NCBI GenBank assembly: GCA_017396125.1
Contig: JAFQMX010000040.1
Location: 1-54,982, forward strand
Length of the DNA: 54,982 nucleotides
From: Clostridia bacterium
GTDB lineage: Bacteria > Bacillota > Clostridia > Christensenellales > Pumilibacteraceae
Direction: 5' to 3'
A program made the position numbers and the translations under genes. The stretch's first letter is position 1. Each line of letters starts with the position of its first letter. The notes beneath the pieces were generated by a model, which made no database searches, was not told the origin of the DNA, and worked only from the letters and a program-made list of their open reading frames with translations. Shown here piece by piece: positions 1-54,982 of the stretch.

Positions 1-777
1 GTAACGAGTATAGATAGTTGGGTGTTTGCTGACTGCAGTAGTCTAATAAGTGTAGAGATACCAAACAGTGTAACGAGCATAGGAGATAGTGCGTTCTATG
101 GTTGCAGTAGCTTGACAAGTATAGAGATACCGAATAGTGTTACTAGTATAGGGAAAGATGCGTTCTCTGGTTGCAGTAGCTTGAAAGGAGTATATATAAC
201 AGATATAGAAGCATGGTGCAAAATAGCATTTAGTCAATATAATTCAAATCCATTATATTATGAAAATAATTTGTACTTAAATAACCAGTTAGTAACAAAA
301 TTAACAATACCAAACAGTGTAACGAGTATAGGAGATAGTGCGTTCTCTGGTTGCAGTAGCTTGACAAGTATAGAGATACCGAATAGTGTTACTAGTATAG
401 GAAATCATGCGTTCCGTTACTGCAGTAGCTTGACAAGTGTAAAATTAGGTAACGGAATAACAAATATAGGGATGTATGCGTTCCGAAGTTGCAGTAGCTT
501 GACAAGTATAGAGATAGGAAATAGTGTAACGAGTATAGGAGAAAATGCGTTCTTTGGTTGCAGTAGCTTGACAAACGTATTTTACAAAGGCAGTGCAGAA
601 GATTGGAATAAAATTTCGATAGGTAACAATAATGCTGCAATTACATCCGATACCCGTTACTATTACAGCGAAACCGAGCCTGCGCTCAACGCTGCCGGAA
701 CGGATTATGACGGCAACTATTGGCACTACGACACCGACGGCAAAACCCCTGTCGTTTGGAAAAAGGCTCAAGATTAA
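1..777 (+). CDS. BspA-type leucine-rich-repeat surface protein, C-terminal part (5' end lies outside window)
   Basis: Frame 1 is open from base 1. At least six ~23-aa units of the form IPNSVTSIGxxAFxGCSSLTSI, the BspA/LRR_5-type signature. Non-repeat Tyr/Asp/Trp-rich tail. Stop at 775-777. Confidence 0.85.
   Translation, partial: VTSIDSWVFADCSSLISVEIPNSVTSIGDSAFYGCSSLTSIEIPNSVTSIGKDAFSGCSSLKGVYITDIEAWCKIAFSQYNSNPLYYENNLYLNNQLVTKLTIPNSVTSIGDSAFSGCSSLTSIEIPNSVTSIGNHAFRYCSSLTSVKLGNGITNIGMYAFRSCSSLTSIEIGNSVTSIGENAFFGCSSLTNVFYKGSAEDWNKISIGNNNAAITSDTRYYYSETEPALNAAGTDYDGNYWHYDTDGKTPVVWKKAQD
61..152 (+). repeat. 92-nt LRR-unit nucleotide repeat, copy A (2 mismatches to copy B)
   Basis: ccaaacagtgtaacgagCataggagatagtgcgttctAtggttgcagtagcttgacaagtatagagataccgaatagtgttactagtatagg matches 310-401 except at 2 positions. 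Confidence 0.9.
310..401 (+). repeat. 92-nt LRR-unit nucleotide repeat, copy B
   Basis: Direct comparison with 61-152. The shorter core ttgcagtagcttgaca recurs about six times within 100-570. Confidence 0.9.
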
Positions 778-830
778 TTCAAAAGCAAATAGTTAAAGCG
801 TTGGGATTAAAGAACCAAACTAATATCGAA

Positions 831-864
831 AAGCGGATTTGAAATTTTTAAGTCCGCTTTTTTG
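831..864 (+). terminator. rho-independent terminator after the LRR gene
   Basis: AAGCGGA (831-837) pairs with TCCGCTT (853-859), followed by a T-run. Confidence 0.7.
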
Positions 865-983
865 TGCTCTGCAGGTGAACTTTGGTGCGAAATTAGCTTG
901 GACGTGTGCGGAAATTTGTGACCAAAGCAATATAAAGAGCAAATTTTTGGCTAAAAGTGGGCGGTTTTATTTATACTAAAAAT

Positions 984-1676
984 ATGCTGGTAGTTTTTAT
1001 CAAATCTGTGGTAATTTTCGTAATAGTTTTTTTGTGCATTAGGCTTATGGGCAAAAGGCAGATAGGCGAAATGCAGCCTATGGAGCTGGTTATTACGCTC
1101 ATAATTGCCGAGATTGTGTGTATCCCCATCAACGACCCGTATATTCCGTTTTATAGCGGTATCGTGCCCATTATTACGCTCACTTTTTTGCATGTTTTGC
1201 TGTCGTTTATCGCGCGCAAAAGTCAAAAGGTGCGCAGGTTGCTTAGCGGTAAGCCCATGCTTGTGATGAACAAAGACGGCATTATTTATGAAAATCTAAA
1301 AAAGCTTAATATAAATATGAACGACCTTATTGAATCGATCCGCACGAGCGGGTACGTAGATTTGAATGAAATCGAGTACGCGATTATCGAGACCAACGGC
1401 AATATGTGCGTAATTGAAAAGCCGAAAGACCCAACTCAAGCATCCCCTGCATATTTGCCCTTGGCATTGGTTGTGGACGGTGTTTGGCAAAAGGAGAATC
1501 TTGCGCTTGCGGGGCTAAGTACAGACGCGGTGCTTAAGGCGGTACGGTCGTTTGGCGTTAAAAACGAAAAGGAAATTTTGTACGGGGATTTGCGTCAGGA
1601 CGGCACGCTGTACGCTTCGCCCAAGGTGGGCAAGTGCTTTACCGCAAAACTCAAAATTAAAGGGGGCGCATGGTGA
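984..1676 (+). CDS. DUF421 (YetF-like) membrane protein
   Basis: N-terminal TM segments (LMGKRQIGEMQPMELVITLIIAE) and C-terminal EIEYAIIETNGNMCVIEKP resemble B. subtilis YetF-type DUF421 proteins. ATG 984 is preferred over GTG 957, but neither has a Shine-Dalgarno (SD) site. Confidence 0.8.
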   Translation: MLVVFIKSVVIFVIVFLCIRLMGKRQIGEMQPMELVITLIIAEIVCIPINDPYIPFYSGIVPIITLTFLHVLLSFIARKSQKVRRLLSGKPMLVMNKDGIIYENLKKLNINMNDLIESIRTSGYVDLNEIEYAIIETNGNMCVIEKPKDPTQASPAYLPLALVVDGVWQKENLALAGLSTDAVLKAVRSFGVKNEKEILYGDLRQDGTLYASPKVGKCFTAKLKIKGGAW

Positions 1677-2065
1677 AAAAATTGGTTGTTATCAGCCTTG
1701 CGATGGCGGTTATCATTGGGTTTGCTGTGTGGGAAATGATTTTTACCACTCGTTTGTACAGTGAAATTTTGGACGGATTATATGAGATTGACCGAATTGT
1801 TGGTGATGCTCCCGAGAGCGTGGACGGAGTGGAAGTGCGAGAGTTGAGTGACAAAATTATGGACAGGTGGAACGGGGCAAAAAACACCTTGTTTTGTCTG
1901 GGCAATCACACCATTCTGCGCCTCGTTGACGAGAAGCTCGTGGTGCTTTCCGCTACAATAAAGTCCAACGATACGACGACTGCGCCCGCTGCAATAAAAA
2001 GCGCGATAAGTTTAGTTAAAGCGGTGAGCAACGACGACCTGCCCGTGCCGACTAATTTGTTTTGA
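1670..2065 (+). CDS. DUF4363-like small membrane-anchored protein
   Basis: ATGGTGA start/stop overlap with the DUF421 gene. SD AAAGGGGG. N-terminal TM plus helical domain. The DUF421-DUF4363 pairing is common in Bacillota. Confidence 0.65.
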   Translation: MVKKLVVISLAMAVIIGFAVWEMIFTTRLYSEILDGLYEIDRIVGDAPESVDGVEVRELSDKIMDRWNGAKNTLFCLGNHTILRLVDEKLVVLSATIKSNDTTTAPAAIKSAISLVKAVSNDDLPVPTNLF

Positions 2066-2244
2066 CGGAGAGATTGTACGGATGCAAGATTGAAAAACGT
2101 GTATTGTCGTCCGTAACGAACTACGGCATGACGCCAAAAACTATATCGTTTTGTAAAAAAGGTCAAACTAAGCCCATAATCTAAAAAATAGTTGGCTATT
2201 ACGGCTATCTTGGGGCAAAGGGCTGTTTTTGACCAAGAATTGAC

Positions 2245-2273
2245 TTGCGCAAAAACGGCTTTTGTATTATAAT
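2245..2273 (+). promoter_or_regulatory. sigma-A-type promoter abutting the holA start (possible leaderless transcript)
   Basis: TTGCGC (2245-2250), 17-nt spacer, TATAAT (2268-2273). The ATG lies at 2280, only 6 nt after the -10. Confidence 0.4.
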
Positions 2274-2279
2274 GGTGAT

Positions 2280-3221
2280 ATGAAGGTTACCGAGCTGAAA
2301 CAGTCGCTTGCGGCGGAAATAAAACCCTGCTATCTCATAGTGGGTGACGACGATTTTCTCATCAAAACTGCGGTAAAAAGGTTTTTTTCGCTGATTAGTG
2401 GATTAGAAGAAATGAATTATTCGCACTATGACGACACCGCCTCAGTTAGTGAGATTAAGGCGGCGGCGCAGTCGCTACCGTTTATGAGTGAGTGGCGTGT
2501 AGTGGAAGTGAACGGTTATACCAAGGACCTCAAGGATTTCGTTTCGTATTTCGACGATCCGTCGCCGTCCAGCGTAGTGCTGTTTACGGCTAATTCTATG
2601 ACCAAAAATTTCAGCGCTATCGTAAAGCATTGTGCCGTGGTGGACTGCTCGAGACTGGACGAGGGCACTTTGCTAAAGCTGGTTTACAAAAAAATTACCT
2701 CGCTGGGTGGAAAAATTTCTACTGATGCGGCGAATTTGCTCATAAGCCGATGCAGTAGGTTTATGTTCCGTATCGAAAACGAGCTCGATAAGCTGTTCGA
2801 TTATCGCGGGACGGAGATGATAAGCGAGGGGGACGTGGAGGCGCTGGTTTTTCCTGACCCGGAATTCAAGATCTTTGAGCTGGGCGATGCGGCGGCAAAA
2901 AAAGACAGGGCGCGCGCTATGGAAATTTATTACAGCTTGCTGGAAAATACCTCGGTTGCGGGAGTTTTTGGCACGGTGTATTCGCATTTTAGGCGCTTGC
3001 TGTACGTGGCGGTGACTACCGATAAGGATTCTATCGCTGCTAACCTCGGTGTAAAGGATTTTGCCGTTAAGATGGCGGCAAAGCAGGCGGCACAGTTTTC
3101 GCCCGTGAGGTTAAAAAAAATAGTGGACGTATTGCATAAATTCGATTCCGATTACAAGGGTGGATTGATAACCGATAAGCTGGGTATGGAAAAGGTTATG
3201 ATGCAAATTTTGGCTATTTGA
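2280..3221 (+). CDS. holA: DNA polymerase III delta subunit
   Basis: About 313 aa. N-terminal YLIVGDDDFLI clamp-loader delta pattern, and length and helical C-terminal domain typical of HolA. Start taken at MKVTELKQ. Confidence 0.8.
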   Translation: MKVTELKQSLAAEIKPCYLIVGDDDFLIKTAVKRFFSLISGLEEMNYSHYDDTASVSEIKAAAQSLPFMSEWRVVEVNGYTKDLKDFVSYFDDPSPSSVVLFTANSMTKNFSAIVKHCAVVDCSRLDEGTLLKLVYKKITSLGGKISTDAANLLISRCSRFMFRIENELDKLFDYRGTEMISEGDVEALVFPDPEFKIFELGDAAAKKDRARAMEIYYSLLENTSVAGVFGTVYSHFRRLLYVAVTTDKDSIAANLGVKDFAVKMAAKQAAQFSPVRLKKIVDVLHKFDSDYKGGLITDKLGMEKVMMQILAI

Positions 3222-3254
3222 CGCTCCGTTTGTGGTTAAATTAGTAAATAATAA

Positions 3255-3284
3255 AACGAGAGTTGCGTGCTCTCGTTTTTTTTG
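3255..3284. terminator. bidirectional intrinsic terminator between convergent genes
   Basis: AACGAGAG (3255-3262) / CTCTCGTT (3270-3277), with an A-run upstream and T8 downstream. Confidence 0.75.
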
Positions 3285-3291
3285 TTTGGGG

Positions 3292-3816
3292 TTATTCTTT
3301 GGCGATTATGTCGTCGATCTTGCCCTGCTTTAGCACGAAGTAGTATTCTTCGGCTTGGTCGCTTGCCGTCAAGTAGTACTTGCCACCGCACGAAATAGCC
3401 TCCTCGTAGGGCGCAAAAAACTCGCGCAAGGCCTCGTCGTCGATATTTACGCTTAGCTCTGCCGTCAAAAGCTCGCGCGCGGACGATAGCTCTCCGCTCT
3501 TTACGCACTCAAAAAGCAGTTTTGGCGTGTCAGCGGGAGGCTGGTGTGGCTCAGTGGTGTAAACGTAGGAAAAGCGCGGGAGCAGGTGCAAAAGAAGCTC
3601 GTCGCCACAGCGGTAAATTTTGCCAAACGGCTCGCCCAAAAGCACCTTGCTGTCCACGATTTTTAGCGTGTAGGACAGGTGGAGCGGTTCGAGGGGCAAA
3701 ACCGTCAAAAAAAGGACTTGGTCACTGTCGACAATAAGCGAGTTGCTTTCAGAAAACCGACCGTTTACTAGAAACACCGCTTGAAAATCGTGAATAATGC
3801 TAATTTTGTTGTTCAT
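3292..3816 (-). CDS. hypothetical protein (174 aa from ATG 3816)
   Basis: Intact ORF with no recognised motif. The track ORF extends to a TTG at 3894, but that would abut the divergent gene. Confidence 0.5.
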   Translation of the reverse strand: MNNKISIIHDFQAVFLVNGRFSESNSLIVDSDQVLFLTVLPLEPLHLSYTLKIVDSKVLLGEPFGKIYRCGDELLLHLLPRFSYVYTTEPHQPPADTPKLLFECVKSGELSSARELLTAELSVNIDDEALREFFAPYEEAISCGGKYYLTASDQAEEYYFVLKQGKIDDIIAKE

Positions 3817-3896
3817 CAATGTAAATTTATGCTGTGTTTCGCTAAGGTATGTATATTTGCTGTAATTTTTGTCAAAGATTAGGTCGGGAGGCAAAA

Positions 3897-4475
3897 ATGG
3901 AAAACAATTGGACTATAAATCAAACCAAAGAACTTTTTTCGTTGGTAAAATCCACGATCGACAGGGGCGAAGGACTAAAAATCGCTTTTCAACAAATGGC
4001 GGAGCGTAGCGGACGGTCGCTGAACAGCGTGCGCAATTATTATTACAGTCAGCTAAAAATGTTTGAGCTCGTGCCAAAGCTCGCGGAGGATTTGGGCGTG
4101 GAAACGGTGAGCAGTCGCCGTGCCGAGTTTGAGCTTTTTTCGAAAAGCGAGATAGAGGAGCTGATGACCAAGGTTTTGGTGGGGAAGGCAAAGGGAAATA
4201 GTGTGCGCGGCGTGATTGCCACTATGGCGTGTGACGACAAAGAGGCACTCCGCCTGCAAAACAAGTATCGCTCTATGGTTGCACACCACAAGGCTAGGGT
4301 GACGGAAATTATGAACGGGCTTGCCGAAAAGAATATTCCGTATTTTAATCCGTATCTCAAAAAGGTGGTAGACGGTAGCGCCGGCGACAACCTTAAGCGA
4401 CTCAACGAATACGTGGCAAAACTCGACGTGGACGAGGTGGCTGGATTCCTTAATCTACTCGGCAAGCTGGTGTAA
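3897..4475 (+). CDS. Myb/SANT-like DNA-binding protein (RsfA-family-like)
   Basis: SD GGGAGG 7 nt upstream of ATG 3897. The N-terminus WTINQTKELFSLVKS...SLNSVRNYYYSQLK resembles the Myb-like repeat of RsfA-type regulators. Confidence 0.45.
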   Translation: MENNWTINQTKELFSLVKSTIDRGEGLKIAFQQMAERSGRSLNSVRNYYYSQLKMFELVPKLAEDLGVETVSSRRAEFELFSKSEIEELMTKVLVGKAKGNSVRGVIATMACDDKEALRLQNKYRSMVAHHKARVTEIMNGLAEKNIPYFNPYLKKVVDGSAGDNLKRLNEYVAKLDVDEVAGFLNLLGKLV

Positions 4476-4493
4476 AATTTATAATTTGATAAC

Positions 4494-4548
4494 AAAAAAG
4501 AGAGAGTATTTCGGCGATAAACCGATTCGTTCTCTCTTTTTGCTTTTT
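4494..4548. terminator. bidirectional terminator
   Basis: AGAGAGA (4499-4505) / TCTCTCT (4531-4537) with an inner TCGG/CCGA stem. Flanked by A-run and T-run. Confidence 0.6.
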
Positions 4549-4625
4549 ATTAAGGCTGGGGTTTAGTGTTTTTTCGCTAGAGTAGTTGAATTTTCTGTCG
4601 CAGTAATGCTATTTGTTTTATTGTT

Positions 4626-5366
4626 TTAGTCTCTATTGCGCATCAAGAAGATGGCGAGAAAACGCATAAACTGCCACGTGGAAACGAGCAGTCCTGCAAG
4701 ATAGGTGAGTGCGGCTGCGCGAAGAACGGATTTTGCCATAGCCTTTTCGTCGCCTTCTACGTAGCCACCGTCAGACAACGCCTTTAGCGCTCTACGACTT
4801 GCGTCTAGCTCGACGGGGAGAGTGACGAGAGAAAATAACATTGACAGTCCAAACAGTATCAGCCCCGCGTACACGAAGATATTGCCCACCGCGCCGTATG
4901 CCGTGAACAGTCCAAAAATACAGCCAATAATTATCATTGGGCCGAGGAGCTTGTTGGCAAAGTTAACTACCGGTACGAGCTTGCTACGGAAGGTGATAAG
5001 AGGGTATTTGGTGGCGTATTGGAGCGCGTGGCCTATTTCGTGACAGGCAACCCCCGCCGCTGCCACCGAGGTCGAGCCGTAGACGGTGGAGGACAGCGAA
5101 ACGGTTTCGGTCTCTGGATTAAAGTTGTCGGTAAGGCTACCGCGAATTTTTACGATAGGGTAGTAAACGCCGTTGGAGTTCATAATTTGTCTGGCTATTT
5201 GGTCAGCGGTAAGACCGCAACGCAAACGCACTCCAGAGTATTTGTTGAAGCTGGAGTTTACGCCGTAGCTGACGAATATTGAAAAAATCATAATCGGCAA
5301 ATACGACAGCATTACGATCATATAAAATCTATTTTCTGGCGAAGAATTCCACAGTTCGCTTAGCAT
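4626..5366 (-). CDS. YugP-family zinc metallopeptidase (membrane)
   Basis: HEIGHALQ zinc motif, LTDNFNPETETVSLS segment and C-terminal TM helices typical of the Zn_peptidase_2/YugP family. SD AGGAGG. Confidence 0.85.
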   Translation of the reverse strand: MLSELWNSSPENRFYMIVMLSYLPIMIFSIFVSYGVNSSFNKYSGVRLRCGLTADQIARQIMNSNGVYYPIVKIRGSLTDNFNPETETVSLSSTVYGSTSVAAAGVACHEIGHALQYATKYPLITFRSKLVPVVNFANKLLGPMIIIGCIFGLFTAYGAVGNIFVYAGLILFGLSMLFSLVTLPVELDASRRALKALSDGGYVEGDEKAMAKSVLRAAALTYLAGLLVSTWQFMRFLAIFLMRNRD

Positions 5367-5498
5367 TGTTCCTCCTTTTGCGACAAAACTGTCCGCATGA
5401 TGATATTTTATGAAAGTAAAAGCAATTTTATTGCACTAAAACAAAATTAGCACACGTTTGTAAACTGTTGATTAAGATTGGGCGAAACGGCTGCTTTT

Positions 5499-6983
5499 TT
5501 AGTGGGCTTTGAAGATCTCGTCGATATCACTGTAAAGCTTGCGCACCTTTTGGCAAACGTAAACCTCCATTGCCTCGTCAAAATAAATGTTTTTGTTGAG
5601 GACGGATTCGATGGTTTTGAGGTCTTTTGCGAGCAGGTTGCTTAGCGTATCTCTGCTCTCGTACTTTACACCCGCCTCATCCTGCTGATTGTAGATTTTG
5701 TGATTAAGCTGGTTTTTTAGCGTCAAAATCTTAATTAGTCTGTGGTCGTCGCTGAACGGACTGCGGTCAATTTCTTCAATCAGTTCGTTTAGCTTGTCGT
5801 TGATGCCCACGTAGGTTTCGATAGTGTGATCTCTGCGGTAGAGAGCCACGTAATAATCGTAGAGAAGGTCGTTGTATTTAAGTCCTGACACCATTTTAGA
5901 ATAGGTTTCCTGGCGCTTTGGCGTTTCGGAGAAGTATTCGATTATGCTAGGTTCGTCCATGAGCGCAAGACCCTCGGCCATTTTGCATTTTATGTAAGGA
6001 TTGAGAGTGTTTTTGAAATTCCACTTGGATTTTTTGTTAAGCTCCTCTTTGTTGTAATTTTCTTTGATAAAGTTGTCCTTGTAGGAACGGTAGGTGTAGT
6101 AGGTCGTACCTATGTGACGAAGCGCGCGCGCCTTTTGCAAGGTGTATTCGCAGTATTCCTCGTGCTGTTTCTTTACTACGGCAGGAATCGGCTCGCCCTT
6201 TTCTTTTAGGTCGTTGTATTTGTCGTGGCCGGCTTTGTTGGAGTTGATTTTGTAGTCAATTAGGTGTAAGCCATTTTGGATTGCTTCAAAGCCTTTGGAG
6301 TTTTTGCCGAGAAGTATGTACGTCCAGCCTAGATAGTCAACGTATGCGTGAATGGTTTTTTCGATATCCGTACTGTATTTTACCACGTATTTGCCCAGCT
6401 TTATGCGCAACGCGTGTTGTTCGAGCTGGAGAAGTATGCGTTCCATACTCTTGATCGTATCGTAAATTTTGTCAAATATTTGCTTGGACTGTAGGTAGTC
6501 AGCGTTTTGGATAGGCTTGGAGGTTGCCTTGGCCATCGCTTTTAAGACATCGGAATCAACGTACTCGCGGGACTTGTCGTAGTAGCTGTCGAGAAGCTTG
6601 CGCTTTTGGTCGAGATACTTTTCGAAATTTTCGCGGTCCTTGTTGTGATAAGATCGACGGATTTTTTTGCTCAAAACGTCTATTTTCTTTTTTGTTTCGG
6701 CAAGCTCAGTGCGATTGTAATCTTTGTCGAGAACTTTGGCGTTTGTTTTTACAAGATGCTTGAGGTACTTGGTGTATTTTTTGCTTTTGAAAATAACTTT
6801 TGTGTTGCTGAGGTTGTTGTTGCGCTGAAAATGTATGTACACGAAGTACGCAACGATAAATACGAGCATCGCTCCGAGCAAAGTGTACCTAATAACGGGG
6901 TCGATATTTTCGGCGAATACCGTCACGATTAGCGTGAGTATCGGCATTACCAGAGCGAGTAGGTCATTTAGTTTGTTGTTCAT
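5499..6983 (-). CDS. hypothetical membrane-anchored protein, 494 aa
   Basis: SD AGGAGAA precedes ATG 6983. Two N-terminal TM helices, then a ~430-aa Lys/Tyr/Asn/Asp-rich helical region with no motif I recognise. Confidence 0.6.
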   Translation of the reverse strand: MNNKLNDLLALVMPILTLIVTVFAENIDPVIRYTLLGAMLVFIVAYFVYIHFQRNNNLSNTKVIFKSKKYTKYLKHLVKTNAKVLDKDYNRTELAETKKKIDVLSKKIRRSYHNKDRENFEKYLDQKRKLLDSYYDKSREYVDSDVLKAMAKATSKPIQNADYLQSKQIFDKIYDTIKSMERILLQLEQHALRIKLGKYVVKYSTDIEKTIHAYVDYLGWTYILLGKNSKGFEAIQNGLHLIDYKINSNKAGHDKYNDLKEKGEPIPAVVKKQHEEYCEYTLQKARALRHIGTTYYTYRSYKDNFIKENYNKEELNKKSKWNFKNTLNPYIKCKMAEGLALMDEPSIIEYFSETPKRQETYSKMVSGLKYNDLLYDYYVALYRRDHTIETYVGINDKLNELIEEIDRSPFSDDHRLIKILTLKNQLNHKIYNQQDEAGVKYESRDTLSNLLAKDLKTIESVLNKNIYFDEAMEVYVCQKVRKLYSDIDEIFKAH

Positions 6984-7112
6984 GGCTTTCTCCTGTGTAT
7001 ATAAATTAGAGATAATTTTGTCATTTGTAGGTGGGACTTTTGCCGCTGTCAAAGTGGTCAAAAAATTTATTTGTCAGATTTTTTGCAGTACGTATGCGGA
7101 ATTTTTCGCCAT

Positions 7113-8162
7113 TTAGTCGTAGAGCTTGATTAATTCCACGATATCGGTGTCACGGTTTTGCTCAAGCGTAGGGTAGCCTATGCTTTTTAGCTCGTCACTC
7201 GCCGTGGAAACGACGAAAGGTCTGCCGGCATAATTGAGAAGCTGCGCATCGTTCATGCTGTCGCCCACACCAATCGTTGCACGATAATATCTACCTAATT
7301 TGCGAGAAATATACTTGACGGTATTGCCTTTGTGTTGATTTTTTTGCAAAATCTCGTAGGTGTGTCCAGCCGTGCGCAAGCAGGTGAGATGAGGATAATC
7401 CGCGGTGACGTTTTTTACTATATTTTCGTATTCGGTTTCGCCCTCGTAAATGAAAAACAAAATTTTGACGACTTTGGTGTAGTCGATAGTGGGTTCGACG
7501 AAATATAGCTCGTTATACTTTTTGAGCATTTTTATATTGTCCTCGGTAAGACCGTCCACAAGTCTAATGTTGTCATTATAATACACGACGCAGGTAAACG
7601 GCGCGCCTTTGAATCTTGCGACGATCTCTTCGCTAATGCGTCCTACTTGCGCTATGGTGGTTTGAACGCCGTCCTTTATTACCACCGAGCCGTTGAGGCA
7701 AGAGGCATAGTTGTTTTGGAGCTCGCAGTCAGAGATTACGTTGCTTATGGAATCGTAGGTTTTGCCCGTGGTGAGAATAACGCGATCCTTTTGGGAGTAG
7801 TTGCTGATAAAGTCTATTTTTTGCTGACTCAAATGTCCGAAATTCGTCAGGGTGTTGTCAACGTCAAAAAAGAATAAAGGCTTTTGGACGGAAAAAAGAT
7901 TGCTTATAAAGGCTTCGTCTGCTTGAGTATATCTATTTGCGTCTAGTGGATGCTTTTTTAGGAAATTTTGCAAGGAAACTAGATTTCCGTCGTCGTCAAC
8001 GTGGCAAAAAAAGTAGTCGAATACTGTTTTTGCCCACTCTCCCGCAGGCTTGCCCGACACCAAAGCAGTGGCTTGTGCTCTCGTCAGCCTGGTGTCGAAA
8101 GGTAAATATTCGGCAATTTCTTGCAACATAATTCGTTCTTTTTGCTTCGTCATTTGCATCAT
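7113..8162 (-). CDS. Cof-type HAD-IIB hydrolase with an extra N-terminal domain
   Basis: FFFDVDNTLT (motif I) and GDSMNDAQLL (motif IV). A ~95-aa N-terminal extension of unknown function. Confidence 0.8.
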   Translation of the reverse strand: MMQMTKQKERIMLQEIAEYLPFDTRLTRAQATALVSGKPAGEWAKTVFDYFFCHVDDDGNLVSLQNFLKKHPLDANRYTQADEAFISNLFSVQKPLFFFDVDNTLTNFGHLSQQKIDFISNYSQKDRVILTTGKTYDSISNVISDCELQNNYASCLNGSVVIKDGVQTTIAQVGRISEEIVARFKGAPFTCVVYYNDNIRLVDGLTEDNIKMLKKYNELYFVEPTIDYTKVVKILFFIYEGETEYENIVKNVTADYPHLTCLRTAGHTYEILQKNQHKGNTVKYISRKLGRYYRATIGVGDSMNDAQLLNYAGRPFVVSTASDELKSIGYPTLEQNRDTDIVELIKLYD

Positions 8163-8276
8163 ACTATTAAATAATAAACTTTAATGAGCGTTTTTGCAAG
8201 CAAAATGGCAAATTTTTGAAAAATAATTCCTTATTTTGTAAAAATAACGCGGATTTTGGCTAAAATATGGGATTTT

Positions 8277-8300
8277 TGAGTAATAATATGAGTAATAATA
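8277..8300 (+). repeat. perfect 12-nt tandem duplication (TGAGTAATAATA x2)
   Basis: Read directly at 8277-8288 and 8289-8300 in the divergent intergenic region. Confidence 0.9.
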
Positions 8301-8328
8301 ATGGATTTGTCGGTGCAATTTCTTATAC

Positions 8329-8357
8329 TTGACAATAGCGCTTGATTAAATTATAAT
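8329..8357 (+). promoter_or_regulatory. consensus sigma-A promoter for the ACP/AlkD-like operon
   Basis: TTGACA (8329-8334), 17 nt, TATAAT (8352-8357). Confidence 0.6.
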
Positions 8358-8394
8358 ATTAGGGTAGCGCAACTGCGCAAACAAGGAGAAATTT

Positions 8395-8616
8395 ATGAGC
8401 ATTTTGGATACTATCAACGAGATCATAAGAGATTATAGTAAGCAAGACGTTAGATTTGAGGAAAGCACTGCTTTTGATACCATGGGATTCGATTCTCTCG
8501 ACAAGGTAGAGGTTTTGATGCGCCTCGAAGAAACTTACGATATCATGTTCGACGACGACCTTCAGGTTAGCACCGTGGGCGAGCTTATTAAGGAAATCGA
8601 AAGACTCAAGAAATAA
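8395..8616 (+). CDS. acyl carrier protein-like (phosphopantetheine carrier)
   Basis: 73 aa. GFDSLDKVEVLMRLEE contains the DSL Ser attachment motif. SD AAGGAG. Confidence 0.8.
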   Translation: MSILDTINEIIRDYSKQDVRFEESTAFDTMGFDSLDKVEVLMRLEETYDIMFDDDLQVSTVGELIKEIERLKK

Positions 8617-9281
8617 TGATCGAAGTTTTGCGAGAGTTTGCCGACCAAGAGTATTTGAGATTTAATTCGCGTTTGGTGCATTCGGCTTATCCTATGATGG
8701 GAATAAGAATACCGGATATCCGCAAGCTTGCCGTAAAAATGACCAAAGCAGAGCAGGAGGATTTTTTGAGTAATCCTCCCGTTTGGTATGAAGAAGTTTT
8801 GCTTTTTGGCTTGGTGCTGTCAAGGTCAGAGCAGGTTTTGGACGGTTTTGGGAAATATTTGCCGTACATAGACAACTGGGCGACCTGCGACACAGTCGTG
8901 CTGTCGTTTAAGAAAATTCAAAAGCACCGTAATGAATTTTTGGCACGGTTTGCATCGCTTGCAGAAGGCACAGAATTTGAACGTCGTGCGCTCGTCGTTG
9001 CGCTTTTGGGCTTCTTTTTGACGGAGGAGCACGTGGACGAGGCGATTGACCTTGCATTAAAAGCCGACGACGGAAGATATTACGTTTCGATGGCTACGGC
9101 GTGGCTATTGGCTACGGCTCTAATAAAATTTCCGAGCAGAGTTACGGCAGCATTAGAGAGCGGAAGAGTGCGAGAGGAAACGTTTAAGCGCACCGTGCGT
9201 AAGGCGATAGAGTCGTACAGAGTTACGCCCGATATGAAACTCAGATTGCGACAAATGCAAGCGCTGAGTCGCAAAAAATAA
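8616..9281 (+). CDS. DNA alkylation repair protein (AlkD-like HEAT-repeat family)
   Basis: IRIPDIRKLA, YEEVLLFGL and DNWATCD segments match the DNA_alkylation family pattern. 1-nt TAATG overlap with the ACP gene. Confidence 0.75.
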   Translation: MIEVLREFADQEYLRFNSRLVHSAYPMMGIRIPDIRKLAVKMTKAEQEDFLSNPPVWYEEVLLFGLVLSRSEQVLDGFGKYLPYIDNWATCDTVVLSFKKIQKHRNEFLARFASLAEGTEFERRALVVALLGFFLTEEHVDEAIDLALKADDGRYYVSMATAWLLATALIKFPSRVTAALESGRVREETFKRTVRKAIESYRVTPDMKLRLRQMQALSRKK

Positions 9282-9331
9282 TATGCGTATGTTGAAATTT
9301 TGACCGTAGTAATAAAAAGGGAGTTGAGCTT

Positions 9332-9532
9332 ATGCAAAATGAGGAACAGCTTAATACTGAGGCGTCCGGACAGGGCGAGCAGTCGCAATCCGTGGCAAAG
9401 CCGATTGTGCCAAAAAAAGTAGATGTTTTGGCGGAAAAGAAAAAACGCGCGTTAAAAGAAACGGCAAATTTCAAGAAAAAGTACTTTGACTATTACGACG
9501 ACATAAAGATTTCAGCAAGAGAAGATTGGTAG
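9332..9532 (+). CDS. small hydrophilic hypothetical protein (66 aa)
   Basis: SD AAGGGAG. Followed by a perfect 10-bp hairpin. No recognised motif. Confidence 0.45.
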   Translation: MQNEEQLNTEASGQGEQSQSVAKPIVPKKVDVLAEKKKRALKETANFKKKYFDYYDDIKISAREDW

Positions 9533-9536
9533 AAAG

Positions 9537-9565
9537 AACGGGCGGAAAAACTTCCGCCCGTTTGT
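9537..9565. terminator. bidirectional hairpin terminator
   Basis: AACGGGCGGA (9537-9546) / TCCGCCCGTT (9553-9562), a perfect 10-bp stem between convergent genes. Confidence 0.7.
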
Positions 9566-9579
9566 AGAATTTATAAAAC

Positions 9580-10494
9580 TTATTTGAAATTAGGTAAATA
9601 TATTTCGTAGCCCTTGTCTGTTTTTTTATTTTCAGTTTCGGGTTTGTTTTCTTTGTTTTTATCGATTTTGCCGTTTAAAATTGCTTCCAGGTTGTCTTTT
9701 TTTGCTAGAGAGTAAATTGTAAGTCCTATAGAGAGTAGCGCTACAAACAATGCGTGGAAAAGTGTGAACCATTCAAAAAACTTGAAGTGAATGGCAACTA
9801 TTATAGAAAAGATTGAATAAGGAATCAAAAAAAACAAAATTGCTAAAACATATTTTTTCTCTTTCTCTAATTTCTTTTGTAAAATTGGTTTTAGTAACGG
9901 ATTTCTTATTTTGGGCATATTGTCCTTGTTTAAAGGGTATAGTCGTATTAATATTAAAGCAAAAACGTAGACAAGCGGAGATAATATGCACCATACCCAT
10001 AGACCAAATGAATTAAAGTTAAGAGTTCCATTGATATTTATACTAGCACTTACAAGGTATGTAGAAAATGCAAAAACTACAGCATACAAAGGAATTAGTG
10101 TAAAAAGAGAGCTTAGTGAAATCCAACAAATGAGTCCTCGGCATGTTTTTTGAATATTATTTATCAGTAATAAGCTAAACAAATAAATCAATATAGGGAC
10201 GAAAAGTACCAGCAACAATGTAAAAGGTTTGGTTGAATGCACGTTGAAGAAAAACAGCCAAGGAGTTTGAAGTGCTGAAAATAGCAACAAAGCAGTAGCG
10301 CTGATCCTAATTGCCATGAAAATGCATTTGCGGTGCTTTTGTTTGGCAAATATTGCGCAGACGGAGAATAAGAAAATAGATAAACAAAGGACACAAATGA
10401 CATGTACGCAGGGATGGTGAGAAAACGCAAGCCAAATCATTAATCCCAAGCATAACGCAGAGTTTATTGAACTAAAAACTATTCGTTTTTTCAT
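9580..10494 (-). CDS. polytopic membrane protein, unknown function (AT-rich gene)
   Basis: SD AGGAG before ATG 10494. About 8-9 hydrophobic helices. Lys/Asn-rich C-terminal tail. Visibly lower GC than the flanks. Confidence 0.6.
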   Translation of the reverse strand: MKKRIVFSSINSALCLGLMIWLAFSHHPCVHVICVLCLSIFLFSVCAIFAKQKHRKCIFMAIRISATALLLFSALQTPWLFFFNVHSTKPFTLLLVLFVPILIYLFSLLLINNIQKTCRGLICWISLSSLFTLIPLYAVVFAFSTYLVSASININGTLNFNSFGLWVWCILSPLVYVFALILIRLYPLNKDNMPKIRNPLLKPILQKKLEKEKKYVLAILFFLIPYSIFSIIVAIHFKFFEWFTLFHALFVALLSIGLTIYSLAKKDNLEAILNGKIDKNKENKPETENKKTDKGYEIYLPNFK

Positions 10495-10708
10495 GTGGCG
10501 TACTCCTTTTAGACGTATATCACGTGCGTCTATAGGCTTTTGTTTAATTATAACACATATTTTATATTTGTCAATACCCCAAGTTGAAAGCAAACAGTGG
10601 ATATTTGGCGTGGAAATGTAAAATTATTTAATTAAATTGCAGTCAATGGCGTGGGTGATACGTACAGAGAACTAGTTTTTATGCTTTTGACGCAAGTGGA
10701 GAGGTAAA

Positions 10709-11593
10709 GTGAGAAATTTTATTACCGCAAATGAATATTTTCTTTCTGTTTTTGGGCAAAAGGTGTATAAGATTGCTCTCGACGGCGGTATGAGTTGTCC
10801 AAATCGCAGTTTGGACAAAAAAGGTGGCTGTATTTTTTGCAGTAGCGGTGGTAGCGGAGAGTTTGCGCAACAGCAGTGCGACAGCGTGCCTGAGCAAATA
10901 TCCGGCGCAATAAAGCTGGTGGAAAGCAAAAAACCGCGTAAGTTTATTGCCTACTTTCAGAGCTATACCAACACTTACGCACCGCTTGAATATCTAAAAA
11001 GCATTTTTGTTCCGGCAATATCAGACGAGCGAATTTGCGCGCTGTCCATAGCCACCCGTCCCGATTGCTTGGAGCAATCCGTGGTAGATTTTCTCGGGGG
11101 ACTAAACGAAGTTAAGCCCGTTTTCGTAGAACTTGGACTGCAAACCGCCAGCGATGCGACCGCAAAAATTATCAACCGCGGATACGAAACGGCAGTTTAT
11201 CTCGACGCGGTTAAAAGACTCAAGGAGGCGGGAATTAACGTAATCACTCACGTAATTATCGGACTGCCGGGCGAGGGGAAAAGCGAGCTTATGGACACGA
11301 TAAAAACTTTTAACGACAGTGGTAGCGATGGAATAAAGCTTCAGCTTTTGCACGTGCTAAAGGACACTCAGCTAAACAAAATGTACGAAAAAGGTGAGTA
11401 CGTACCGCTGGAAAAGCGACAGTATATAGATTTGCTTATGCTTGCTTTGCGGTCGTTGCGCCCCGGTACAGTGGTGCATCGCATGACGGGAGATCCGCCA
11501 AAACGGCTACTCGTTGCGCCACTTTGGCCTGCGGACAAAAAGAGAGTACTAAACGATATAACGAGTGCGCTGAAGGAACAATTTGGCGAGTAG
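10709..11593 (+). CDS. TIGR01212-family radical SAM protein (YtqA-like)
   Basis: CPNRSLDKKGGCIFCS cluster, YFQSYTNTYAP and IATRPDC segments. GTG start with SD GGAGAGG. Confidence 0.8.
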   Translation: MRNFITANEYFLSVFGQKVYKIALDGGMSCPNRSLDKKGGCIFCSSGGSGEFAQQQCDSVPEQISGAIKLVESKKPRKFIAYFQSYTNTYAPLEYLKSIFVPAISDERICALSIATRPDCLEQSVVDFLGGLNEVKPVFVELGLQTASDATAKIINRGYETAVYLDAVKRLKEAGINVITHVIIGLPGEGKSELMDTIKTFNDSGSDGIKLQLLHVLKDTQLNKMYEKGEYVPLEKRQYIDLLMLALRSLRPGTVVHRMTGDPPKRLLVAPLWPADKKRVLNDITSALKEQFGE

Positions 11594-11680
11594 TAAAATT
11601 TAATTGATAACTATTTAATTAATCGAGCTAAGATAAAGTTTGCTTAAAGAATTTGTAATAGAAAATTTGACGGATAAAAA

Positions 11681-11710
11681 GGATATTGCGCTTTTGCAAT
11701 ACCCTTTTTT
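11681..11710. terminator. bidirectional terminator
   Basis: GGATATTGC / GCAATACCC stem (1 mismatch), flanked by A5 and T6. Between convergent genes. Confidence 0.65.
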
Positions 11711-11732
11711 CGTTGCATAAATTTGTTTTTCG

Positions 11733-12614
11733 TTAACCCTTGTTTGGCAAGCGGGATTCGCCAAAGAACGCCATACCAAAAGTGCCTGCACCCGTGTGTG
11801 CGCCGATTGTTGGGCCTATCCAGCCCTTTTTTATTTTGCCCTTAAATCCGCGTGCGCGCACCATTTGGGCGAATTCGTCCATTTTTTCTTCCGCATCTGC
11901 CCCGGCCAGATACAGAGTTTCGCAATGCCCCGCGTTGTACTTAAAGAAGGTTTCTACGCCGTACGCCATAGCTTTTTTCGTGCCGTTGAGCTTGTTTGCT
12001 ACGGTGAGCTTGCCCAGATTGTCTATGATAAGCACGGGCTTGATTTTTAGCAGGGTTCCCACGTGCGCCGCAGGTCCGCTAACTCGTCCACCTCGCTTGA
12101 GATGCATAAGGTCGTCCACGAAAATCCATACTTGAAGGTTGTTTTTAAGCGCGTCGAGAGTGTCGGCAACGAGCGAAAAATCAATATTTTCTTTGCGCAG
12201 CTGCATTGCTTTGTCGAGAAGCGCTCGGTGTGCCTGGGTTGCAGAAAGAGTGTCGATAATTCGTATCGACAGTCCCGGATATTTTTCCATGGCGCATTCC
12301 GCTCCCACTACCGCGCTGTTGTAGGTGTTGCTAAGTCCGCCGGAGAGAGAAAGATGCAGAATTTGTGTGTTGCCTTTTTTGAAGAGGTCGACAAAAAATT
12401 CCTCATGCAAATACGAATTGATTTGCGAGGTTACGGGCATAGCGCCCTCGCGCAAAAGCGCGTAAAATTGCTTGAATTCCTGATTCGAGCTGAATTCGTC
12501 AAAGTGCGTTACCCCATCTATCGTGTAAGATAGCGGAATATAAGGTATGCCCAAACTTTGTAATTCGGTTCTTGGCACGTCGCAGGAAGTATCGGTTGTT
12601 AGTAAAAATGACAT
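11733..12614 (-). CDS. DegV-family fatty-acid-binding protein
   Basis: N-terminal LLTTDTSCDVP, SLSGGLS and length of about 290 aa are typical of DegV. SD GGAG. Confidence 0.85.
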   Translation of the reverse strand: MSFLLTTDTSCDVPRTELQSLGIPYIPLSYTIDGVTHFDEFSSNQEFKQFYALLREGAMPVTSQINSYLHEEFFVDLFKKGNTQILHLSLSGGLSNTYNSAVVGAECAMEKYPGLSIRIIDTLSATQAHRALLDKAMQLRKENIDFSLVADTLDALKNNLQVWIFVDDLMHLKRGGRVSGPAAHVGTLLKIKPVLIIDNLGKLTVANKLNGTKKAMAYGVETFFKYNAGHCETLYLAGADAEEKMDEFAQMVRARGFKGKIKKGWIGPTIGAHTGAGTFGMAFFGESRLPNKG

Positions 12615-12814
12615 TAAAGCTCCGATGGACGGAAAATAATCGCTTGAAATTTTACGATTGTGCAGGTTGAATGCACTTTGATGAAATTTTCAAAAAAATC
12701 CGATTAGTCGCCCAAATTTATTATAGCATAATTTTGTAATAAAAGCACCTGATTTTTGAAAGTTTTACGCAGAACTTTGATATTGCTTGGAAATTTATTG
12801 GTCGGCTTAGGCGT

Positions 12815-13351
12815 TTACAGCTTAACGTGACAGGTAATTGCATTTGCGCTGACGGACGCTACTTGATTTTCGTCGGCAAAAACTACGAATAACTCGCCTT
12901 GGAGCAGGTGATGGATTTTTTCCAGCCGTACGGTGGTGGGTTCTACGGCGTACAGACAGTTGAAGCCCGCGCTGATTTTCCACTCCTGACAAACCGCCAT
13001 TTTGCCGTCTACACCCTTTAGCATCAAGTTGAAATCAGTTGCCTTGCCTTTGCTGTGAGTAGGGGTGTCGCCACTAAAGCGGTAAGGCTCGCTTAGCGGT
13101 GTCAGGGTTATGGGGCTAGATCCGGGGTGAGTCAAGGTGAACTCTCCCGAAAGCGGCGTGATAAAACGCACTACGCCGGCGAGCGGAGTAAAGTCGCTTT
13201 CGTCAAGGTCTATTTTTGCCGAGCTGATTCGAAAGGAAAAATTGCGGGTAGAATAGTCTGCGCCCTTTGGCCAAATGAACAGTTCGGTGGTAGTACCGCC
13301 CGACCATTTGCCCACCTTGTAATCTTTTTCCGTCAAATGATAAATACGCAT
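12815..13351 (-). CDS. HutD/Ves-family protein
   Basis: KWSGGTTTELFIWP N-terminal signature and length of about 180 aa. Confidence 0.7.
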   Translation of the reverse strand: MRIYHLTEKDYKVGKWSGGTTTELFIWPKGADYSTRNFSFRISSAKIDLDESDFTPLAGVVRFITPLSGEFTLTHPGSSPITLTPLSEPYRFSGDTPTHSKGKATDFNLMLKGVDGKMAVCQEWKISAGFNCLYAVEPTTVRLEKIHHLLQGELFVVFADENQVASVSANAITCHVKL

Positions 13352-13465
13352 AGTTACGTCCTCGCTGAATTTTGATTTCTTAATAGATTATAGCAGGAAA
13401 ATATAAATATTTCAATTTTTATTGGGGATTTGTCATCAAGTTTCTTACATTTAATGCCGTTTCAC

Positions 13466-13494
13466 TTGCTTTTTTATTTTGGGTGGGTTATAAT
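13466..13494 (+). promoter_or_regulatory. sigma-A-type promoter for the aminotransferase gene
   Basis: TTGCTT (13466-13471), 17 nt, TATAAT (13489-13494). Confidence 0.5.
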
Positions 13495-13528
13495 CTCTTT
13501 GAACCAAAAAATTTATCTGGAGGATAAT

Positions 13529-14719
13529 ATGGAAATCAGCAAAAGAGCGCAAGGAATTGCTCCTTCGCTTACATTGGAAATCACTGCTAAAGCAAAGGCT
13601 ATGAAGGCTGCAGGCAAAGACGTCGTTTCGTTCGGCGCAGGTGAACCTGACTTCAATACCCCTGACTATATTGTTGAGGCTGCAAAAGAAGCACTCGCAA
13701 AGGGTGTTACCAGATATACTGCGGCAAGCGGTACGCCTGAAGTTAAAAAGGCTGTTTGTGAAGCGCTCAAGGCGGACGGTATGTCCTATGAGCCTAACCA
13801 AATCGTAGTTTCTAACGGCGCAAAGCATTGTCTTACCAACGCTTTCCTTTGTACCGTTAACGAAGGCGACGAGGTTATTATTCCTGCTCCGTTCTGGTTG
13901 ACCTACCCAGAGCTCGTTAAGCTTGCGGGCGGTATTCCTGTTATTTTGAAGGCTAAGAAAGAAAACGGCTACAAAATCACCGTAGAGGATCTCAAAAATA
14001 CCATCACCCCTAAGACCAAGGCTATTCTTCTTTGCAACCCTTGCAACCCATCCGGTATCGTTTACAGCAAGGAAGAAATCTTCGAGTTCGCTGCGTTCCT
14101 CGAGGACAAAGATATTTACATCATCAGCGACGAAATTTACAACAAGCTTTCTTACGACACCGAGGTTGTTTCCATCTCTACCTATTCGGAAAAGATTAAG
14201 GAAAAGACCATCGTTATCAACGGTGTAAGTAAGTCTTACGCTATGACCGGTTGGCGTATTGGTTGGTCGGCAAGTAATCCTAAGCTCGCTAAGGCTATGG
14301 GTAGCTTGCAGAGCCATTGTACTTCTAACCCTAACAGTATCGCACAGTACGCTACCGTTGCTGCGTACACCAAGCCAGAGGGTAAGGAATTTATCGACAG
14401 TCTTTACGGTGTGTTTAAGGAAAGACGTGACCTTATGGTAGACGTTCTCGGCAAGATGGGCGCAGAAATCATCAAGCCTCAGGGTGCGTTCTACGTAATG
14501 GTAGACGTTAGCCGTTACTTTGGAAAGAAATTCAACGGCGAGCATATCGACAGCGCACACAAGATTGCTATGCTTCTTATCGATAACTACGATATGGCAG
14601 TTATTCCTTGTGAATCCTTTGGCGCGGACAACTTTATCCGCCTCAGCTACGCTATCAGCAAAGAGGATATCGTAAAAGGTCTCGACAGACTCGACGATTT
14701 CTTTAACAAAATTGCTTAA
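13529..14719 (+). CDS. pyridoxal-phosphate-dependent aspartate aminotransferase
   Basis: SD GGAGG before ATG 13529. SFGAGEPDF, NPCNPSG and SKSYAMTGWRIG (PLP-Lys) class-I aminotransferase motifs. Confidence 0.9.
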   Translation: MEISKRAQGIAPSLTLEITAKAKAMKAAGKDVVSFGAGEPDFNTPDYIVEAAKEALAKGVTRYTAASGTPEVKKAVCEALKADGMSYEPNQIVVSNGAKHCLTNAFLCTVNEGDEVIIPAPFWLTYPELVKLAGGIPVILKAKKENGYKITVEDLKNTITPKTKAILLCNPCNPSGIVYSKEEIFEFAAFLEDKDIYIISDEIYNKLSYDTEVVSISTYSEKIKEKTIVINGVSKSYAMTGWRIGWSASNPKLAKAMGSLQSHCTSNPNSIAQYATVAAYTKPEGKEFIDSLYGVFKERRDLMVDVLGKMGAEIIKPQGAFYVMVDVSRYFGKKFNGEHIDSAHKIAMLLIDNYDMAVIPCESFGADNFIRLSYAISKEDIVKGLDRLDDFFNKIA

Positions 14720-14732
14720 TAGTAAGTAAAAG

Positions 14733-14785
14733 TACGGCGATAAAGAACGATTGTTTTTTTGTCGCCGTAATTTTATATTTTTTGC
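14733..14785 (+). terminator. terminator after the aminotransferase gene
   Basis: TACGGCGA (14733-14740) / TCGCCGTA (14762-14769), followed by T-rich sequence. Confidence 0.55.
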
Positions 14786-14892
14786 TTGATCTGATGCGAA
14801 TTTTTTGGTTTTTGACAAAAATTTAGCATTAGGTTAATAATAATTTCTTATAGTTAGTAATATTTTTATAATCAAAGCGTGAATTACGCAAA

Positions 14893-15903
14893 ATGGGAAT
14901 AATGGAAGAGAAAAAGAGAATTTTCAGCGCGCTCAAGCCTACGGGAAAAATGACTCTGGGTAACTATATTGGTGCGGTAAAAAATATGGTGGCGTTGCAG
15001 GACGAGTACGACTGCTTTTATGCCGTGGCGGATTTGCACAGCATAACGGTGGATATTTTACCTGCAGAGCTTCGCAAAAATTCGTTGGATATGTTTGCGT
15101 TGCTCTTGGCGTTTGGCGTAGATCCTGGGAGAAGTACGTTGTTCGTTCAGTCTCACGTGCCGGCGCATAGCCAGCTTTCGTGGGTGCTTAATTGCTACAC
15201 TCAATTCGGCGAGGCTAGGCGTATGACGCAGTTTAAGGAAAAAAGCGCCAAAGACCCGTCTAACGTAAACATGGGACTTTTTGATTATCCCGTGCTTATG
15301 GCGGCGGATATTTTGTTGTACCAAGCCGACGTCGTACCTATCGGGAAAGACCAGACTCAGCACCTTGAGCTTGCTAGAAATATTGCCGAGCGTTTCAATA
15401 ACAAGTATTCGCCGACATTCGTAGTGCCCGAGGGCTATTACGCAAAGACGGGGTACAAGGTGGGCAACCTTCTCGATCCTACCGCAAAAATGGGCAAGAC
15501 CGACGATAACAGCAACGGCACGGTATTTATTCTCGACTCCGACGATGAAATTTTGCGCAAATTCAAGCGCGCCGTTACCGACAGCGGTAGCGAAATAATT
15601 TTCTCCGACGACAAGCCTGGCATCAGCAATCTTCTTACTATTTTCTGTGCTATTACCGGCAAGACTCCGGCAGAAGCGGAGCAGTATTTTGCGGGTAAAA
15701 ACTACGCTTATCTCAAAGACGAGGTGGGCAGCGCAGTCGTAGAATTCTTGCGTCCCGTAAAGCAGGAGTATGCTAGACTTGTATCTGACAAAAAATATTT
15801 ATCCGATGTTATGGCGACGAGCGCCGAAAAAGCTTCCAAGGTGGCGTTTAAAACCTTGAGCAAGGTGTATCGCAAGGTCGGATTTTTGGGCAGGGAATTG
15901 TAA
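14893..15903 (+). CDS. trpS: tryptophan--tRNA ligase
   Basis: TLGNYIGA (HIGH-equivalent), KMGKTD (KMSKS-equivalent), length of about 335 aa. Alternative start at 14902. Confidence 0.9.
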   Translation: MGIMEEKKRIFSALKPTGKMTLGNYIGAVKNMVALQDEYDCFYAVADLHSITVDILPAELRKNSLDMFALLLAFGVDPGRSTLFVQSHVPAHSQLSWVLNCYTQFGEARRMTQFKEKSAKDPSNVNMGLFDYPVLMAADILLYQADVVPIGKDQTQHLELARNIAERFNNKYSPTFVVPEGYYAKTGYKVGNLLDPTAKMGKTDDNSNGTVFILDSDDEILRKFKRAVTDSGSEIIFSDDKPGISNLLTIFCAITGKTPAEAEQYFAGKNYAYLKDEVGSAVVEFLRPVKQEYARLVSDKKYLSDVMATSAEKASKVAFKTLSKVYRKVGFLGREL

Positions 15904-16769
15904 TGTACGGCTACGTGGTTCCGCACAAAGAAAATTTATCTCAGCAGGACTTTATTTTGTACCGCTCGTTTTATTGCGGAACTTGTATAAATACAGGCAG
16001 GTTGTTTGGGCTGTTGCCGAGATTTACCACCAATTACGATATGGTTTTCTTTGCGCTACTAGCCTTTGACGCTAAAAACGAGCCGGTGGAGTTTAAGGAA
16101 ACTCCTTGCGTGCTCAATCCAAAAAAGAAGCTTACCGTGGGCGGTGGTGGGCTGCTTGACAAAATTTCCGCTCTTAATATTTTGCTTTGTTACTACAAGG
16201 CGGTGGACGGCGTAGTGGACGGCGAGGGCACCAAGTACCGAGTTTTGAAAAAGGTGCTGAAAAAGCCTTATGAAAAGGCAAAGGCCATGCTCCCCGAGGC
16301 CGACGCTATCATAGACAAAATGTACGTTGAGCTTAGGCAAATCGAAAAGGACGCTACCGCAGGACTGGACCGAGCGGCACATCCGTTTGCGCAGATGATG
16401 AGTGACGTTACGGCGCACCTTTTGGGTGAGGTTGCCGACGAAAATCTTTTGGGGCTAATGTACAATTTGGGCAAGTTCGTTTATCTTACCGACGCGCTGG
16501 ACGACAAGGACGAGGACGACAAAAAGGGCAGGTTTAATCCTTTTAGCGTCGTTTATGGCAAGGTTTCGGGCAAGGAACTGCGTGAAAAGAATTTGGAAGA
16601 ACTGCAATTTGCTTTTGCGGTGATAAGCAATCGCATGGCAGAGTGCTTTAATAATATGAAATTCAACCAAAGTTATACTTTGATGCAAAATATCGTATAC
16701 TTTGGTGTGAGAAATAAAATAAAAGAACTGTTGGCGAGTAGCAAAAAATTGCCTCCGCCAAAGATTTAG
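15903..16769 (+). CDS. DUF5685-like protein
   Basis: N-terminus MYGYVVPHKENLSQQDFILYRSFYCGTC matches my recollection of the DUF5685 signature. Acidic DALDDKDEDD segment. Start overlaps the trpS stop (TAATG). Confidence 0.55.
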   Translation: MYGYVVPHKENLSQQDFILYRSFYCGTCINTGRLFGLLPRFTTNYDMVFFALLAFDAKNEPVEFKETPCVLNPKKKLTVGGGGLLDKISALNILLCYYKAVDGVVDGEGTKYRVLKKVLKKPYEKAKAMLPEADAIIDKMYVELRQIEKDATAGLDRAAHPFAQMMSDVTAHLLGEVADENLLGLMYNLGKFVYLTDALDDKDEDDKKGRFNPFSVVYGKVSGKELREKNLEELQFAFAVISNRMAECFNNMKFNQSYTLMQNIVYFGVRNKIKELLASSKKLPPPKI

Positions 16770-16790
16770 ACCACTAGTTAGGAGTAAAGA

Positions 16791-17372
16791 ATGAATCCTT
16801 ATAAGGTTTTAGGAAAAGAAAAAGGCGATAGTTTTGAAGAACTCAAAGCAAGATACGACGAGTTGAAGGCTATTTATAGTGAACAGCGCTTCAAAGAAGG
16901 CGAGGAAGGCAACGAGGGAGCAAAAAAATTGACCGAGCTTGAGGATGCTTGGGCTATGATTTTGGCAGACTGCGACGTGAAGACTGCCGAAGAAATGGGT
17001 AACGATTATTCTAAAGTAGAGGAACTTATCCGCTTGGGGAAACTTACCAACGCTCAAGAGATTATGGACAACGTAACGTTGCGTGACGGCAAGTGGCACT
17101 ACTATCAATCGGTTATTTATTATAAGCGCGATTGGATGCAGGAGAGCAAAAAACAGTTGGAGCTTGCTATTGAGTGTGAACCTGACAACCAAAAGTACAA
17201 GGACACCTTGGAGCGTCTCGTAAAGGTTATGGGCAATCCTAACACTAATCCGCGCAATATGGGCGCACCGCCTGTTGAAGATCCGATGATGACGGGCAAC
17301 TGCCTTTCTAACTGCTGTATGGCGTACTGTTGCAGTGAGCTTTGCTGTAGTGCGATGAGGTGCTGTGGCTAA
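16791..17372 (+). CDS. J-domain-like / TPR protein with a C-terminal cysteine string
   Basis: NPYKVLG...ELKARYDELKAIY resembles J-domain helices I-II but has no HPD. One TPR-like motif. The last 23 aa contain 9 Cys (CLSNCCMAYCCSELCCSAMRCCG). Confidence 0.6.
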   Translation: MNPYKVLGKEKGDSFEELKARYDELKAIYSEQRFKEGEEGNEGAKKLTELEDAWAMILADCDVKTAEEMGNDYSKVEELIRLGKLTNAQEIMDNVTLRDGKWHYYQSVIYYKRDWMQESKKQLELAIECEPDNQKYKDTLERLVKVMGNPNTNPRNMGAPPVEDPMMTGNCLSNCCMAYCCSELCCSAMRCCG

Positions 17373-17374
17373 TT

Positions 17375-17893
17375 ATGCAACCGTCCGCAAGAAAAATTGC
17401 ATACGCCGCTACCTTTACGGCAGTTTCGGTGGTGGCAATCGTTGCATCGAGGTATTTGCCCGTTACGCTTACGGCGTTGCTTGCGTGTAGCGTGTGCTAT
17501 TTTTTGTGTTTGATGAGATGCGGAATCGGCTACGGATTGCTGTGCATAACCGCGTCGCTCGTCTTTTCGTTTATTTTAGGCGGAGTGGGAACTGTGTTTT
17601 TGCTTGACGCGGTGCTTTTTGCGCCGTACAGTTTGCTGGCGTATTTGATGAAAAAGTTGCGTTATTCTGGCAAAACGGCGGTGATAAGGGCAGGAATTAT
17701 CGTGGTTTTTGCAAATATCGTGTTTGCGCTGATATATTATCTTTTGACGTCGCATATATCGTACGACTTTGCGGTCATGGCTGAAAAGTTTGGGGGTTAT
17801 GCGGTGCTGGCTGTTATAGTATCGGGCTTTGGGCTCGTTACCGACTACCTGTTTTTGCAGGCAACGGAGTATTTTATAAAGAGATTCAGATGA
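17375..17893 (+). CDS. polytopic membrane protein, unknown function
   Basis: Starts 3 nt after the preceding stop. About 5-6 TM helices. No motif recognised. Confidence 0.55.
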   Translation: MQPSARKIAYAATFTAVSVVAIVASRYLPVTLTALLACSVCYFLCLMRCGIGYGLLCITASLVFSFILGGVGTVFLLDAVLFAPYSLLAYLMKKLRYSGKTAVIRAGIIVVFANIVFALIYYLLTSHISYDFAVMAEKFGGYAVLAVIVSGFGLVTDYLFLQATEYFIKRFR

Positions 17894-18573
17894 GAAAAAA
17901 TACGGGAAAAATTATTTTGTGCGTTGTAGCGACGATTATTTTGATAGCCGCCGGTTTTTATATGCTCAAGCTCGACAAGGATATGAATGACAGAATAAGC
18001 AGATTGAAAAAGGGCACAAGGGTTGAAGTGGTTGTCAGCGAATTGCCGACTGGTAATTACTCGTCTGATACCGAAAAATATATTTGGAAGTATTCGTACG
18101 TTGATGCCAACGGAAAAACCGTAACTACGACTACTGCTGGTAGATACACCCGTGCCGAAGTAGAGGCGACCTACTACAAAATGAACGTTTTGGTTGCGGG
18201 AACTGAAAGCGCTGAAGAACAGTACGTTATGACGGTAAAAAAAGAGAATTATGACGGAGCGATTATTTATTATTGCTTGGCGCTAGTTCCTCTTATGCTT
18301 ATTGCGTGGCTGATCGTAGAAAGACGCCTTTACGAAGAGGTTTTGAAAAAGGGTGAGGTGCGTTACGCCGAGTTTGTGGGCGCGTTTAGAGAGGGTGCGT
18401 ACTACAAGGTTAAGTTTGCGTACGAGCAAGACGGCAAGCGAGTGGTCAAATCCACCAAGCCTGCCTATACGATTAACGCCGTAGAAGTGTTTAAGGATAA
18501 CGGAGTGATAGAGATTAAATGCTACAAAAATCGTGCAGTAATTTCGCAAAGGATTTTCGGAATAAAGAACTGA
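17890..18573 (+). CDS. two-TM membrane protein with two beta-rich extramembrane segments
   Basis: ATGA overlap with the upstream gene. TM helices near residues 8-28 and 130-150. Confidence 0.55.
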   Translation: MRKNTGKIILCVVATIILIAAGFYMLKLDKDMNDRISRLKKGTRVEVVVSELPTGNYSSDTEKYIWKYSYVDANGKTVTTTTAGRYTRAEVEATYYKMNVLVAGTESAEEQYVMTVKKENYDGAIIYYCLALVPLMLIAWLIVERRLYEEVLKKGEVRYAEFVGAFREGAYYKVKFAYEQDGKRVVKSTKPAYTINAVEVFKDNGVIEIKCYKNRAVISQRIFGIKN

Positions 18574-18672
18574 TTGTAGGTGCGATTATGTGTTAGCGCG
18601 GAGATTGATGCGCGGCTTTGGGTCATGAAAATCCCAGTACGTATGCGAAAAATTGTGACATAAGAAAAAAAT

Positions 18673-18707
18673 AACCGCTTTTTTGGACAAGAAAAGGCGG
18701 TTTTTTG
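18673..18707 (+). terminator. rho-independent terminator
   Basis: AACCGCTTTT / AAAAGGCGGTT stem (1 bulge), followed by T6. Confidence 0.7.
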
Positions 18708-18838
18708 TGCGAATTTTTTTGGCGGTGCGGGGTTTGTAGCAGCTTTTAGGGGTAGCTTGGAGCGCACCAAGGGATAGATACGAGAATAGTATGTTTAGTG
18801 ACAAAATATTACGACTGTAAAATTTACATACTAGTTTT

Positions 18839-20383
18839 ATGAAGAAAAAAGAAATTATGGGTAGCGGTGGGGTTTTGATGGTTTTTATGCTCGCCGCAAA
18901 AGGAATCGGCGCGTTGTTTCGCATTCCGCTGACTAATATCGTGGGCGCGGAGGGCATGGGCTTGTACCAGATGGTGTACCCGTTTTACGCGCTTTTGCTC
19001 ACCGTAAGCAGCGGTGGTCTTCCTGCCGCTATCAGCAAAATAGTTGCGTCAAAAAATGACGAGAGAGCGTCATTGCGAGTGCTTAAGGTGGCGGTGATTG
19101 CGTTGGCGATTATAGGCGGAGTGACTGCTCTTGCCGTGCTGATTTTGCGCAAATTTATCGCTACGGTGCAGGGTAATTCCCTGGCAGGAGTTGCATATTT
19201 GGGAATAGCGCCCGCGGTGCTTTTCGTGTGCGTTATTTCGGTGCTGAGAGGCTATTTTCAGGGCAGACGAAACATGGTGCCCAGCGGAATAAGCCAGATG
19301 GTTGAGCAGGTTTTTAAGCTGGTTTTTGGGCTGTTTTTTGCCTCGCTAATGGTGAAAAGGGGTGTGGAGTACGGCGTGCTGGGCGCGCTGCTCGGCGTGA
19401 GCTTAAGCGAGCTTTTTGCGCTGGTTTTTTTGCTAGTGTGCCTGCTTTATCACAAAAAAGATTATGACAGACGGACGAGAATTTCGCTTAGTAAGGCTAT
19501 TGAGGCGGGGGAGATGGCAATTCCTTCCATATACCTTGAGCAACGCGCTGTGGAGGTTATAAAAAGCATTTTTCGTATCGCTCTACCCGTAACCTTGTCC
19601 TCGCTGGTGCTACCATTGACGCAGGTGATAGACAGCGTGCTGATAGTTAATTTGCTGTCGCAAAGCGTGCCTGTTACCACCGCCACCGCACTTTTTGGAC
19701 TGATAAACGGGCCCATTGGGTCGCTGATTAATATGCCCACCGTGCTCACTATGTCGCTTGGGGTTTCGCTACTGCCGAAAATTGCTGCTGCTACCGACAA
19801 AAAAGCGGAGTACGGCGCGTCAGCGCTCAAGGTCGCCATGACCATTGCTTTGCCGTGTACAGTGGTGTTTTTGTTCTTTTCGCGAGAAATTTTGACCGTG
19901 CTGTACAGCCGGGGATTGAGCGACGAGCAGATAGAAATCGGCGCTCATCTACTGCGCATTGGCTCGCTTTCCGTGACCTATATTGCGCTTATTCAGGTGG
20001 CGACGAGCTGTTTGCAGGCGGTGGACAAGGCTCATTTGCCTGCCATTAACCTGATTATCGGCGCGGTAATCAAGGTTGCGCTGACAGTACTGCTACTGCA
20101 ATTCGGCTCGATAACGGGCGCTATGGTGGCGAGCGTAACCTGCTACGCAGTCACGGCGCTACTGAATTTTGTGCAGATGAAAAAGCACTTTCCGCTTGGG
20201 TGCGAAAAAAAGTGGTTGCTTGCTTTGCCCGTTGCGGTAACGGTTTTTGGACTGGCTAAACTGGCGTACGGAGGTTTTAATTTCCGATACGGCGCGGTGG
20301 TGGCGATATTCGTAGCCGTGGTGTGCTACGCCGTGGCGCTCTTGTCCATGCGCCTTGTAAAAATCAAGGAGTTTTTTGCTTAA
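18839..20383 (+). CDS. MOP-superfamily polysaccharide/lipid II flippase (SpoVB/YtgP-like)
   Basis: About 14 TM helices. N-terminus KGIGALFRIPLTNIVGAEGMGLYQMVYPFY is typical of SpoVB-type polysaccharide biosynthesis proteins. Confidence 0.8.
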   Translation: MKKKEIMGSGGVLMVFMLAAKGIGALFRIPLTNIVGAEGMGLYQMVYPFYALLLTVSSGGLPAAISKIVASKNDERASLRVLKVAVIALAIIGGVTALAVLILRKFIATVQGNSLAGVAYLGIAPAVLFVCVISVLRGYFQGRRNMVPSGISQMVEQVFKLVFGLFFASLMVKRGVEYGVLGALLGVSLSELFALVFLLVCLLYHKKDYDRRTRISLSKAIEAGEMAIPSIYLEQRAVEVIKSIFRIALPVTLSSLVLPLTQVIDSVLIVNLLSQSVPVTTATALFGLINGPIGSLINMPTVLTMSLGVSLLPKIAAATDKKAEYGASALKVAMTIALPCTVVFLFFSREILTVLYSRGLSDEQIEIGAHLLRIGSLSVTYIALIQVATSCLQAVDKAHLPAINLIIGAVIKVALTVLLLQFGSITGAMVASVTCYAVTALLNFVQMKKHFPLGCEKKWLLALPVAVTVFGLAKLAYGGFNFRYGAVVAIFVAVVCYAVALLSMRLVKIKEFFA

Positions 20384-20490
20384 GGCATATTTTTAGAGGT
20401 TTTTTTATAAATAAAAGCCGTTTTCGTTTGGAACGCGCTTTACGTTTGCGCTATCGTGCGCTGTTTTTGGTGAATTTCAACGGAGATGGG

Positions 20491-22242
20491 TTACTCGACC
20501 GTGACGGACTTGGCGAGATTGCGCGGTTTGTCTATGTCGCAACCCTTGGCGAGCGCGATATAATAGGCGAAAATTTGAAGCTCGGCGACACTGAGCAGTG
20601 ACGCTAGCGGTGACGGCGGTACGGGAACGAAGTAGTCCGACGCTTCCTTTAGTCCGTAGCCGCTTAGCGACGAGAAGGTGATTACCGTGCCTCCGCGAGA
20701 GCGCACCTCGATTATGTTGCCCAGCGTTTTTGATCCCGTCGAAGGATCGTTGGCGAGCACAATTACCGGAACGCCTGGTGTGATGAGCGAGATACTGCCG
20801 TGTTTTAGTTCGCCGGCAGCGTAGGCTTCGGCACAAATGTACGAAATTTCTTTTAGCTTAAGCGCGCCCTCGCGTGCGGCGGGAAAATCGTCGCCACGTC
20901 CCATAAACATCACGTACGGACAAGTGTAAAAGCGCGAGCAGAGAGGTTGAATTAGGTCGGTAGAATTTAGCGCGGTTTTTAGATCGCGTCCAAAATTTTC
21001 GATACCGTATAGCAAACTTTTGTCCATAGAGTGGCTTAAGCCTATCAAATAGGCGACGATAACCTGAGTCAGAAAGCCTTTTGTGGTAGCAACTGCGCGC
21101 TCCACTCCCGCCTCGGTATATAGTGGCGTGCAGATGCGCGATAGAGTAGAGTTTTTTTGATTTACGATACAGTACGCATCCATACCTTGAGCCTTGGCGT
21201 GATTGATTGCGCTTATGGTGTCTGCAGTTTCGCCAGACTGACTTATGGCAATAACCGCTCTGCCATTTTGGGAGGGAATCTGCCGATATCGGAATTCGCT
21301 GGCAAGCTCCACGTCGACAGGAATCCCTGCCACCCTCTCGATAAAATACTTTGCCATAAGCCCTGCGTGAAACGCTGAACCGCAGGCTACGATGCTGAGT
21401 CGCTCGTAATTTTTTAGCGGCAAAGAAATGTGCCCGTCTACGATATACTTGCGCAAGGTTTTGTCCACGGCGGTGGGTTGCTCGTAAATTTCCTTTAGCA
21501 TATAGTGAGAATACCCGCCCTTGTCAAAGGTGTTTTGCTCTACACGCACCGTTTGGGGCGTTTTTTTTATGGGTTCGAGATTTGTGTTGTAGAAATTGCA
21601 GCTTTCTGCACAAAGCTCCACCAGCTCGTCGCACTCGGGCAGTACGAATTTATTCGTCAGATGCGAAATCGCGGGCATATCGGAGGCAATCATATTAAAA
21701 TTTTCGCCCAGACCTATTATGAGTGGATTTTCGCGACGTATAGCGTAAATTTTGTTTTCTCCGCTCCTCACGATGCCCAGTGCAAACGAGCCGACCAGCC
21801 TGCGAGTAGCCTTTACTACGGCGCGCGCCGTATCTCCGCGGTAGTAGTAGCCTATTAGCTTGGCTATGACCTCGGTGTCGGTTTCGGAATAAAATTCAAA
21901 ACCGCGCTGAAGTAAAAAGTCCTTTAGCTCGGCAAAGTTTTCTATTATTCCGTTGTGGACTACGGCAAAATCTCCGCCTGAAGACAAGTGTGGATGGCAG
22001 TTTTGCTCGTTGGCAATACCGTGCGTAGCCCACCTGGTGTGACCGATTGCCGTGGTTGCACGCTCGCCGAGCACCTTTTGCTCCAAAGCCTTGACTCTTC
22101 CCACGGCTTTGATAGTCTTTATACCGTCGCTGACCAGAGCGATACCGCTGGAATCGTAACCACGGTATTCCAGTCGTTTTAGTCCGTCCACCACGGTTTG
22201 TACTACGCTATGGTTTGCCGTGCAACCGATTATTCCGCACAT
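20491..22242 (-). CDS. glmS: glutamine--fructose-6-phosphate aminotransferase
   Basis: MCGIIGC N-terminal nucleophile, two SIS domains, C-terminal KSVTVE. SD GGAGG. Confidence 0.95.
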   Translation of the reverse strand: MCGIIGCTANHSVVQTVVDGLKRLEYRGYDSSGIALVSDGIKTIKAVGRVKALEQKVLGERATTAIGHTRWATHGIANEQNCHPHLSSGGDFAVVHNGIIENFAELKDFLLQRGFEFYSETDTEVIAKLIGYYYRGDTARAVVKATRRLVGSFALGIVRSGENKIYAIRRENPLIIGLGENFNMIASDMPAISHLTNKFVLPECDELVELCAESCNFYNTNLEPIKKTPQTVRVEQNTFDKGGYSHYMLKEIYEQPTAVDKTLRKYIVDGHISLPLKNYERLSIVACGSAFHAGLMAKYFIERVAGIPVDVELASEFRYRQIPSQNGRAVIAISQSGETADTISAINHAKAQGMDAYCIVNQKNSTLSRICTPLYTEAGVERAVATTKGFLTQVIVAYLIGLSHSMDKSLLYGIENFGRDLKTALNSTDLIQPLCSRFYTCPYVMFMGRGDDFPAAREGALKLKEISYICAEAYAAGELKHGSISLITPGVPVIVLANDPSTGSKTLGNIIEVRSRGGTVITFSSLSGYGLKEASDYFVPVPPSPLASLLSVAELQIFAYYIALAKGCDIDKPRNLAKSVTVE

Positions 22243-22454
22243 AAGCACCTCCGCAAAAAAAACAAGTCAGTAATATATATTCCCTCAGGAAAAAAAGGTA
22301 ACGAAAATTTTGTGGCGCAGAAAATGCGCGAGGGGATTTTGGTAAAGCGAATTTTGTCTTTAATGGTAGCCAGTTGTGTGATAAAAAATTTTGGTACTTT
22401 GGCAGTGATACGGGCATAGATTAGTAGGGTAAAATAAAGTTTGACGGAGAATTT

Positions 22455-23714
22455 ATGCTGGGATTCGGAACGGACGGAATCAGAGGTACGAGCGCGCAAC
22501 TCAACGAAACGTTGGCATACAAGGTGGGGCTTGCGCTGTCCACTCTTATGGGTAGTGGAAAATATTTGGTGGGTAGAGACACCAGGGTGGGCGGTGACGC
22601 GCTGTCTGACGCTATTATGTGTGGAATTTGCGCCGGCGGTGGCGAGTGCATTGACCTTGGGGTTGTTACAACGCCCTGTGTTTCCATGCTTACCGTTCTT
22701 CTCGAAATGCGGTGCGGCGTTATGGTAACCGCCTCACACAACGGCCCTGAGTATAACGGAATCAAAATTTTCGGCAATGACGGTCTTAAGCTAAGCAGAA
22801 TAGAAGAAAAGCAAATTGAAAGCTACATGCTTTTTGCTAAGCCTCGCGGAAGAAAAATCAGGTGCAAAAAATTGCTTTCGGGTGCGGAAATTTATATAAG
22901 CGAAATGGTGCGAAGAGTTGGCAGGCTTGATGGCGCGCAGGTGGTTTTGGACGCGGCTCATGGAAGTGCGTGCACGATTGCAAAAAAGGCTTTTTCGCTT
23001 GCTGGGGCTAGCGTCAAGGTGCGCAATAATTTGCCAGACGGCTCGAGAATTAACCTTGGGTGCGGTGCGCTTTTTCCACGCGCGATAAAAAACGCGGAGC
23101 TGGGATTTGCCTTTGACGGCGACGCAGACAGGGTGACGGTTGCGCACAAAAAGAGCATTTTGGACGGGGACAGCGTGCTGTACACTTTGAGCGAAAGCCT
23201 TGCGCTAAAAGACGATATGGTGGTGGGTACGGTTATGAGCAATCTTGCTCTCGAGCGCGCGCTTAAAAGCCGTGGAAAAAGGCTGGTTCGCACCGACGTA
23301 GGCGACAAATTTATCAGCGCGGTGATGCACGAAAATGGCTACACTTTGGGAGGAGAGCAAAGCGGTCACTACGTAATTTCTCCCTACAAAACGGGGGACG
23401 GAATTTTTTGCGCGCTAAAGATGACGGAGATTTATTTGCGCGGAGGGTTCAAAATTCTCGATACCGTACCGCAAAAAAGTGTATCTTTTTATGCTGACCG
23501 CGACGTAACGGCGCTGGACGGAGTAAACGAGCTTATTGACTATTATTCGCTTAAAGGTGTGCGACTGGTGGTGCGTATGAGTGGTACTGAGCCCAAGGTG
23601 CGCATTATGGCGGAGAGTGAGGACGAAGCGATCGTAGAGCGTGCGCTGAAGGATTTTTCCGCTTTGCTGGGCGGTAAAACAAACGCGGTTAGATGGCAAA
23701 ACAAGCAAATTTAG
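22455..23714 (+). CDS. glmM: phosphoglucosamine mutase
   Basis: FGTDGIRG, TASHNGPEYNGIK (phospho-Ser loop), FDGDADR and GEQSGH motifs. Confidence 0.9.
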   Translation: MLGFGTDGIRGTSAQLNETLAYKVGLALSTLMGSGKYLVGRDTRVGGDALSDAIMCGICAGGGECIDLGVVTTPCVSMLTVLLEMRCGVMVTASHNGPEYNGIKIFGNDGLKLSRIEEKQIESYMLFAKPRGRKIRCKKLLSGAEIYISEMVRRVGRLDGAQVVLDAAHGSACTIAKKAFSLAGASVKVRNNLPDGSRINLGCGALFPRAIKNAELGFAFDGDADRVTVAHKKSILDGDSVLYTLSESLALKDDMVVGTVMSNLALERALKSRGKRLVRTDVGDKFISAVMHENGYTLGGEQSGHYVISPYKTGDGIFCALKMTEIYLRGGFKILDTVPQKSVSFYADRDVTALDGVNELIDYYSLKGVRLVVRMSGTEPKVRIMAESEDEAIVERALKDFSALLGGKTNAVRWQNKQI

Positions 23715-23798
23715 CTAGTAAAAACAAGCGTTTTTGGTTGAAAAATTTGGGCTGATAATTTGGCTGGGTGGCTACGAGGATAGATTTTGGGAGGGAAA

Positions 23799-24872
23799 AT
23801 GAAAGTAGCGGTGTTTTTTGGCGGGCGTTCGTCCGAGCACGATATTAGCGTTTTGACGGGGATTCTTACCGTCAATTCCATAAAGGAGCACGAGGTGTTT
23901 CCTATCTATATAGGTAAAGACGGAAGGTGGCGGTATTCACCAAAGTTTACTTCGGTAAACGCGCTGGACAAAAGGTTTAAGGAGGTGTGCTTGCACCCAT
24001 TTGACAAGGGACTTTTTACTCTCGGCGGAAAGCGAATTTGCAATCTTGACGTTTGTTTAATTTGCTGTCACGGCGCGTACGGAGAGGACGGCGCACTGGC
24101 AGGCGTGCTGGAGCACAGCGATATTCCTTATGCGCCGGGTGGTGTTTTGTCGGGTGCGGTGGGCATGGACAAGGTTACGCAAAAGCGAGTATTTCGTGAT
24201 GCGGGAATAAGCGTTTTGGATTTCTTTTCGGTGGAGAAATTTGACTACCGCGAGGGGATTTTTGATTACTCGGCCGCGCTTAAGGATAAATTTCCGGTAA
24301 TCGTAAAGCCTTCGTCGGCAGGGAGCAGTATCGGAATAGGAATTGCGAGGGATTACGCGGAGTTTTTTGCGGTTGCGGACAAGGCGTTTGCTTACGACGA
24401 CCGAATTATCGTTGAGCACGCCCTGCAGGATTACAAGGAATACAACTGCGCGGTGCTGGGCATGGGAGATACTTTGGTCGTCAGCCAAATCGAACAGCCC
24501 GTGAGCAAAAAGGAGTTTTTGGATTATAGCGAAAAATATTCGTATTCGGGTGGGGCGCAAAGGATTTTTCCTGCTGAAGTGGATGAGAATTTGCGCGAGC
24601 TCATGCAGGAGCAGGCTAAGCTGGCTTTTCGCGCGCTGAAGTGCTACGGTGTTGCGAGAGTGGATTTTTTGTATGACGGTCAGCTTTATCTCAACGAAAT
24701 AAACACCGTGCCCGGCTCTATGTCCAGCTATTTATTTGACTACGACAAAATTAATTTTTCTGCGCTTAGTAAGAGCCTTATTGATATCGCAATAAAGGCT
24801 CACACCGAAAAATCCAAGCTAAAGCGGGCGACCGACGGACAGCTTTTGCTTGATACGCGACTTTTGAAATAA
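23799..24872 (+). CDS. ddl: D-alanine--D-alanine ligase
   Basis: MKVAVFFGGRSSEHDISV, HGAYGEDG, ATP-grasp core and EINTVPG motif. SD GGGAGGG. Confidence 0.9.
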   Translation: MKVAVFFGGRSSEHDISVLTGILTVNSIKEHEVFPIYIGKDGRWRYSPKFTSVNALDKRFKEVCLHPFDKGLFTLGGKRICNLDVCLICCHGAYGEDGALAGVLEHSDIPYAPGGVLSGAVGMDKVTQKRVFRDAGISVLDFFSVEKFDYREGIFDYSAALKDKFPVIVKPSSAGSSIGIGIARDYAEFFAVADKAFAYDDRIIVEHALQDYKEYNCAVLGMGDTLVVSQIEQPVSKKEFLDYSEKYSYSGGAQRIFPAEVDENLRELMQEQAKLAFRALKCYGVARVDFLYDGQLYLNEINTVPGSMSSYLFDYDKINFSALSKSLIDIAIKAHTEKSKLKRATDGQLLLDTRLLK

Positions 24873-25003
24873 AAAAGAGTATTTTGTCGGTAAACGAAAA
24901 GCGCCACCAAAAAATAAATTTTAGTGGCACAAAATAAATAAGTGGACTAACTGTTGTCCGCATAAAAGTGCTATAGTGTTGGTGTAATAAGGAGCCAACA
25001 GAA

Positions 25004-25513
25004 ATGAAAAACTGGATTTTAACTTTATTTACCGTAAACCCTCTGCTGGAGCGCATGACCACGCTGATTGACGAGCGGGTAGAGTCGCTTGCGCTCTCGC
25101 CGATAGGGAATACTTTGGACAAAATGGAGAATATTATTTCGCTTAACGACAAAAAGGTTGCGCTTATCAATCTGCGCGTTATGTACGAGAGCATTTGCAA
25201 AAAGCTGGATGAAGACGAGTTTGCTTTGGTCAAGGGTTGCGCTTTTGGCAAGTCAGTAAGGGACATGTCGGGGTATAGATCCGCTTCGACCTGCTACCGA
25301 AAGCTGAACAAGGCTATCAAAAAGGCAGAGGCTATTTTGCTGGGTTTGGGCTACGACGAGCAAAAAATGGATTATTATAGGCAGTTTCCGTATATCAGAG
25401 CAAAACTTTCGGCTATAAAAAGACGAAATAAAGAAGGCGTGGAGCCTATACGAAACGCCGAACTTCAAGCTAGTTCGGCTTTTGCGCAGTATATTTGCGC
25501 TCAGTCACCGTAG
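25004..25513 (+). CDS. phage-type sigma-70 region-4-like transcriptional regulator (ArpU/DUF1492-like)
   Basis: LDEDEFALVKGCAFGKSVRDMSGYRSASTCYRKLNKAIKKAEAIL looks like a sigma r4 HTH. SD AAGGAG. Confidence 0.45.
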   Translation: MKNWILTLFTVNPLLERMTTLIDERVESLALSPIGNTLDKMENIISLNDKKVALINLRVMYESICKKLDEDEFALVKGCAFGKSVRDMSGYRSASTCYRKLNKAIKKAEAILLGLGYDEQKMDYYRQFPYIRAKLSAIKRRNKEGVEPIRNAELQASSAFAQYICAQSP

Positions 25514-26307
25514 CGTGATTTGCGCTTTTCTCCACCGCGAAATATCAGTAACATTATTATTACGGCAGGCACGCACAGCGTACCGATAAAGATTCCCTCG
25601 AGAGCGTCAGGTTTTATTGATTGCTCTTTTTCTTCGTCCTTTTTTACCACCTTTTCGATAATATTGGCGGTTATGGGCTGGGGAGAAATTTGAGTGGAGT
25701 ACACGTAGCCGTGATAACTTTGCCCGTATCTGACGAAATACCAAGTGCTTATTCCTGCAACGATATCGTCGCCTGGTACCGTTCCGTAGTAGATTCCGCT
25801 GCTAGCGTCGGGAATAACGGTGATTATGGGCGCGTCGGCGTGCGGTGATGAACGCAAATTCACGGGATGCGTATCGTTGTTGGTAATGAATGTGGGCGAA
25901 GCGTATTTGGTTACGGGTTCGTAATCAACAATCTCCACCGAGGTTTTTTCAACGAAGCCTTCGAGGTCGAGGTACGATGCAAGATAATACTGCTCGTTCT
26001 CGCCCGTTACCGTTACGAAGTAGGTGGCAGGGAGCGAGGTAATGACCGAGCCATCGTCGTCTAGCAGTTTTGCGCCGCTACTGCCGATATACGCATAGTC
26101 CAGCCTGCCGTTGCTTTTGGTGTCAGCAACGTCGGAAAATGATTGTGCGTGTGCGGAAAGCGGAAGATTTTTATTGATAGCAGTTGCATAAAGTTGAGGA
26201 ATCTCATTAGCGAGCACGAGATTTTTGCGACAAACGTCTACTGCCGGTGGGAAGTTTAGCGAAAATGCGACGACGAGCGCGGTCAAAAAAAGAAAAATAC
26301 TTTTCAT
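25501..26307 (-). CDS. secreted/membrane-anchored protein with SH3-like repeats
   Basis: N-terminal signal peptide, two SH3_3-like segments (YFVTVTGE..YYLASY; WYFVRYGQSYHGYVY) and a C-terminal TM helix. Confidence 0.55.
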   Translation of the reverse strand: MKSIFLFLTALVVAFSLNFPPAVDVCRKNLVLANEIPQLYATAINKNLPLSAHAQSFSDVADTKSNGRLDYAYIGSSGAKLLDDDGSVITSLPATYFVTVTGENEQYYLASYLDLEGFVEKTSVEIVDYEPVTKYASPTFITNNDTHPVNLRSSPHADAPIITVIPDASSGIYYGTVPGDDIVAGISTWYFVRYGQSYHGYVYSTQISPQPITANIIEKVVKKDEEKEQSIKPDALEGIFIGTLCVPAVIIMLLIFRGGEKRKSRYGD

Positions 26308-26349
26308 ACCTACATTTTAGTACCTTATTACGCAAAAAAGGAGGCGGTT

Positions 26350-27786
26350 TTGATAGAAAAAGCGGAGATTATGACAACTACCGCTACGCAAAGAGAGATT
26401 ATTACCAGGCTTCGCCTCGTGGAAAAAAGGCTGGCTGATTACAAAAGCAAAAACAGGTTGGAATTTTACAATAAGGACAAGGTGCACGAAAAGCAAATGC
26501 AGTTTCACCGCTCGACCAAGAAAAATCGCTGGGTGTTTGGCGGTAACCGCAGCGGAAAGACAGAGTGCGGTGCCGTGGAAGCGGTGTGGCGCGCAAGAGG
26601 TATTCATCCCTTTGACCAAAATCGCCACCAAGTGGACGGCTGGGTGGTGAGCCTGACCAGAGAGGTGCAAAGAGAGGTTGCGCAAAGAAAAATTTTGCAT
26701 TACCTCAACCCCGACTGGATAGAAAACGTCGTTATGGTAAGCGGTAGGGCGGATTACCCCGAAGGCGGTGTGATAGATTACATTACCGTCAAAACCGTTA
26801 CAGGAGGCAAAAGCAGAATTTGCTTTAAGTCCTGCGAGATGGGCAGAGAAAAATTTCAGGGAGCGTCGCTGGATTTCGTATGGTTTGACGAAGAACCACC
26901 CGAGGACATTTACGACGAGTGTCTGATGCGAGTTATGGACAAAAAAGGCTACGTTTTTGGAACAATGACTCCGCTAAAAGGCCTAACCTTTGTCTATTAC
27001 CGCATCTTTCTAAACGGCGACGACGAGGATATTTGGCATATCTCGATGGAGTGGGCGGACAACCCTTATCTTGATCAAAACGAAGTCAAGAAAAAGTCGG
27101 CAACTATGAGCGAGGACAGCTTGCTTAGACGAAGATACGGAAAGTTCGTGGGGGTTAGCGGACCCGTTTATCCGGAATTTGACCAAAGCGTGCACGTAAT
27201 CGAGCCGTTTGATGTGCCAAAAGATTGGTACGATAATATTTCGATAGACCCCGGACTCAGCAATCCGCTGTCCTGCCATTTCTACGCCCGCGACGGTGAC
27301 GGCAACGTTTACGTTATTGCCGAGCATTACCAAAAGGACAAGGACGTTTGCTATCATGCCGACAGGATAAAGGAAATTTGCGCTTTGCTAGGGTGGAAAA
27401 AGGATCGCTCGGGGAGAATAAACGCGCTTATCGACAGCGCCGCCAACCAACGCACACTTGCCTCTCAAAAAAGCGTAGCGGAGTTGTTTTTTGAGCAAGG
27501 AATTGCCGTTTGTCCCAAGGTTAACAAGGACGTTACTGCGGGAATCCACATCGTAAAGCGGTTTTTGGGCGAGAAAAAGCTGTTTATTTTCAAGACCTGC
27601 ACCAACATGATCCGCGAAATTAAAGGGTACGTTTGGGGCGAGGGCGAGTCGCCAAAAAAGGTGGACGACCACGCTATGGACGAGCTCAGATACTACCTCG
27701 CGTCGCTCGTGCCCAAGAAAAAAACGGAGAGTGAAATAGCGCGCGACAAACAAAAATTGCTTAAACACGGGAGGAAATATGGATGA
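26350..27786 (+). CDS. phage terminase large subunit
   Basis: Walker A GGNRSGKT, Walker B-like LDFVWFDEE, nuclease motifs SIDPG / LIDSAANQ / DDHAMDELRYY. TTG start 5 nt after AGGAGG. Confidence 0.85.
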   Translation: MIEKAEIMTTTATQREIITRLRLVEKRLADYKSKNRLEFYNKDKVHEKQMQFHRSTKKNRWVFGGNRSGKTECGAVEAVWRARGIHPFDQNRHQVDGWVVSLTREVQREVAQRKILHYLNPDWIENVVMVSGRADYPEGGVIDYITVKTVTGGKSRICFKSCEMGREKFQGASLDFVWFDEEPPEDIYDECLMRVMDKKGYVFGTMTPLKGLTFVYYRIFLNGDDEDIWHISMEWADNPYLDQNEVKKKSATMSEDSLLRRRYGKFVGVSGPVYPEFDQSVHVIEPFDVPKDWYDNISIDPGLSNPLSCHFYARDGDGNVYVIAEHYQKDKDVCYHADRIKEICALLGWKKDRSGRINALIDSAANQRTLASQKSVAELFFEQGIAVCPKVNKDVTAGIHIVKRFLGEKKLFIFKTCTNMIREIKGYVWGEGESPKKVDDHAMDELRYYLASLVPKKKTESEIARDKQKLLKHGRKYG

Positions 27787-28042
27787 ATTGTATGAGGCGG
27801 TGCGCAAAAAGGCTGTGGGGTACAAGGTTACGGAGACGGTTAGCGAGTACACCGCGGAGGGTGGGACACTGACTATGGTCAAGCAAAAGATTACCGAAAA
27901 GGAGGTTGCTCCCGACCTTGCCGCACTCAAAATGCTAAAAGACGAGTTTGGAGCGGAGTACGCCGATATGAACGAAGAACAGCTTTTGGCAGAAAAAAAG
28001 AGACTTTTAGATATGTTAAAGGAGGAAAACTATGAAGCTTGA
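27779..28042 (+). CDS. small phage protein (87 aa), possible small-terminase-like fragment
   Basis: Overlaps the TerL stop. SD GGGAGG. The GYKVTE...KEVAPDLAALKMLKDEFG segment is reminiscent of C-terminal parts of P27-type small terminases (recollection only). Confidence 0.4.
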   Translation: MDELYEAVRKKAVGYKVTETVSEYTAEGGTLTMVKQKITEKEVAPDLAALKMLKDEFGAEYADMNEEQLLAEKKRLLDMLKEENYEA

Positions 28043-28247
28043 AAAAAACACGCGAAAAATTAAATGCGAAATGGGCGCGTGCAAAAACAACGCCGATTAC
28101 ACTATTGGGCTCAAGCGCGTGGGACTAAAAAACAGTATTCACGTTTGCGAGGCGTGCCTAAAGGAGCTGTACGAGCTTACGGGCGCGTTGATTATTCCGA
28201 AAAGCGTGGAAACGGCTAAGGAAAAAAGGAGAAAAAATGGAAACTAG
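28032..28247 (+). CDS. small 4-Cys zinc-ribbon-like protein (71 aa)
   Basis: CEMGAC ... CEAC pairs. SD AGGAGG. 11-nt overlaps with both neighbours. Confidence 0.5.
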   Translation: MKLEKNTRKIKCEMGACKNNADYTIGLKRVGLKNSIHVCEACLKELYELTGALIIPKSVETAKEKRRKNGN

Positions 28248-29859
28248 AGAGCAGTACGAGGTTTTTGAGATAATTGACGACTTTCGCCGTCGCGCTGCAA
28301 AACGTGCGTCGCTTGATGCGGGCTGGAATCTCAATTACGAATTCGTAAAAGGCAAGCAGTTTAGCCGAATAAATCCCGATTTGTCGCTTTCGGAGAGCGA
28401 AAGGGATTTTTATTGGCAGCAGCGCACGGTGTACAACCATATTGCGCCTATCGTAGAGGCAAGACTGTCCAGACTTGCGCGCATCAATCCCGTTATGAGC
28501 GTGCGCCCGATTTCGGACGACGCGGACGATATCAGCGCGGCAAAGCTTTCGTCAAAAATTCTTTCGTCGCTCCGACACAAGCTGCAGTTTGATGAAAAAA
28601 TCAACGAAGGCACTATGTGGGCGGAAATTGTGGGTAGCATTTTTTATAAGGTAGTTTGGGACACCGAGGCAGGTGACGTTCTCGCTCTTGACGGCGAAAG
28701 CGCTTATCGGGCAGGCGAGGTGAGAATCGAGGTTTGCCCGCCGTTTGAGATTTATCCTGCTTCGCTCGAGCAGTCCACCATCGAGGAGCAAAGCAGTATA
28801 ATGCACGCAAAAAGCGTACCGCTAGCAGAAATTTTTGACCGCTGGGGCGTTTTGGTGGAGGGAAAAGACGGCTACGCGCTGGTTATCGAAAAGTACGAAA
28901 GACCAAGCGCCACTAATCCCAACGGACGACTTTGCATAGTGGCAGGCGACAAAATGGTATACAAGGGCGAGCTTCCGTACGTTATCGGTGAGGACGGAGA
29001 GAGGGCGTTACCTTTCGTTAAGCAGGATTGCTTGAAGAGCGCGGGCAGCTTTTTTGGCGTGTCGGTGGTGGACAGGCTTATTCCGCTCCAAAAGGCGTAT
29101 AACTCGGTAAAAAACCGCAAGCACGAGTTTCTTAACAGGCTGGCTATGGGCGTACTGGCGGTGGAGGACGGTAGCGTTGATATTGAGAATTTGGAAGAAG
29201 AGGGCTTGAGTCCGGGCAAAATTCTCGTCTATCGCATGGGCTCCACTCCGCCTAAGTTTCTTGACGGAGGCAACGTTCCTGAGGAGTTTAACGACGAGGA
29301 GGAAAAGCTACTCAACGAGTTCGTTACGGTGAGCGGTGTGAGCGAGATTTTGAGCGCAAGCGGAATTTCTTCGCGCATAACCAGCGCCACGGCTTTGCAG
29401 CTTCTTATCGAGCAAGAGGAGGAACGCATTAATCTTACGGCGGTTAACCAAAACAACGCGCTGATAAAAATTTCAAAATTTGCCTTGCGATTGTACAAGC
29501 AATTTGGCAAGAGCATGCGCCTGACTAAGCTCGTCGGAAAGACCAACGCGGCGGAGATTGTCAAGTGGAAAAATTCGGACATTGGCAGTGACGATATCGT
29601 ATTCGAAGCGTCGTCCAGCAGCTCGCACACGGCAAGAAGAGAGCTTCTTTTTGAGACGGTAAACGCGGGATTGTTTGACGGCGAGAGCAAAATTCCTGCC
29701 TCGACCAAGAGCAAGTTACTTGAAATTTTGGGATTCGGAAGCTGGGAATTTGCGGACGGTAGCGAAGATAGCCAAGCGAAACAAAAGGACGAAATGCCCC
29801 AAGATGCCACGCAGACAATGGCTACTAAGGCTGACGGCGAAAACAGCTCCGTGTCGTAA
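28237..29859 (+). CDS. phage portal protein
   Basis: 540 aa, immediately after the terminase block. Size, position and acidic C-terminus are typical of portals. SD AAGGAG. Confidence 0.7.
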   Translation: METREQYEVFEIIDDFRRRAAKRASLDAGWNLNYEFVKGKQFSRINPDLSLSESERDFYWQQRTVYNHIAPIVEARLSRLARINPVMSVRPISDDADDISAAKLSSKILSSLRHKLQFDEKINEGTMWAEIVGSIFYKVVWDTEAGDVLALDGESAYRAGEVRIEVCPPFEIYPASLEQSTIEEQSSIMHAKSVPLAEIFDRWGVLVEGKDGYALVIEKYERPSATNPNGRLCIVAGDKMVYKGELPYVIGEDGERALPFVKQDCLKSAGSFFGVSVVDRLIPLQKAYNSVKNRKHEFLNRLAMGVLAVEDGSVDIENLEEEGLSPGKILVYRMGSTPPKFLDGGNVPEEFNDEEEKLLNEFVTVSGVSEILSASGISSRITSATALQLLIEQEEERINLTAVNQNNALIKISKFALRLYKQFGKSMRLTKLVGKTNAAEIVKWKNSDIGSDDIVFEASSSSSHTARRELLFETVNAGLFDGESKIPASTKSKLLEILGFGSWEFADGSEDSQAKQKDEMPQDATQTMATKADGENSSVS

Positions 29860-29912
29860 ATTTCGCGACACGGATGCGAAAATTCGTGACCATGCAAACA
29901 AAATTTGCGACC
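29858..29912 (+). repeat. three 13-nt direct repeats with exact 21-nt period (AAAWTTYGYGACM)
   Basis: AAATTTCGCGACA (29858), AAAATTCGTGACC (29879), AAAATTTGCGACC (29900). In the portal-scaffold intergenic region. Confidence 0.85.
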
Positions 29913-29943
29913 AAATCAATAAAATTATTAAGGAGAAATAGCT

Positions 29944-30342
29944 ATGCAAGAAATTATCGAAAACCAAACTTCGATTTTTGACGCTGGAAACGAAACCGCA
30001 GTAGAGGATACCGCGGTAGAAGATGTCGCGCCAGAAATCACCGAAAACAAGGTTGATGCTCAAAATACTGGCGACTGCGAAGTACAACCAAGCGCCGAAA
30101 ACGAAAAAAAGTATTCGTCTATCGAGAGTCTTTTGTCGGACGAGGCTTTTTTGGAAAAAAACGTGTATGCCAACAAACGCATATGCGAGGAAATAATAGA
30201 CAGATACATTGTTTCGCTGAAAAACGGAATTCCCCCTAGAGTTATGGGTGCGGGCGGAAAAGGGGCCCCAACCGCAAAAGTACCCACCACTCTTAAGGAA
30301 GCAAAGTTGCTTGCCGAAATAATGTTTTCGAAAAACGACTAA
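29944..30342 (+). CDS. acidic scaffolding-like protein
   Basis: 132 aa. Strongly acidic N-terminal half, helical C-terminal half. Located between the portal and capsid genes. SD AAGGAG. Confidence 0.5.
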   Translation: MQEIIENQTSIFDAGNETAVEDTAVEDVAPEITENKVDAQNTGDCEVQPSAENEKKYSSIESLLSDEAFLEKNVYANKRICEEIIDRYIVSLKNGIPPRVMGAGGKGAPTAKVPTTLKEAKLLAEIMFSKND

Positions 30343-30420
30343 AATTGCATAAGCATTTTAATTTCAAAAAAAATCTCGTGCAATTAAAAAAACAAAAAAA
30401 TCAATCAAAAGGAGAAAATT

Positions 30421-31575
30421 ATGTTGACTTTGAATAATGCAGAAAATGCATTGAAAACCATTTATCTTGGAGCGGTAACCGATCTTCTTAACGTAAAGAC
30501 CAATCCGCTTCTTTCTAAAATCGAGCAGACCACTTCCGACGTTTGGGGCAAGGAAATAAGAAAAGCCGCAAAGTTCGGTATCAATGGCGGTATCGGTGCC
30601 GGTGACGAGGACGGCAATTTGCCTGCTCCGCATTCTTCCGAGTACGTACAGTTCGTTACTACCCTCAAGAACCTTTACGGTCAAATTGAGATTTCGGACA
30701 AGGCAATCAGAGCCAGTCAGGACGGAAGAGGAGTATTTACCGATCTTCTCAACAGCGAACTCGAGGATTTGCTCAACGCATCCAAGTTCAACCTTGGCCG
30801 TATGCTTTACGGCGACGGCACCGGAAGACTTGGCGTGTTTAAGACCACCGACGTAAACCCTTGTTACGTTTCCAACGTGCAAAACTTTACCGAGGGTCTA
30901 GTCGTAGACATTTATACCACGGCAGGAGTTATGGTGGATTCGGGCTTGGTAGTAACTAAGGTTGACCGCCAGGAAAAGACCGTTACCTTTAACCGTGAGC
31001 CACAGGGCATGGCTATCAACAACGGAATTTACGTTCAGGGTAGCAAGGGCAAGGAAATTACCGGTCTCGGCGCTATTTTTGGTAGCGGCGACCTTTACGG
31101 ACTAAGCCGTGACCAGTACAAGTGGCTTACTCCGTACAACAAAAACGTTGCGGACGTGTTGGACGAAACTATGATTCAGGAGGCGATTGACCATCTCGAA
31201 ATCACCGCAGGCTCTACCGTAGACTTTATTTCTTGCTCGGCTGACGTTAAGTATGCTTATCAGGAATACATGGCGCAGTACAAGCGCAATATCGAAATGA
31301 CCGAAATCAACGGCGGATTCAAAACCATGTCCTTCAACGGAATTCCACTCGTATACGACAGATTCGTGGGCGAAGGAACTATGTATTTGTTGGATACTTC
31401 TTGCTTCCACTTGCACCAGCTTTGTGATTGGAGATTCCTTGAGTCCGAAAACGGAAAGATTTTACGTCAGACTCAGGGCAAGCCAACCTATACCGCAACT
31501 CTTGTCAAGTACTGTGACCTTATTTGCGACAAGCCTAACGGCCAGGGCAGACTCATTAACATCATGAGAGCCTAA
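30421..31575 (+). CDS. HK97-fold major capsid protein
   Basis: 384 aa, positioned after the scaffold-like gene. Segments such as LYGQIEISDKAIRAS and RMLYGDGTGRLG resemble conserved capsid-family blocks. SD AGGAG. Confidence 0.7.
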   Translation: MLTLNNAENALKTIYLGAVTDLLNVKTNPLLSKIEQTTSDVWGKEIRKAAKFGINGGIGAGDEDGNLPAPHSSEYVQFVTTLKNLYGQIEISDKAIRASQDGRGVFTDLLNSELEDLLNASKFNLGRMLYGDGTGRLGVFKTTDVNPCYVSNVQNFTEGLVVDIYTTAGVMVDSGLVVTKVDRQEKTVTFNREPQGMAINNGIYVQGSKGKEITGLGAIFGSGDLYGLSRDQYKWLTPYNKNVADVLDETMIQEAIDHLEITAGSTVDFISCSADVKYAYQEYMAQYKRNIEMTEINGGFKTMSFNGIPLVYDRFVGEGTMYLLDTSCFHLHQLCDWRFLESENGKILRQTQGKPTYTATLVKYCDLICDKPNGQGRLINIMRA

Positions 31576-31577
31576 TT

Positions 31578-31898
31578 ATGGTGGGATGCGTCATAATAAA
31601 AAACGATCTCTTTGACATTGACAAAAGACTAAAAGAAATAGACCGCGGGTATTTCGCGGTCTATAATTTTAGGAAAAAGCGCTTCGAGGTGCATCACAGC
31701 GGACAAAAGCACACCTATTGTCTTACCGTTCCGTATGACACATTGGACGAGAGAACGGTAAGGCTGGTGCGAAAAACGCGACTTGAACGTATGGACGAGT
31801 TGCAAAAGGAGATCGAGCGTGAAAACGCTAAAAAGGAAAAAGAAATAAGAAATCAGGTAATTAAACAAGCCCAAAAGGCTGTTGAGGAGGTTTTATGA
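31578..31898 (+). CDS. phage structural-module protein, unknown (106 aa)
   Basis: Starts 2 nt after the capsid stop. Lys/Glu-rich C-terminal helix. No motif recognised. Confidence 0.45.
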   Translation: MVGCVIIKNDLFDIDKRLKEIDRGYFAVYNFRKKRFEVHHSGQKHTYCLTVPYDTLDERTVRLVRKTRLERMDELQKEIERENAKKEKEIRNQVIKQAQKAVEEVL

Positions 31899-32449
31899 CA
31901 GGGAAAAATTGCATAGCGACCGCCATGACTTACGCAGGCCTGGACGATATTAAAAAATCATATCTTTCAGCTTCGCCGTCCGAGCAAGCAACGGATACCG
32001 CGCAAAAGTTAAAGGTGTTTTTGCAGGGCGTGCTAAACGAAATTGCCATAGGCTTCGTGAAACTCAGCAAGACGGAAAAATTTGAGTTTGAGGGCGGAAT
32101 TTTGCCGTACCTTACCATAAATCCGCGACTTTACGAGGTGCTTTGTGTAAAGCACGGCAAACGAAAAATTTATCCGCAAAGGACCGCAGACGGACTTGCA
32201 CTGGACGGCGGCGAATACGAAATAACCTACTGTTATCTGCCAGAGGCGGAAGAGGAGCAAGATATTCCATTTGGCAGGCTGATTAGCGAGGAGTGCATAG
32301 CGTACGGGATTGCAAGCGAATACTTTTTGGCTATGGGCATGGCGGAGGAAGCTTCGGCCTTTGACCAAAAATTCCGCGCGTCGCTAAAAAACACCGTGGC
32401 TTATCACGCAAGGCCGGGTTGCATAAAAGAGCGAGCTTGGCTGTCGTAA
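31895..32449 (+). CDS. phage structural-module protein, candidate head-completion/adaptor (184 aa)
   Basis: ATGA overlap. SD GAGGAGG. Its size and its position after the capsid gene suggest a connector role (inference only). Confidence 0.4.
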   Translation: MTGKNCIATAMTYAGLDDIKKSYLSASPSEQATDTAQKLKVFLQGVLNEIAIGFVKLSKTEKFEFEGGILPYLTINPRLYEVLCVKHGKRKIYPQRTADGLALDGGEYEITYCYLPEAEEEQDIPFGRLISEECIAYGIASEYFLAMGMAEEASAFDQKFRASLKNTVAYHARPGCIKERAWLS

Positions 32450-32458
32450 GGAGGAAAA

Positions 32459-33736
32459 ATGAAATACTCTGGAAGAAAAAAGCTATACTTTAAGCCCGAT
32501 TTTACAAAAGGCGTGGATTACGGTAGGAGCGAGTATCGACAGGACGATGCGGCGGTGGATTTGAGCGGATTTGATTATGCGGACGGCTCGCTTAGGACGG
32601 GCTACGGAATAGTGGCTGGCGATTTAGTGGAGAGCGGAAGCAAGGGCGTTTGGATGTACCGAAAGGACGATACGGTTATGTGGGCAAAAGATGGCGTAGT
32701 AAAGTACACGGATGCGGACGGAAACACGCAAATTCTCGGCGGAATAAGCGTTTCGGGACAGACCTATGGCGTCAATCTCAAGGCCAAGGGAAAGGACACG
32801 ATAGTTATTTATTCAGAAAATGGCACGGTCTATTGGTGGGACGGAGAAAAGGCTCACGCTTCGACGTTGACGGAACCGATCGTCTCTGTGGAGGCGTTCG
32901 ATTCCAGAATTTTCGTTGCCGTCAAGGGTGACGAAAGACTTTTTTACAGTTCGCCGTACAACCCCGTGAACTTTACGGAAGAAGGCTTGGATATGTCGGG
33001 CGAGCAGGGCGCAATAAACAAAATTATTGCGTTTAGGGACGGACTGTATATGTTTATGGACTACGCGGTATACCGCATAACCAAAAGCGAAAGCTACGGC
33101 TACGGCGTTAATAAGCTTTATCTTGAGGGCGGGAAAATTTACGCCGACACGGCTTGCGTTTGCGGAAACACTATGATTTTTATGACGGACAGCGGATTTT
33201 ACAGCTTTGGTGGAAGTGCGCTTAAGCCCGTTATGAAGGAGATTTTTCCGCTTATCGACTCGTCACAGGGTGCATCAGCCGCTTACCACGACGGAAAATA
33301 CTTTTTGTCGGCAAAAACCACGGAGGGCACGGTGCTGGTGTGCTACGATTTTGAGCACGCCACCCTTACCAAGAATATCGGTGTGGGCAGGCTGTTTTGC
33401 ATAGGCGACAGGCTGTTTTGCTACACTAATTCCATGCTGGGTGAGGTTGTAAAAAACGGAAGCTATTACGGCAACCCGATTCCGAAAAGGTGGGTTTCGC
33501 CCACGATGGATTTCGGAACTTCGCGGCTAAAGTGCATACGCTCGGTGTGGTTAAGCGTGGAGTGCCCGATAACCTTTACCGTCAGCGTCGACGGAGTAAA
33601 ACACGAATTTGTTGCGGACCAAAACACTACCGAAATACGCATGAATTTGCGTGGCAAAAGGATATCGTTTTCGATTTTTGCGTCGGGGCTGGAGGCGCTC
33701 GTGCATCCGTTTACGGTATGCTACTCCGTGGTGTAA
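32459..33736 (+). CDS. phage structural-module protein, unknown beta-rich (425 aa)
   Basis: SD AGGAGG. Repetitive Gly/Tyr/Asp beta-strand-like pattern. Last large ORF of the structural block. Confidence 0.5.
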   Translation: MKYSGRKKLYFKPDFTKGVDYGRSEYRQDDAAVDLSGFDYADGSLRTGYGIVAGDLVESGSKGVWMYRKDDTVMWAKDGVVKYTDADGNTQILGGISVSGQTYGVNLKAKGKDTIVIYSENGTVYWWDGEKAHASTLTEPIVSVEAFDSRIFVAVKGDERLFYSSPYNPVNFTEEGLDMSGEQGAINKIIAFRDGLYMFMDYAVYRITKSESYGYGVNKLYLEGGKIYADTACVCGNTMIFMTDSGFYSFGGSALKPVMKEIFPLIDSSQGASAAYHDGKYFLSAKTTEGTVLVCYDFEHATLTKNIGVGRLFCIGDRLFCYTNSMLGEVVKNGSYYGNPIPKRWVSPTMDFGTSRLKCIRSVWLSVECPITFTVSVDGVKHEFVADQNTTEIRMNLRGKRISFSIFASGLEALVHPFTVCYSVV

Positions 33737-33968
33737 TTAACAAAATAAATTGCTTGGTCGAGGCGGGCGAAAATTGGGGAGAGAGGAGAACGGAAAAGAT
33801 GAAAAAGCAGATTTGCGACTTGCCCGAAAACGTGATAATGGATGTTGGAGTTTGGTAATAAAATAAAGAGACAAACATGGCGATGTCAAGTTTTTTCCAC
33901 TACGCTCCCCAAAATAATTGACATAAACAAAAAAAGTTCCCGCATTTTACGGGGACGAAGGAGGCAAA

Positions 33969-34184
33969 ATGTGGCAGGAAATTTTCAAAATCGCCTGCGG
34001 AGACGGACTGATAGCAGCGCTGTTTTGCGCCCTGTTTTTTTATCAGCTAAAGGACGCGAGAGAACGCGAAAAGAGGTACTGCTCGCTGGTGGGCGAGCTG
34101 ACCGAGAGGCTGAAAACGGTGGACAAAATCGAGCAGGCCTGCGCCGACATTCATTTGGAGTTGAGCCGTCGTACCTTGTTTTAG
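33969..34184 (+). CDS. BhlA/UviB-family holin-like peptide
   Basis: 71 aa. One TM (GLIAALFCALFFYQL) followed by KDAREREKRY and VDKIEQ, the pattern I recall for BhlA/UviB. SD AGGAGG. Confidence 0.65.
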   Translation: MWQEIFKIACGDGLIAALFCALFFYQLKDAREREKRYCSLVGELTERLKTVDKIEQACADIHLELSRRTLF

Positions 34185-34284
34185 ACGCGCACAGGTTTGA
34201 GGTGGAGCACGCGCTGTATTTTTATAAAAAGCTGCAGCGTCTCGTAAGAGGCTGAGTAGTTGAATTTACAGCTGTGGTTTACCG

Positions 34285-34380
34285 CGAAAAAATTGCAGAA
34301 CAAAAGACGGAAAATCGTAGTGATGTCGAAAAAATTGCGCGCTAAAAAAATTCGTGGCGATTCGGCAGAAAAAATTAAGT
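34285..34380 (+). repeat. cluster of A-tract repeats (CGAAAAAATTGC x2 exactly 42 nt apart, plus related copies)
   Basis: CGAAAAAATTGC at 34285 and 34327. GGAAAATCGT at about 34309, AAAAAAATTCGTGGC at 34344, AGAAAAAATTAAG at 34367. Confidence 0.75.
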
Positions 34381-34414
34381 AAAAAAAGACGATAAACGAA
34401 CGGGAGATTTTGAT

Positions 34415-34657
34415 ATGAAAAATTTGAGGAATAAGGCAAAAACCAAGAGCTTTTGGATGATGCTCGTGGCCGCGCTGATACTGATTTTGCGCGCGTTGGG
34501 GCTGGAGCTTGAGCAAGAGCTGACGAGAATTTGCGACGCGATTTGCGGATGCTTGGTGTCGGTGGGAGTATTGACCTCACCTTTGGGTGAGAGTGAAAAA
34601 ACAGTAGAGAATTTGCCCGCGGAAGGCGCTCAAACGCAAGTTGCTACGGACGAATAA
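34415..34657 (+). CDS. phage holin (phi LC3 / Phage_holin_1-like)
   Basis: 80 aa. KNLRNKAKTKSFWMMLVAALILIL ... LVSVGVLTSP matches the NWKxRLKNKxFW...lGvxxDP pattern of that holin family. SD GGGAG. Confidence 0.6.
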   Translation: MKNLRNKAKTKSFWMMLVAALILILRALGLELEQELTRICDAICGCLVSVGVLTSPLGESEKTVENLPAEGAQTQVATDE

Positions 34658-34750
34658 AAAGTTTAATCCAAAAAAGTTGTTTTTACACTGAAATAAGCGT
34701 GCGCTGATAAAAAATGCGTGCGCTTTTTTGTGTTGTCAGCCACCTTTGCC

Positions 34751-34779
34751 TTGACTGCGTGCAAGTAAAATGGTATAAT
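34751..34779 (+). promoter_or_regulatory. near-consensus sigma-A promoter for purE
   Basis: TTGACT (34751-34756), 17 nt, TATAAT (34774-34779). Confidence 0.6.
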
Positions 34780-34858
34780 AAATTGGTTAATAAATTATTT
34801 GCCCTTTGCTACGGATAAAAAGCCGGTCGGAGGCAAGTAAGTTAAGTGGGAGAAACTT

Positions 34859-35356
34859 ATGAAAGTCGGAATTTTGATGGGTTCAAAATCGGATTTGGAG
34901 GTAGTTAAGCCTTGTATCGTTACGCTCAAAAAGTTTGGCGTTGAGGTAGATGCGAGGGTTATCAGCGCGCACCGCACTCCAGACGCAGCGCACGAGTATG
35001 TGAAGAACGCGGAGAGCGACGGTATCGAGGTTCTTATCGGTGTTGCAGGCAAGGCGGCTCATCTTGCGGGCGTTATGGCAGGATACACCACGCTTCCCGT
35101 AATAGCGTTACCCGTTTCCACCAAGTTTATGGGTGGACTGGACAGCCTTTTGAGCATGGTGCAGATGCCGCCTGACGTACCTGTTGCATGCGTGGGAGTA
35201 GACGCTGGCAAAAATGCGGCGATTTTGGCGGTGCAAATGCTTGCGCTTGCGCACCCTGAGCTCAAGGTTGCGCTCAAAAATTTCAAGACCGAGATTGCGC
35301 AAAAGATTGCGCGTGACGACGCGGAATTGCAGGGCATGATGGACGAAATCAAATAA
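34859..35356 (+). CDS. purE: 5-(carboxyamino)imidazole ribonucleotide mutase
   Basis: MGSKSD, SAHRTP and GVAGKAAHLAGV motifs. Confidence 0.9.
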   Translation: MKVGILMGSKSDLEVVKPCIVTLKKFGVEVDARVISAHRTPDAAHEYVKNAESDGIEVLIGVAGKAAHLAGVMAGYTTLPVIALPVSTKFMGGLDSLLSMVQMPPDVPVACVGVDAGKNAAILAVQMLALAHPELKVALKNFKTEIAQKIARDDAELQGMMDEIK

Positions 35357-35477
35357 AAATAACGTTTGCCAAAAATTCAGCAAACGTACAAATTGAAAAT
35401 TCAAGGGAAGGCAGAGCAATTTTGCCTGACTGAAAATAAAATTCATTACAAAAAATTATTTTACTTTTGGAGGAAAT

Positions 35478-36503
35478 ATGTCTATATCGTATAAGGACGC
35501 AGGCGTTGACGTAACCGCGGGCTACAAGGCGGTGGAGCTTATGAAAAAGCATACCAAAACCACCTTCGACGCCAACGTTTTGGGTGATTTGGGAAGCTTC
35601 GGCGGATTTTATTCTATCGAAAACGCAGGTGTTAAAAACCCTGTTCTCGTTGCGGGAACCGACGGCGTAGGTACCAAGCTTAGATATGCGTTTATCGCGG
35701 ACAAGCACGACACCATCGGTATCGATTGCGTGGCTATGTGCGTTAACGACGTTGCTTGTCAGGGCGCAAAGCCTTTGTTCTTTTTGGACTACTTCGCAGT
35801 GGGCAAGCTAAAGCCTGAGGTTGCTGCGGACGTAGTTGCTGGCGTGTGTGAGGGTTGCCGCCAGGCAGGCTGTGCGCTTATTGGTGGCGAAACTGCCGAG
35901 ATGCCTGGATTCTATGCCGAGGGCGAATACGACCTTGCCGGTTTCTCGGTTGGTATGGTTGATCGCAGAAAAATCATCAACGGCTCGGATATCGGAGCAG
36001 GCGACGTCTTGATAGGACTTGCAAGCTCGGGAATCCACAGCAACGGATTCAGCTTGGTAAGAAAGCTTCTCGGTGAAACCAAGGAAGATCTCGCCAGATT
36101 TGACGAAAAGCTGGGCGCGTCCACTCTCGAAACCGTGCTTACCCCAACTAGAATTTACGTAAAGACCGTGCTCAAGCTTATCGAAAAGGTGAGCGTAAAG
36201 GGTATTGCGCACATCACTGGCGGTGGATTTATCGAGAATATTCCTCGTATTTTCCCTGTTTCTATCGGCGCGGAAGTGGATATCAATTCTTATGAATTGC
36301 CTCCAATCTTCAAGCTTTTGAAGGAACTTTCCGGTCTTGACAACGAGAAAATCTACAACACCTTTAACATGGGTATCGGTATGGTTATTTGCGTTGCAAA
36401 AAGCGACGTCGAGCTTGCGCTCAAGACTCTCGAGGAGTGTGGCGAAAAGGCTTACGTTATCGGAAAGACTGTCAAGGGCGAAGGCGTAAAAATTATCGGT
36501 TAA
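35478..36503 (+). CDS. purM: phosphoribosylformylglycinamidine cyclo-ligase (AIR synthetase)
   Basis: SYKDAGVD, GTDGVGTK and DYFA motifs. SD GGAGG. Confidence 0.92.
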   Translation: MSISYKDAGVDVTAGYKAVELMKKHTKTTFDANVLGDLGSFGGFYSIENAGVKNPVLVAGTDGVGTKLRYAFIADKHDTIGIDCVAMCVNDVACQGAKPLFFLDYFAVGKLKPEVAADVVAGVCEGCRQAGCALIGGETAEMPGFYAEGEYDLAGFSVGMVDRRKIINGSDIGAGDVLIGLASSGIHSNGFSLVRKLLGETKEDLARFDEKLGASTLETVLTPTRIYVKTVLKLIEKVSVKGIAHITGGGFIENIPRIFPVSIGAEVDINSYELPPIFKLLKELSGLDNEKIYNTFNMGIGMVICVAKSDVELALKTLEECGEKAYVIGKTVKGEGVKIIG

Positions 36504-36513
36504 TGCAAAACGG

Positions 36514-36555
36514 ACTTTTTGCCGTAAAATTATCGGCAAAAAGTTTTTGCTTTTT
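36514..36555 (+). terminator. strong intrinsic terminator between purM and purN
   Basis: ACTTTTTGCCG (36514-36524) / CGGCAAAAAGT (36534-36544), a perfect 11-bp stem, then TTTTGCTTTTT. Confidence 0.75.
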
Positions 36556-36643
36556 GGTTGCGTGCAAAAAATTCGACTACGGTAGTTGAATTTCGTTACA
36601 AAAAACTTTTACTGCGCGCAAAATATTCGTTTACTTTGGATTT

Positions 36644-37306
36644 ATGAAAGCTAAAAAATACGGAAAGGGTTACAAAACACCGCCAAAAAAATTGGTGGTG
36701 CTCATCAGCGGTACGGGGTCTAATATGACGTCTATTCTTACCGCGTGCACTAATAACCGCATCAACGGTAAAGTGGTTGCGGTAATTTCGTCCAACGCCG
36801 AGGCAAAGGGGCTGATTACTGCTAAGAACCACGGCATCGACACCTACGTTTTTTCAAAAAAAGAATACGGCGATGCGCGTGATACCGAAATGGTCAAGGT
36901 TATCAGCCGCTACCAGCCCGATTTCGTAATTCTCGCAGGGTATCTGGGCATAATCACCAAGCCGCTCCTCGACGCATACCCGATGAGAATAATCAATATT
37001 CACCCGGCGTTACTTCCAAAGCACGGCGGAAAAAATTACTTTGGACTAAACGTTCACCGCGCCGTTATCGAGGCAGGGGACAAAAAATCCGGGCCAACCG
37101 TTCATTTCGTGGACGAGGGCACGGATACCGGACCTATCATCAATCAGCAAAAGGTGGAGGTCAAGAAAAACGATACGCCGGAGATTCTCCAAAAGCGAGT
37201 TTTGAAGGCAGAACATAAGCTGTTCGTCAAGACGATAAGACAGCTTTGCAACGGCAAGACCGGCGCAAGAAAAATTTACCATTACTACAGGAGGAAAAGA
37301 AGATGA
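36644..37306 (+). CDS. purN: phosphoribosylglycinamide formyltransferase
   Basis: [18 protein letters not shown] and [17 protein letters not shown] motifs. Confidence 0.9.
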
Positions 37307-38835
37307 AAAAGAGAGCGCTCCTCAGCGTTAGCGACAAGGCAGGCATCGTGGACTTTGCAAAAGCCCTCGACAAGGCGGGTTACGAAATTATTTCTACCGG
37401 TGGAACGGCGGAAATTTTGAAAAAAGAGGGACTTAAGGTTCTTCAAATTAGTGACGTTACGGGATTTCCGGAGTGCCTTGATGGCAGAGTAAAGACTCTT
37501 CATCCAGCAGTTCACGCAGGACTTTTGTACCGCAGAGATCTTCCTTCGCACGTGCAGGCGGTGGAAGAGCTGGGCATTAACTCCATAGACGTAGTGGTAG
37601 TTAACCTCTATCCGTTCAAGCAAACCGTGCTCAAGGGCTGCGACTTTGCCGAGGCGGTAGAGAATATCGATATCGGCGGACCTACCATGCTCCGTTCGGC
37701 AGCAAAAAATTATCGCTTCGTTACCGTGGTGGTAGATCCGGCGGACTATGGCGAGGTTATCGAGAGAATTAACAACGATACTATGGACGAGAGATTCCGT
37801 ATGACGCTTATGTACAAGGTTTACGCGCATACCGCAGTGTACGATTCTATGATTTCCGCGTACCTTGCGTCCCAGCTCGGCATCAATCAGCCACAGCTTT
37901 TGAGCTTGCCTTTCGAGAAAAAGATGGACTTGCGCTACGGCGAAAACCCAAATCAAACCGCAGCGTTCTACACCGATTATATGCCTGTTAAGGGCGGACT
38001 CGGCGGAGCGGAGCAGTTGCAGGGCAAGGAGCTTTCGTTTAATAACATCAACGACCTTTCGGGAGCAATCGGCTTGCTTCGTGAATTCACCGAGCCGTGC
38101 GCCGTTGCAGTTAAGCACGCTAATCCGTGCGGAGTGGCTTGCGGAGAGGATATTTTTGACGCGTATGCCAAGGCTTACGAGTGCGATCCGGTTAGCATTT
38201 TCGGAGGAATCGTTGCGCTCAACCGTACCTGCGACGAGCAAACCGCCAGCAAGATGGTGGAAATCTTCCTCGAAATCGTTGCTGCTCCTGATTTTACAGA
38301 GGGTGCGCTCGAGGTGTTTAAGAAAAAGCCTAATCTCCGCGTTATGAGAATGCCAGAAATTATGGAAAAATCTGCTACCGCAAAGGATTATAAGCGTGTG
38401 CCCGGCGGACTTTTGGTGCAGGATATCGACCTTGGGCTTTACGATAAAAACAATCTCAAAACCGTGACTGAGGCTCAGCCGTCGGCGGAAGCTCTTGACG
38501 CAATGGAGTTTGCTTACAAGGTAGTTAAGCACGTTAAATCCAACGCAATCGTTCTTGCAAAAGGCAAGCAAACGGTAGGTATCGGCGCAGGACAGACCAA
38601 CCGTATTTGGGCGGCTAAGCAGGCAATTGAGCACGCGGGTGACAGAGCAAAGGGAGCAGTTCTTGCATCTGACGCTTTCTTCCCGTTCAACGACTGCGCG
38701 GAAGCTGCTGCAGAAGCGGGTATCTCGGCAATTATTCAGCCGGGCGGATCGATTCGTGACAACGACAGCATAGAGCTTTGCAACAAGCACGGCTTGCCGA
38801 TGGTGTTCACGGGCGAAAGACATTTCAAACACTAA
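37303..38835 (+). CDS. purH: bifunctional AICAR transformylase / IMP cyclohydrolase
   Basis: [20 protein letters not shown] and VKHANPCG motifs. ATGA overlap with purN. SD AGGAGG. Confidence 0.95.
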
Positions 38836-38981
38836 AATAAATTTCTGCTTGTTTTCCCGTTTGGCAAAAACGGCGAGGAAGGGCAGTTTGCAATTTGAAT
38901 ACATTAAAATCCGAAGTTTTGCTAAAAAAACTACGGATGATACGAATAAATTTAGTAGTTAACGACAAAACGGAGTACAAA

Positions 38982-40226
38982 ATGAAAAAGATTCTCGTAG
39001 TGGGTGGTGGCGGAAGAGAACACGCTATTGCCACTAAATTAGCCGGCGACGGAGTGGAACTTTTCGCCGCTCCCGGCAATGCAGGCATTTCGCAAATTGC
39101 TACTTGCTTGCCGTATAAGGCCACCGATATCGAGGGCATAACCGCTTGGGCTGTGGAAAATCAGCCGTATATGGTAATGGTTGCGCCTGACGATCCGCTA
39201 GCGATGGGTATGGTGGACGAGCTTAACAAAAGAGGTATAAGAGCGTTTGGTCCCGACAAAAAGGCTGCCGAAATAGAGGGTAGCAAGGCTTTTGCAAAGG
39301 ACCTTATGCAAAAATACGGTATTCCTACCGCTGATTACAAAATCTTTACCGACTCGGCATCCGCTTTGGAGTACGTTTCGGGCAAGGACGGAAAGCTAGT
39401 AGTAAAGGCGGACGGACTTGCTCTCGGCAAGGGCGTAATAATTTGTAACAATCGCGACGATTCCATTGCCGCAGTAAAGAGCATTATGGAAGAAGGTGCT
39501 TTTGGCAAGGCTGGCAGCAAGGTTGTTATCGAGGAGTTTTTGCAGGGCTATGAGGTTTCGGTAATGGCGTTTACCGACGGCAAAACTGTTAGACCTATGC
39601 CACCTGCTCACGACCACAAGCGCGCTCTTGACGGGGACGAGGGACTAAATACCGGCGGAATGGGAGTTTATTCTCCGTCGCCTAGATTTGACGATAGACT
39701 TATGCAAAAGGCGATGAAAGAAATTTTCTTGCCTACCGTGCAGGCTATGAACAGCGAGGGCAGAACCTTTAAGGGCGTGTTGTATTTCGGGCTTATGGTG
39801 GACGGCGACGATATCAGAGTGCTTGAATACAACGCACGATTCGGCGATCCCGAAACTCAGGCGATACTGCCTAGACTCGAAACTCCGCTTGTGGAAATTT
39901 TTGACGCTATTATCGATCAGCGACTTGGTGAGGTTGAAGTTAAGTGGGCGGATGGATACACCGCCTGCGTAATCGTAGCTAGCGGTGGTTATCCGCTTGC
40001 TTACGAAAAGGGCAAGCCAATCGAGATCAAAAATCTCAACGACGGCACAATAGTTTTCCACTCGGGAACTGCCTACAAGGACGGAGTTTTGGTGACGAAC
40101 GGCGGAAGAGTAATGGGCGTTACCGTTACGGAAAAAGACTTGGCGTCGGCAGAAAAGGAAGTTTATTCCGAAATAAAGAAAATCACCTTTGATAAAATGT
40201 TTTACCGCAGTGATATTTGCAAATAG
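38982..40226 (+). CDS. purD: phosphoribosylamine--glycine ligase
   Basis: MKKILVVGGGGREHA, the ATP-grasp core and EYNARFGDPE. Confidence 0.95.
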   Translation: MKKILVVGGGGREHAIATKLAGDGVELFAAPGNAGISQIATCLPYKATDIEGITAWAVENQPYMVMVAPDDPLAMGMVDELNKRGIRAFGPDKKAAEIEGSKAFAKDLMQKYGIPTADYKIFTDSASALEYVSGKDGKLVVKADGLALGKGVIICNNRDDSIAAVKSIMEEGAFGKAGSKVVIEEFLQGYEVSVMAFTDGKTVRPMPPAHDHKRALDGDEGLNTGGMGVYSPSPRFDDRLMQKAMKEIFLPTVQAMNSEGRTFKGVLYFGLMVDGDDIRVLEYNARFGDPETQAILPRLETPLVEIFDAIIDQRLGEVEVKWADGYTACVIVASGGYPLAYEKGKPIEIKNLNDGTIVFHSGTAYKDGVLVTNGGRVMGVTVTEKDLASAEKEVYSEIKKITFDKMFYRSDICK

Positions 40227-40234
40227 GAGGAATT

Positions 40235-43200
40235 ATGAGACGAATTTACGTAGAAAAAAGACCGGGATTCGACGCTGAGGCGCGCAAGGTACGCGCAGAT
40301 TTGTTCAGCGTGCTCGGTATAGATACCGATGTTAGATTGTTTATACGCTACGACACCAATGGCATTGACGAAGAAGACTTGGAAAAAGCCGTTGCGTCGG
40401 TATTCAGCGAGCCTCCGGTGGACACCGTGCATTACGATAATCTTCCTGCAGGCGAGAGCCTGGGCATAGAGCTTTTGCCGGGACAATACGATCAGCGCGC
40501 GGATTCGGCGGCACAGTGCGTGCAAATGCTTACGCTAAAAAACAAACCGCAAATCAAATGCGCGACCTTTTATCTTTTCGGTTCGCTCAAGGACGGCGAG
40601 ATGGAAAAAATAAAGAAATTCCTCATAAATCCCGTTGAGTGCAGAGAATGCAAGGCGGATAGCCCGCTGGATTTTGCGGAAATTGTGGACGTTCCGTCGC
40701 TTCCTGAGGTAATTAAGATTACCGCTATGACGGAGGACGAGCTTGCCGATTATCACAAGAGCAACGGCTACGCTATGAGCCTTGCGGATCTAAAATTCGT
40801 AAGAGATTACTTTAAGAGCGTAAACCGCGATCCTTTTATTACCGAGCTCAAGGTTATCGATACCTACTGGTCCGACCACTGTCGTCACACAACCTTCTTT
40901 ACCGAAATCGAAAACGTGGAAATTACGGGCGACGGCAACAAAATTAAGGACGGTTACGCGCTTTATAACGAAATTTTCAAGGATTTGTACAAGGACAGAA
41001 AGGACAAATATCCTTGTCTTATGGACGTTGCGACCATTGGAGCAAAGAGGCTCAAAAAGATGGGTATCGCAAATATGGTGGATGAGTCCGAAGAAATTAA
41101 CGCTTGTTCCATCAAAATTACTGCTGACGTAGACGGCAAAGAGGAAGAGTGGCTGGTTATGTTCAAAAATGAAACCCACAACCACCCTACCGAAATCGAG
41201 CCGTTTGGTGGCGCTGCTACCTGTCTTGGCGGAGCAATACGCGACCCACTCAGCGGAAGAGTTTACGTTTATCACGCTATGAGAGTTAGCGGAGCTTCCG
41301 ATATCAAAGCACCACTTTCGGATACGATAAAAGGTAAGCTTGCGCAAAGAGTTATTTCTAAAACCGCTACGTCGGGCTTCTCGTCATACGGTAACCAAAT
41401 CGGACTTGCGACGGGACTCGTGGACGAGGTTTATCACGAGGGCTACGTAGCCAAGAGATTGGAGGCAGGCTTCGTGGTGGGTGCTGCCAAGGCTAGCGGT
41501 GTGGTTAGAGAAAGACCGCAGCCCGGCGACGTGGTAGTGCTTATCGGCGGAAGAACGGGCAGAGACGGTTGCGGTGGCGCAACGGGCTCGAGCAAGGCGC
41601 ACACCGAGGCTTCGATTGAGGTTTGCGGAGCGGAGGTTCAAAAGGGTAACGCTATTACCGAGCGCAAAATCCAGAGATTGTTCCGTAATCCTGAGGTTAC
41701 CGTGCTCATTAAGCGTTGTAACGACTTTGGCGCGGGCGGAGTGAGCGTTGCTATCGGCGAGCTTGCCGCAGGACTTGATATCGACCTCAACGCAGTTCCT
41801 AAAAAATACGAGGGACTCAATGCAACCGAGCTTGCGATTTCCGAATCTCAAGAGCGTATGGCGGTAGTCGTTGCGCAAAAGGACGTGGACAAGATTGCAC
41901 AGCTGTGTGCGATAGAAAACCTCGAATCCACCGTTGTTGCAAGAGTTACCAAAGAAGAAAGACTCGTTATGCGCTACAACGGAGTTAGCGTCGTTGATAT
42001 CGCAAGAGAATTCCTCGACACCAACGGTGTAAGACAAAAATCCACCGTTAAGATTGACGACAGCGTCAATTATTCCTTTGAGCTTGACGCTGACAAAAAG
42101 AATTTGTATAAAGAAAATAAGTATGAAGAGCTTGCGACACAGCTTCTTACAGATTATAACACTGCATCCAAAAAGGGTATGGCGGAGAACTTTGACTCCA
42201 CTATCGGAGCAGGCTCGGTGCTTATGCCGTTTGGCGGAAAAACCCAAAAGACTCCGTCCTTTGCTATGGCGGCAAAGCTTCCGGTTATGGGAAATACTGA
42301 TACGGCAACGGTTGCGTCTTATGCGTACTATCCGCATTTGACCAAGGCTTGTCCATATCTTGGTGGAGTTTATTCGGTTGCGCTTTCGGTAATTAAGGCG
42401 GTAATTACCGGCGCAAGTTACGAAACTATTTACCTTACTATGCAGGAGTTTTTCGAAAAGCTTGGCAAAAATCCTGAAAAATGGGGTAAGCCTTTCTCGG
42501 CACTTCTCGGTGCGCTCAAGGCGCAAACGGTACTGGAAAAAGCTGCAATCGGTGGCAAGGACTCTATGAGCGGAACGTTTGAAAATATTGACGTACCACC
42601 TACCATAATCAGCTTTGCACTTGGCATAGCAAAAGCGTCCAAGGTTATCGATAACGTAATTAAGTCTACAGGCAAAATTTATCGCTATAAATTGGTTAGA
42701 GACGCCGAGGGTATGCCTGATCTCGAAAACCTCAAAGTTTTCCTCAAAAAGTTTGCTGAAGAAATAGAAAAAGGTAATATAAAATTCGCTACAGTTACCG
42801 AAACGGGCGGTGCTGTTTCCGCTCTCGTAAAGAGTGCTGTGGGTAACGGATATGGACTTGATCTCGTAGCAAACGAGGATATGTTTGCACCACGTCTTGG
42901 CGACGTGATATTTATGGGCGAGGCGGGATCGCTGGAAGGGTTCGTAGAAGTAATCGGTGAGGCGACCGAAAGCCAGCAATTCGTTATGGGCGGACAGAGA
43001 GTAGATATGAAAATTCTTTGTGATGCGTTTGAGGGTGTGTTCGAAAACGTATATCCAACCTCGGCTGCTGCTATCGGAGAAGTTAAAAACCTCAACCTCG
43101 ACAAGCCTACTATTGTCTACAAGGGCGCAAGCCTTGTTAAACCTAAGGTATTTATTCCTGTATTCCCTGGCACCAACTGCGAATTTGATACTGCAAGAAG

Positions 43201-43936
43201 GTTCATAAAAGCGGGAGCTGAGGCTGAAATATTTGTAATCAAAAACCGCAATCAAGAAGAACTCAAGCAGTCCATTGAAGAAATGGCTAAGCGCATAAAA
43301 ACTAGCCAGATGATAGCGTTCCCTGGTGGATTCAGCGGTGGCGACGAGCCGGACGGCAGCGGTAAGTTTATCGTAAACACTTTCCGCAACGAATTGCTTA
43401 AAGAGGCGGTGGACGACCTTCTTTATAACCGCGACGGACTTGCAATCGGTATTTGCAACGGCTTCCAGGCACTCATCAAGCTCGGACTTTTGCCATACGG
43501 CAAGATCGAGCCTATGAACGGGGACAGCCCAACGCTTACTTTCAACAACATCAAGCGTCACGTTTCGCAGATCGTAAGAGTGAGAGTAGCGTCTTCACTT
43601 TCTCCTTGGTTTGCAGGAGTAAAGGTTGGCGAGGTGTACAACGTAGCGGTTTCGCACGGCGAAGGCAAATTTGTGGCAAACGCACAGCATCTCGAGCGCA
43701 TTATCGCAAACGGTCAGGTCGCTACCCAGTACGCGGATATGGACGGCAACGCAACTATGGTTTCGCCGTTCAACCCTAACGGCTCTGTAATGGCAATCGA
43801 GGGTATTACCAGTCCTGACGGCAGAATTCTCGGCAAGATGGGACACAGCGAACGTATCGGTGACAATTTGCACAAGAACGTTTGCGGTGACTACGACATG
43901 AAAATCTTTGAATCCGGAGTTAAGTACTTTAAGTAA
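40235..43936 (+). CDS. purL: phosphoribosylformylglycinamidine synthase, single-chain (PurS-PurL-PurQ fused type)
   Basis: About 1233 aa. ETHNHPTEIEPFGGAATCLGG core and C-terminal GATase with GICNGFQAL nucleophile. The fused form is known in Clostridia. SD AGGAGG. Confidence 0.95.
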   Translation: MRRIYVEKRPGFDAEARKVRADLFSVLGIDTDVRLFIRYDTNGIDEEDLEKAVASVFSEPPVDTVHYDNLPAGESLGIELLPGQYDQRADSAAQCVQMLTLKNKPQIKCATFYLFGSLKDGEMEKIKKFLINPVECRECKADSPLDFAEIVDVPSLPEVIKITAMTEDELADYHKSNGYAMSLADLKFVRDYFKSVNRDPFITELKVIDTYWSDHCRHTTFFTEIENVEITGDGNKIKDGYALYNEIFKDLYKDRKDKYPCLMDVATIGAKRLKKMGIANMVDESEEINACSIKITADVDGKEEEWLVMFKNETHNHPTEIEPFGGAATCLGGAIRDPLSGRVYVYHAMRVSGASDIKAPLSDTIKGKLAQRVISKTATSGFSSYGNQIGLATGLVDEVYHEGYVAKRLEAGFVVGAAKASGVVRERPQPGDVVVLIGGRTGRDGCGGATGSSKAHTEASIEVCGAEVQKGNAITERKIQRLFRNPEVTVLIKRCNDFGAGGVSVAIGELAAGLDIDLNAVPKKYEGLNATELAISESQERMAVVVAQKDVDKIAQLCAIENLESTVVARVTKEERLVMRYNGVSVVDIAREFLDTNGVRQKSTVKIDDSVNYSFELDADKKNLYKENKYEELATQLLTDYNTASKKGMAENFDSTIGAGSVLMPFGGKTQKTPSFAMAAKLPVMGNTDTATVASYAYYPHLTKACPYLGGVYSVALSVIKAVITGASYETIYLTMQEFFEKLGKNPEKWGKPFSALLGALKAQTVLEKAAIGGKDSMSGTFENIDVPPTIISFALGIAKASKVIDNVIKSTGKIYRYKLVRDAEGMPDLENLKVFLKKFAEEIEKGNIKFATVTETGGAVSALVKSAVGNGYGLDLVANEDMFAPRLGDVIFMGEAGSLEGFVEVIGEATESQQFVMGGQRVDMKILCDAFEGVFENVYPTSAAAIGEVKNLNLDKPTIVYKGASLVKPKVFIPVFPGTNCEFDTARRFIKAGAEAEIFVIKNRNQEELKQSIEEMAKRIKTSQMIAFPGGFSGGDEPDGSGKFIVNTFRNELLKEAVDDLLYNRDGLAIGICNGFQALIKLGLLPYGKIEPMNGDSPTLTFNNIKRHVSQIVRVRVASSLSPWFAGVKVGEVYNVAVSHGEGKFVANAQHLERIIANGQVATQYADMDGNATMVSPFNPNGSVMAIEGITSPDGRILGKMGHSERIGDNLHKNVCGDYDMKIFESGVKYFK

Positions 43937-44514
43937 TGGAAGAGCTTCTCAAGCTAATCGTAATGGGAGTGAGCATAGGCGTTAGCGTTTTTGCTACCGT
44001 CTCGCTTGCTTTTGCGATAATCGCAAGACTGCATGAACAAAAACAGCTGTACAAATCCATACAACTGCTTCAGCTCAAGAGTTTCAAGCTCCATTATATC
44101 GTTTTTATGGTAATCACGTTTGCGCTTGTTCTTTACCTTATCGGGCAAACGCTGGACAGAGCCTCTCCCGAGTATAGATTCTTTGCCAAGAATTTGGGTT
44201 TCAGTAGGGGAGAATTTATAATCGTTTCGATTTTCGTTGAGGTTTTTTTACTCGTGGCGTCCACTTACTTTTCCGTACTTGCGTTTGCAAAAAGCGCGGT
44301 GGTGGACAAGGGTCTGTATCTTGGTAGCGGATTCGTGGAGTGGAACGAAATTTATGATTACGTAGTCAACGAAAAGAGCAGTAGAGTGATTTTTACGTTG
44401 AGCCGAGAATCTTTTTCTACCATGCGCGGAACTACGCCACCCTACAAGGTGTTGCCCGAGGATATGAGCAAGCTTGTTTTTATTCTCAACAAAAACAAGA
44501 ACCGATTTAATTGA
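43936..44514 (+). CDS. membrane protein, unknown function (192 aa)
   Basis: TAATG overlap with purL. Three or four TM helices plus a soluble C-terminal domain. Confidence 0.55.
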   Translation: MEELLKLIVMGVSIGVSVFATVSLAFAIIARLHEQKQLYKSIQLLQLKSFKLHYIVFMVITFALVLYLIGQTLDRASPEYRFFAKNLGFSRGEFIIVSIFVEVFLLVASTYFSVLAFAKSAVVDKGLYLGSGFVEWNEIYDYVVNEKSSRVIFTLSRESFSTMRGTTPPYKVLPEDMSKLVFILNKNKNRFN

Positions 44515-44707
44515 TGGCCAAATTTTTTAAGTGCTTGATTTGGTCAAGAAATAGTGTATACGCATATCGAAATTCGTCACAAAATCAGTGATATGTATAA
44601 AGAAAAGCACGTTCGTATCGGCATGAAAATTGAAATTGATTCCTATCAAACTGTTGAGAATAAATAACTTTTTTGTATAGATGAAATTTAATTTTTACAT
44701 TCAAAAA

Positions 44708-44740
44708 CAGCGTACCGTATTTGGAGGTACGCTGTTTAAT
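44708..44740. terminator. bidirectional terminator
   Basis: CAGCGTACC (44708-44716) / GGTACGCTG (44726-44734), a perfect 9-bp stem flanked by A5 and TTTAATTT. Confidence 0.75.
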
Positions 44741-44749
44741 TTATAGTCT

Positions 44750-45592
44750 TTATTCAGTTGCAGATTGTTGTGGTGTGGATTGTTGCTGGCGTTGGCGTCT
44801 TTCGCGACGGAATTTCAGAGGAGTTACGCCCACTGTTTTTTTGAATATTCTGCAAAAATACGCAACGTCCGAATATCCGCACTCAGCTGCAACAGCACTG
44901 ATGCTAAGGGTGGTTTCTTTCAAGAACTTCTTGGCGAGAGTCATGCGCTTTTCGATCAAATATTTTACAGGTGGCATGCCAAGATTTTCTTTGAACAGAT
45001 GAGTGATGAAAAACTTGTTGACTTTGAGATTTTTGCACACCGTGTCGATATTCTCGAGATGGAGATAGTGCTCGTCAAAATAATTCTTTGCGGTAAGGAA
45101 AACACGGTTTTTGTTGGAGAAAGTAGCCTCTGGAACAGAGGAGCGGAATACGCCCAGCAAAATGCATTTGAGCAGGTTTTCCATAAGATACTTGGCTACA
45201 AAGCCACGGCAGGTGGACTCTGATATCGCAGCTTCGAACAAAAGTTTTAGCGAAGTAAAGTACCTATCCCCCGGCAAAGTAGTAATCTCGTTTTCGACAA
45301 TAGGCTTTTCGGTCTTGAAGGCAATACAGATGGAGAAAATTTCGCCGTCAGCATCAAAAAACAAGCCTCTTTTGGTGTTCTTGTCTACGATAAAGAGGTC
45401 GTTTTCCGCAAAGTCATACATGGAGTTTTCGGTAATGAGCTTTCCGCTTCCGCGCACGACGTAGGCAAATTCATAGTGAGGGCAAGGATTGTGCAACGAA
45501 ATAGGCAAAGAAGTGGTAATTCGTTGTGCCGAAAAAAGCTTCGGCTTCATTTTTGTAATTTGTTTTCTGATTAGAGCCGGGTGTCCGTCCAT
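44750..45592 (-). CDS. AraC-family transcriptional regulator
   Basis: C-terminal double HTH (ISAVAAECGYSDVAYFCRIFKKTVGVTPLKFR). Cupin-like N-terminal domain. Confidence 0.85.
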   Translation of the reverse strand: MDGHPALIRKQITKMKPKLFSAQRITTSLPISLHNPCPHYEFAYVVRGSGKLITENSMYDFAENDLFIVDKNTKRGLFFDADGEIFSICIAFKTEKPIVENEITTLPGDRYFTSLKLLFEAAISESTCRGFVAKYLMENLLKCILLGVFRSSVPEATFSNKNRVFLTAKNYFDEHYLHLENIDTVCKNLKVNKFFITHLFKENLGMPPVKYLIEKRMTLAKKFLKETTLSISAVAAECGYSDVAYFCRIFKKTVGVTPLKFRRERRQRQQQSTPQQSATE

Positions 45593-45606
45593 AAAAAATC
45601 CTTTTT

Positions 45607-46422
45607 TTATTTTATTTTTACTCTCAGCGAACTGAGGTTAGTAATCTTTTCGAAATTGTCGTTGTTGCGAACGAGGAATTCCTCGGCAAGAGCACGGTAA
45701 GCAATCGAACCGCTGGAGCGTGGCTCGAACTGCATAATAGGCATGCCGTAACTAGGAGCTTCACCGAGCTTGACGTTGCGAGGAATACGCACGGAGAATA
45801 CCTTTTTACCAAAGTATCGGATGATTTCGCTGGCAACGCTGTTGACGAGATTGCTTCTGCCGTCGTACATAGTCAGCACAACGCCTTCTACTTCCAGCGA
45901 CGGATTGACGTGCTTTTTGGTGAGCTTTATTGTGTTCATGAGTTGGCTGAGACCTTCGAGCGCAAAAAACTCGCCTTGGATAGGAATCAATATCGAGTCA
46001 GCCGCAGCAAGCGCGTTGACTGTGAGCAGTCCCAGCGAAGGCGGGCAGTCAATAAAGATATAATCGTAAAGATTGCGCAACGGCAAAAGGTTCTTTTTCA
46101 GCACCTTTTCCCTGTCGGTAACATTAACCAGCTCGATTTCTGCGCCGGCAAGATCTATGTTGCTGGGGAGAATATCAAGGTTTTTTACCGAAGTATGCTT
46201 GATAACCTCCGAATATTCGGCTTCACCCGAAAAGAGATGATAGATCGAATATTTAAGCTTGCGTTTTTCGATACCGAGACCGCTGGAGCAGTTGCCCTGA
46301 GGGTCGATATCTATTGCCAAAACACGTTTACCCATGGTGGCAACGAAGCTTGCAAGATTAACGCAGGTAGTTGTTTTTCCTACACCGCCTTTTTGGTTGG
46401 CTATAGCAATAATTTTAGACAT
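45607..46422 (-). CDS. parA: ParA/Soj-family ATPase (no adjacent ParB)
   Basis: KIIAIANQKGGVGKTT deviant Walker A and DCPPSLG. SD GAGGT before ATG 46422. Confidence 0.9.
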   Translation of the reverse strand: MSKIIAIANQKGGVGKTTTCVNLASFVATMGKRVLAIDIDPQGNCSSGLGIEKRKLKYSIYHLFSGEAEYSEVIKHTSVKNLDILPSNIDLAGAEIELVNVTDREKVLKKNLLPLRNLYDYIFIDCPPSLGLLTVNALAAADSILIPIQGEFFALEGLSQLMNTIKLTKKHVNPSLEVEGVVLTMYDGRSNLVNSVASEIIRYFGKKVFSVRIPRNVKLGEAPSYGMPIMQFEPRSSGSIAYRALAEEFLVRNNDNFEKITNLSSLRVKIK

Positions 46423-46572
46423 AGTTACCTCGCAAAAAAACAATTTAGCAATACTTTCAAGTAATTATAACATTTTTTGATAATCAATGCAATAATTTTT
46501 TGACAAATTTTTTGCCTGATTGCTAATTTTTTATCGAAATTCACTAAATTTGCATAAGTTGTTGCGATTTTA

Positions 46573-46601
46573 TTTACAATTTTGCGTCGAGGTGTTATAA
46601 T
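46573..46601 (+). promoter_or_regulatory. sigma-A-type promoter abutting the ecfA1 start (possible leaderless transcript)
   Basis: TTTACA (46573-46578), 17 nt, TATAAT (46596-46601), with the ATG at 46608. An alternative upstream promoter is TTGACA at 46500 with an extended -10. Confidence 0.4.
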
Positions 46602-46607
46602 TCGGCT

Positions 46608-47435
46608 ATGAGTTTTATCGAAATCAAAAATGCAAAATATTCCTATAACGAAGGCACGGCTTCGGAAGTGCGCGCGGTCAACGATATTTCACTCAATATC
46701 GAGGAGGGCGAATTCGTCGCGCTCGTCGGGCACAACGGTAGCGGAAAGTCCACTATCGCCAAGCTTCTCAACGGGCTGGTTTTGCCGCAGCAGGGTACGG
46801 TTTCGGTAAACGGCATGCTTACCGCCGACAAAAGAAATTTGTTCGACATCCGCAAAACCTTGGGCGTTGTGTTCCAAAACCCCGACAACCAGATGGTAGC
46901 GACGATTATCGAGGACGATATTGCTTTTGGTCCGGAGAATATCGGCGTGCTTCCCGATGATATCAGGCAAAGGGTGGATTGGGCGCTTAAGAGCGTAGGA
47001 ATGTACGATTATAGGGGCGGTACTCCGTTTAGACTCAGCGGTGGGCAAAAGCAACGCGTCGCAATCGCGGGCGTTTTGGCGCTAAAGCCCAGAGTTATGG
47101 TGCTGGATGAATCCACTTCTATGCTCGACCCCGTGGGTAGAAACGAGGTTATGCGCGTGGTAGAAACGCTCAATAAAAAAGAAAAGATGACCGTAATTAT
47201 GATTACGCACTTTATGGAAGAAGCATTGCTTGCGGACAGAATAGTAGTGCTCGACAAAGGCAAGATACTTTTGGAGGGCGGAAGAGAAATTTTTGAGCAT
47301 CGCGAGGCAATAGAACGCGCGGGCTTGGATATTCCTATAGTAATGAAGGTGCGCGACAAGCTTGCCCAAATGGGTATGGAAATCAGTCGCGACATAAAGG
47401 ACGCTGACGCGCTTGTGGAGGAATTATGCCGATAG
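46608..47435 (+). CDS. ecfA1: energy-coupling factor transporter ATPase
   Basis: GHNGSGKST Walker A, LSGGQKQRVAIAG signature, VLDESTSMLD Walker B. Confidence 0.9.
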   Translation: MSFIEIKNAKYSYNEGTASEVRAVNDISLNIEEGEFVALVGHNGSGKSTIAKLLNGLVLPQQGTVSVNGMLTADKRNLFDIRKTLGVVFQNPDNQMVATIIEDDIAFGPENIGVLPDDIRQRVDWALKSVGMYDYRGGTPFRLSGGQKQRVAIAGVLALKPRVMVLDESTSMLDPVGRNEVMRVVETLNKKEKMTVIMITHFMEEALLADRIVVLDKGKILLEGGREIFEHREAIERAGLDIPIVMKVRDKLAQMGMEISRDIKDADALVEELCR

Positions 47436-48274
47436 TTCTTCAAAATTTGACTTATATTTATTCGCCGGGCACGCCGTTTGAGCGAAAAGCACTGGACGAT
47501 ATTACTTTTACTATAGACGACGGGGACTTTTTTGGAATAATAGGCCACACTGGTAGCGGAAAATCCACGCTTATCAGCCATTTTAACGGCCTCACCAAGC
47601 TTATGAGCGGAAAGCTTACCGTGGACGAGTTTGATTTGTCCAAAAAGTACGATTACAAGAGCCTGCGTAGCCGAGTGGGTATGGTTTTTCAGTACCCGGA
47701 ATACCAGCTTTTTGACGAAACGGTAAAAAAAGACGTGGGATTTGGCCCGAGAAATTTGGGACTAGCCGACGACGAAATCGAATTTAGAGTAAAAGAGGCG
47801 ATAGAGCTGGTTGGACTTAATTATTATGAAATAGCCGAGCGTTCGCCTTTTGAACTCAGCGGTGGACAAATGCGCAGGGTTGCACTTGCGGGCGTTCTTG
47901 CCATGAAACCGAAGATTTTGGTGCTTGACGAGCCTACTGCGGGGCTTGACCCTAGGGGGAAAAGGGAAATTCTTTCGCTTATTCGCAGTATAAAAAAGGA
48001 ATGCCCTACCATAATTATGATTTCGCATAATATGGACGAAATTGCTGAAAACTGCAACAAAATCGCCGTTTTGTCGGAGGGAAAGCTAAAGGGCGTATTC
48101 CGTCCCGACGAGCTTTTCCGCCAGACCGAGCTGATAAAATCGCTTAATATGGAGCTTCCTACCGTCACCTATTTGGCGACGCAACTCAACGCGCGTGGGT
48201 ACGATATAGACAAAGGAATCACCGACGTAGACGTTCTTGTGAAAGAAATCGCAAGAATAAAGGGGGTGGAGTAA
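47426..48274 (+). CDS. ecfA2: energy-coupling factor transporter ATPase
   Basis: GHTGSGKST, LSGGQMRRVALAG, VLDEPTAGLD. Overlaps the ecfA1 stop. Confidence 0.9.
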   Translation: MPIVLQNLTYIYSPGTPFERKALDDITFTIDDGDFFGIIGHTGSGKSTLISHFNGLTKLMSGKLTVDEFDLSKKYDYKSLRSRVGMVFQYPEYQLFDETVKKDVGFGPRNLGLADDEIEFRVKEAIELVGLNYYEIAERSPFELSGGQMRRVALAGVLAMKPKILVLDEPTAGLDPRGKREILSLIRSIKKECPTIIMISHNMDEIAENCNKIAVLSEGKLKGVFRPDELFRQTELIKSLNMELPTVTYLATQLNARGYDIDKGITDVDVLVKEIARIKGVE

Positions 48275-49173
48275 TGCGCGACGTTACTATGGGACAGTAC
48301 TATCCCGTAAAATCTCCTATTCACAGACTCGACCCAAGAATCAAGCTTATGGCGACGGTGATTTATATCGTAATGCTGTTTTTTATTCCAACTCTCAGTA
48401 ACTATCTTTCGAGAGGGGGGAATTTTGACGGATATTTGCTACTTGCGGGCGCGGGCTACGCTATCATAACGCTGTTTTTGCTCGTCGTGATATTGCTCAG
48501 CCGAGTGCCTCTGGGCAAGGTGCTGAAAAGCATAAAGGCAATAATCTATCTTATCACCTTTACGGCGGTGCTTTCGCTGTTCTTTTACGGCGGTGGCGAC
48601 GACGTGCATCTGATATTCAAATGGAAATTTTTGTCGCTGTCGCAGGAGAGTATCGTTACGGCAACGGCTATGGCGCTCAGGCTTATTTATCTCGTAATAG
48701 GGCCGTCTATGCTCACTTTTACAACAACGCCTGTGGAAATTACCGACGCGTTGGAAAGGTTACTAAAGCCTCTGACGCTCATTAAATTCCCTGTTCATAC
48801 GCTAGCTATGATAATGAGTATTGCGCTCCGCATGATTCCGTCGCTTATGGAAGAAACGGACAAAATCAAAAACGCCCAAAAGGCTCGTTGCGCCGACTTC
48901 GAAAGCGGTAACTTGATCAAGCGAGCAAAGGCGCTTTTGCCGATACTCGTACCGCTGTTTATTTCGGCGTTTCGTAGGGCGGAGGACCTTGCGCTTGCTA
49001 TGGACAGCAGATGCTACGCAGGGGCGAAGGGCAGGACGAGAATGAAGGTGCTAAAAATCCGCTTTGCCGATATTTTCGGCTTTTTGGTGGTAGTGGCGGT
49101 GTTCCTTTCGATATTGATTTTGCGTTACGATTGGTTTGGTGTGGCTAGTCAAATTTTGGCGTTTATTTTGTAA
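48274..49173 (+). CDS. ecfT: energy-coupling factor transporter transmembrane component
   Basis: HRLDPRIKL N-terminus, multiple TM helices, and ARCADF / AMDSRCY coupling-helix motifs. Confidence 0.88.
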   Translation: MRDVTMGQYYPVKSPIHRLDPRIKLMATVIYIVMLFFIPTLSNYLSRGGNFDGYLLLAGAGYAIITLFLLVVILLSRVPLGKVLKSIKAIIYLITFTAVLSLFFYGGGDDVHLIFKWKFLSLSQESIVTATAMALRLIYLVIGPSMLTFTTTPVEITDALERLLKPLTLIKFPVHTLAMIMSIALRMIPSLMEETDKIKNAQKARCADFESGNLIKRAKALLPILVPLFISAFRRAEDLALAMDSRCYAGAKGRTRMKVLKIRFADIFGFLVVVAVFLSILILRYDWFGVASQILAFIL

Positions 49174-49327
49174 GAGCTTTGACGCTAAATACCGTCACTA
49201 AAAATTTGGCAGTCGTTGTGTCGCAAATATGCGCATACGTTGGTAAAAAATTGCGACTACGACGTGGTGGTTTTTTAAACTGCTATGGCGGATAGATCGC
49301 TAGATGGATATAATTTTAGTTGTAAGT

Positions 49328-50047
49328 ATGAGAGTAAAGTTAGAAATAAGTTACGTAGGCGATGAATTTTGTGGTTGGCAAATTCAACCCGAACGAAGGA
49401 CCGTTCAGGGTGAGCTTTTGCGTGCACTAAAAAGCCTTACGGGCGAAGAACCGATTATTACGGGAAGTGGCAGGACGGATACCGGTGTGCACGCGCTTTG
49501 TCAGGTCGCTCACTTTGACCTTACTCGTAATTTTGAGATAAAAAAGATAAAAAGCGGGCTAAACTTTTATCTTCCGCAGTCTATAAGGATCTTGTCTGCA
49601 ATCGAGGTGGACGAGAGCTTTCACGCAAGATTTTCGGCAAAGTCCAAAACCTATGCGTACGTGTTTTCCACCAGCGACAACGCGCTGTACGTTTCGCGCG
49701 CTTTGTACGCGCCGGACCTCGATTACGGCAAAATGGCGGAGGCGGTGGGCGTGCTGAAAGGCAAGCATGATTTTTCGGCGTTTAGAAGCCTTGGTAGCGA
49801 TACCAAGACTACGGTGCGAGAAATTTTTGACCTGAGCCTTACTGCACGCGGTGATTTTTTTGTGCTCAAAGTTGTGGCAGACGGTTTTTTGTACAACATG
49901 GTGAGAAAGATTGCGGGTACGCTTATTAGAGTGGGAGAAGGTAAACTGGATGCAGACGGCTTGCGCGAAATTTTGCTTTCCAAGGACAATGCGCGCACTC
50001 CCGTTGCGCCTGCTCACGCGTTGTATCTTAGTAGCGTAGAATATTGA
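49328..50047 (+). CDS. truA: tRNA pseudouridine(38-40) synthase
   Basis: GSGRTDTGVHA catalytic Asp motif. Conserved ecfAAT-truA synteny. Alternative start at 49304. Confidence 0.9.
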   Translation: MRVKLEISYVGDEFCGWQIQPERRTVQGELLRALKSLTGEEPIITGSGRTDTGVHALCQVAHFDLTRNFEIKKIKSGLNFYLPQSIRILSAIEVDESFHARFSAKSKTYAYVFSTSDNALYVSRALYAPDLDYGKMAEAVGVLKGKHDFSAFRSLGSDTKTTVREIFDLSLTARGDFFVLKVVADGFLYNMVRKIAGTLIRVGEGKLDADGLREILLSKDNARTPVAPAHALYLSSVEY

Positions 50048-50146
50048 TTCGTCAAATCTTGTCCGTATGTTTGCCGAAGCAAACGGATCAATTTGTAGGT
50101 GCGTGTTTTTGCTACTAAAAGCGTTCGTTCTCGATATGCTTACCGC

Positions 50147-50180
50147 AAGAAAGGTAATTTTAATTGCCTTTCTTTTTATT
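50147..50180 (+). terminator. rho-independent terminator downstream of truA
   Basis: AAGAAAGG (50147-50154) / CCTTTCTT (50167-50174), then a T-run. Confidence 0.65.
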
Positions 50181-50212
50181 TGTCCTTTTTGGTGTTTGCC
50201 TGCTTGAAATCA

Positions 50213-50242
50213 TTGACTTATACACCGTATTTTTAGTATAAT
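50213..50242 (+). promoter_or_regulatory. sigma-A-type promoter for fhs
   Basis: TTGACT (50213-50218), 18 nt, TATAAT (50237-50242). Confidence 0.55.
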
Positions 50243-50372
50243 TAAAATGTGGTTTTGTTTGAAAAATCGTCAAAAAAAACGATAAAAAATTAGCGAAATG
50301 ATGCTAAAAATGCAAAAACCGCAATATTGAAAATAAATTAAATTTTGTGCGATTCGTACAAGTGGAGAAGAT

Positions 50373-52022
50373 ATGACGGATTTAGAAATAGCTAGAAGTT
50401 TTACTTACAAGCCTATAGCGGAAGTTGCAAAAAATTCTGGCTTCAATGAAAATGAAATAGAGCTTTACGGCAAGTATAAAGCGAAAATAGACGTTAACGA
50501 GTTTTATCCTAGTGCAAAGCTTATTTTGGTCACTGCAATCAATCCTAGCTCGCTGGGAGAGGGAAAAACTACCGTTTCGATAGGACTGGCGGATGCAATC
50601 AACCTTACGGGTAACAAATGTATGTTGGCTCTTCGCGAGCCGTCGCTTGGCCCGGTGTTTGGTATTAAGGGTGGCGCTGCAGGTGGCGGATATTCGCAGG
50701 TTGTGCCTATGGAGGATATTAATCTTCATTTCACCGGGGACATCCACGCGATTACTTCGGCAAACAACTTGCTTTCTGCGCTTATTGACAATCATATTTT
50801 CCAGGGCAACGATTTGCGCATAGATACGGAGCGAATTCTTTGGCGCAGATGTATGGACATGAACGACCGTAATTTGCGCTGCGTAAGGACGGGGCTTGGC
50901 GGAGAGAAAAACGGTATTCCTGCCGACAACGGATTTGATATTACCGCTGCGTCGGAGATTATGGCGATACTTTGTCTTAGCCGCGATTTGGCTGACCTAA
51001 AATGCCGACTTGGCAATATTCATATCGCTTACGACGTGGACGGCAAACCTGTTTTTGCAAAGCAGCTCAAGGCAGAGGGCAGTATGGCGCTACTACTAAA
51101 GGACGCAATAAAGCCTAATCTCGTGCAGACTTTGGCGGGCAACCCTGCGATAATTCACGGCGGGCCGTTTGCTAATATCGCTCACGGCTGCAACAGCATT
51201 AGAGCGACACTCACGGCTATGAGCCGTAGCGAGTATGTCGTTACCGAAGCGGGATTTGGCGCGGACCTTGGCGCAGAGAAATTTTTGGACGTTAAGTGTC
51301 GTGCAGGAGTTATCAAGCCGTCGGCTGTGGTAATAGTTGCTACCGTGCGCGCTCTCATGCTGGGCGGTGGCGCGGACAAAACAAATATCGGTCACGATAT
51401 CGAAACTCTCAAAAGAGGCGTTTGCAATCTTGGCAAGCACGTGGAGAATATTACCAAGGTATTCGGGCTTCCGTGCGTGGTTGCCATCAACCGCTTTACC
51501 TGCGATACCGACGAGGAAATCGGTGTAATCGAATCGTACTGTAATACTTTGGGTGTAGACGCAGTGCCTTGCGAGGTGTGGGCAAAAGGCGGAGAGGGCG
51601 GACTTGAGCTTGCCAAAAAGACGTTGGAGCTTTGCGAAAAGCCTAGCGAGCTTACCTATGCTTACGACCTTTCGGACAGTATCGAAAACAAGTTAAACTC
51701 TATCGTAACCAAAATTTACGGTGGCGACGGAATCGAGCTTTCGGACAAGGCAAAAAAGGAAATTGCAAAAATCAAAGAAATGGGCATGGACAAACTGCCC
51801 GTTATCATAGCAAAAACTCAGTATTCGCTGTCCGACAACCCAACTTTGCTGGGTAGACCAAGCGGATTTACCGTAAAAATCAGCGATATCAAGCTAAGGA
51901 GCGGAGCAGGGTTTATCGTGGCGATTGCCGGCAATATGTTGCTCATGCCGGGACTTTCCAAGACGCCTGCCGCTATGAATATGGACATAGACAACGACGG
52001 CAATATCACGGGATTGTTCTAA
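50373..52022 (+). CDS. fhs: formate--tetrahydrofolate ligase
   Basis: PSSLGEGKTT P-loop, EPSLGPVFGIKGGAAGGGY, length of about 550 aa. Confidence 0.95.
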   Translation: MTDLEIARSFTYKPIAEVAKNSGFNENEIELYGKYKAKIDVNEFYPSAKLILVTAINPSSLGEGKTTVSIGLADAINLTGNKCMLALREPSLGPVFGIKGGAAGGGYSQVVPMEDINLHFTGDIHAITSANNLLSALIDNHIFQGNDLRIDTERILWRRCMDMNDRNLRCVRTGLGGEKNGIPADNGFDITAASEIMAILCLSRDLADLKCRLGNIHIAYDVDGKPVFAKQLKAEGSMALLLKDAIKPNLVQTLAGNPAIIHGGPFANIAHGCNSIRATLTAMSRSEYVVTEAGFGADLGAEKFLDVKCRAGVIKPSAVVIVATVRALMLGGGADKTNIGHDIETLKRGVCNLGKHVENITKVFGLPCVVAINRFTCDTDEEIGVIESYCNTLGVDAVPCEVWAKGGEGGLELAKKTLELCEKPSELTYAYDLSDSIENKLNSIVTKIYGGDGIELSDKAKKEIAKIKEMGMDKLPVIIAKTQYSLSDNPTLLGRPSGFTVKISDIKLRSGAGFIVAIAGNMLLMPGLSKTPAAMNMDIDNDGNITGLF

Positions 52023-52128
52023 AAAGCTGTGTGACCGACGGCTAGCGGGGCAAAACGGCAAATTTTACTAAAAAATAGTGAAAACTGCCCAATAATCAGT
52101 TCAATCTTTGCTATTTCCGCGCAAACAC

Positions 52129-52158
52129 TTGCCAAATGTGTCACGTTTATAGTATAAT
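52129..52158 (+). promoter_or_regulatory. sigma-A-type promoter for guaA
   Basis: TTGCCA (52129-52134), 18 nt, TATAAT (52153-52158). Confidence 0.5.
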
Positions 52159-52211
52159 AACTTTCCACCCCCTGCAAGCAGGGGCGTTACATAATATTTA
52201 TGGAGCACAAT

Positions 52212-53735
52212 ATGAATCAATCGATTATTATTTTGGACTTTGGCGGTCAGTATAATCAGCTTATTGCAAGACGAGTACGAGAGCTCAAGGTTTACTGTGA
52301 GCTTTTGCCGTATACCACGCCTATCAAAACGATAAAAGAAAAAGATCCTATCGGTATAATTCTTACCGGTGGACCTAACAGCGTTTATCTCGAAAACGCA
52401 CCTTACGTAGAAAGAGAACTTTTTGAGCTCGGAATTCCTGTTCTTGGTATTTGCTACGGCTCTCAGCTTATGGCTCACGTTATGGGCGGACGAGTTGCTC
52501 CCGGCAAGACCGAGTACGGCAAGCAGATTTTGGAGCGTACCGAGGGCGCACTCTTTGAGGGAATCGAAAAGGGTAGTGTTTGCTGGATGAGTCACACCGA
52601 CTATATCGAGCAGATGCCAGAGGGCTTTGCTTCGGTTGCTTGCACAGCAAACTGTCCTGTTGCGGCGATGGAAAACAAGGAAAAGAAGCTTTACGGAGTT
52701 CAGTATCATCCGGAGGTTTTGCATACTGAAAAGGGAACGGAGCTTATTCGCAACTTCCTTTACAACGTATGTAACGCCGAAGGCAACTGGACTATGGAAA
52801 GCTTCGTGGACAAGCAGGTTAAGCTTCTCAAGGAAAAGATCGGAGACAAGAAAGTTCTCTGTGCTCTCTCCGGCGGAGTAGACAGCGCAGTTGCCGCAGC
52901 GCTCATTCACAAGGCTTGTCCTAACCTTATCTGTATCTTCGTTGACCACGGTTTGCTCCGTAAAGACGAGGCGGAAGAGGTCAAGAGAGTGTTCGGCGTA
53001 GAGCAAAAGATGAATCTCGTTGCAGTTGACGCATCCGAGCGTTTCCTCGGCAAGCTCAAGGGCGTAACCGATCCGGAAAAGAAGCGTAAGATCGTGGGCG
53101 AAGAATTTATCCGCGTGTTCGAAGAAGAATCTAAGAAAATTGGTAAAGTTGACTATCTCGTTCAGGGAACGATTTATGCCGACGTTATCGAAAGTGGATT
53201 TAAGGGTAGCGCTACCATAAAGAGCCACCACAACGTAGATGGACTTCCTAGCGTAGTTGATTTTAAAGAAATCGTAGAGCCTCTTCGTGATTTGTTCAAG
53301 GACGAGGTAAGAAAGTGCGGATTCGAGCTTGGACTTCCTGAGTCTGTAGTTATGCGTCAGCCGTTCCCAGGTCCTGGCCTTGCTATCCGTATTATAGGCG
53401 ACATCACCGAAGAAAAGCTTAACACCTTGCGTGAAGCGGATTTCATCTTCCGTGACGAAATCGCAAAGGCCGGCTGGGACAAAAAGATTTGGCAGTACTT
53501 CACCGTACTTACCGATACCCGTAGCGTAGGCGTAATGGGAGATTTCCGTACGTACGACCACACCCTTGCTTTGAGAGCTATTGATAGCGTGGACGGCATG
53601 ACGGCGGATTGGGTAAGAATTCCTTTCGACATTCTCGAAAAGGTCAGCACCCGTATCGTAAACGAGGTTAAGAACATCAACAGAGTAGTTTACGACATAA
53701 CCTCCAAGCCACCAGCAACCATCGAGTGGGAATAA
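52212..53735 (+). CDS. guaA: GMP synthase (glutamine-hydrolysing)
   Basis: [23 protein letters not shown] nucleophile, [10 protein letters not shown]-loop, C-terminal [11 protein letters not shown] 52212 has GGAG 6 nt upstream; ATG 52200 has no SD. Confidence 0.95.
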
Positions 53736-53748
53736 GAATTAAAAATGC

Positions 53749-53786
53749 AAGCAGTCTGAAACGAGTTCGTTTTGGACTGCTTTTAC
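53749..53786 (+). terminator. rho-independent terminator after guaA
   Basis: AAGCAGTC (53749-53756) / GACTGCTT (53775-53782) with an inner AAACG/CGTTT stem, then T's. Confidence 0.7.
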
Positions 53787-53828
53787 AGTTGAAAGCATTT
53801 TAACCGATAATAAATATTAGGAAAATTT

Positions 53829-54659
53829 ATGTATAACAAGGTTTACGTAGAAATCACCAATATCTGCAATATGAATTGCTCTTTTTGTCATGGCCACAGC
53901 CGTGCGCCCAGACAAATGAGCATACAAGAATTTGAGTGTATTCTCGGCAAATTGGCGGGGCAAACCAATTATATTTACTATCATTTGATGGGTGAGCCAC
54001 TCGTTCACCCTCAGCTACCTAACTTTATTAAAATGTCGGGTGCGCGCGGATACAAATCTATTATTACCACCAACGGCACGCTTTTGAGCGAGCGTCAGGA
54101 CGAAATTTTGGATGCCGGCGTGCACAAGGTGAATATATCTTTGCATAGCTTTGAAGAGGGCAAAACCGAGGATCACCTTGAGTACGTTGGTCGCTTGGCG
54201 GATTTTGCAAAAAAAGCGTCGGAGTTGGGCACGATCGTAGTTTTTCGTCTTTGGAACGAGGGATTTGATGACGGAAAAAATCAGTTGACGTTGGGCTTTT
54301 TACGGCAAAATATATCCGGCGAGTGGGCGGAAAATTCCCGTGGAATAAGGATTAGGGACAAAATCTTCGTCGAATTTGGTGAGCGATTTGAGTGGCCGGA
54401 TGGTAGTGCCGAGATTAAGGGCAATAGATTTAATTGCTACGGGCTAAAGGACCAGTTTGGTGTTCTCGTGGACGGAACGGTCGTTCCGTGTTGTCTGGAC
54501 AGCGACGGCGCTATAAGCCTCGGAAATATTTTCAGACAGGATATAAAGGAAATTTTGAATTCAAAAAGAGCGACGGATATTGTAGAGGGATTTAGGTGCG
54601 GAAAAGCATCCGAGGAACTGTGCAAAAGATGCGGTTACGCACAGCGCTTCGTCCGCTAA
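53829..54659 (+). CDS. radical SAM / SPASM-like domain protein
   Basis: CNMNCSFC (CxxxCxxC) at the N-terminus. C-terminal Cys cluster (VPCCLDSDG ... CKRCG). Confidence 0.75.
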   Translation: MYNKVYVEITNICNMNCSFCHGHSRAPRQMSIQEFECILGKLAGQTNYIYYHLMGEPLVHPQLPNFIKMSGARGYKSIITTNGTLLSERQDEILDAGVHKVNISLHSFEEGKTEDHLEYVGRLADFAKKASELGTIVVFRLWNEGFDDGKNQLTLGFLRQNISGEWAENSRGIRIRDKIFVEFGERFEWPDGSAEIKGNRFNCYGLKDQFGVLVDGTVVPCCLDSDGAISLGNIFRQDIKEILNSKRATDIVEGFRCGKASEELCKRCGYAQRFVR

Positions 54660-54712
54660 GCTTTTCACACAAAAATTCACGCAAATTTACATGCCAAAAC
54701 GTGAACGGATAG

Positions 54713-54785
54713 TGGATTGCGTAAAAACGTTGATTGCGCTATAATTTATGGCGACGGGAGGCGATTATGGATTTGCGTAAAAACG
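54713..54785 (+). promoter_or_regulatory. promoter plus repeated operator-like motif of the XRE gene
   Basis: TTGCGT (54717-54722), 17 nt, TATAAT (54740-54745). TGGATTGCGTAAAAACG (54713-54729) is repeated as TGGATTTGCGTAAAAACG (54768-54785), and there is a TGATTGCG half-copy at 54731. Confidence 0.5.
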
Positions 54786-54982
54786 GAAGTCTACTTAGAG
54801 ATTTGAGAAAAGCAAGAGGAATGACACAAAAAGACGTTGCGGATAGAGTAGGAGTTGTTCCAAAAACCGTTTCGAAGTGGGAAACGGGGCACGGATTTCC
54901 CGACGTGTCCACTATCAGCGCGCTTGCTGACGTTCTCGGGGTAAGCGAAAGAATACTTTTGTCGGGTGATTTGATAAAAAAC
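54767..54982 (+). CDS. XRE-family helix-turn-helix regulator (3' end outside window)
   Basis: My own translation gives MDLRKNGSLLRDLRKARGMTQKDVADRVGVVPKTVSKWETGHGFPDVSTISALADVLGVS, a classic HTH_3 pattern. SD GGGAGG. Open to the window end. Confidence 0.8.
   Translation, partial: MDLRKNGSLLRDLRKARGMTQKDVADRVGVVPKTVSKWETGHGFPDVSTISALADVLGVSERILLSGDLIKN

Follow-up and report, generated by a model that had tools for sequence, protein, structure and literature searches.

Gene content of the ddl–purE locus

The window, that is, the whole 54,982-nucleotide stretch of DNA that was analysed, contains an island of 13 intact genes, approximately 10 kb in size, located between ddl (end at position 24872) and purE (start at position 34859) (Table 1). 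The Pfam-based identification of these two genes confirmed the initial annotation, which had described a block of phage genes between two conserved housekeeping genes and had found every open reading frame uninterrupted. The sigma-r4-like gene, TerL, two tiny ORFs, the portal, the acidic ORF, and the capsid gene were all located as described there; the list was mostly correct but lacked the 268-aa SH3_3 gene on the minus strand.

Housekeeping genes extend for more than 20 kb on either side of the island. The GC content of the island is 0.473 vs. 0.458 in the remaining window, and its tetranucleotide correlation of 0.956 is within the spread of other 10-kb chunks; the composition is thus host-like, in agreement with the initial impression. 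Integrase, replication, repressor, and endolysin genes, which had been described as missing, were indeed not detected in Pfam, PHROG, and NCBIfam scans of the window. No tRNA was found, and no att-like repeats were detected flanking the island. A receptor-binding protein, a channel plug (P22 gp26-like), or an endolysin could not be recognised within the 55 kb window.

Table 1. Genes of the island between ddl and purE, with their positions in the window.
Gene product	Position	Strand	Assignment or remark
p169, HTH protein, sigma-70 region-4 / LuxR-type fold	25004..25513	+	putative cluster activator
SH3b-domain membrane protein, 268 aa, divergent from TerL	25501..26307	-	Pfam SH3_3 E=1.5e-7
TerL, headful-type ATPase and nuclease	26350..27786	+	Terminase_6N E=5e-13, Terminase_6C E=3e-6, phrog_2 E=1.4e-36
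p87, putative small-terminase core fragment without DNA-binding domain	27779..28042	+	phrog_309
p71, Cys-rich small protein (CxxxxC...CxxC)	28032..28247	+	cysteines from translation
Portal, P22/SU10 type, 540 aa	28237..29859	+	P22_portal E=1.6e-9, SU10_portal E=4e-5, phrog_156 E=1.2e-21
p132, acidic, scaffold position	29944..30342	+	between portal and capsid genes
Major capsid protein (MCP), HK97 fold, podovirus family	30421..31575	+	NF033394 capsid_maj_Podo E=3.9e-79, phrog_14242 E=9e-52
p106, between capsid and adaptor	31578..31898	+	conserved ORF
p184, predicted podovirus-type head-to-tail adaptor, 184 aa	31895..32449	+	AlphaFold2 and Foldseek
p425, predicted tail hub / nozzle, beta-propeller, 425 aa	32459..33736	+	AlphaFold2 and Foldseek
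BhlA/UviB-family holin-like protein, 71 aa	33969..34184	+	Pfam Holin_BhlA PF10960 E=1.8e-14, phrog_2429 E=6.8e-10
phiLC3 / Phage_holin_1-type holin	34415..34657	+	phrog_297 holin E=6.9e-6; weak TIGR01598 match

The p169 protein of the window alone displayed no match to Pfam or PHROG families. The profile of 24 p169 orthologs matched LuxR/ECF-sigma region 4 chains in the PDB (E-values of ~1e-3 to 1e-5), and Pfam families Sigma70_r4, Sigma70_r4_2, or HTH_23 were matched by 8–9 of these orthologs. Homologs of p169 were detected in 23 loci. The gene for the SH3b protein, whose translation includes a signal peptide and a C-terminal transmembrane segment, is located between the p169 gene and TerL. 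Its position and orientation are kept in 57 loci, with full length in all of them, and its dN/dS values are 0.05–0.17.

The motifs of TerL are intact in translation and include Walker A (GGNRSGKT), Walker B (FVWFDEE), and the C-terminal DDHAMDE. TerL orthologs are 57–67% identical, the closest TerL of a sequenced phage shares only 31% identity, and dN/dS is 0.04–0.08. Almost all p87 orthologs (30 of 31) matched phrog_309 'terminase small subunit' (best E=4.8e-8), the matches being confined to profile positions ~200–262 of 319, and six orthologs also matched the TerS family phrog_23444. Judging from this 65-residue profile match, p87 (dN/dS 0.05–0.18) is a probable TerS core. The p71 gene is kept in 69 loci with 34–63% identity; no family match was obtained for it in Pfam, PHROG, and NCBIfam scans.

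The portal gene displays dN/dS values of 0.05–0.09. An ORF of 80–230 aa occupies the position of p132 in every relative, but its sequence is poorly conserved (9 tblastn matches) and has no family match; from its position, which is that of gp8 in P22, we infer that p132 is a scaffolding protein. All 80 MCP orthologs are full length, with dN/dS of 0.01–0.09, and the closest capsid of a sequenced phage is only 27% identical. The following gene, p106, was found in 78 loci with invariant residues R17, D22, Y25, H39, D57, and R59 and with dN/dS of 0.09–0.27. The lack of a prohead protease, listed as an absence in the initial annotation, is normal for P22-type assembly and does not represent an anomaly.

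The AlphaFold2 model of p184 (mean pLDDT 94.6, pTM 0.86) gave top Foldseek matches in the PDB to tail or portal-tail complex chains of KHP30, Pa223, PhiM1, SU10, N4, LME-1, and GP4, with E-values of 5e-5 to 1e-3 and TM scores mostly of 0.58–0.68 (0.47 for PhiM1). The T7 adaptor gp11 was also among the matches, while neck proteins of gene transfer agents (GTAs) appeared only among the weak ones (E ~0.1). According to its modelled fold, p184 is a podovirus head-to-tail adaptor. The model of p425 (mean pLDDT 83.7, pTM 0.80) was best matched by a tail chain of Pa223 (E=1.9e-17) and by P22 gp10 (8eap_D; E=5e-17, TM 0.63). Further PDB matches included a chain of the Sf6 gp8:gp14N complex, tail chains of Pan3, Pam1, VP1, and SU10, and T7 gp12; the top BFVD matches carry the annotation 'P22 Gp10'. 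As modelled, this protein, which is full length in 70 of 70 orthologs, is a tail nozzle of the P22 gp10 / T7 gp12 class. The adaptor and the nozzle rule out the earlier description of the island as 'head-only'. Among the three ORFs initially regarded as unknown, those of 184 and 425 aa are thus tail genes; the 106-aa ORF had no match in PDB, Pfam, and PHROG.

Two holin-family genes are present, as had been noted, but the first of them is the 71-aa BhlA ORF, for which gene calls exist both in this genome and in that of the closest relative. The arginine-rich 137-aa ORF at 33842–34255, previously taken for this holin, was rejected, since the PF10960 match belongs to the overlapping ORF in another frame. 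Orthologs of the second holin have PF04531 Phage_holin_1.

Distribution, inheritance, and selection

In a collection with one genome per species, 292 stretches matched the capsid gene, and the best 80 loci were 57–70% identical. Among these 80 loci are those of the isolates Pumilibacter muris, P. intestinalis, and Anaerocaecibacter muris. Synteny of the cluster extends to at least 80 species genomes of Pumilibacteraceae/Christensenellales. Contig extent permitting, most loci display the arrangement (p169)-SH3(-)-TerL-p87-p71-portal-MCP-p106-p184-p425-holins, with ddl upstream in ~25 loci and purE downstream in several. The nearest species, with a capsid 86% identical, has the same compact layout of glmS-glmM-ddl / island / purE-purM-purN. 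Neither the window cluster nor the clusters of annotated relatives contain an integrase or replication gene. Distances for ddl were correlated with those for TerL, portal, and MCP (Mantel r=0.75–0.80, p=5e-4, 20 genomes).

Sister lineages carry the additional tail-region genes C1 and C2 and a gene for a DUF7934 protein, all of which are absent from the window locus. The initial annotation considered the possibility of a complete prophage at this site in close relatives; these have two or three additional genes there, but never a full prophage. In the lineage of the window, these genes would have been either lost or moved elsewhere, by analogy with the two-operon FpGTA. The compact form occurs in two species with just 68% identity between their ddl proteins; hence the gene loss is old, and selection continued to act on the genes that were left.

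In eight independent close species pairs, dN/dS was 0.01–0.27 for TerL, p87, portal, MCP, p106, p184, p425, SH3, C1, C2, and DUF7934; values of 0.31–0.43 were reached in single pairs by p71 and the holin genes, which are short. Synonymous sites are saturated between the window and the nearest species, yet all ORFs are intact. Two strains of the window's species differ from TerL to p425 by 119 nucleotides but just 22 amino acids, with zero stop codons.

Comparison with known particle-forming systems

The FpGTA I operon of Faecalibacterium prausnitzii comprises TerL, portal, x, MCP, x, adaptor, nozzle, x, and 'TolA'; FpGTA particles of ~40 nm contain ~8.5–9 kb of random host DNA (Nat Commun 2026, PMC12946183). 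The same study reported that fragments of 4.1 kb and 6.3 kb are packaged in a GTA-like manner in two taxa placed in Christensenellaceae, where the locus was not found (PMC12946183). Both FpGTA and the ddl–purE cluster are ~10-kb chromosomal operons of gut Clostridia; for FpGTA, particles and their DNA were shown experimentally. The two share the order TerL, portal, scaffold-position gene, capsid, small gene, podovirus adaptor, and P22-gp10-type nozzle, as well as a TerS candidate without DNA-binding domain, the absence of integrase or replication genes, and conservation across the host taxon. PDB 8eap, to which the FpGTA nozzle was assigned, is among the top two PDB matches of p425. The hosts, however, belong to different orders (Oscillospirales vs. 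Christensenellales/Pumilibacteraceae). The capsids fall into different NCBIfam families (N4-gp56 vs. NF033394), so the homology to FpGTA, the sole relative with experimental support, is seen in architecture and not in sequence. Also, the TerS-like gene precedes TerL in FpGTA but follows it here, and the FpGTA genes for holin, endolysin, fibre, and receptor-binding protein are located in a second operon 125 kb away, whereas the ddl–purE cluster has its holins inside and is flanked by the conserved divergent SH3b gene and the r4-type HTH gene.

RcGTA of Alphaproteobacteria is similarly domesticated, vertically inherited, and under purifying selection; its TerS is devoid of a DNA-binding domain, a replication/integration module is absent, and lysis genes are part of the system. 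In contrast to the ddl–purE cluster, which is podovirus-like, lacks a protease, and has just an adaptor and a nozzle at the locus, RcGTA is siphovirus-like, with a long tail, tape measure, prohead protease, head spikes, and accessory loci scattered in the genome. The P22/Sf6/SU10 module of podoviruses resembles the ddl–purE cluster in having the order terminase, portal, scaffold, coat, adaptor (gp4-like), and hub (gp10-like), a protease-free assembly, and a headful-type terminase. The needle/plug (gp26), ejection proteins, and tailspike of these phages were not recognised in the ddl–purE cluster, which also lacks an immunity, integration, and replication region and shares no more than 31% identity with any phage.

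PBSX of Bacillus subtilis is likewise chromosomal and non-replicating; it packages host DNA and depends on a holin for lysis and release. It is controlled by the sigma-like factor Xpf, a possible analogue of p169. PBSX is a myovirus-like element of ~28 kb, which forms a killer particle with a contractile tail, whereas the ddl–purE cluster is short-tailed and 10 kb in size. Capsid-forming PICIs (cf-PICIs) are also small and have capsid, portal, and terminase genes of their own, but they are mobile, carry an integrase, att sites, modules for replication and regulation, and a prohead protease, and lack a tail hub; none of this holds for the ddl–purE cluster.

Interpretation and proposed functioning of the island

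The island is probably what remains of a P22/SU10-like short-tailed phage, fixed in the chromosome, inherited vertically, and kept by its hosts (Pumilibacteraceae / GTDB Christensenellales) as a particle-forming system of the GTA kind. Its intactness across hundreds of gut Clostridia species makes a host-owned particle maker, such as FpGTA, the most likely explanation. A domesticated GTA-like system had been proposed initially, and synteny, dN/dS values, ddl-tracking divergence, and the absence of mobility genes all support it. By analogy, the cluster would represent the recently described FpGTA-like kind in a different host order and would package and transfer DNA.

An unlikely alternative is a PBSX-like killer or lysis particle, with DNA-containing short-tailed particles or programmed lysis selected for competition, eDNA/nutrient release, or vesicles and not for DNA delivery. 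It is favoured by the conservation of two holins at the 3' end of the cluster, by the link of the BhlA/UviB family to bacteriocin release (phrog_2429 annotation), and by the lack of recognisable receptor-binding or ejection proteins in the window; the authors of the FpGTA study keep the same option open. A role in lysis only, however, would require no TerL, TerS core, portal, adaptor, or nozzle, which are kept at dN/dS of 0.04–0.2. Also, no podovirus nozzle is known to kill in the manner of contractile tailocins, which counts against a killer particle.

The initial annotation also considered a capsid-forming island of the cf-PICI type, which would form its own small capsids and await a helper phage for tails and lysis functions. 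The compact head module with its own terminase and the failure to find fibre and endolysin genes in the window would fit such a satellite, but this possibility is very improbable, given that neither the window nor its relatives have an integrase, att repeat, replication, or helper-interference module, that the island itself encodes an adaptor and a nozzle, and that a syntenic chromosomal position with ddl-tracking, vertical divergence is the opposite of what a mobile satellite displays. It is hardly credible that the island is an inert remnant, that is, a recent, decaying deletion derivative of a prophage. Its copy is smaller than those of sister lineages, lacking C1, C2, and DUF7934, but all genes are intact in the window, in the second strain, and in the nearest species despite saturated synonymous sites, dN/dS is well below 1 for every gene in the eight species pairs, and the age of the compact form implies that the loss is not recent. 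Together with synteny in at least 80 species and the lack of mobility or replication genes, this bears out the initial view that the island is not a decaying prophage. Equally scant probability is given to a still-autonomous temperate podophage with replication/integration genes outside the window or overlooked among ORFs without assignment. Several small ORFs (p71, p106, and p132) have no assigned function, and fragments of clusters of this type appear in IMG/VR as viral contigs; these contigs, however, share the chromosomal synteny, including the SH3 gene, and the extended housekeeping flanks, the distance from all sequenced phages, the host-like composition, and the ddl-tracking divergence are also at odds with an autonomous phage.

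In the GTA-like system favoured here, p169 would turn on the rightward operon from a promoter region common to the divergent SH3b gene. The portal, the scaffold-position protein, and the capsid, the identities of portal and capsid being given by family matches, would build a protease-independent procapsid as in P22. TerL with its partner p87 would fill this procapsid by a headful mechanism, as in RcGTA and FpGTA, and the absence of a DNA-binding domain from p87 suggests, by the same analogy, packaging with little sequence specificity, by which host DNA would be taken. The folds of p184 and p425 are consistent with proteins that would seal the portal and make up a minimal short tail; such a tail of adaptor and nozzle might fail to retain or deliver DNA without partners encoded elsewhere. 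A wall hydrolase would be encoded elsewhere or provided by host autolysins, and the BhlA-type and phiLC3-type holins would open the membrane for release.

Gene content of the ddl–purE interval

The phage-derived island lies between ddl and purE, and the other 45 kb of the window are occupied by housekeeping genes. ORF listing and family scans recovered every gene named in the initial annotation and revealed one which it had missed, namely, a 268-aa SH3b membrane protein gene located between the genes for p169 and TerL. The first holin had been assigned to the wrong ORF. The true gene is that of a BhlA-family protein; the overlapping 137-aa arginine-rich ORF, the longest in the interval, is spurious and is read in another frame. 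A second holin, detected in the family scans, completes the pair.

Coordinates and assignments of features in the window and in related loci (L010, L105 and L106 are loci of relatives compared with the window).
Feature	Length (aa)	Positions	Strand	Assignment
Low-GC stretch		8000-11000		GC 0.37-0.40
ORF in low-GC region		9580-10593	-	
ORF in low-GC region		13451-14818	-	
ddl		23787-24872		upstream flank; Pfam
Island interval		24873-34740		between ddl and purE
p169	169			sigma-70 region-4/LuxR-type HTH in orthologs; own transcription unit
SH3b membrane protein	268	25501-26307	-	SH3_3, signal peptide, C-terminal membrane anchor
TerL				Terminase_6N/6C; ATPase and nuclease motifs intact in translation
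p87	87			
p71	71	28032-28247	+	Cys-rich mini-protein
Portal	540			P22/SU10 type
p132	132			acidic ORF
Capsid protein				NF033394 capsid_maj_Podo, E=3.9e-79
p106	106			
p184	184			adaptor
p425	425			nozzle/tail hub
Arginine-rich ORF	137	33842-34255	+	spurious
First holin	71	33969-34184	+	BhlA family, E=1.8e-14
Second holin				family scans
purE		34859-35356		downstream flank; Pfam
Antisense ORF	539	37285-38904	-	
ORF in purine-biosynthesis region	1239	40217-43936	+	
Antisense ORF	725	41384-43561	-	
C1, L010		11401-12357		
C2, L010		12341-14116		
DUF7934, L010		14670-15611		PF25588
DUF7934, L105		14321-15214		PF25588
DUF7934, L106		16927-17862		PF25588
Phage_integrase fragment, L105	100	2055-2357		

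As initially stated, integrase, repressor, replication and endolysin genes are absent: none was detected when all ORFs were examined with Pfam, PHROG and NCBIfam. Scans of the window revealed no tRNA, att-like repeat, or Rfam element. The base composition is indeed similar to that of the flanks, with a GC content of 0.473 versus 0.458 in the rest of the window, a tetranucleotide correlation of r=0.956, and similar GC3 values. Promoter and terminator scans gave counts not above those obtained with shuffled sequence, and no promoter is therefore claimed.

The sigma-r4-like label of p169 holds because its orthologs bear a sigma-70 region-4 or LuxR-type HTH. The p169 gene converges on the SH3 gene. 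With this type of HTH, a separate transcription unit and no match to TerS profiles, p169 was rejected as the small terminase. By contrast, 30 of the 31 orthologs of p87 matched phrog_309 ('terminase small subunit'), at positions ~200-262 of 319 only; p87 is read from this partial match as a TerS core stripped of its DNA-binding part. No other TerS candidate was found. The mini-protein p71, whose gene is kept in 69 loci between the TerS-like and portal genes, matched no known family; its pattern CxxxxC...CxxC suggests a zinc ribbon. The gene for the SH3b protein is divergent from that of TerL, an arrangement kept in 57 related loci. This protein was ruled out as an endolysin, since Pfam detected no catalytic domain in it. 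It could be a wall-binding partner, a receptor, or merely the product of a syntenic host gene.

Outside the island, the low-GC stretch and the two sizeable ORFs of this region, neither of which has a Pfam match, seem unrelated to the phage-derived genes. Two antisense ORFs downstream of purN overlap purine-biosynthesis genes, and the larger one falls within the 1239-aa ORF of the plus strand. Both are most likely non-coding shadows of plus-strand genes.

Adaptor and nozzle proteins

The island had been described as head-only. This description has to be abandoned, since AlphaFold2 models and Foldseek searches revealed a podovirus-type adaptor, p184, and a nozzle, p425. These identities came from structure prediction alone: PDB-sequence profile searches with p425, p184, p106 and p87, as well as with DUF7934, C1 and C2, which are encoded in related loci, gave nothing significant. 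No match of any kind was found for the strongly conserved p106 in the searches run.

Homologs of p425 numbered 4 in a word-indexed search and 14 with a profile, which was sufficient for a usable model (15-sequence alignment; pLDDT 83.7, pTM 0.80). The predicted fold is a beta-propeller followed by a beta-sandwich at the C-terminus. In the PDB it is matched best by tail hub or nozzle proteins of podoviruses, with the Pa223 tail chain at E=1.9e-17 and P22 gp10 (8eap_D) at E=5e-17 and TM 0.63. Further matches include a chain of the Sf6 gp8:gp14N complex, tail chains of Pan3, Pam1, VP1, GP4 and SU10, and T7 gp12. The best matches among predicted viral structures carry the annotation 'P22 Gp10'.

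The model of p184 was built from an 82-sequence alignment of representative-search hits (pLDDT 94.6). Chains from the tail and portal-tail complexes of podoviruses matched it, with KHP30, Pa223, PhiM1, SU10, N4, LME-1 and GP4 at the top (E 5e-5 to 1e-3; TM mostly 0.58-0.68, 0.47 for PhiM1); the T7 adaptor gp11 was recovered as well. Distant homologs of p184 in a cluster look-up were metagenome proteins only.

From terminase through portal, scaffold, coat and adaptor to hub, the genes of the island are arranged as in P22-like phages. Procapsids of these phages are assembled without a prohead protease, and the lack of a protease gene in the island is therefore no anomaly.

Conservation, selection and gene loss

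A scan for capsid relatives with one genome per species yielded 292 stretches, the best 80 of which encode proteins with 57-70% identity. All of these loci come from Clostridia of the gut or rumen that bear the labels Christensenellaceae, Clostridiales or Pumilibacteraceae, the latter being GTDB family CAG-552 of the Christensenellales. Cluster synteny extends to at least 80 species; loci on sufficiently long contigs share the gene order and, with it, the divergent SH3 gene. The cluster is preceded by ddl in ~25 loci, with glmS-glmM further out in ~8, and followed by purE in several. In the nearest species, whose capsid protein is 86% identical, the compact layout and the flanks are exactly those of the window. 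No integrase or replication genes were found within the cluster in annotated relatives. The nearest sequenced phages are distant, with identities of at most 27% for the capsid protein and 31% for TerL. Seventeen 'viral' contigs from IMG/VR (L088-L104) represent short stretches of this chromosomal arrangement, with the SH3 gene included; viral-contig catalogues thus list pieces of a host locus as viruses. One of them, L092, and the contig bearing the capsid protein of the window come from a single metagenome (JGI 3300029305).

Every ORF is intact in the comparison between the window and the nearest species. Identities are 45-86% for island proteins and 60-89% for flanking housekeeping proteins. 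Synonymous sites are saturated at this distance, and dN/dS was therefore taken from closer species pairs among the relatives, eight of them independent and with unsaturated dS. The values were 0.01-0.27 for nearly all genes: 0.04-0.08 (TerL), 0.05-0.09 (portal), 0.01-0.09 (capsid), 0.09-0.27 (p106), 0.18-0.22 (adaptor), 0.05-0.20 (nozzle), 0.05-0.17 (SH3 protein), and 0.05-0.18 (p87). Those of the small p71 and holin genes were below 0.45. Full-length genes were present in all 80 loci examined for the capsid protein and in all 70 examined for the nozzle. Two strains of the window's species share 97.8% of their DNA sequence; between TerL and nozzle they differ by 119 nt but only 22 aa, with no stop codons. 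Distances of TerL, portal and capsid correlate with those of ddl (r=0.75-0.80, Mantel p=5e-4). These comparisons argue for long vertical residence of the cluster, with ddl as one linked marker and not a species tree.

Many relatives possess a larger set of genes. Two extra genes, C1 (~310 aa) and C2 (~590 aa), follow the nozzle gene in ~25-29 related loci. Their dN/dS values are 0.17-0.25. The two products, for which profiles gave just weak signals of the WD40-like or beta-propeller-like kind, are candidates for a fibre, plug or receptor-binding protein. In most relatives, and in 44 related loci altogether, a ~311-aa coiled-coil protein, DUF7934, is encoded between both holins. Its A/K/E-rich, coiled-coil sequence has no enzyme match, and it was rejected as the missing endolysin. 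DUF7934 is missing from the window and its nearest species, and the 55-kb window contains no homologs of C1, C2 or DUF7934. In a tree of TerL, portal and capsid, the window groups with its nearest species, as sister to a clade whose members all have these three genes, which makes the compact form a derived state reached by gene loss from the locus. The loss is older than the divergence of two species with ddl proteins of just 68% identity, and the remaining genes of the window lineage stayed under selection after it. C1 and C2 were lost from the locus separately in the window lineage and in an Anaerocaecibacter-like clade. In Anaerocaecibacter muris (L105), a Phage_integrase fragment is located ~2 kb upstream of the cluster, with a peptidase gene between them; it could be a relic or unrelated.

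Relationship to gene transfer agents

The few known gene transfer agents (GTAs) are almost all alphaproteobacterial and siphovirus-like, and reports of a podovirus-like one from a gut Firmicute date only from 2024-2026. This element, FpGTA of Faecalibacterium prausnitzii, was described in a 2026 paper preceded by a 2024 preprint (PMC12946183). Its operon I of ~10.5 kb encodes a TerS without DNA-binding domain, TerL, portal, scaffold, capsid and short-tail proteins, while fibre/RBP, baseplate, holin and endolysin genes form a second operon; the ~40-nm particles contain random host DNA of ~8.5-9 kb (PMC12946183). The order in the FpGTA proteomics table is TerL, portal, x, capsid, x, adaptor, nozzle (PDB 8eap), x, 'TolA', the latter being the third most abundant protein in the particles (PMC12946183). 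The window has the same order from TerL to nozzle, and of the PDB entries matched by p425, 8eap is likewise one of the best two. DUF7934 may correspond to the 'TolA' protein, RCH50844. Unlike in FpGTA, with its fibre/RBP, holin and endolysin genes in a second operon, C1, C2 and DUF7934 of the relatives belong to the same locus. The capsid proteins differ as well: that of FpGTA was named N4-gp56 family (RCH50849.1), whereas that of the window matches NF033394 alone (NCBIfam, E<=0.05) and has close homologs which bear the name 'phage major capsid protein'. Since the capsid family names differ, the resemblance is architectural and structural and not demonstrated orthology.

The initial observation is real and of biological significance, and the originally proposed reading, that of a domesticated, particle-forming, GTA-like system, is supported by the identities of the genes, the adaptor and nozzle folds, the conservation of the cluster under purifying selection, and its lack of mobility genes. 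As is general for GTAs, the phage structural and packaging genes are chromosomal, have no accompanying modules for replication, integration or immunity, and are inherited vertically under purifying selection, as judged with ddl as the single linked marker. The definition of GTAs also comprises particles filled with quasi-random host DNA in pieces shorter than needed to encode the element, the transfer of this DNA into recipient cells, and a small terminase devoid of sequence-specific DNA binding. The reading as a capsid-forming PICI, also considered initially, is not supported: the marks of such an island are an integrase, att sites and genes for replication, which the window and relatives do not have, and it borrows helper tails, while the ddl–purE island encodes its own adaptor and nozzle. 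Of the gene set of an intact P22-like prophage, needle/plug, ejection proteins, tailspike, lysogeny and replication genes were found neither in the window nor in relatives. The 55-kb window also yielded no recognisable receptor-binding protein. A decaying remnant is excluded by intact ORFs, low dN/dS, the strain and species comparisons, and distances which track those of ddl.

The podovirus-like GTA concept is already published for Faecalibacterium; a literature search found such an element described only in PMC12946183. The evidence supports assignment of the cluster to this kind of GTA, as a representative from a further host order whose capsid belongs to another family, and not to a new category. 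It is rather unlikely that a separate, order-wide podovirus domestication took place in the Christensenellales independently of FpGTA, with the lineage of the window representing a further-reduced 13-gene form which has truly lost fibre, plug and DUF7934 and is still selected. If such a reduced form existed, its particle would consist of capsid, adaptor and nozzle only, and phage-type DNA injection would be impossible; it might provide, for example, nuclease-protected DNA packets for other uptake routes or a lysis-coupled release device.

For the podovirus-like GTA favoured here, we propose that p169 would activate the operon and that portal, scaffold and capsid proteins would build procapsids without protease. 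TerL and the putative TerS core lacking a DNA-binding domain would package host DNA by the headful mode, and the portal would be closed by adaptor and nozzle. Particle release would involve the two holins and a wall hydrolase encoded elsewhere.

The locus would bring this kind of GTA to a second, little-studied order of gut Clostridia, with order-wide conservation across hundreds of species. For two taxa placed in the Christensenellaceae, QANA01 and HGM11616, fragments of 4.1 kb and 6.3 kb were reported to be packaged in a GTA-like manner, with no locus identified (PMC12946183). The cluster is a candidate gene set for this unexplained 4-6-kb Christensenellales packaging in human faecal virus-like particles. 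Cultured carriers of the cluster exist, namely Pumilibacter muris, P. intestinalis and Anaerocaecibacter muris, so that the prediction is directly testable.
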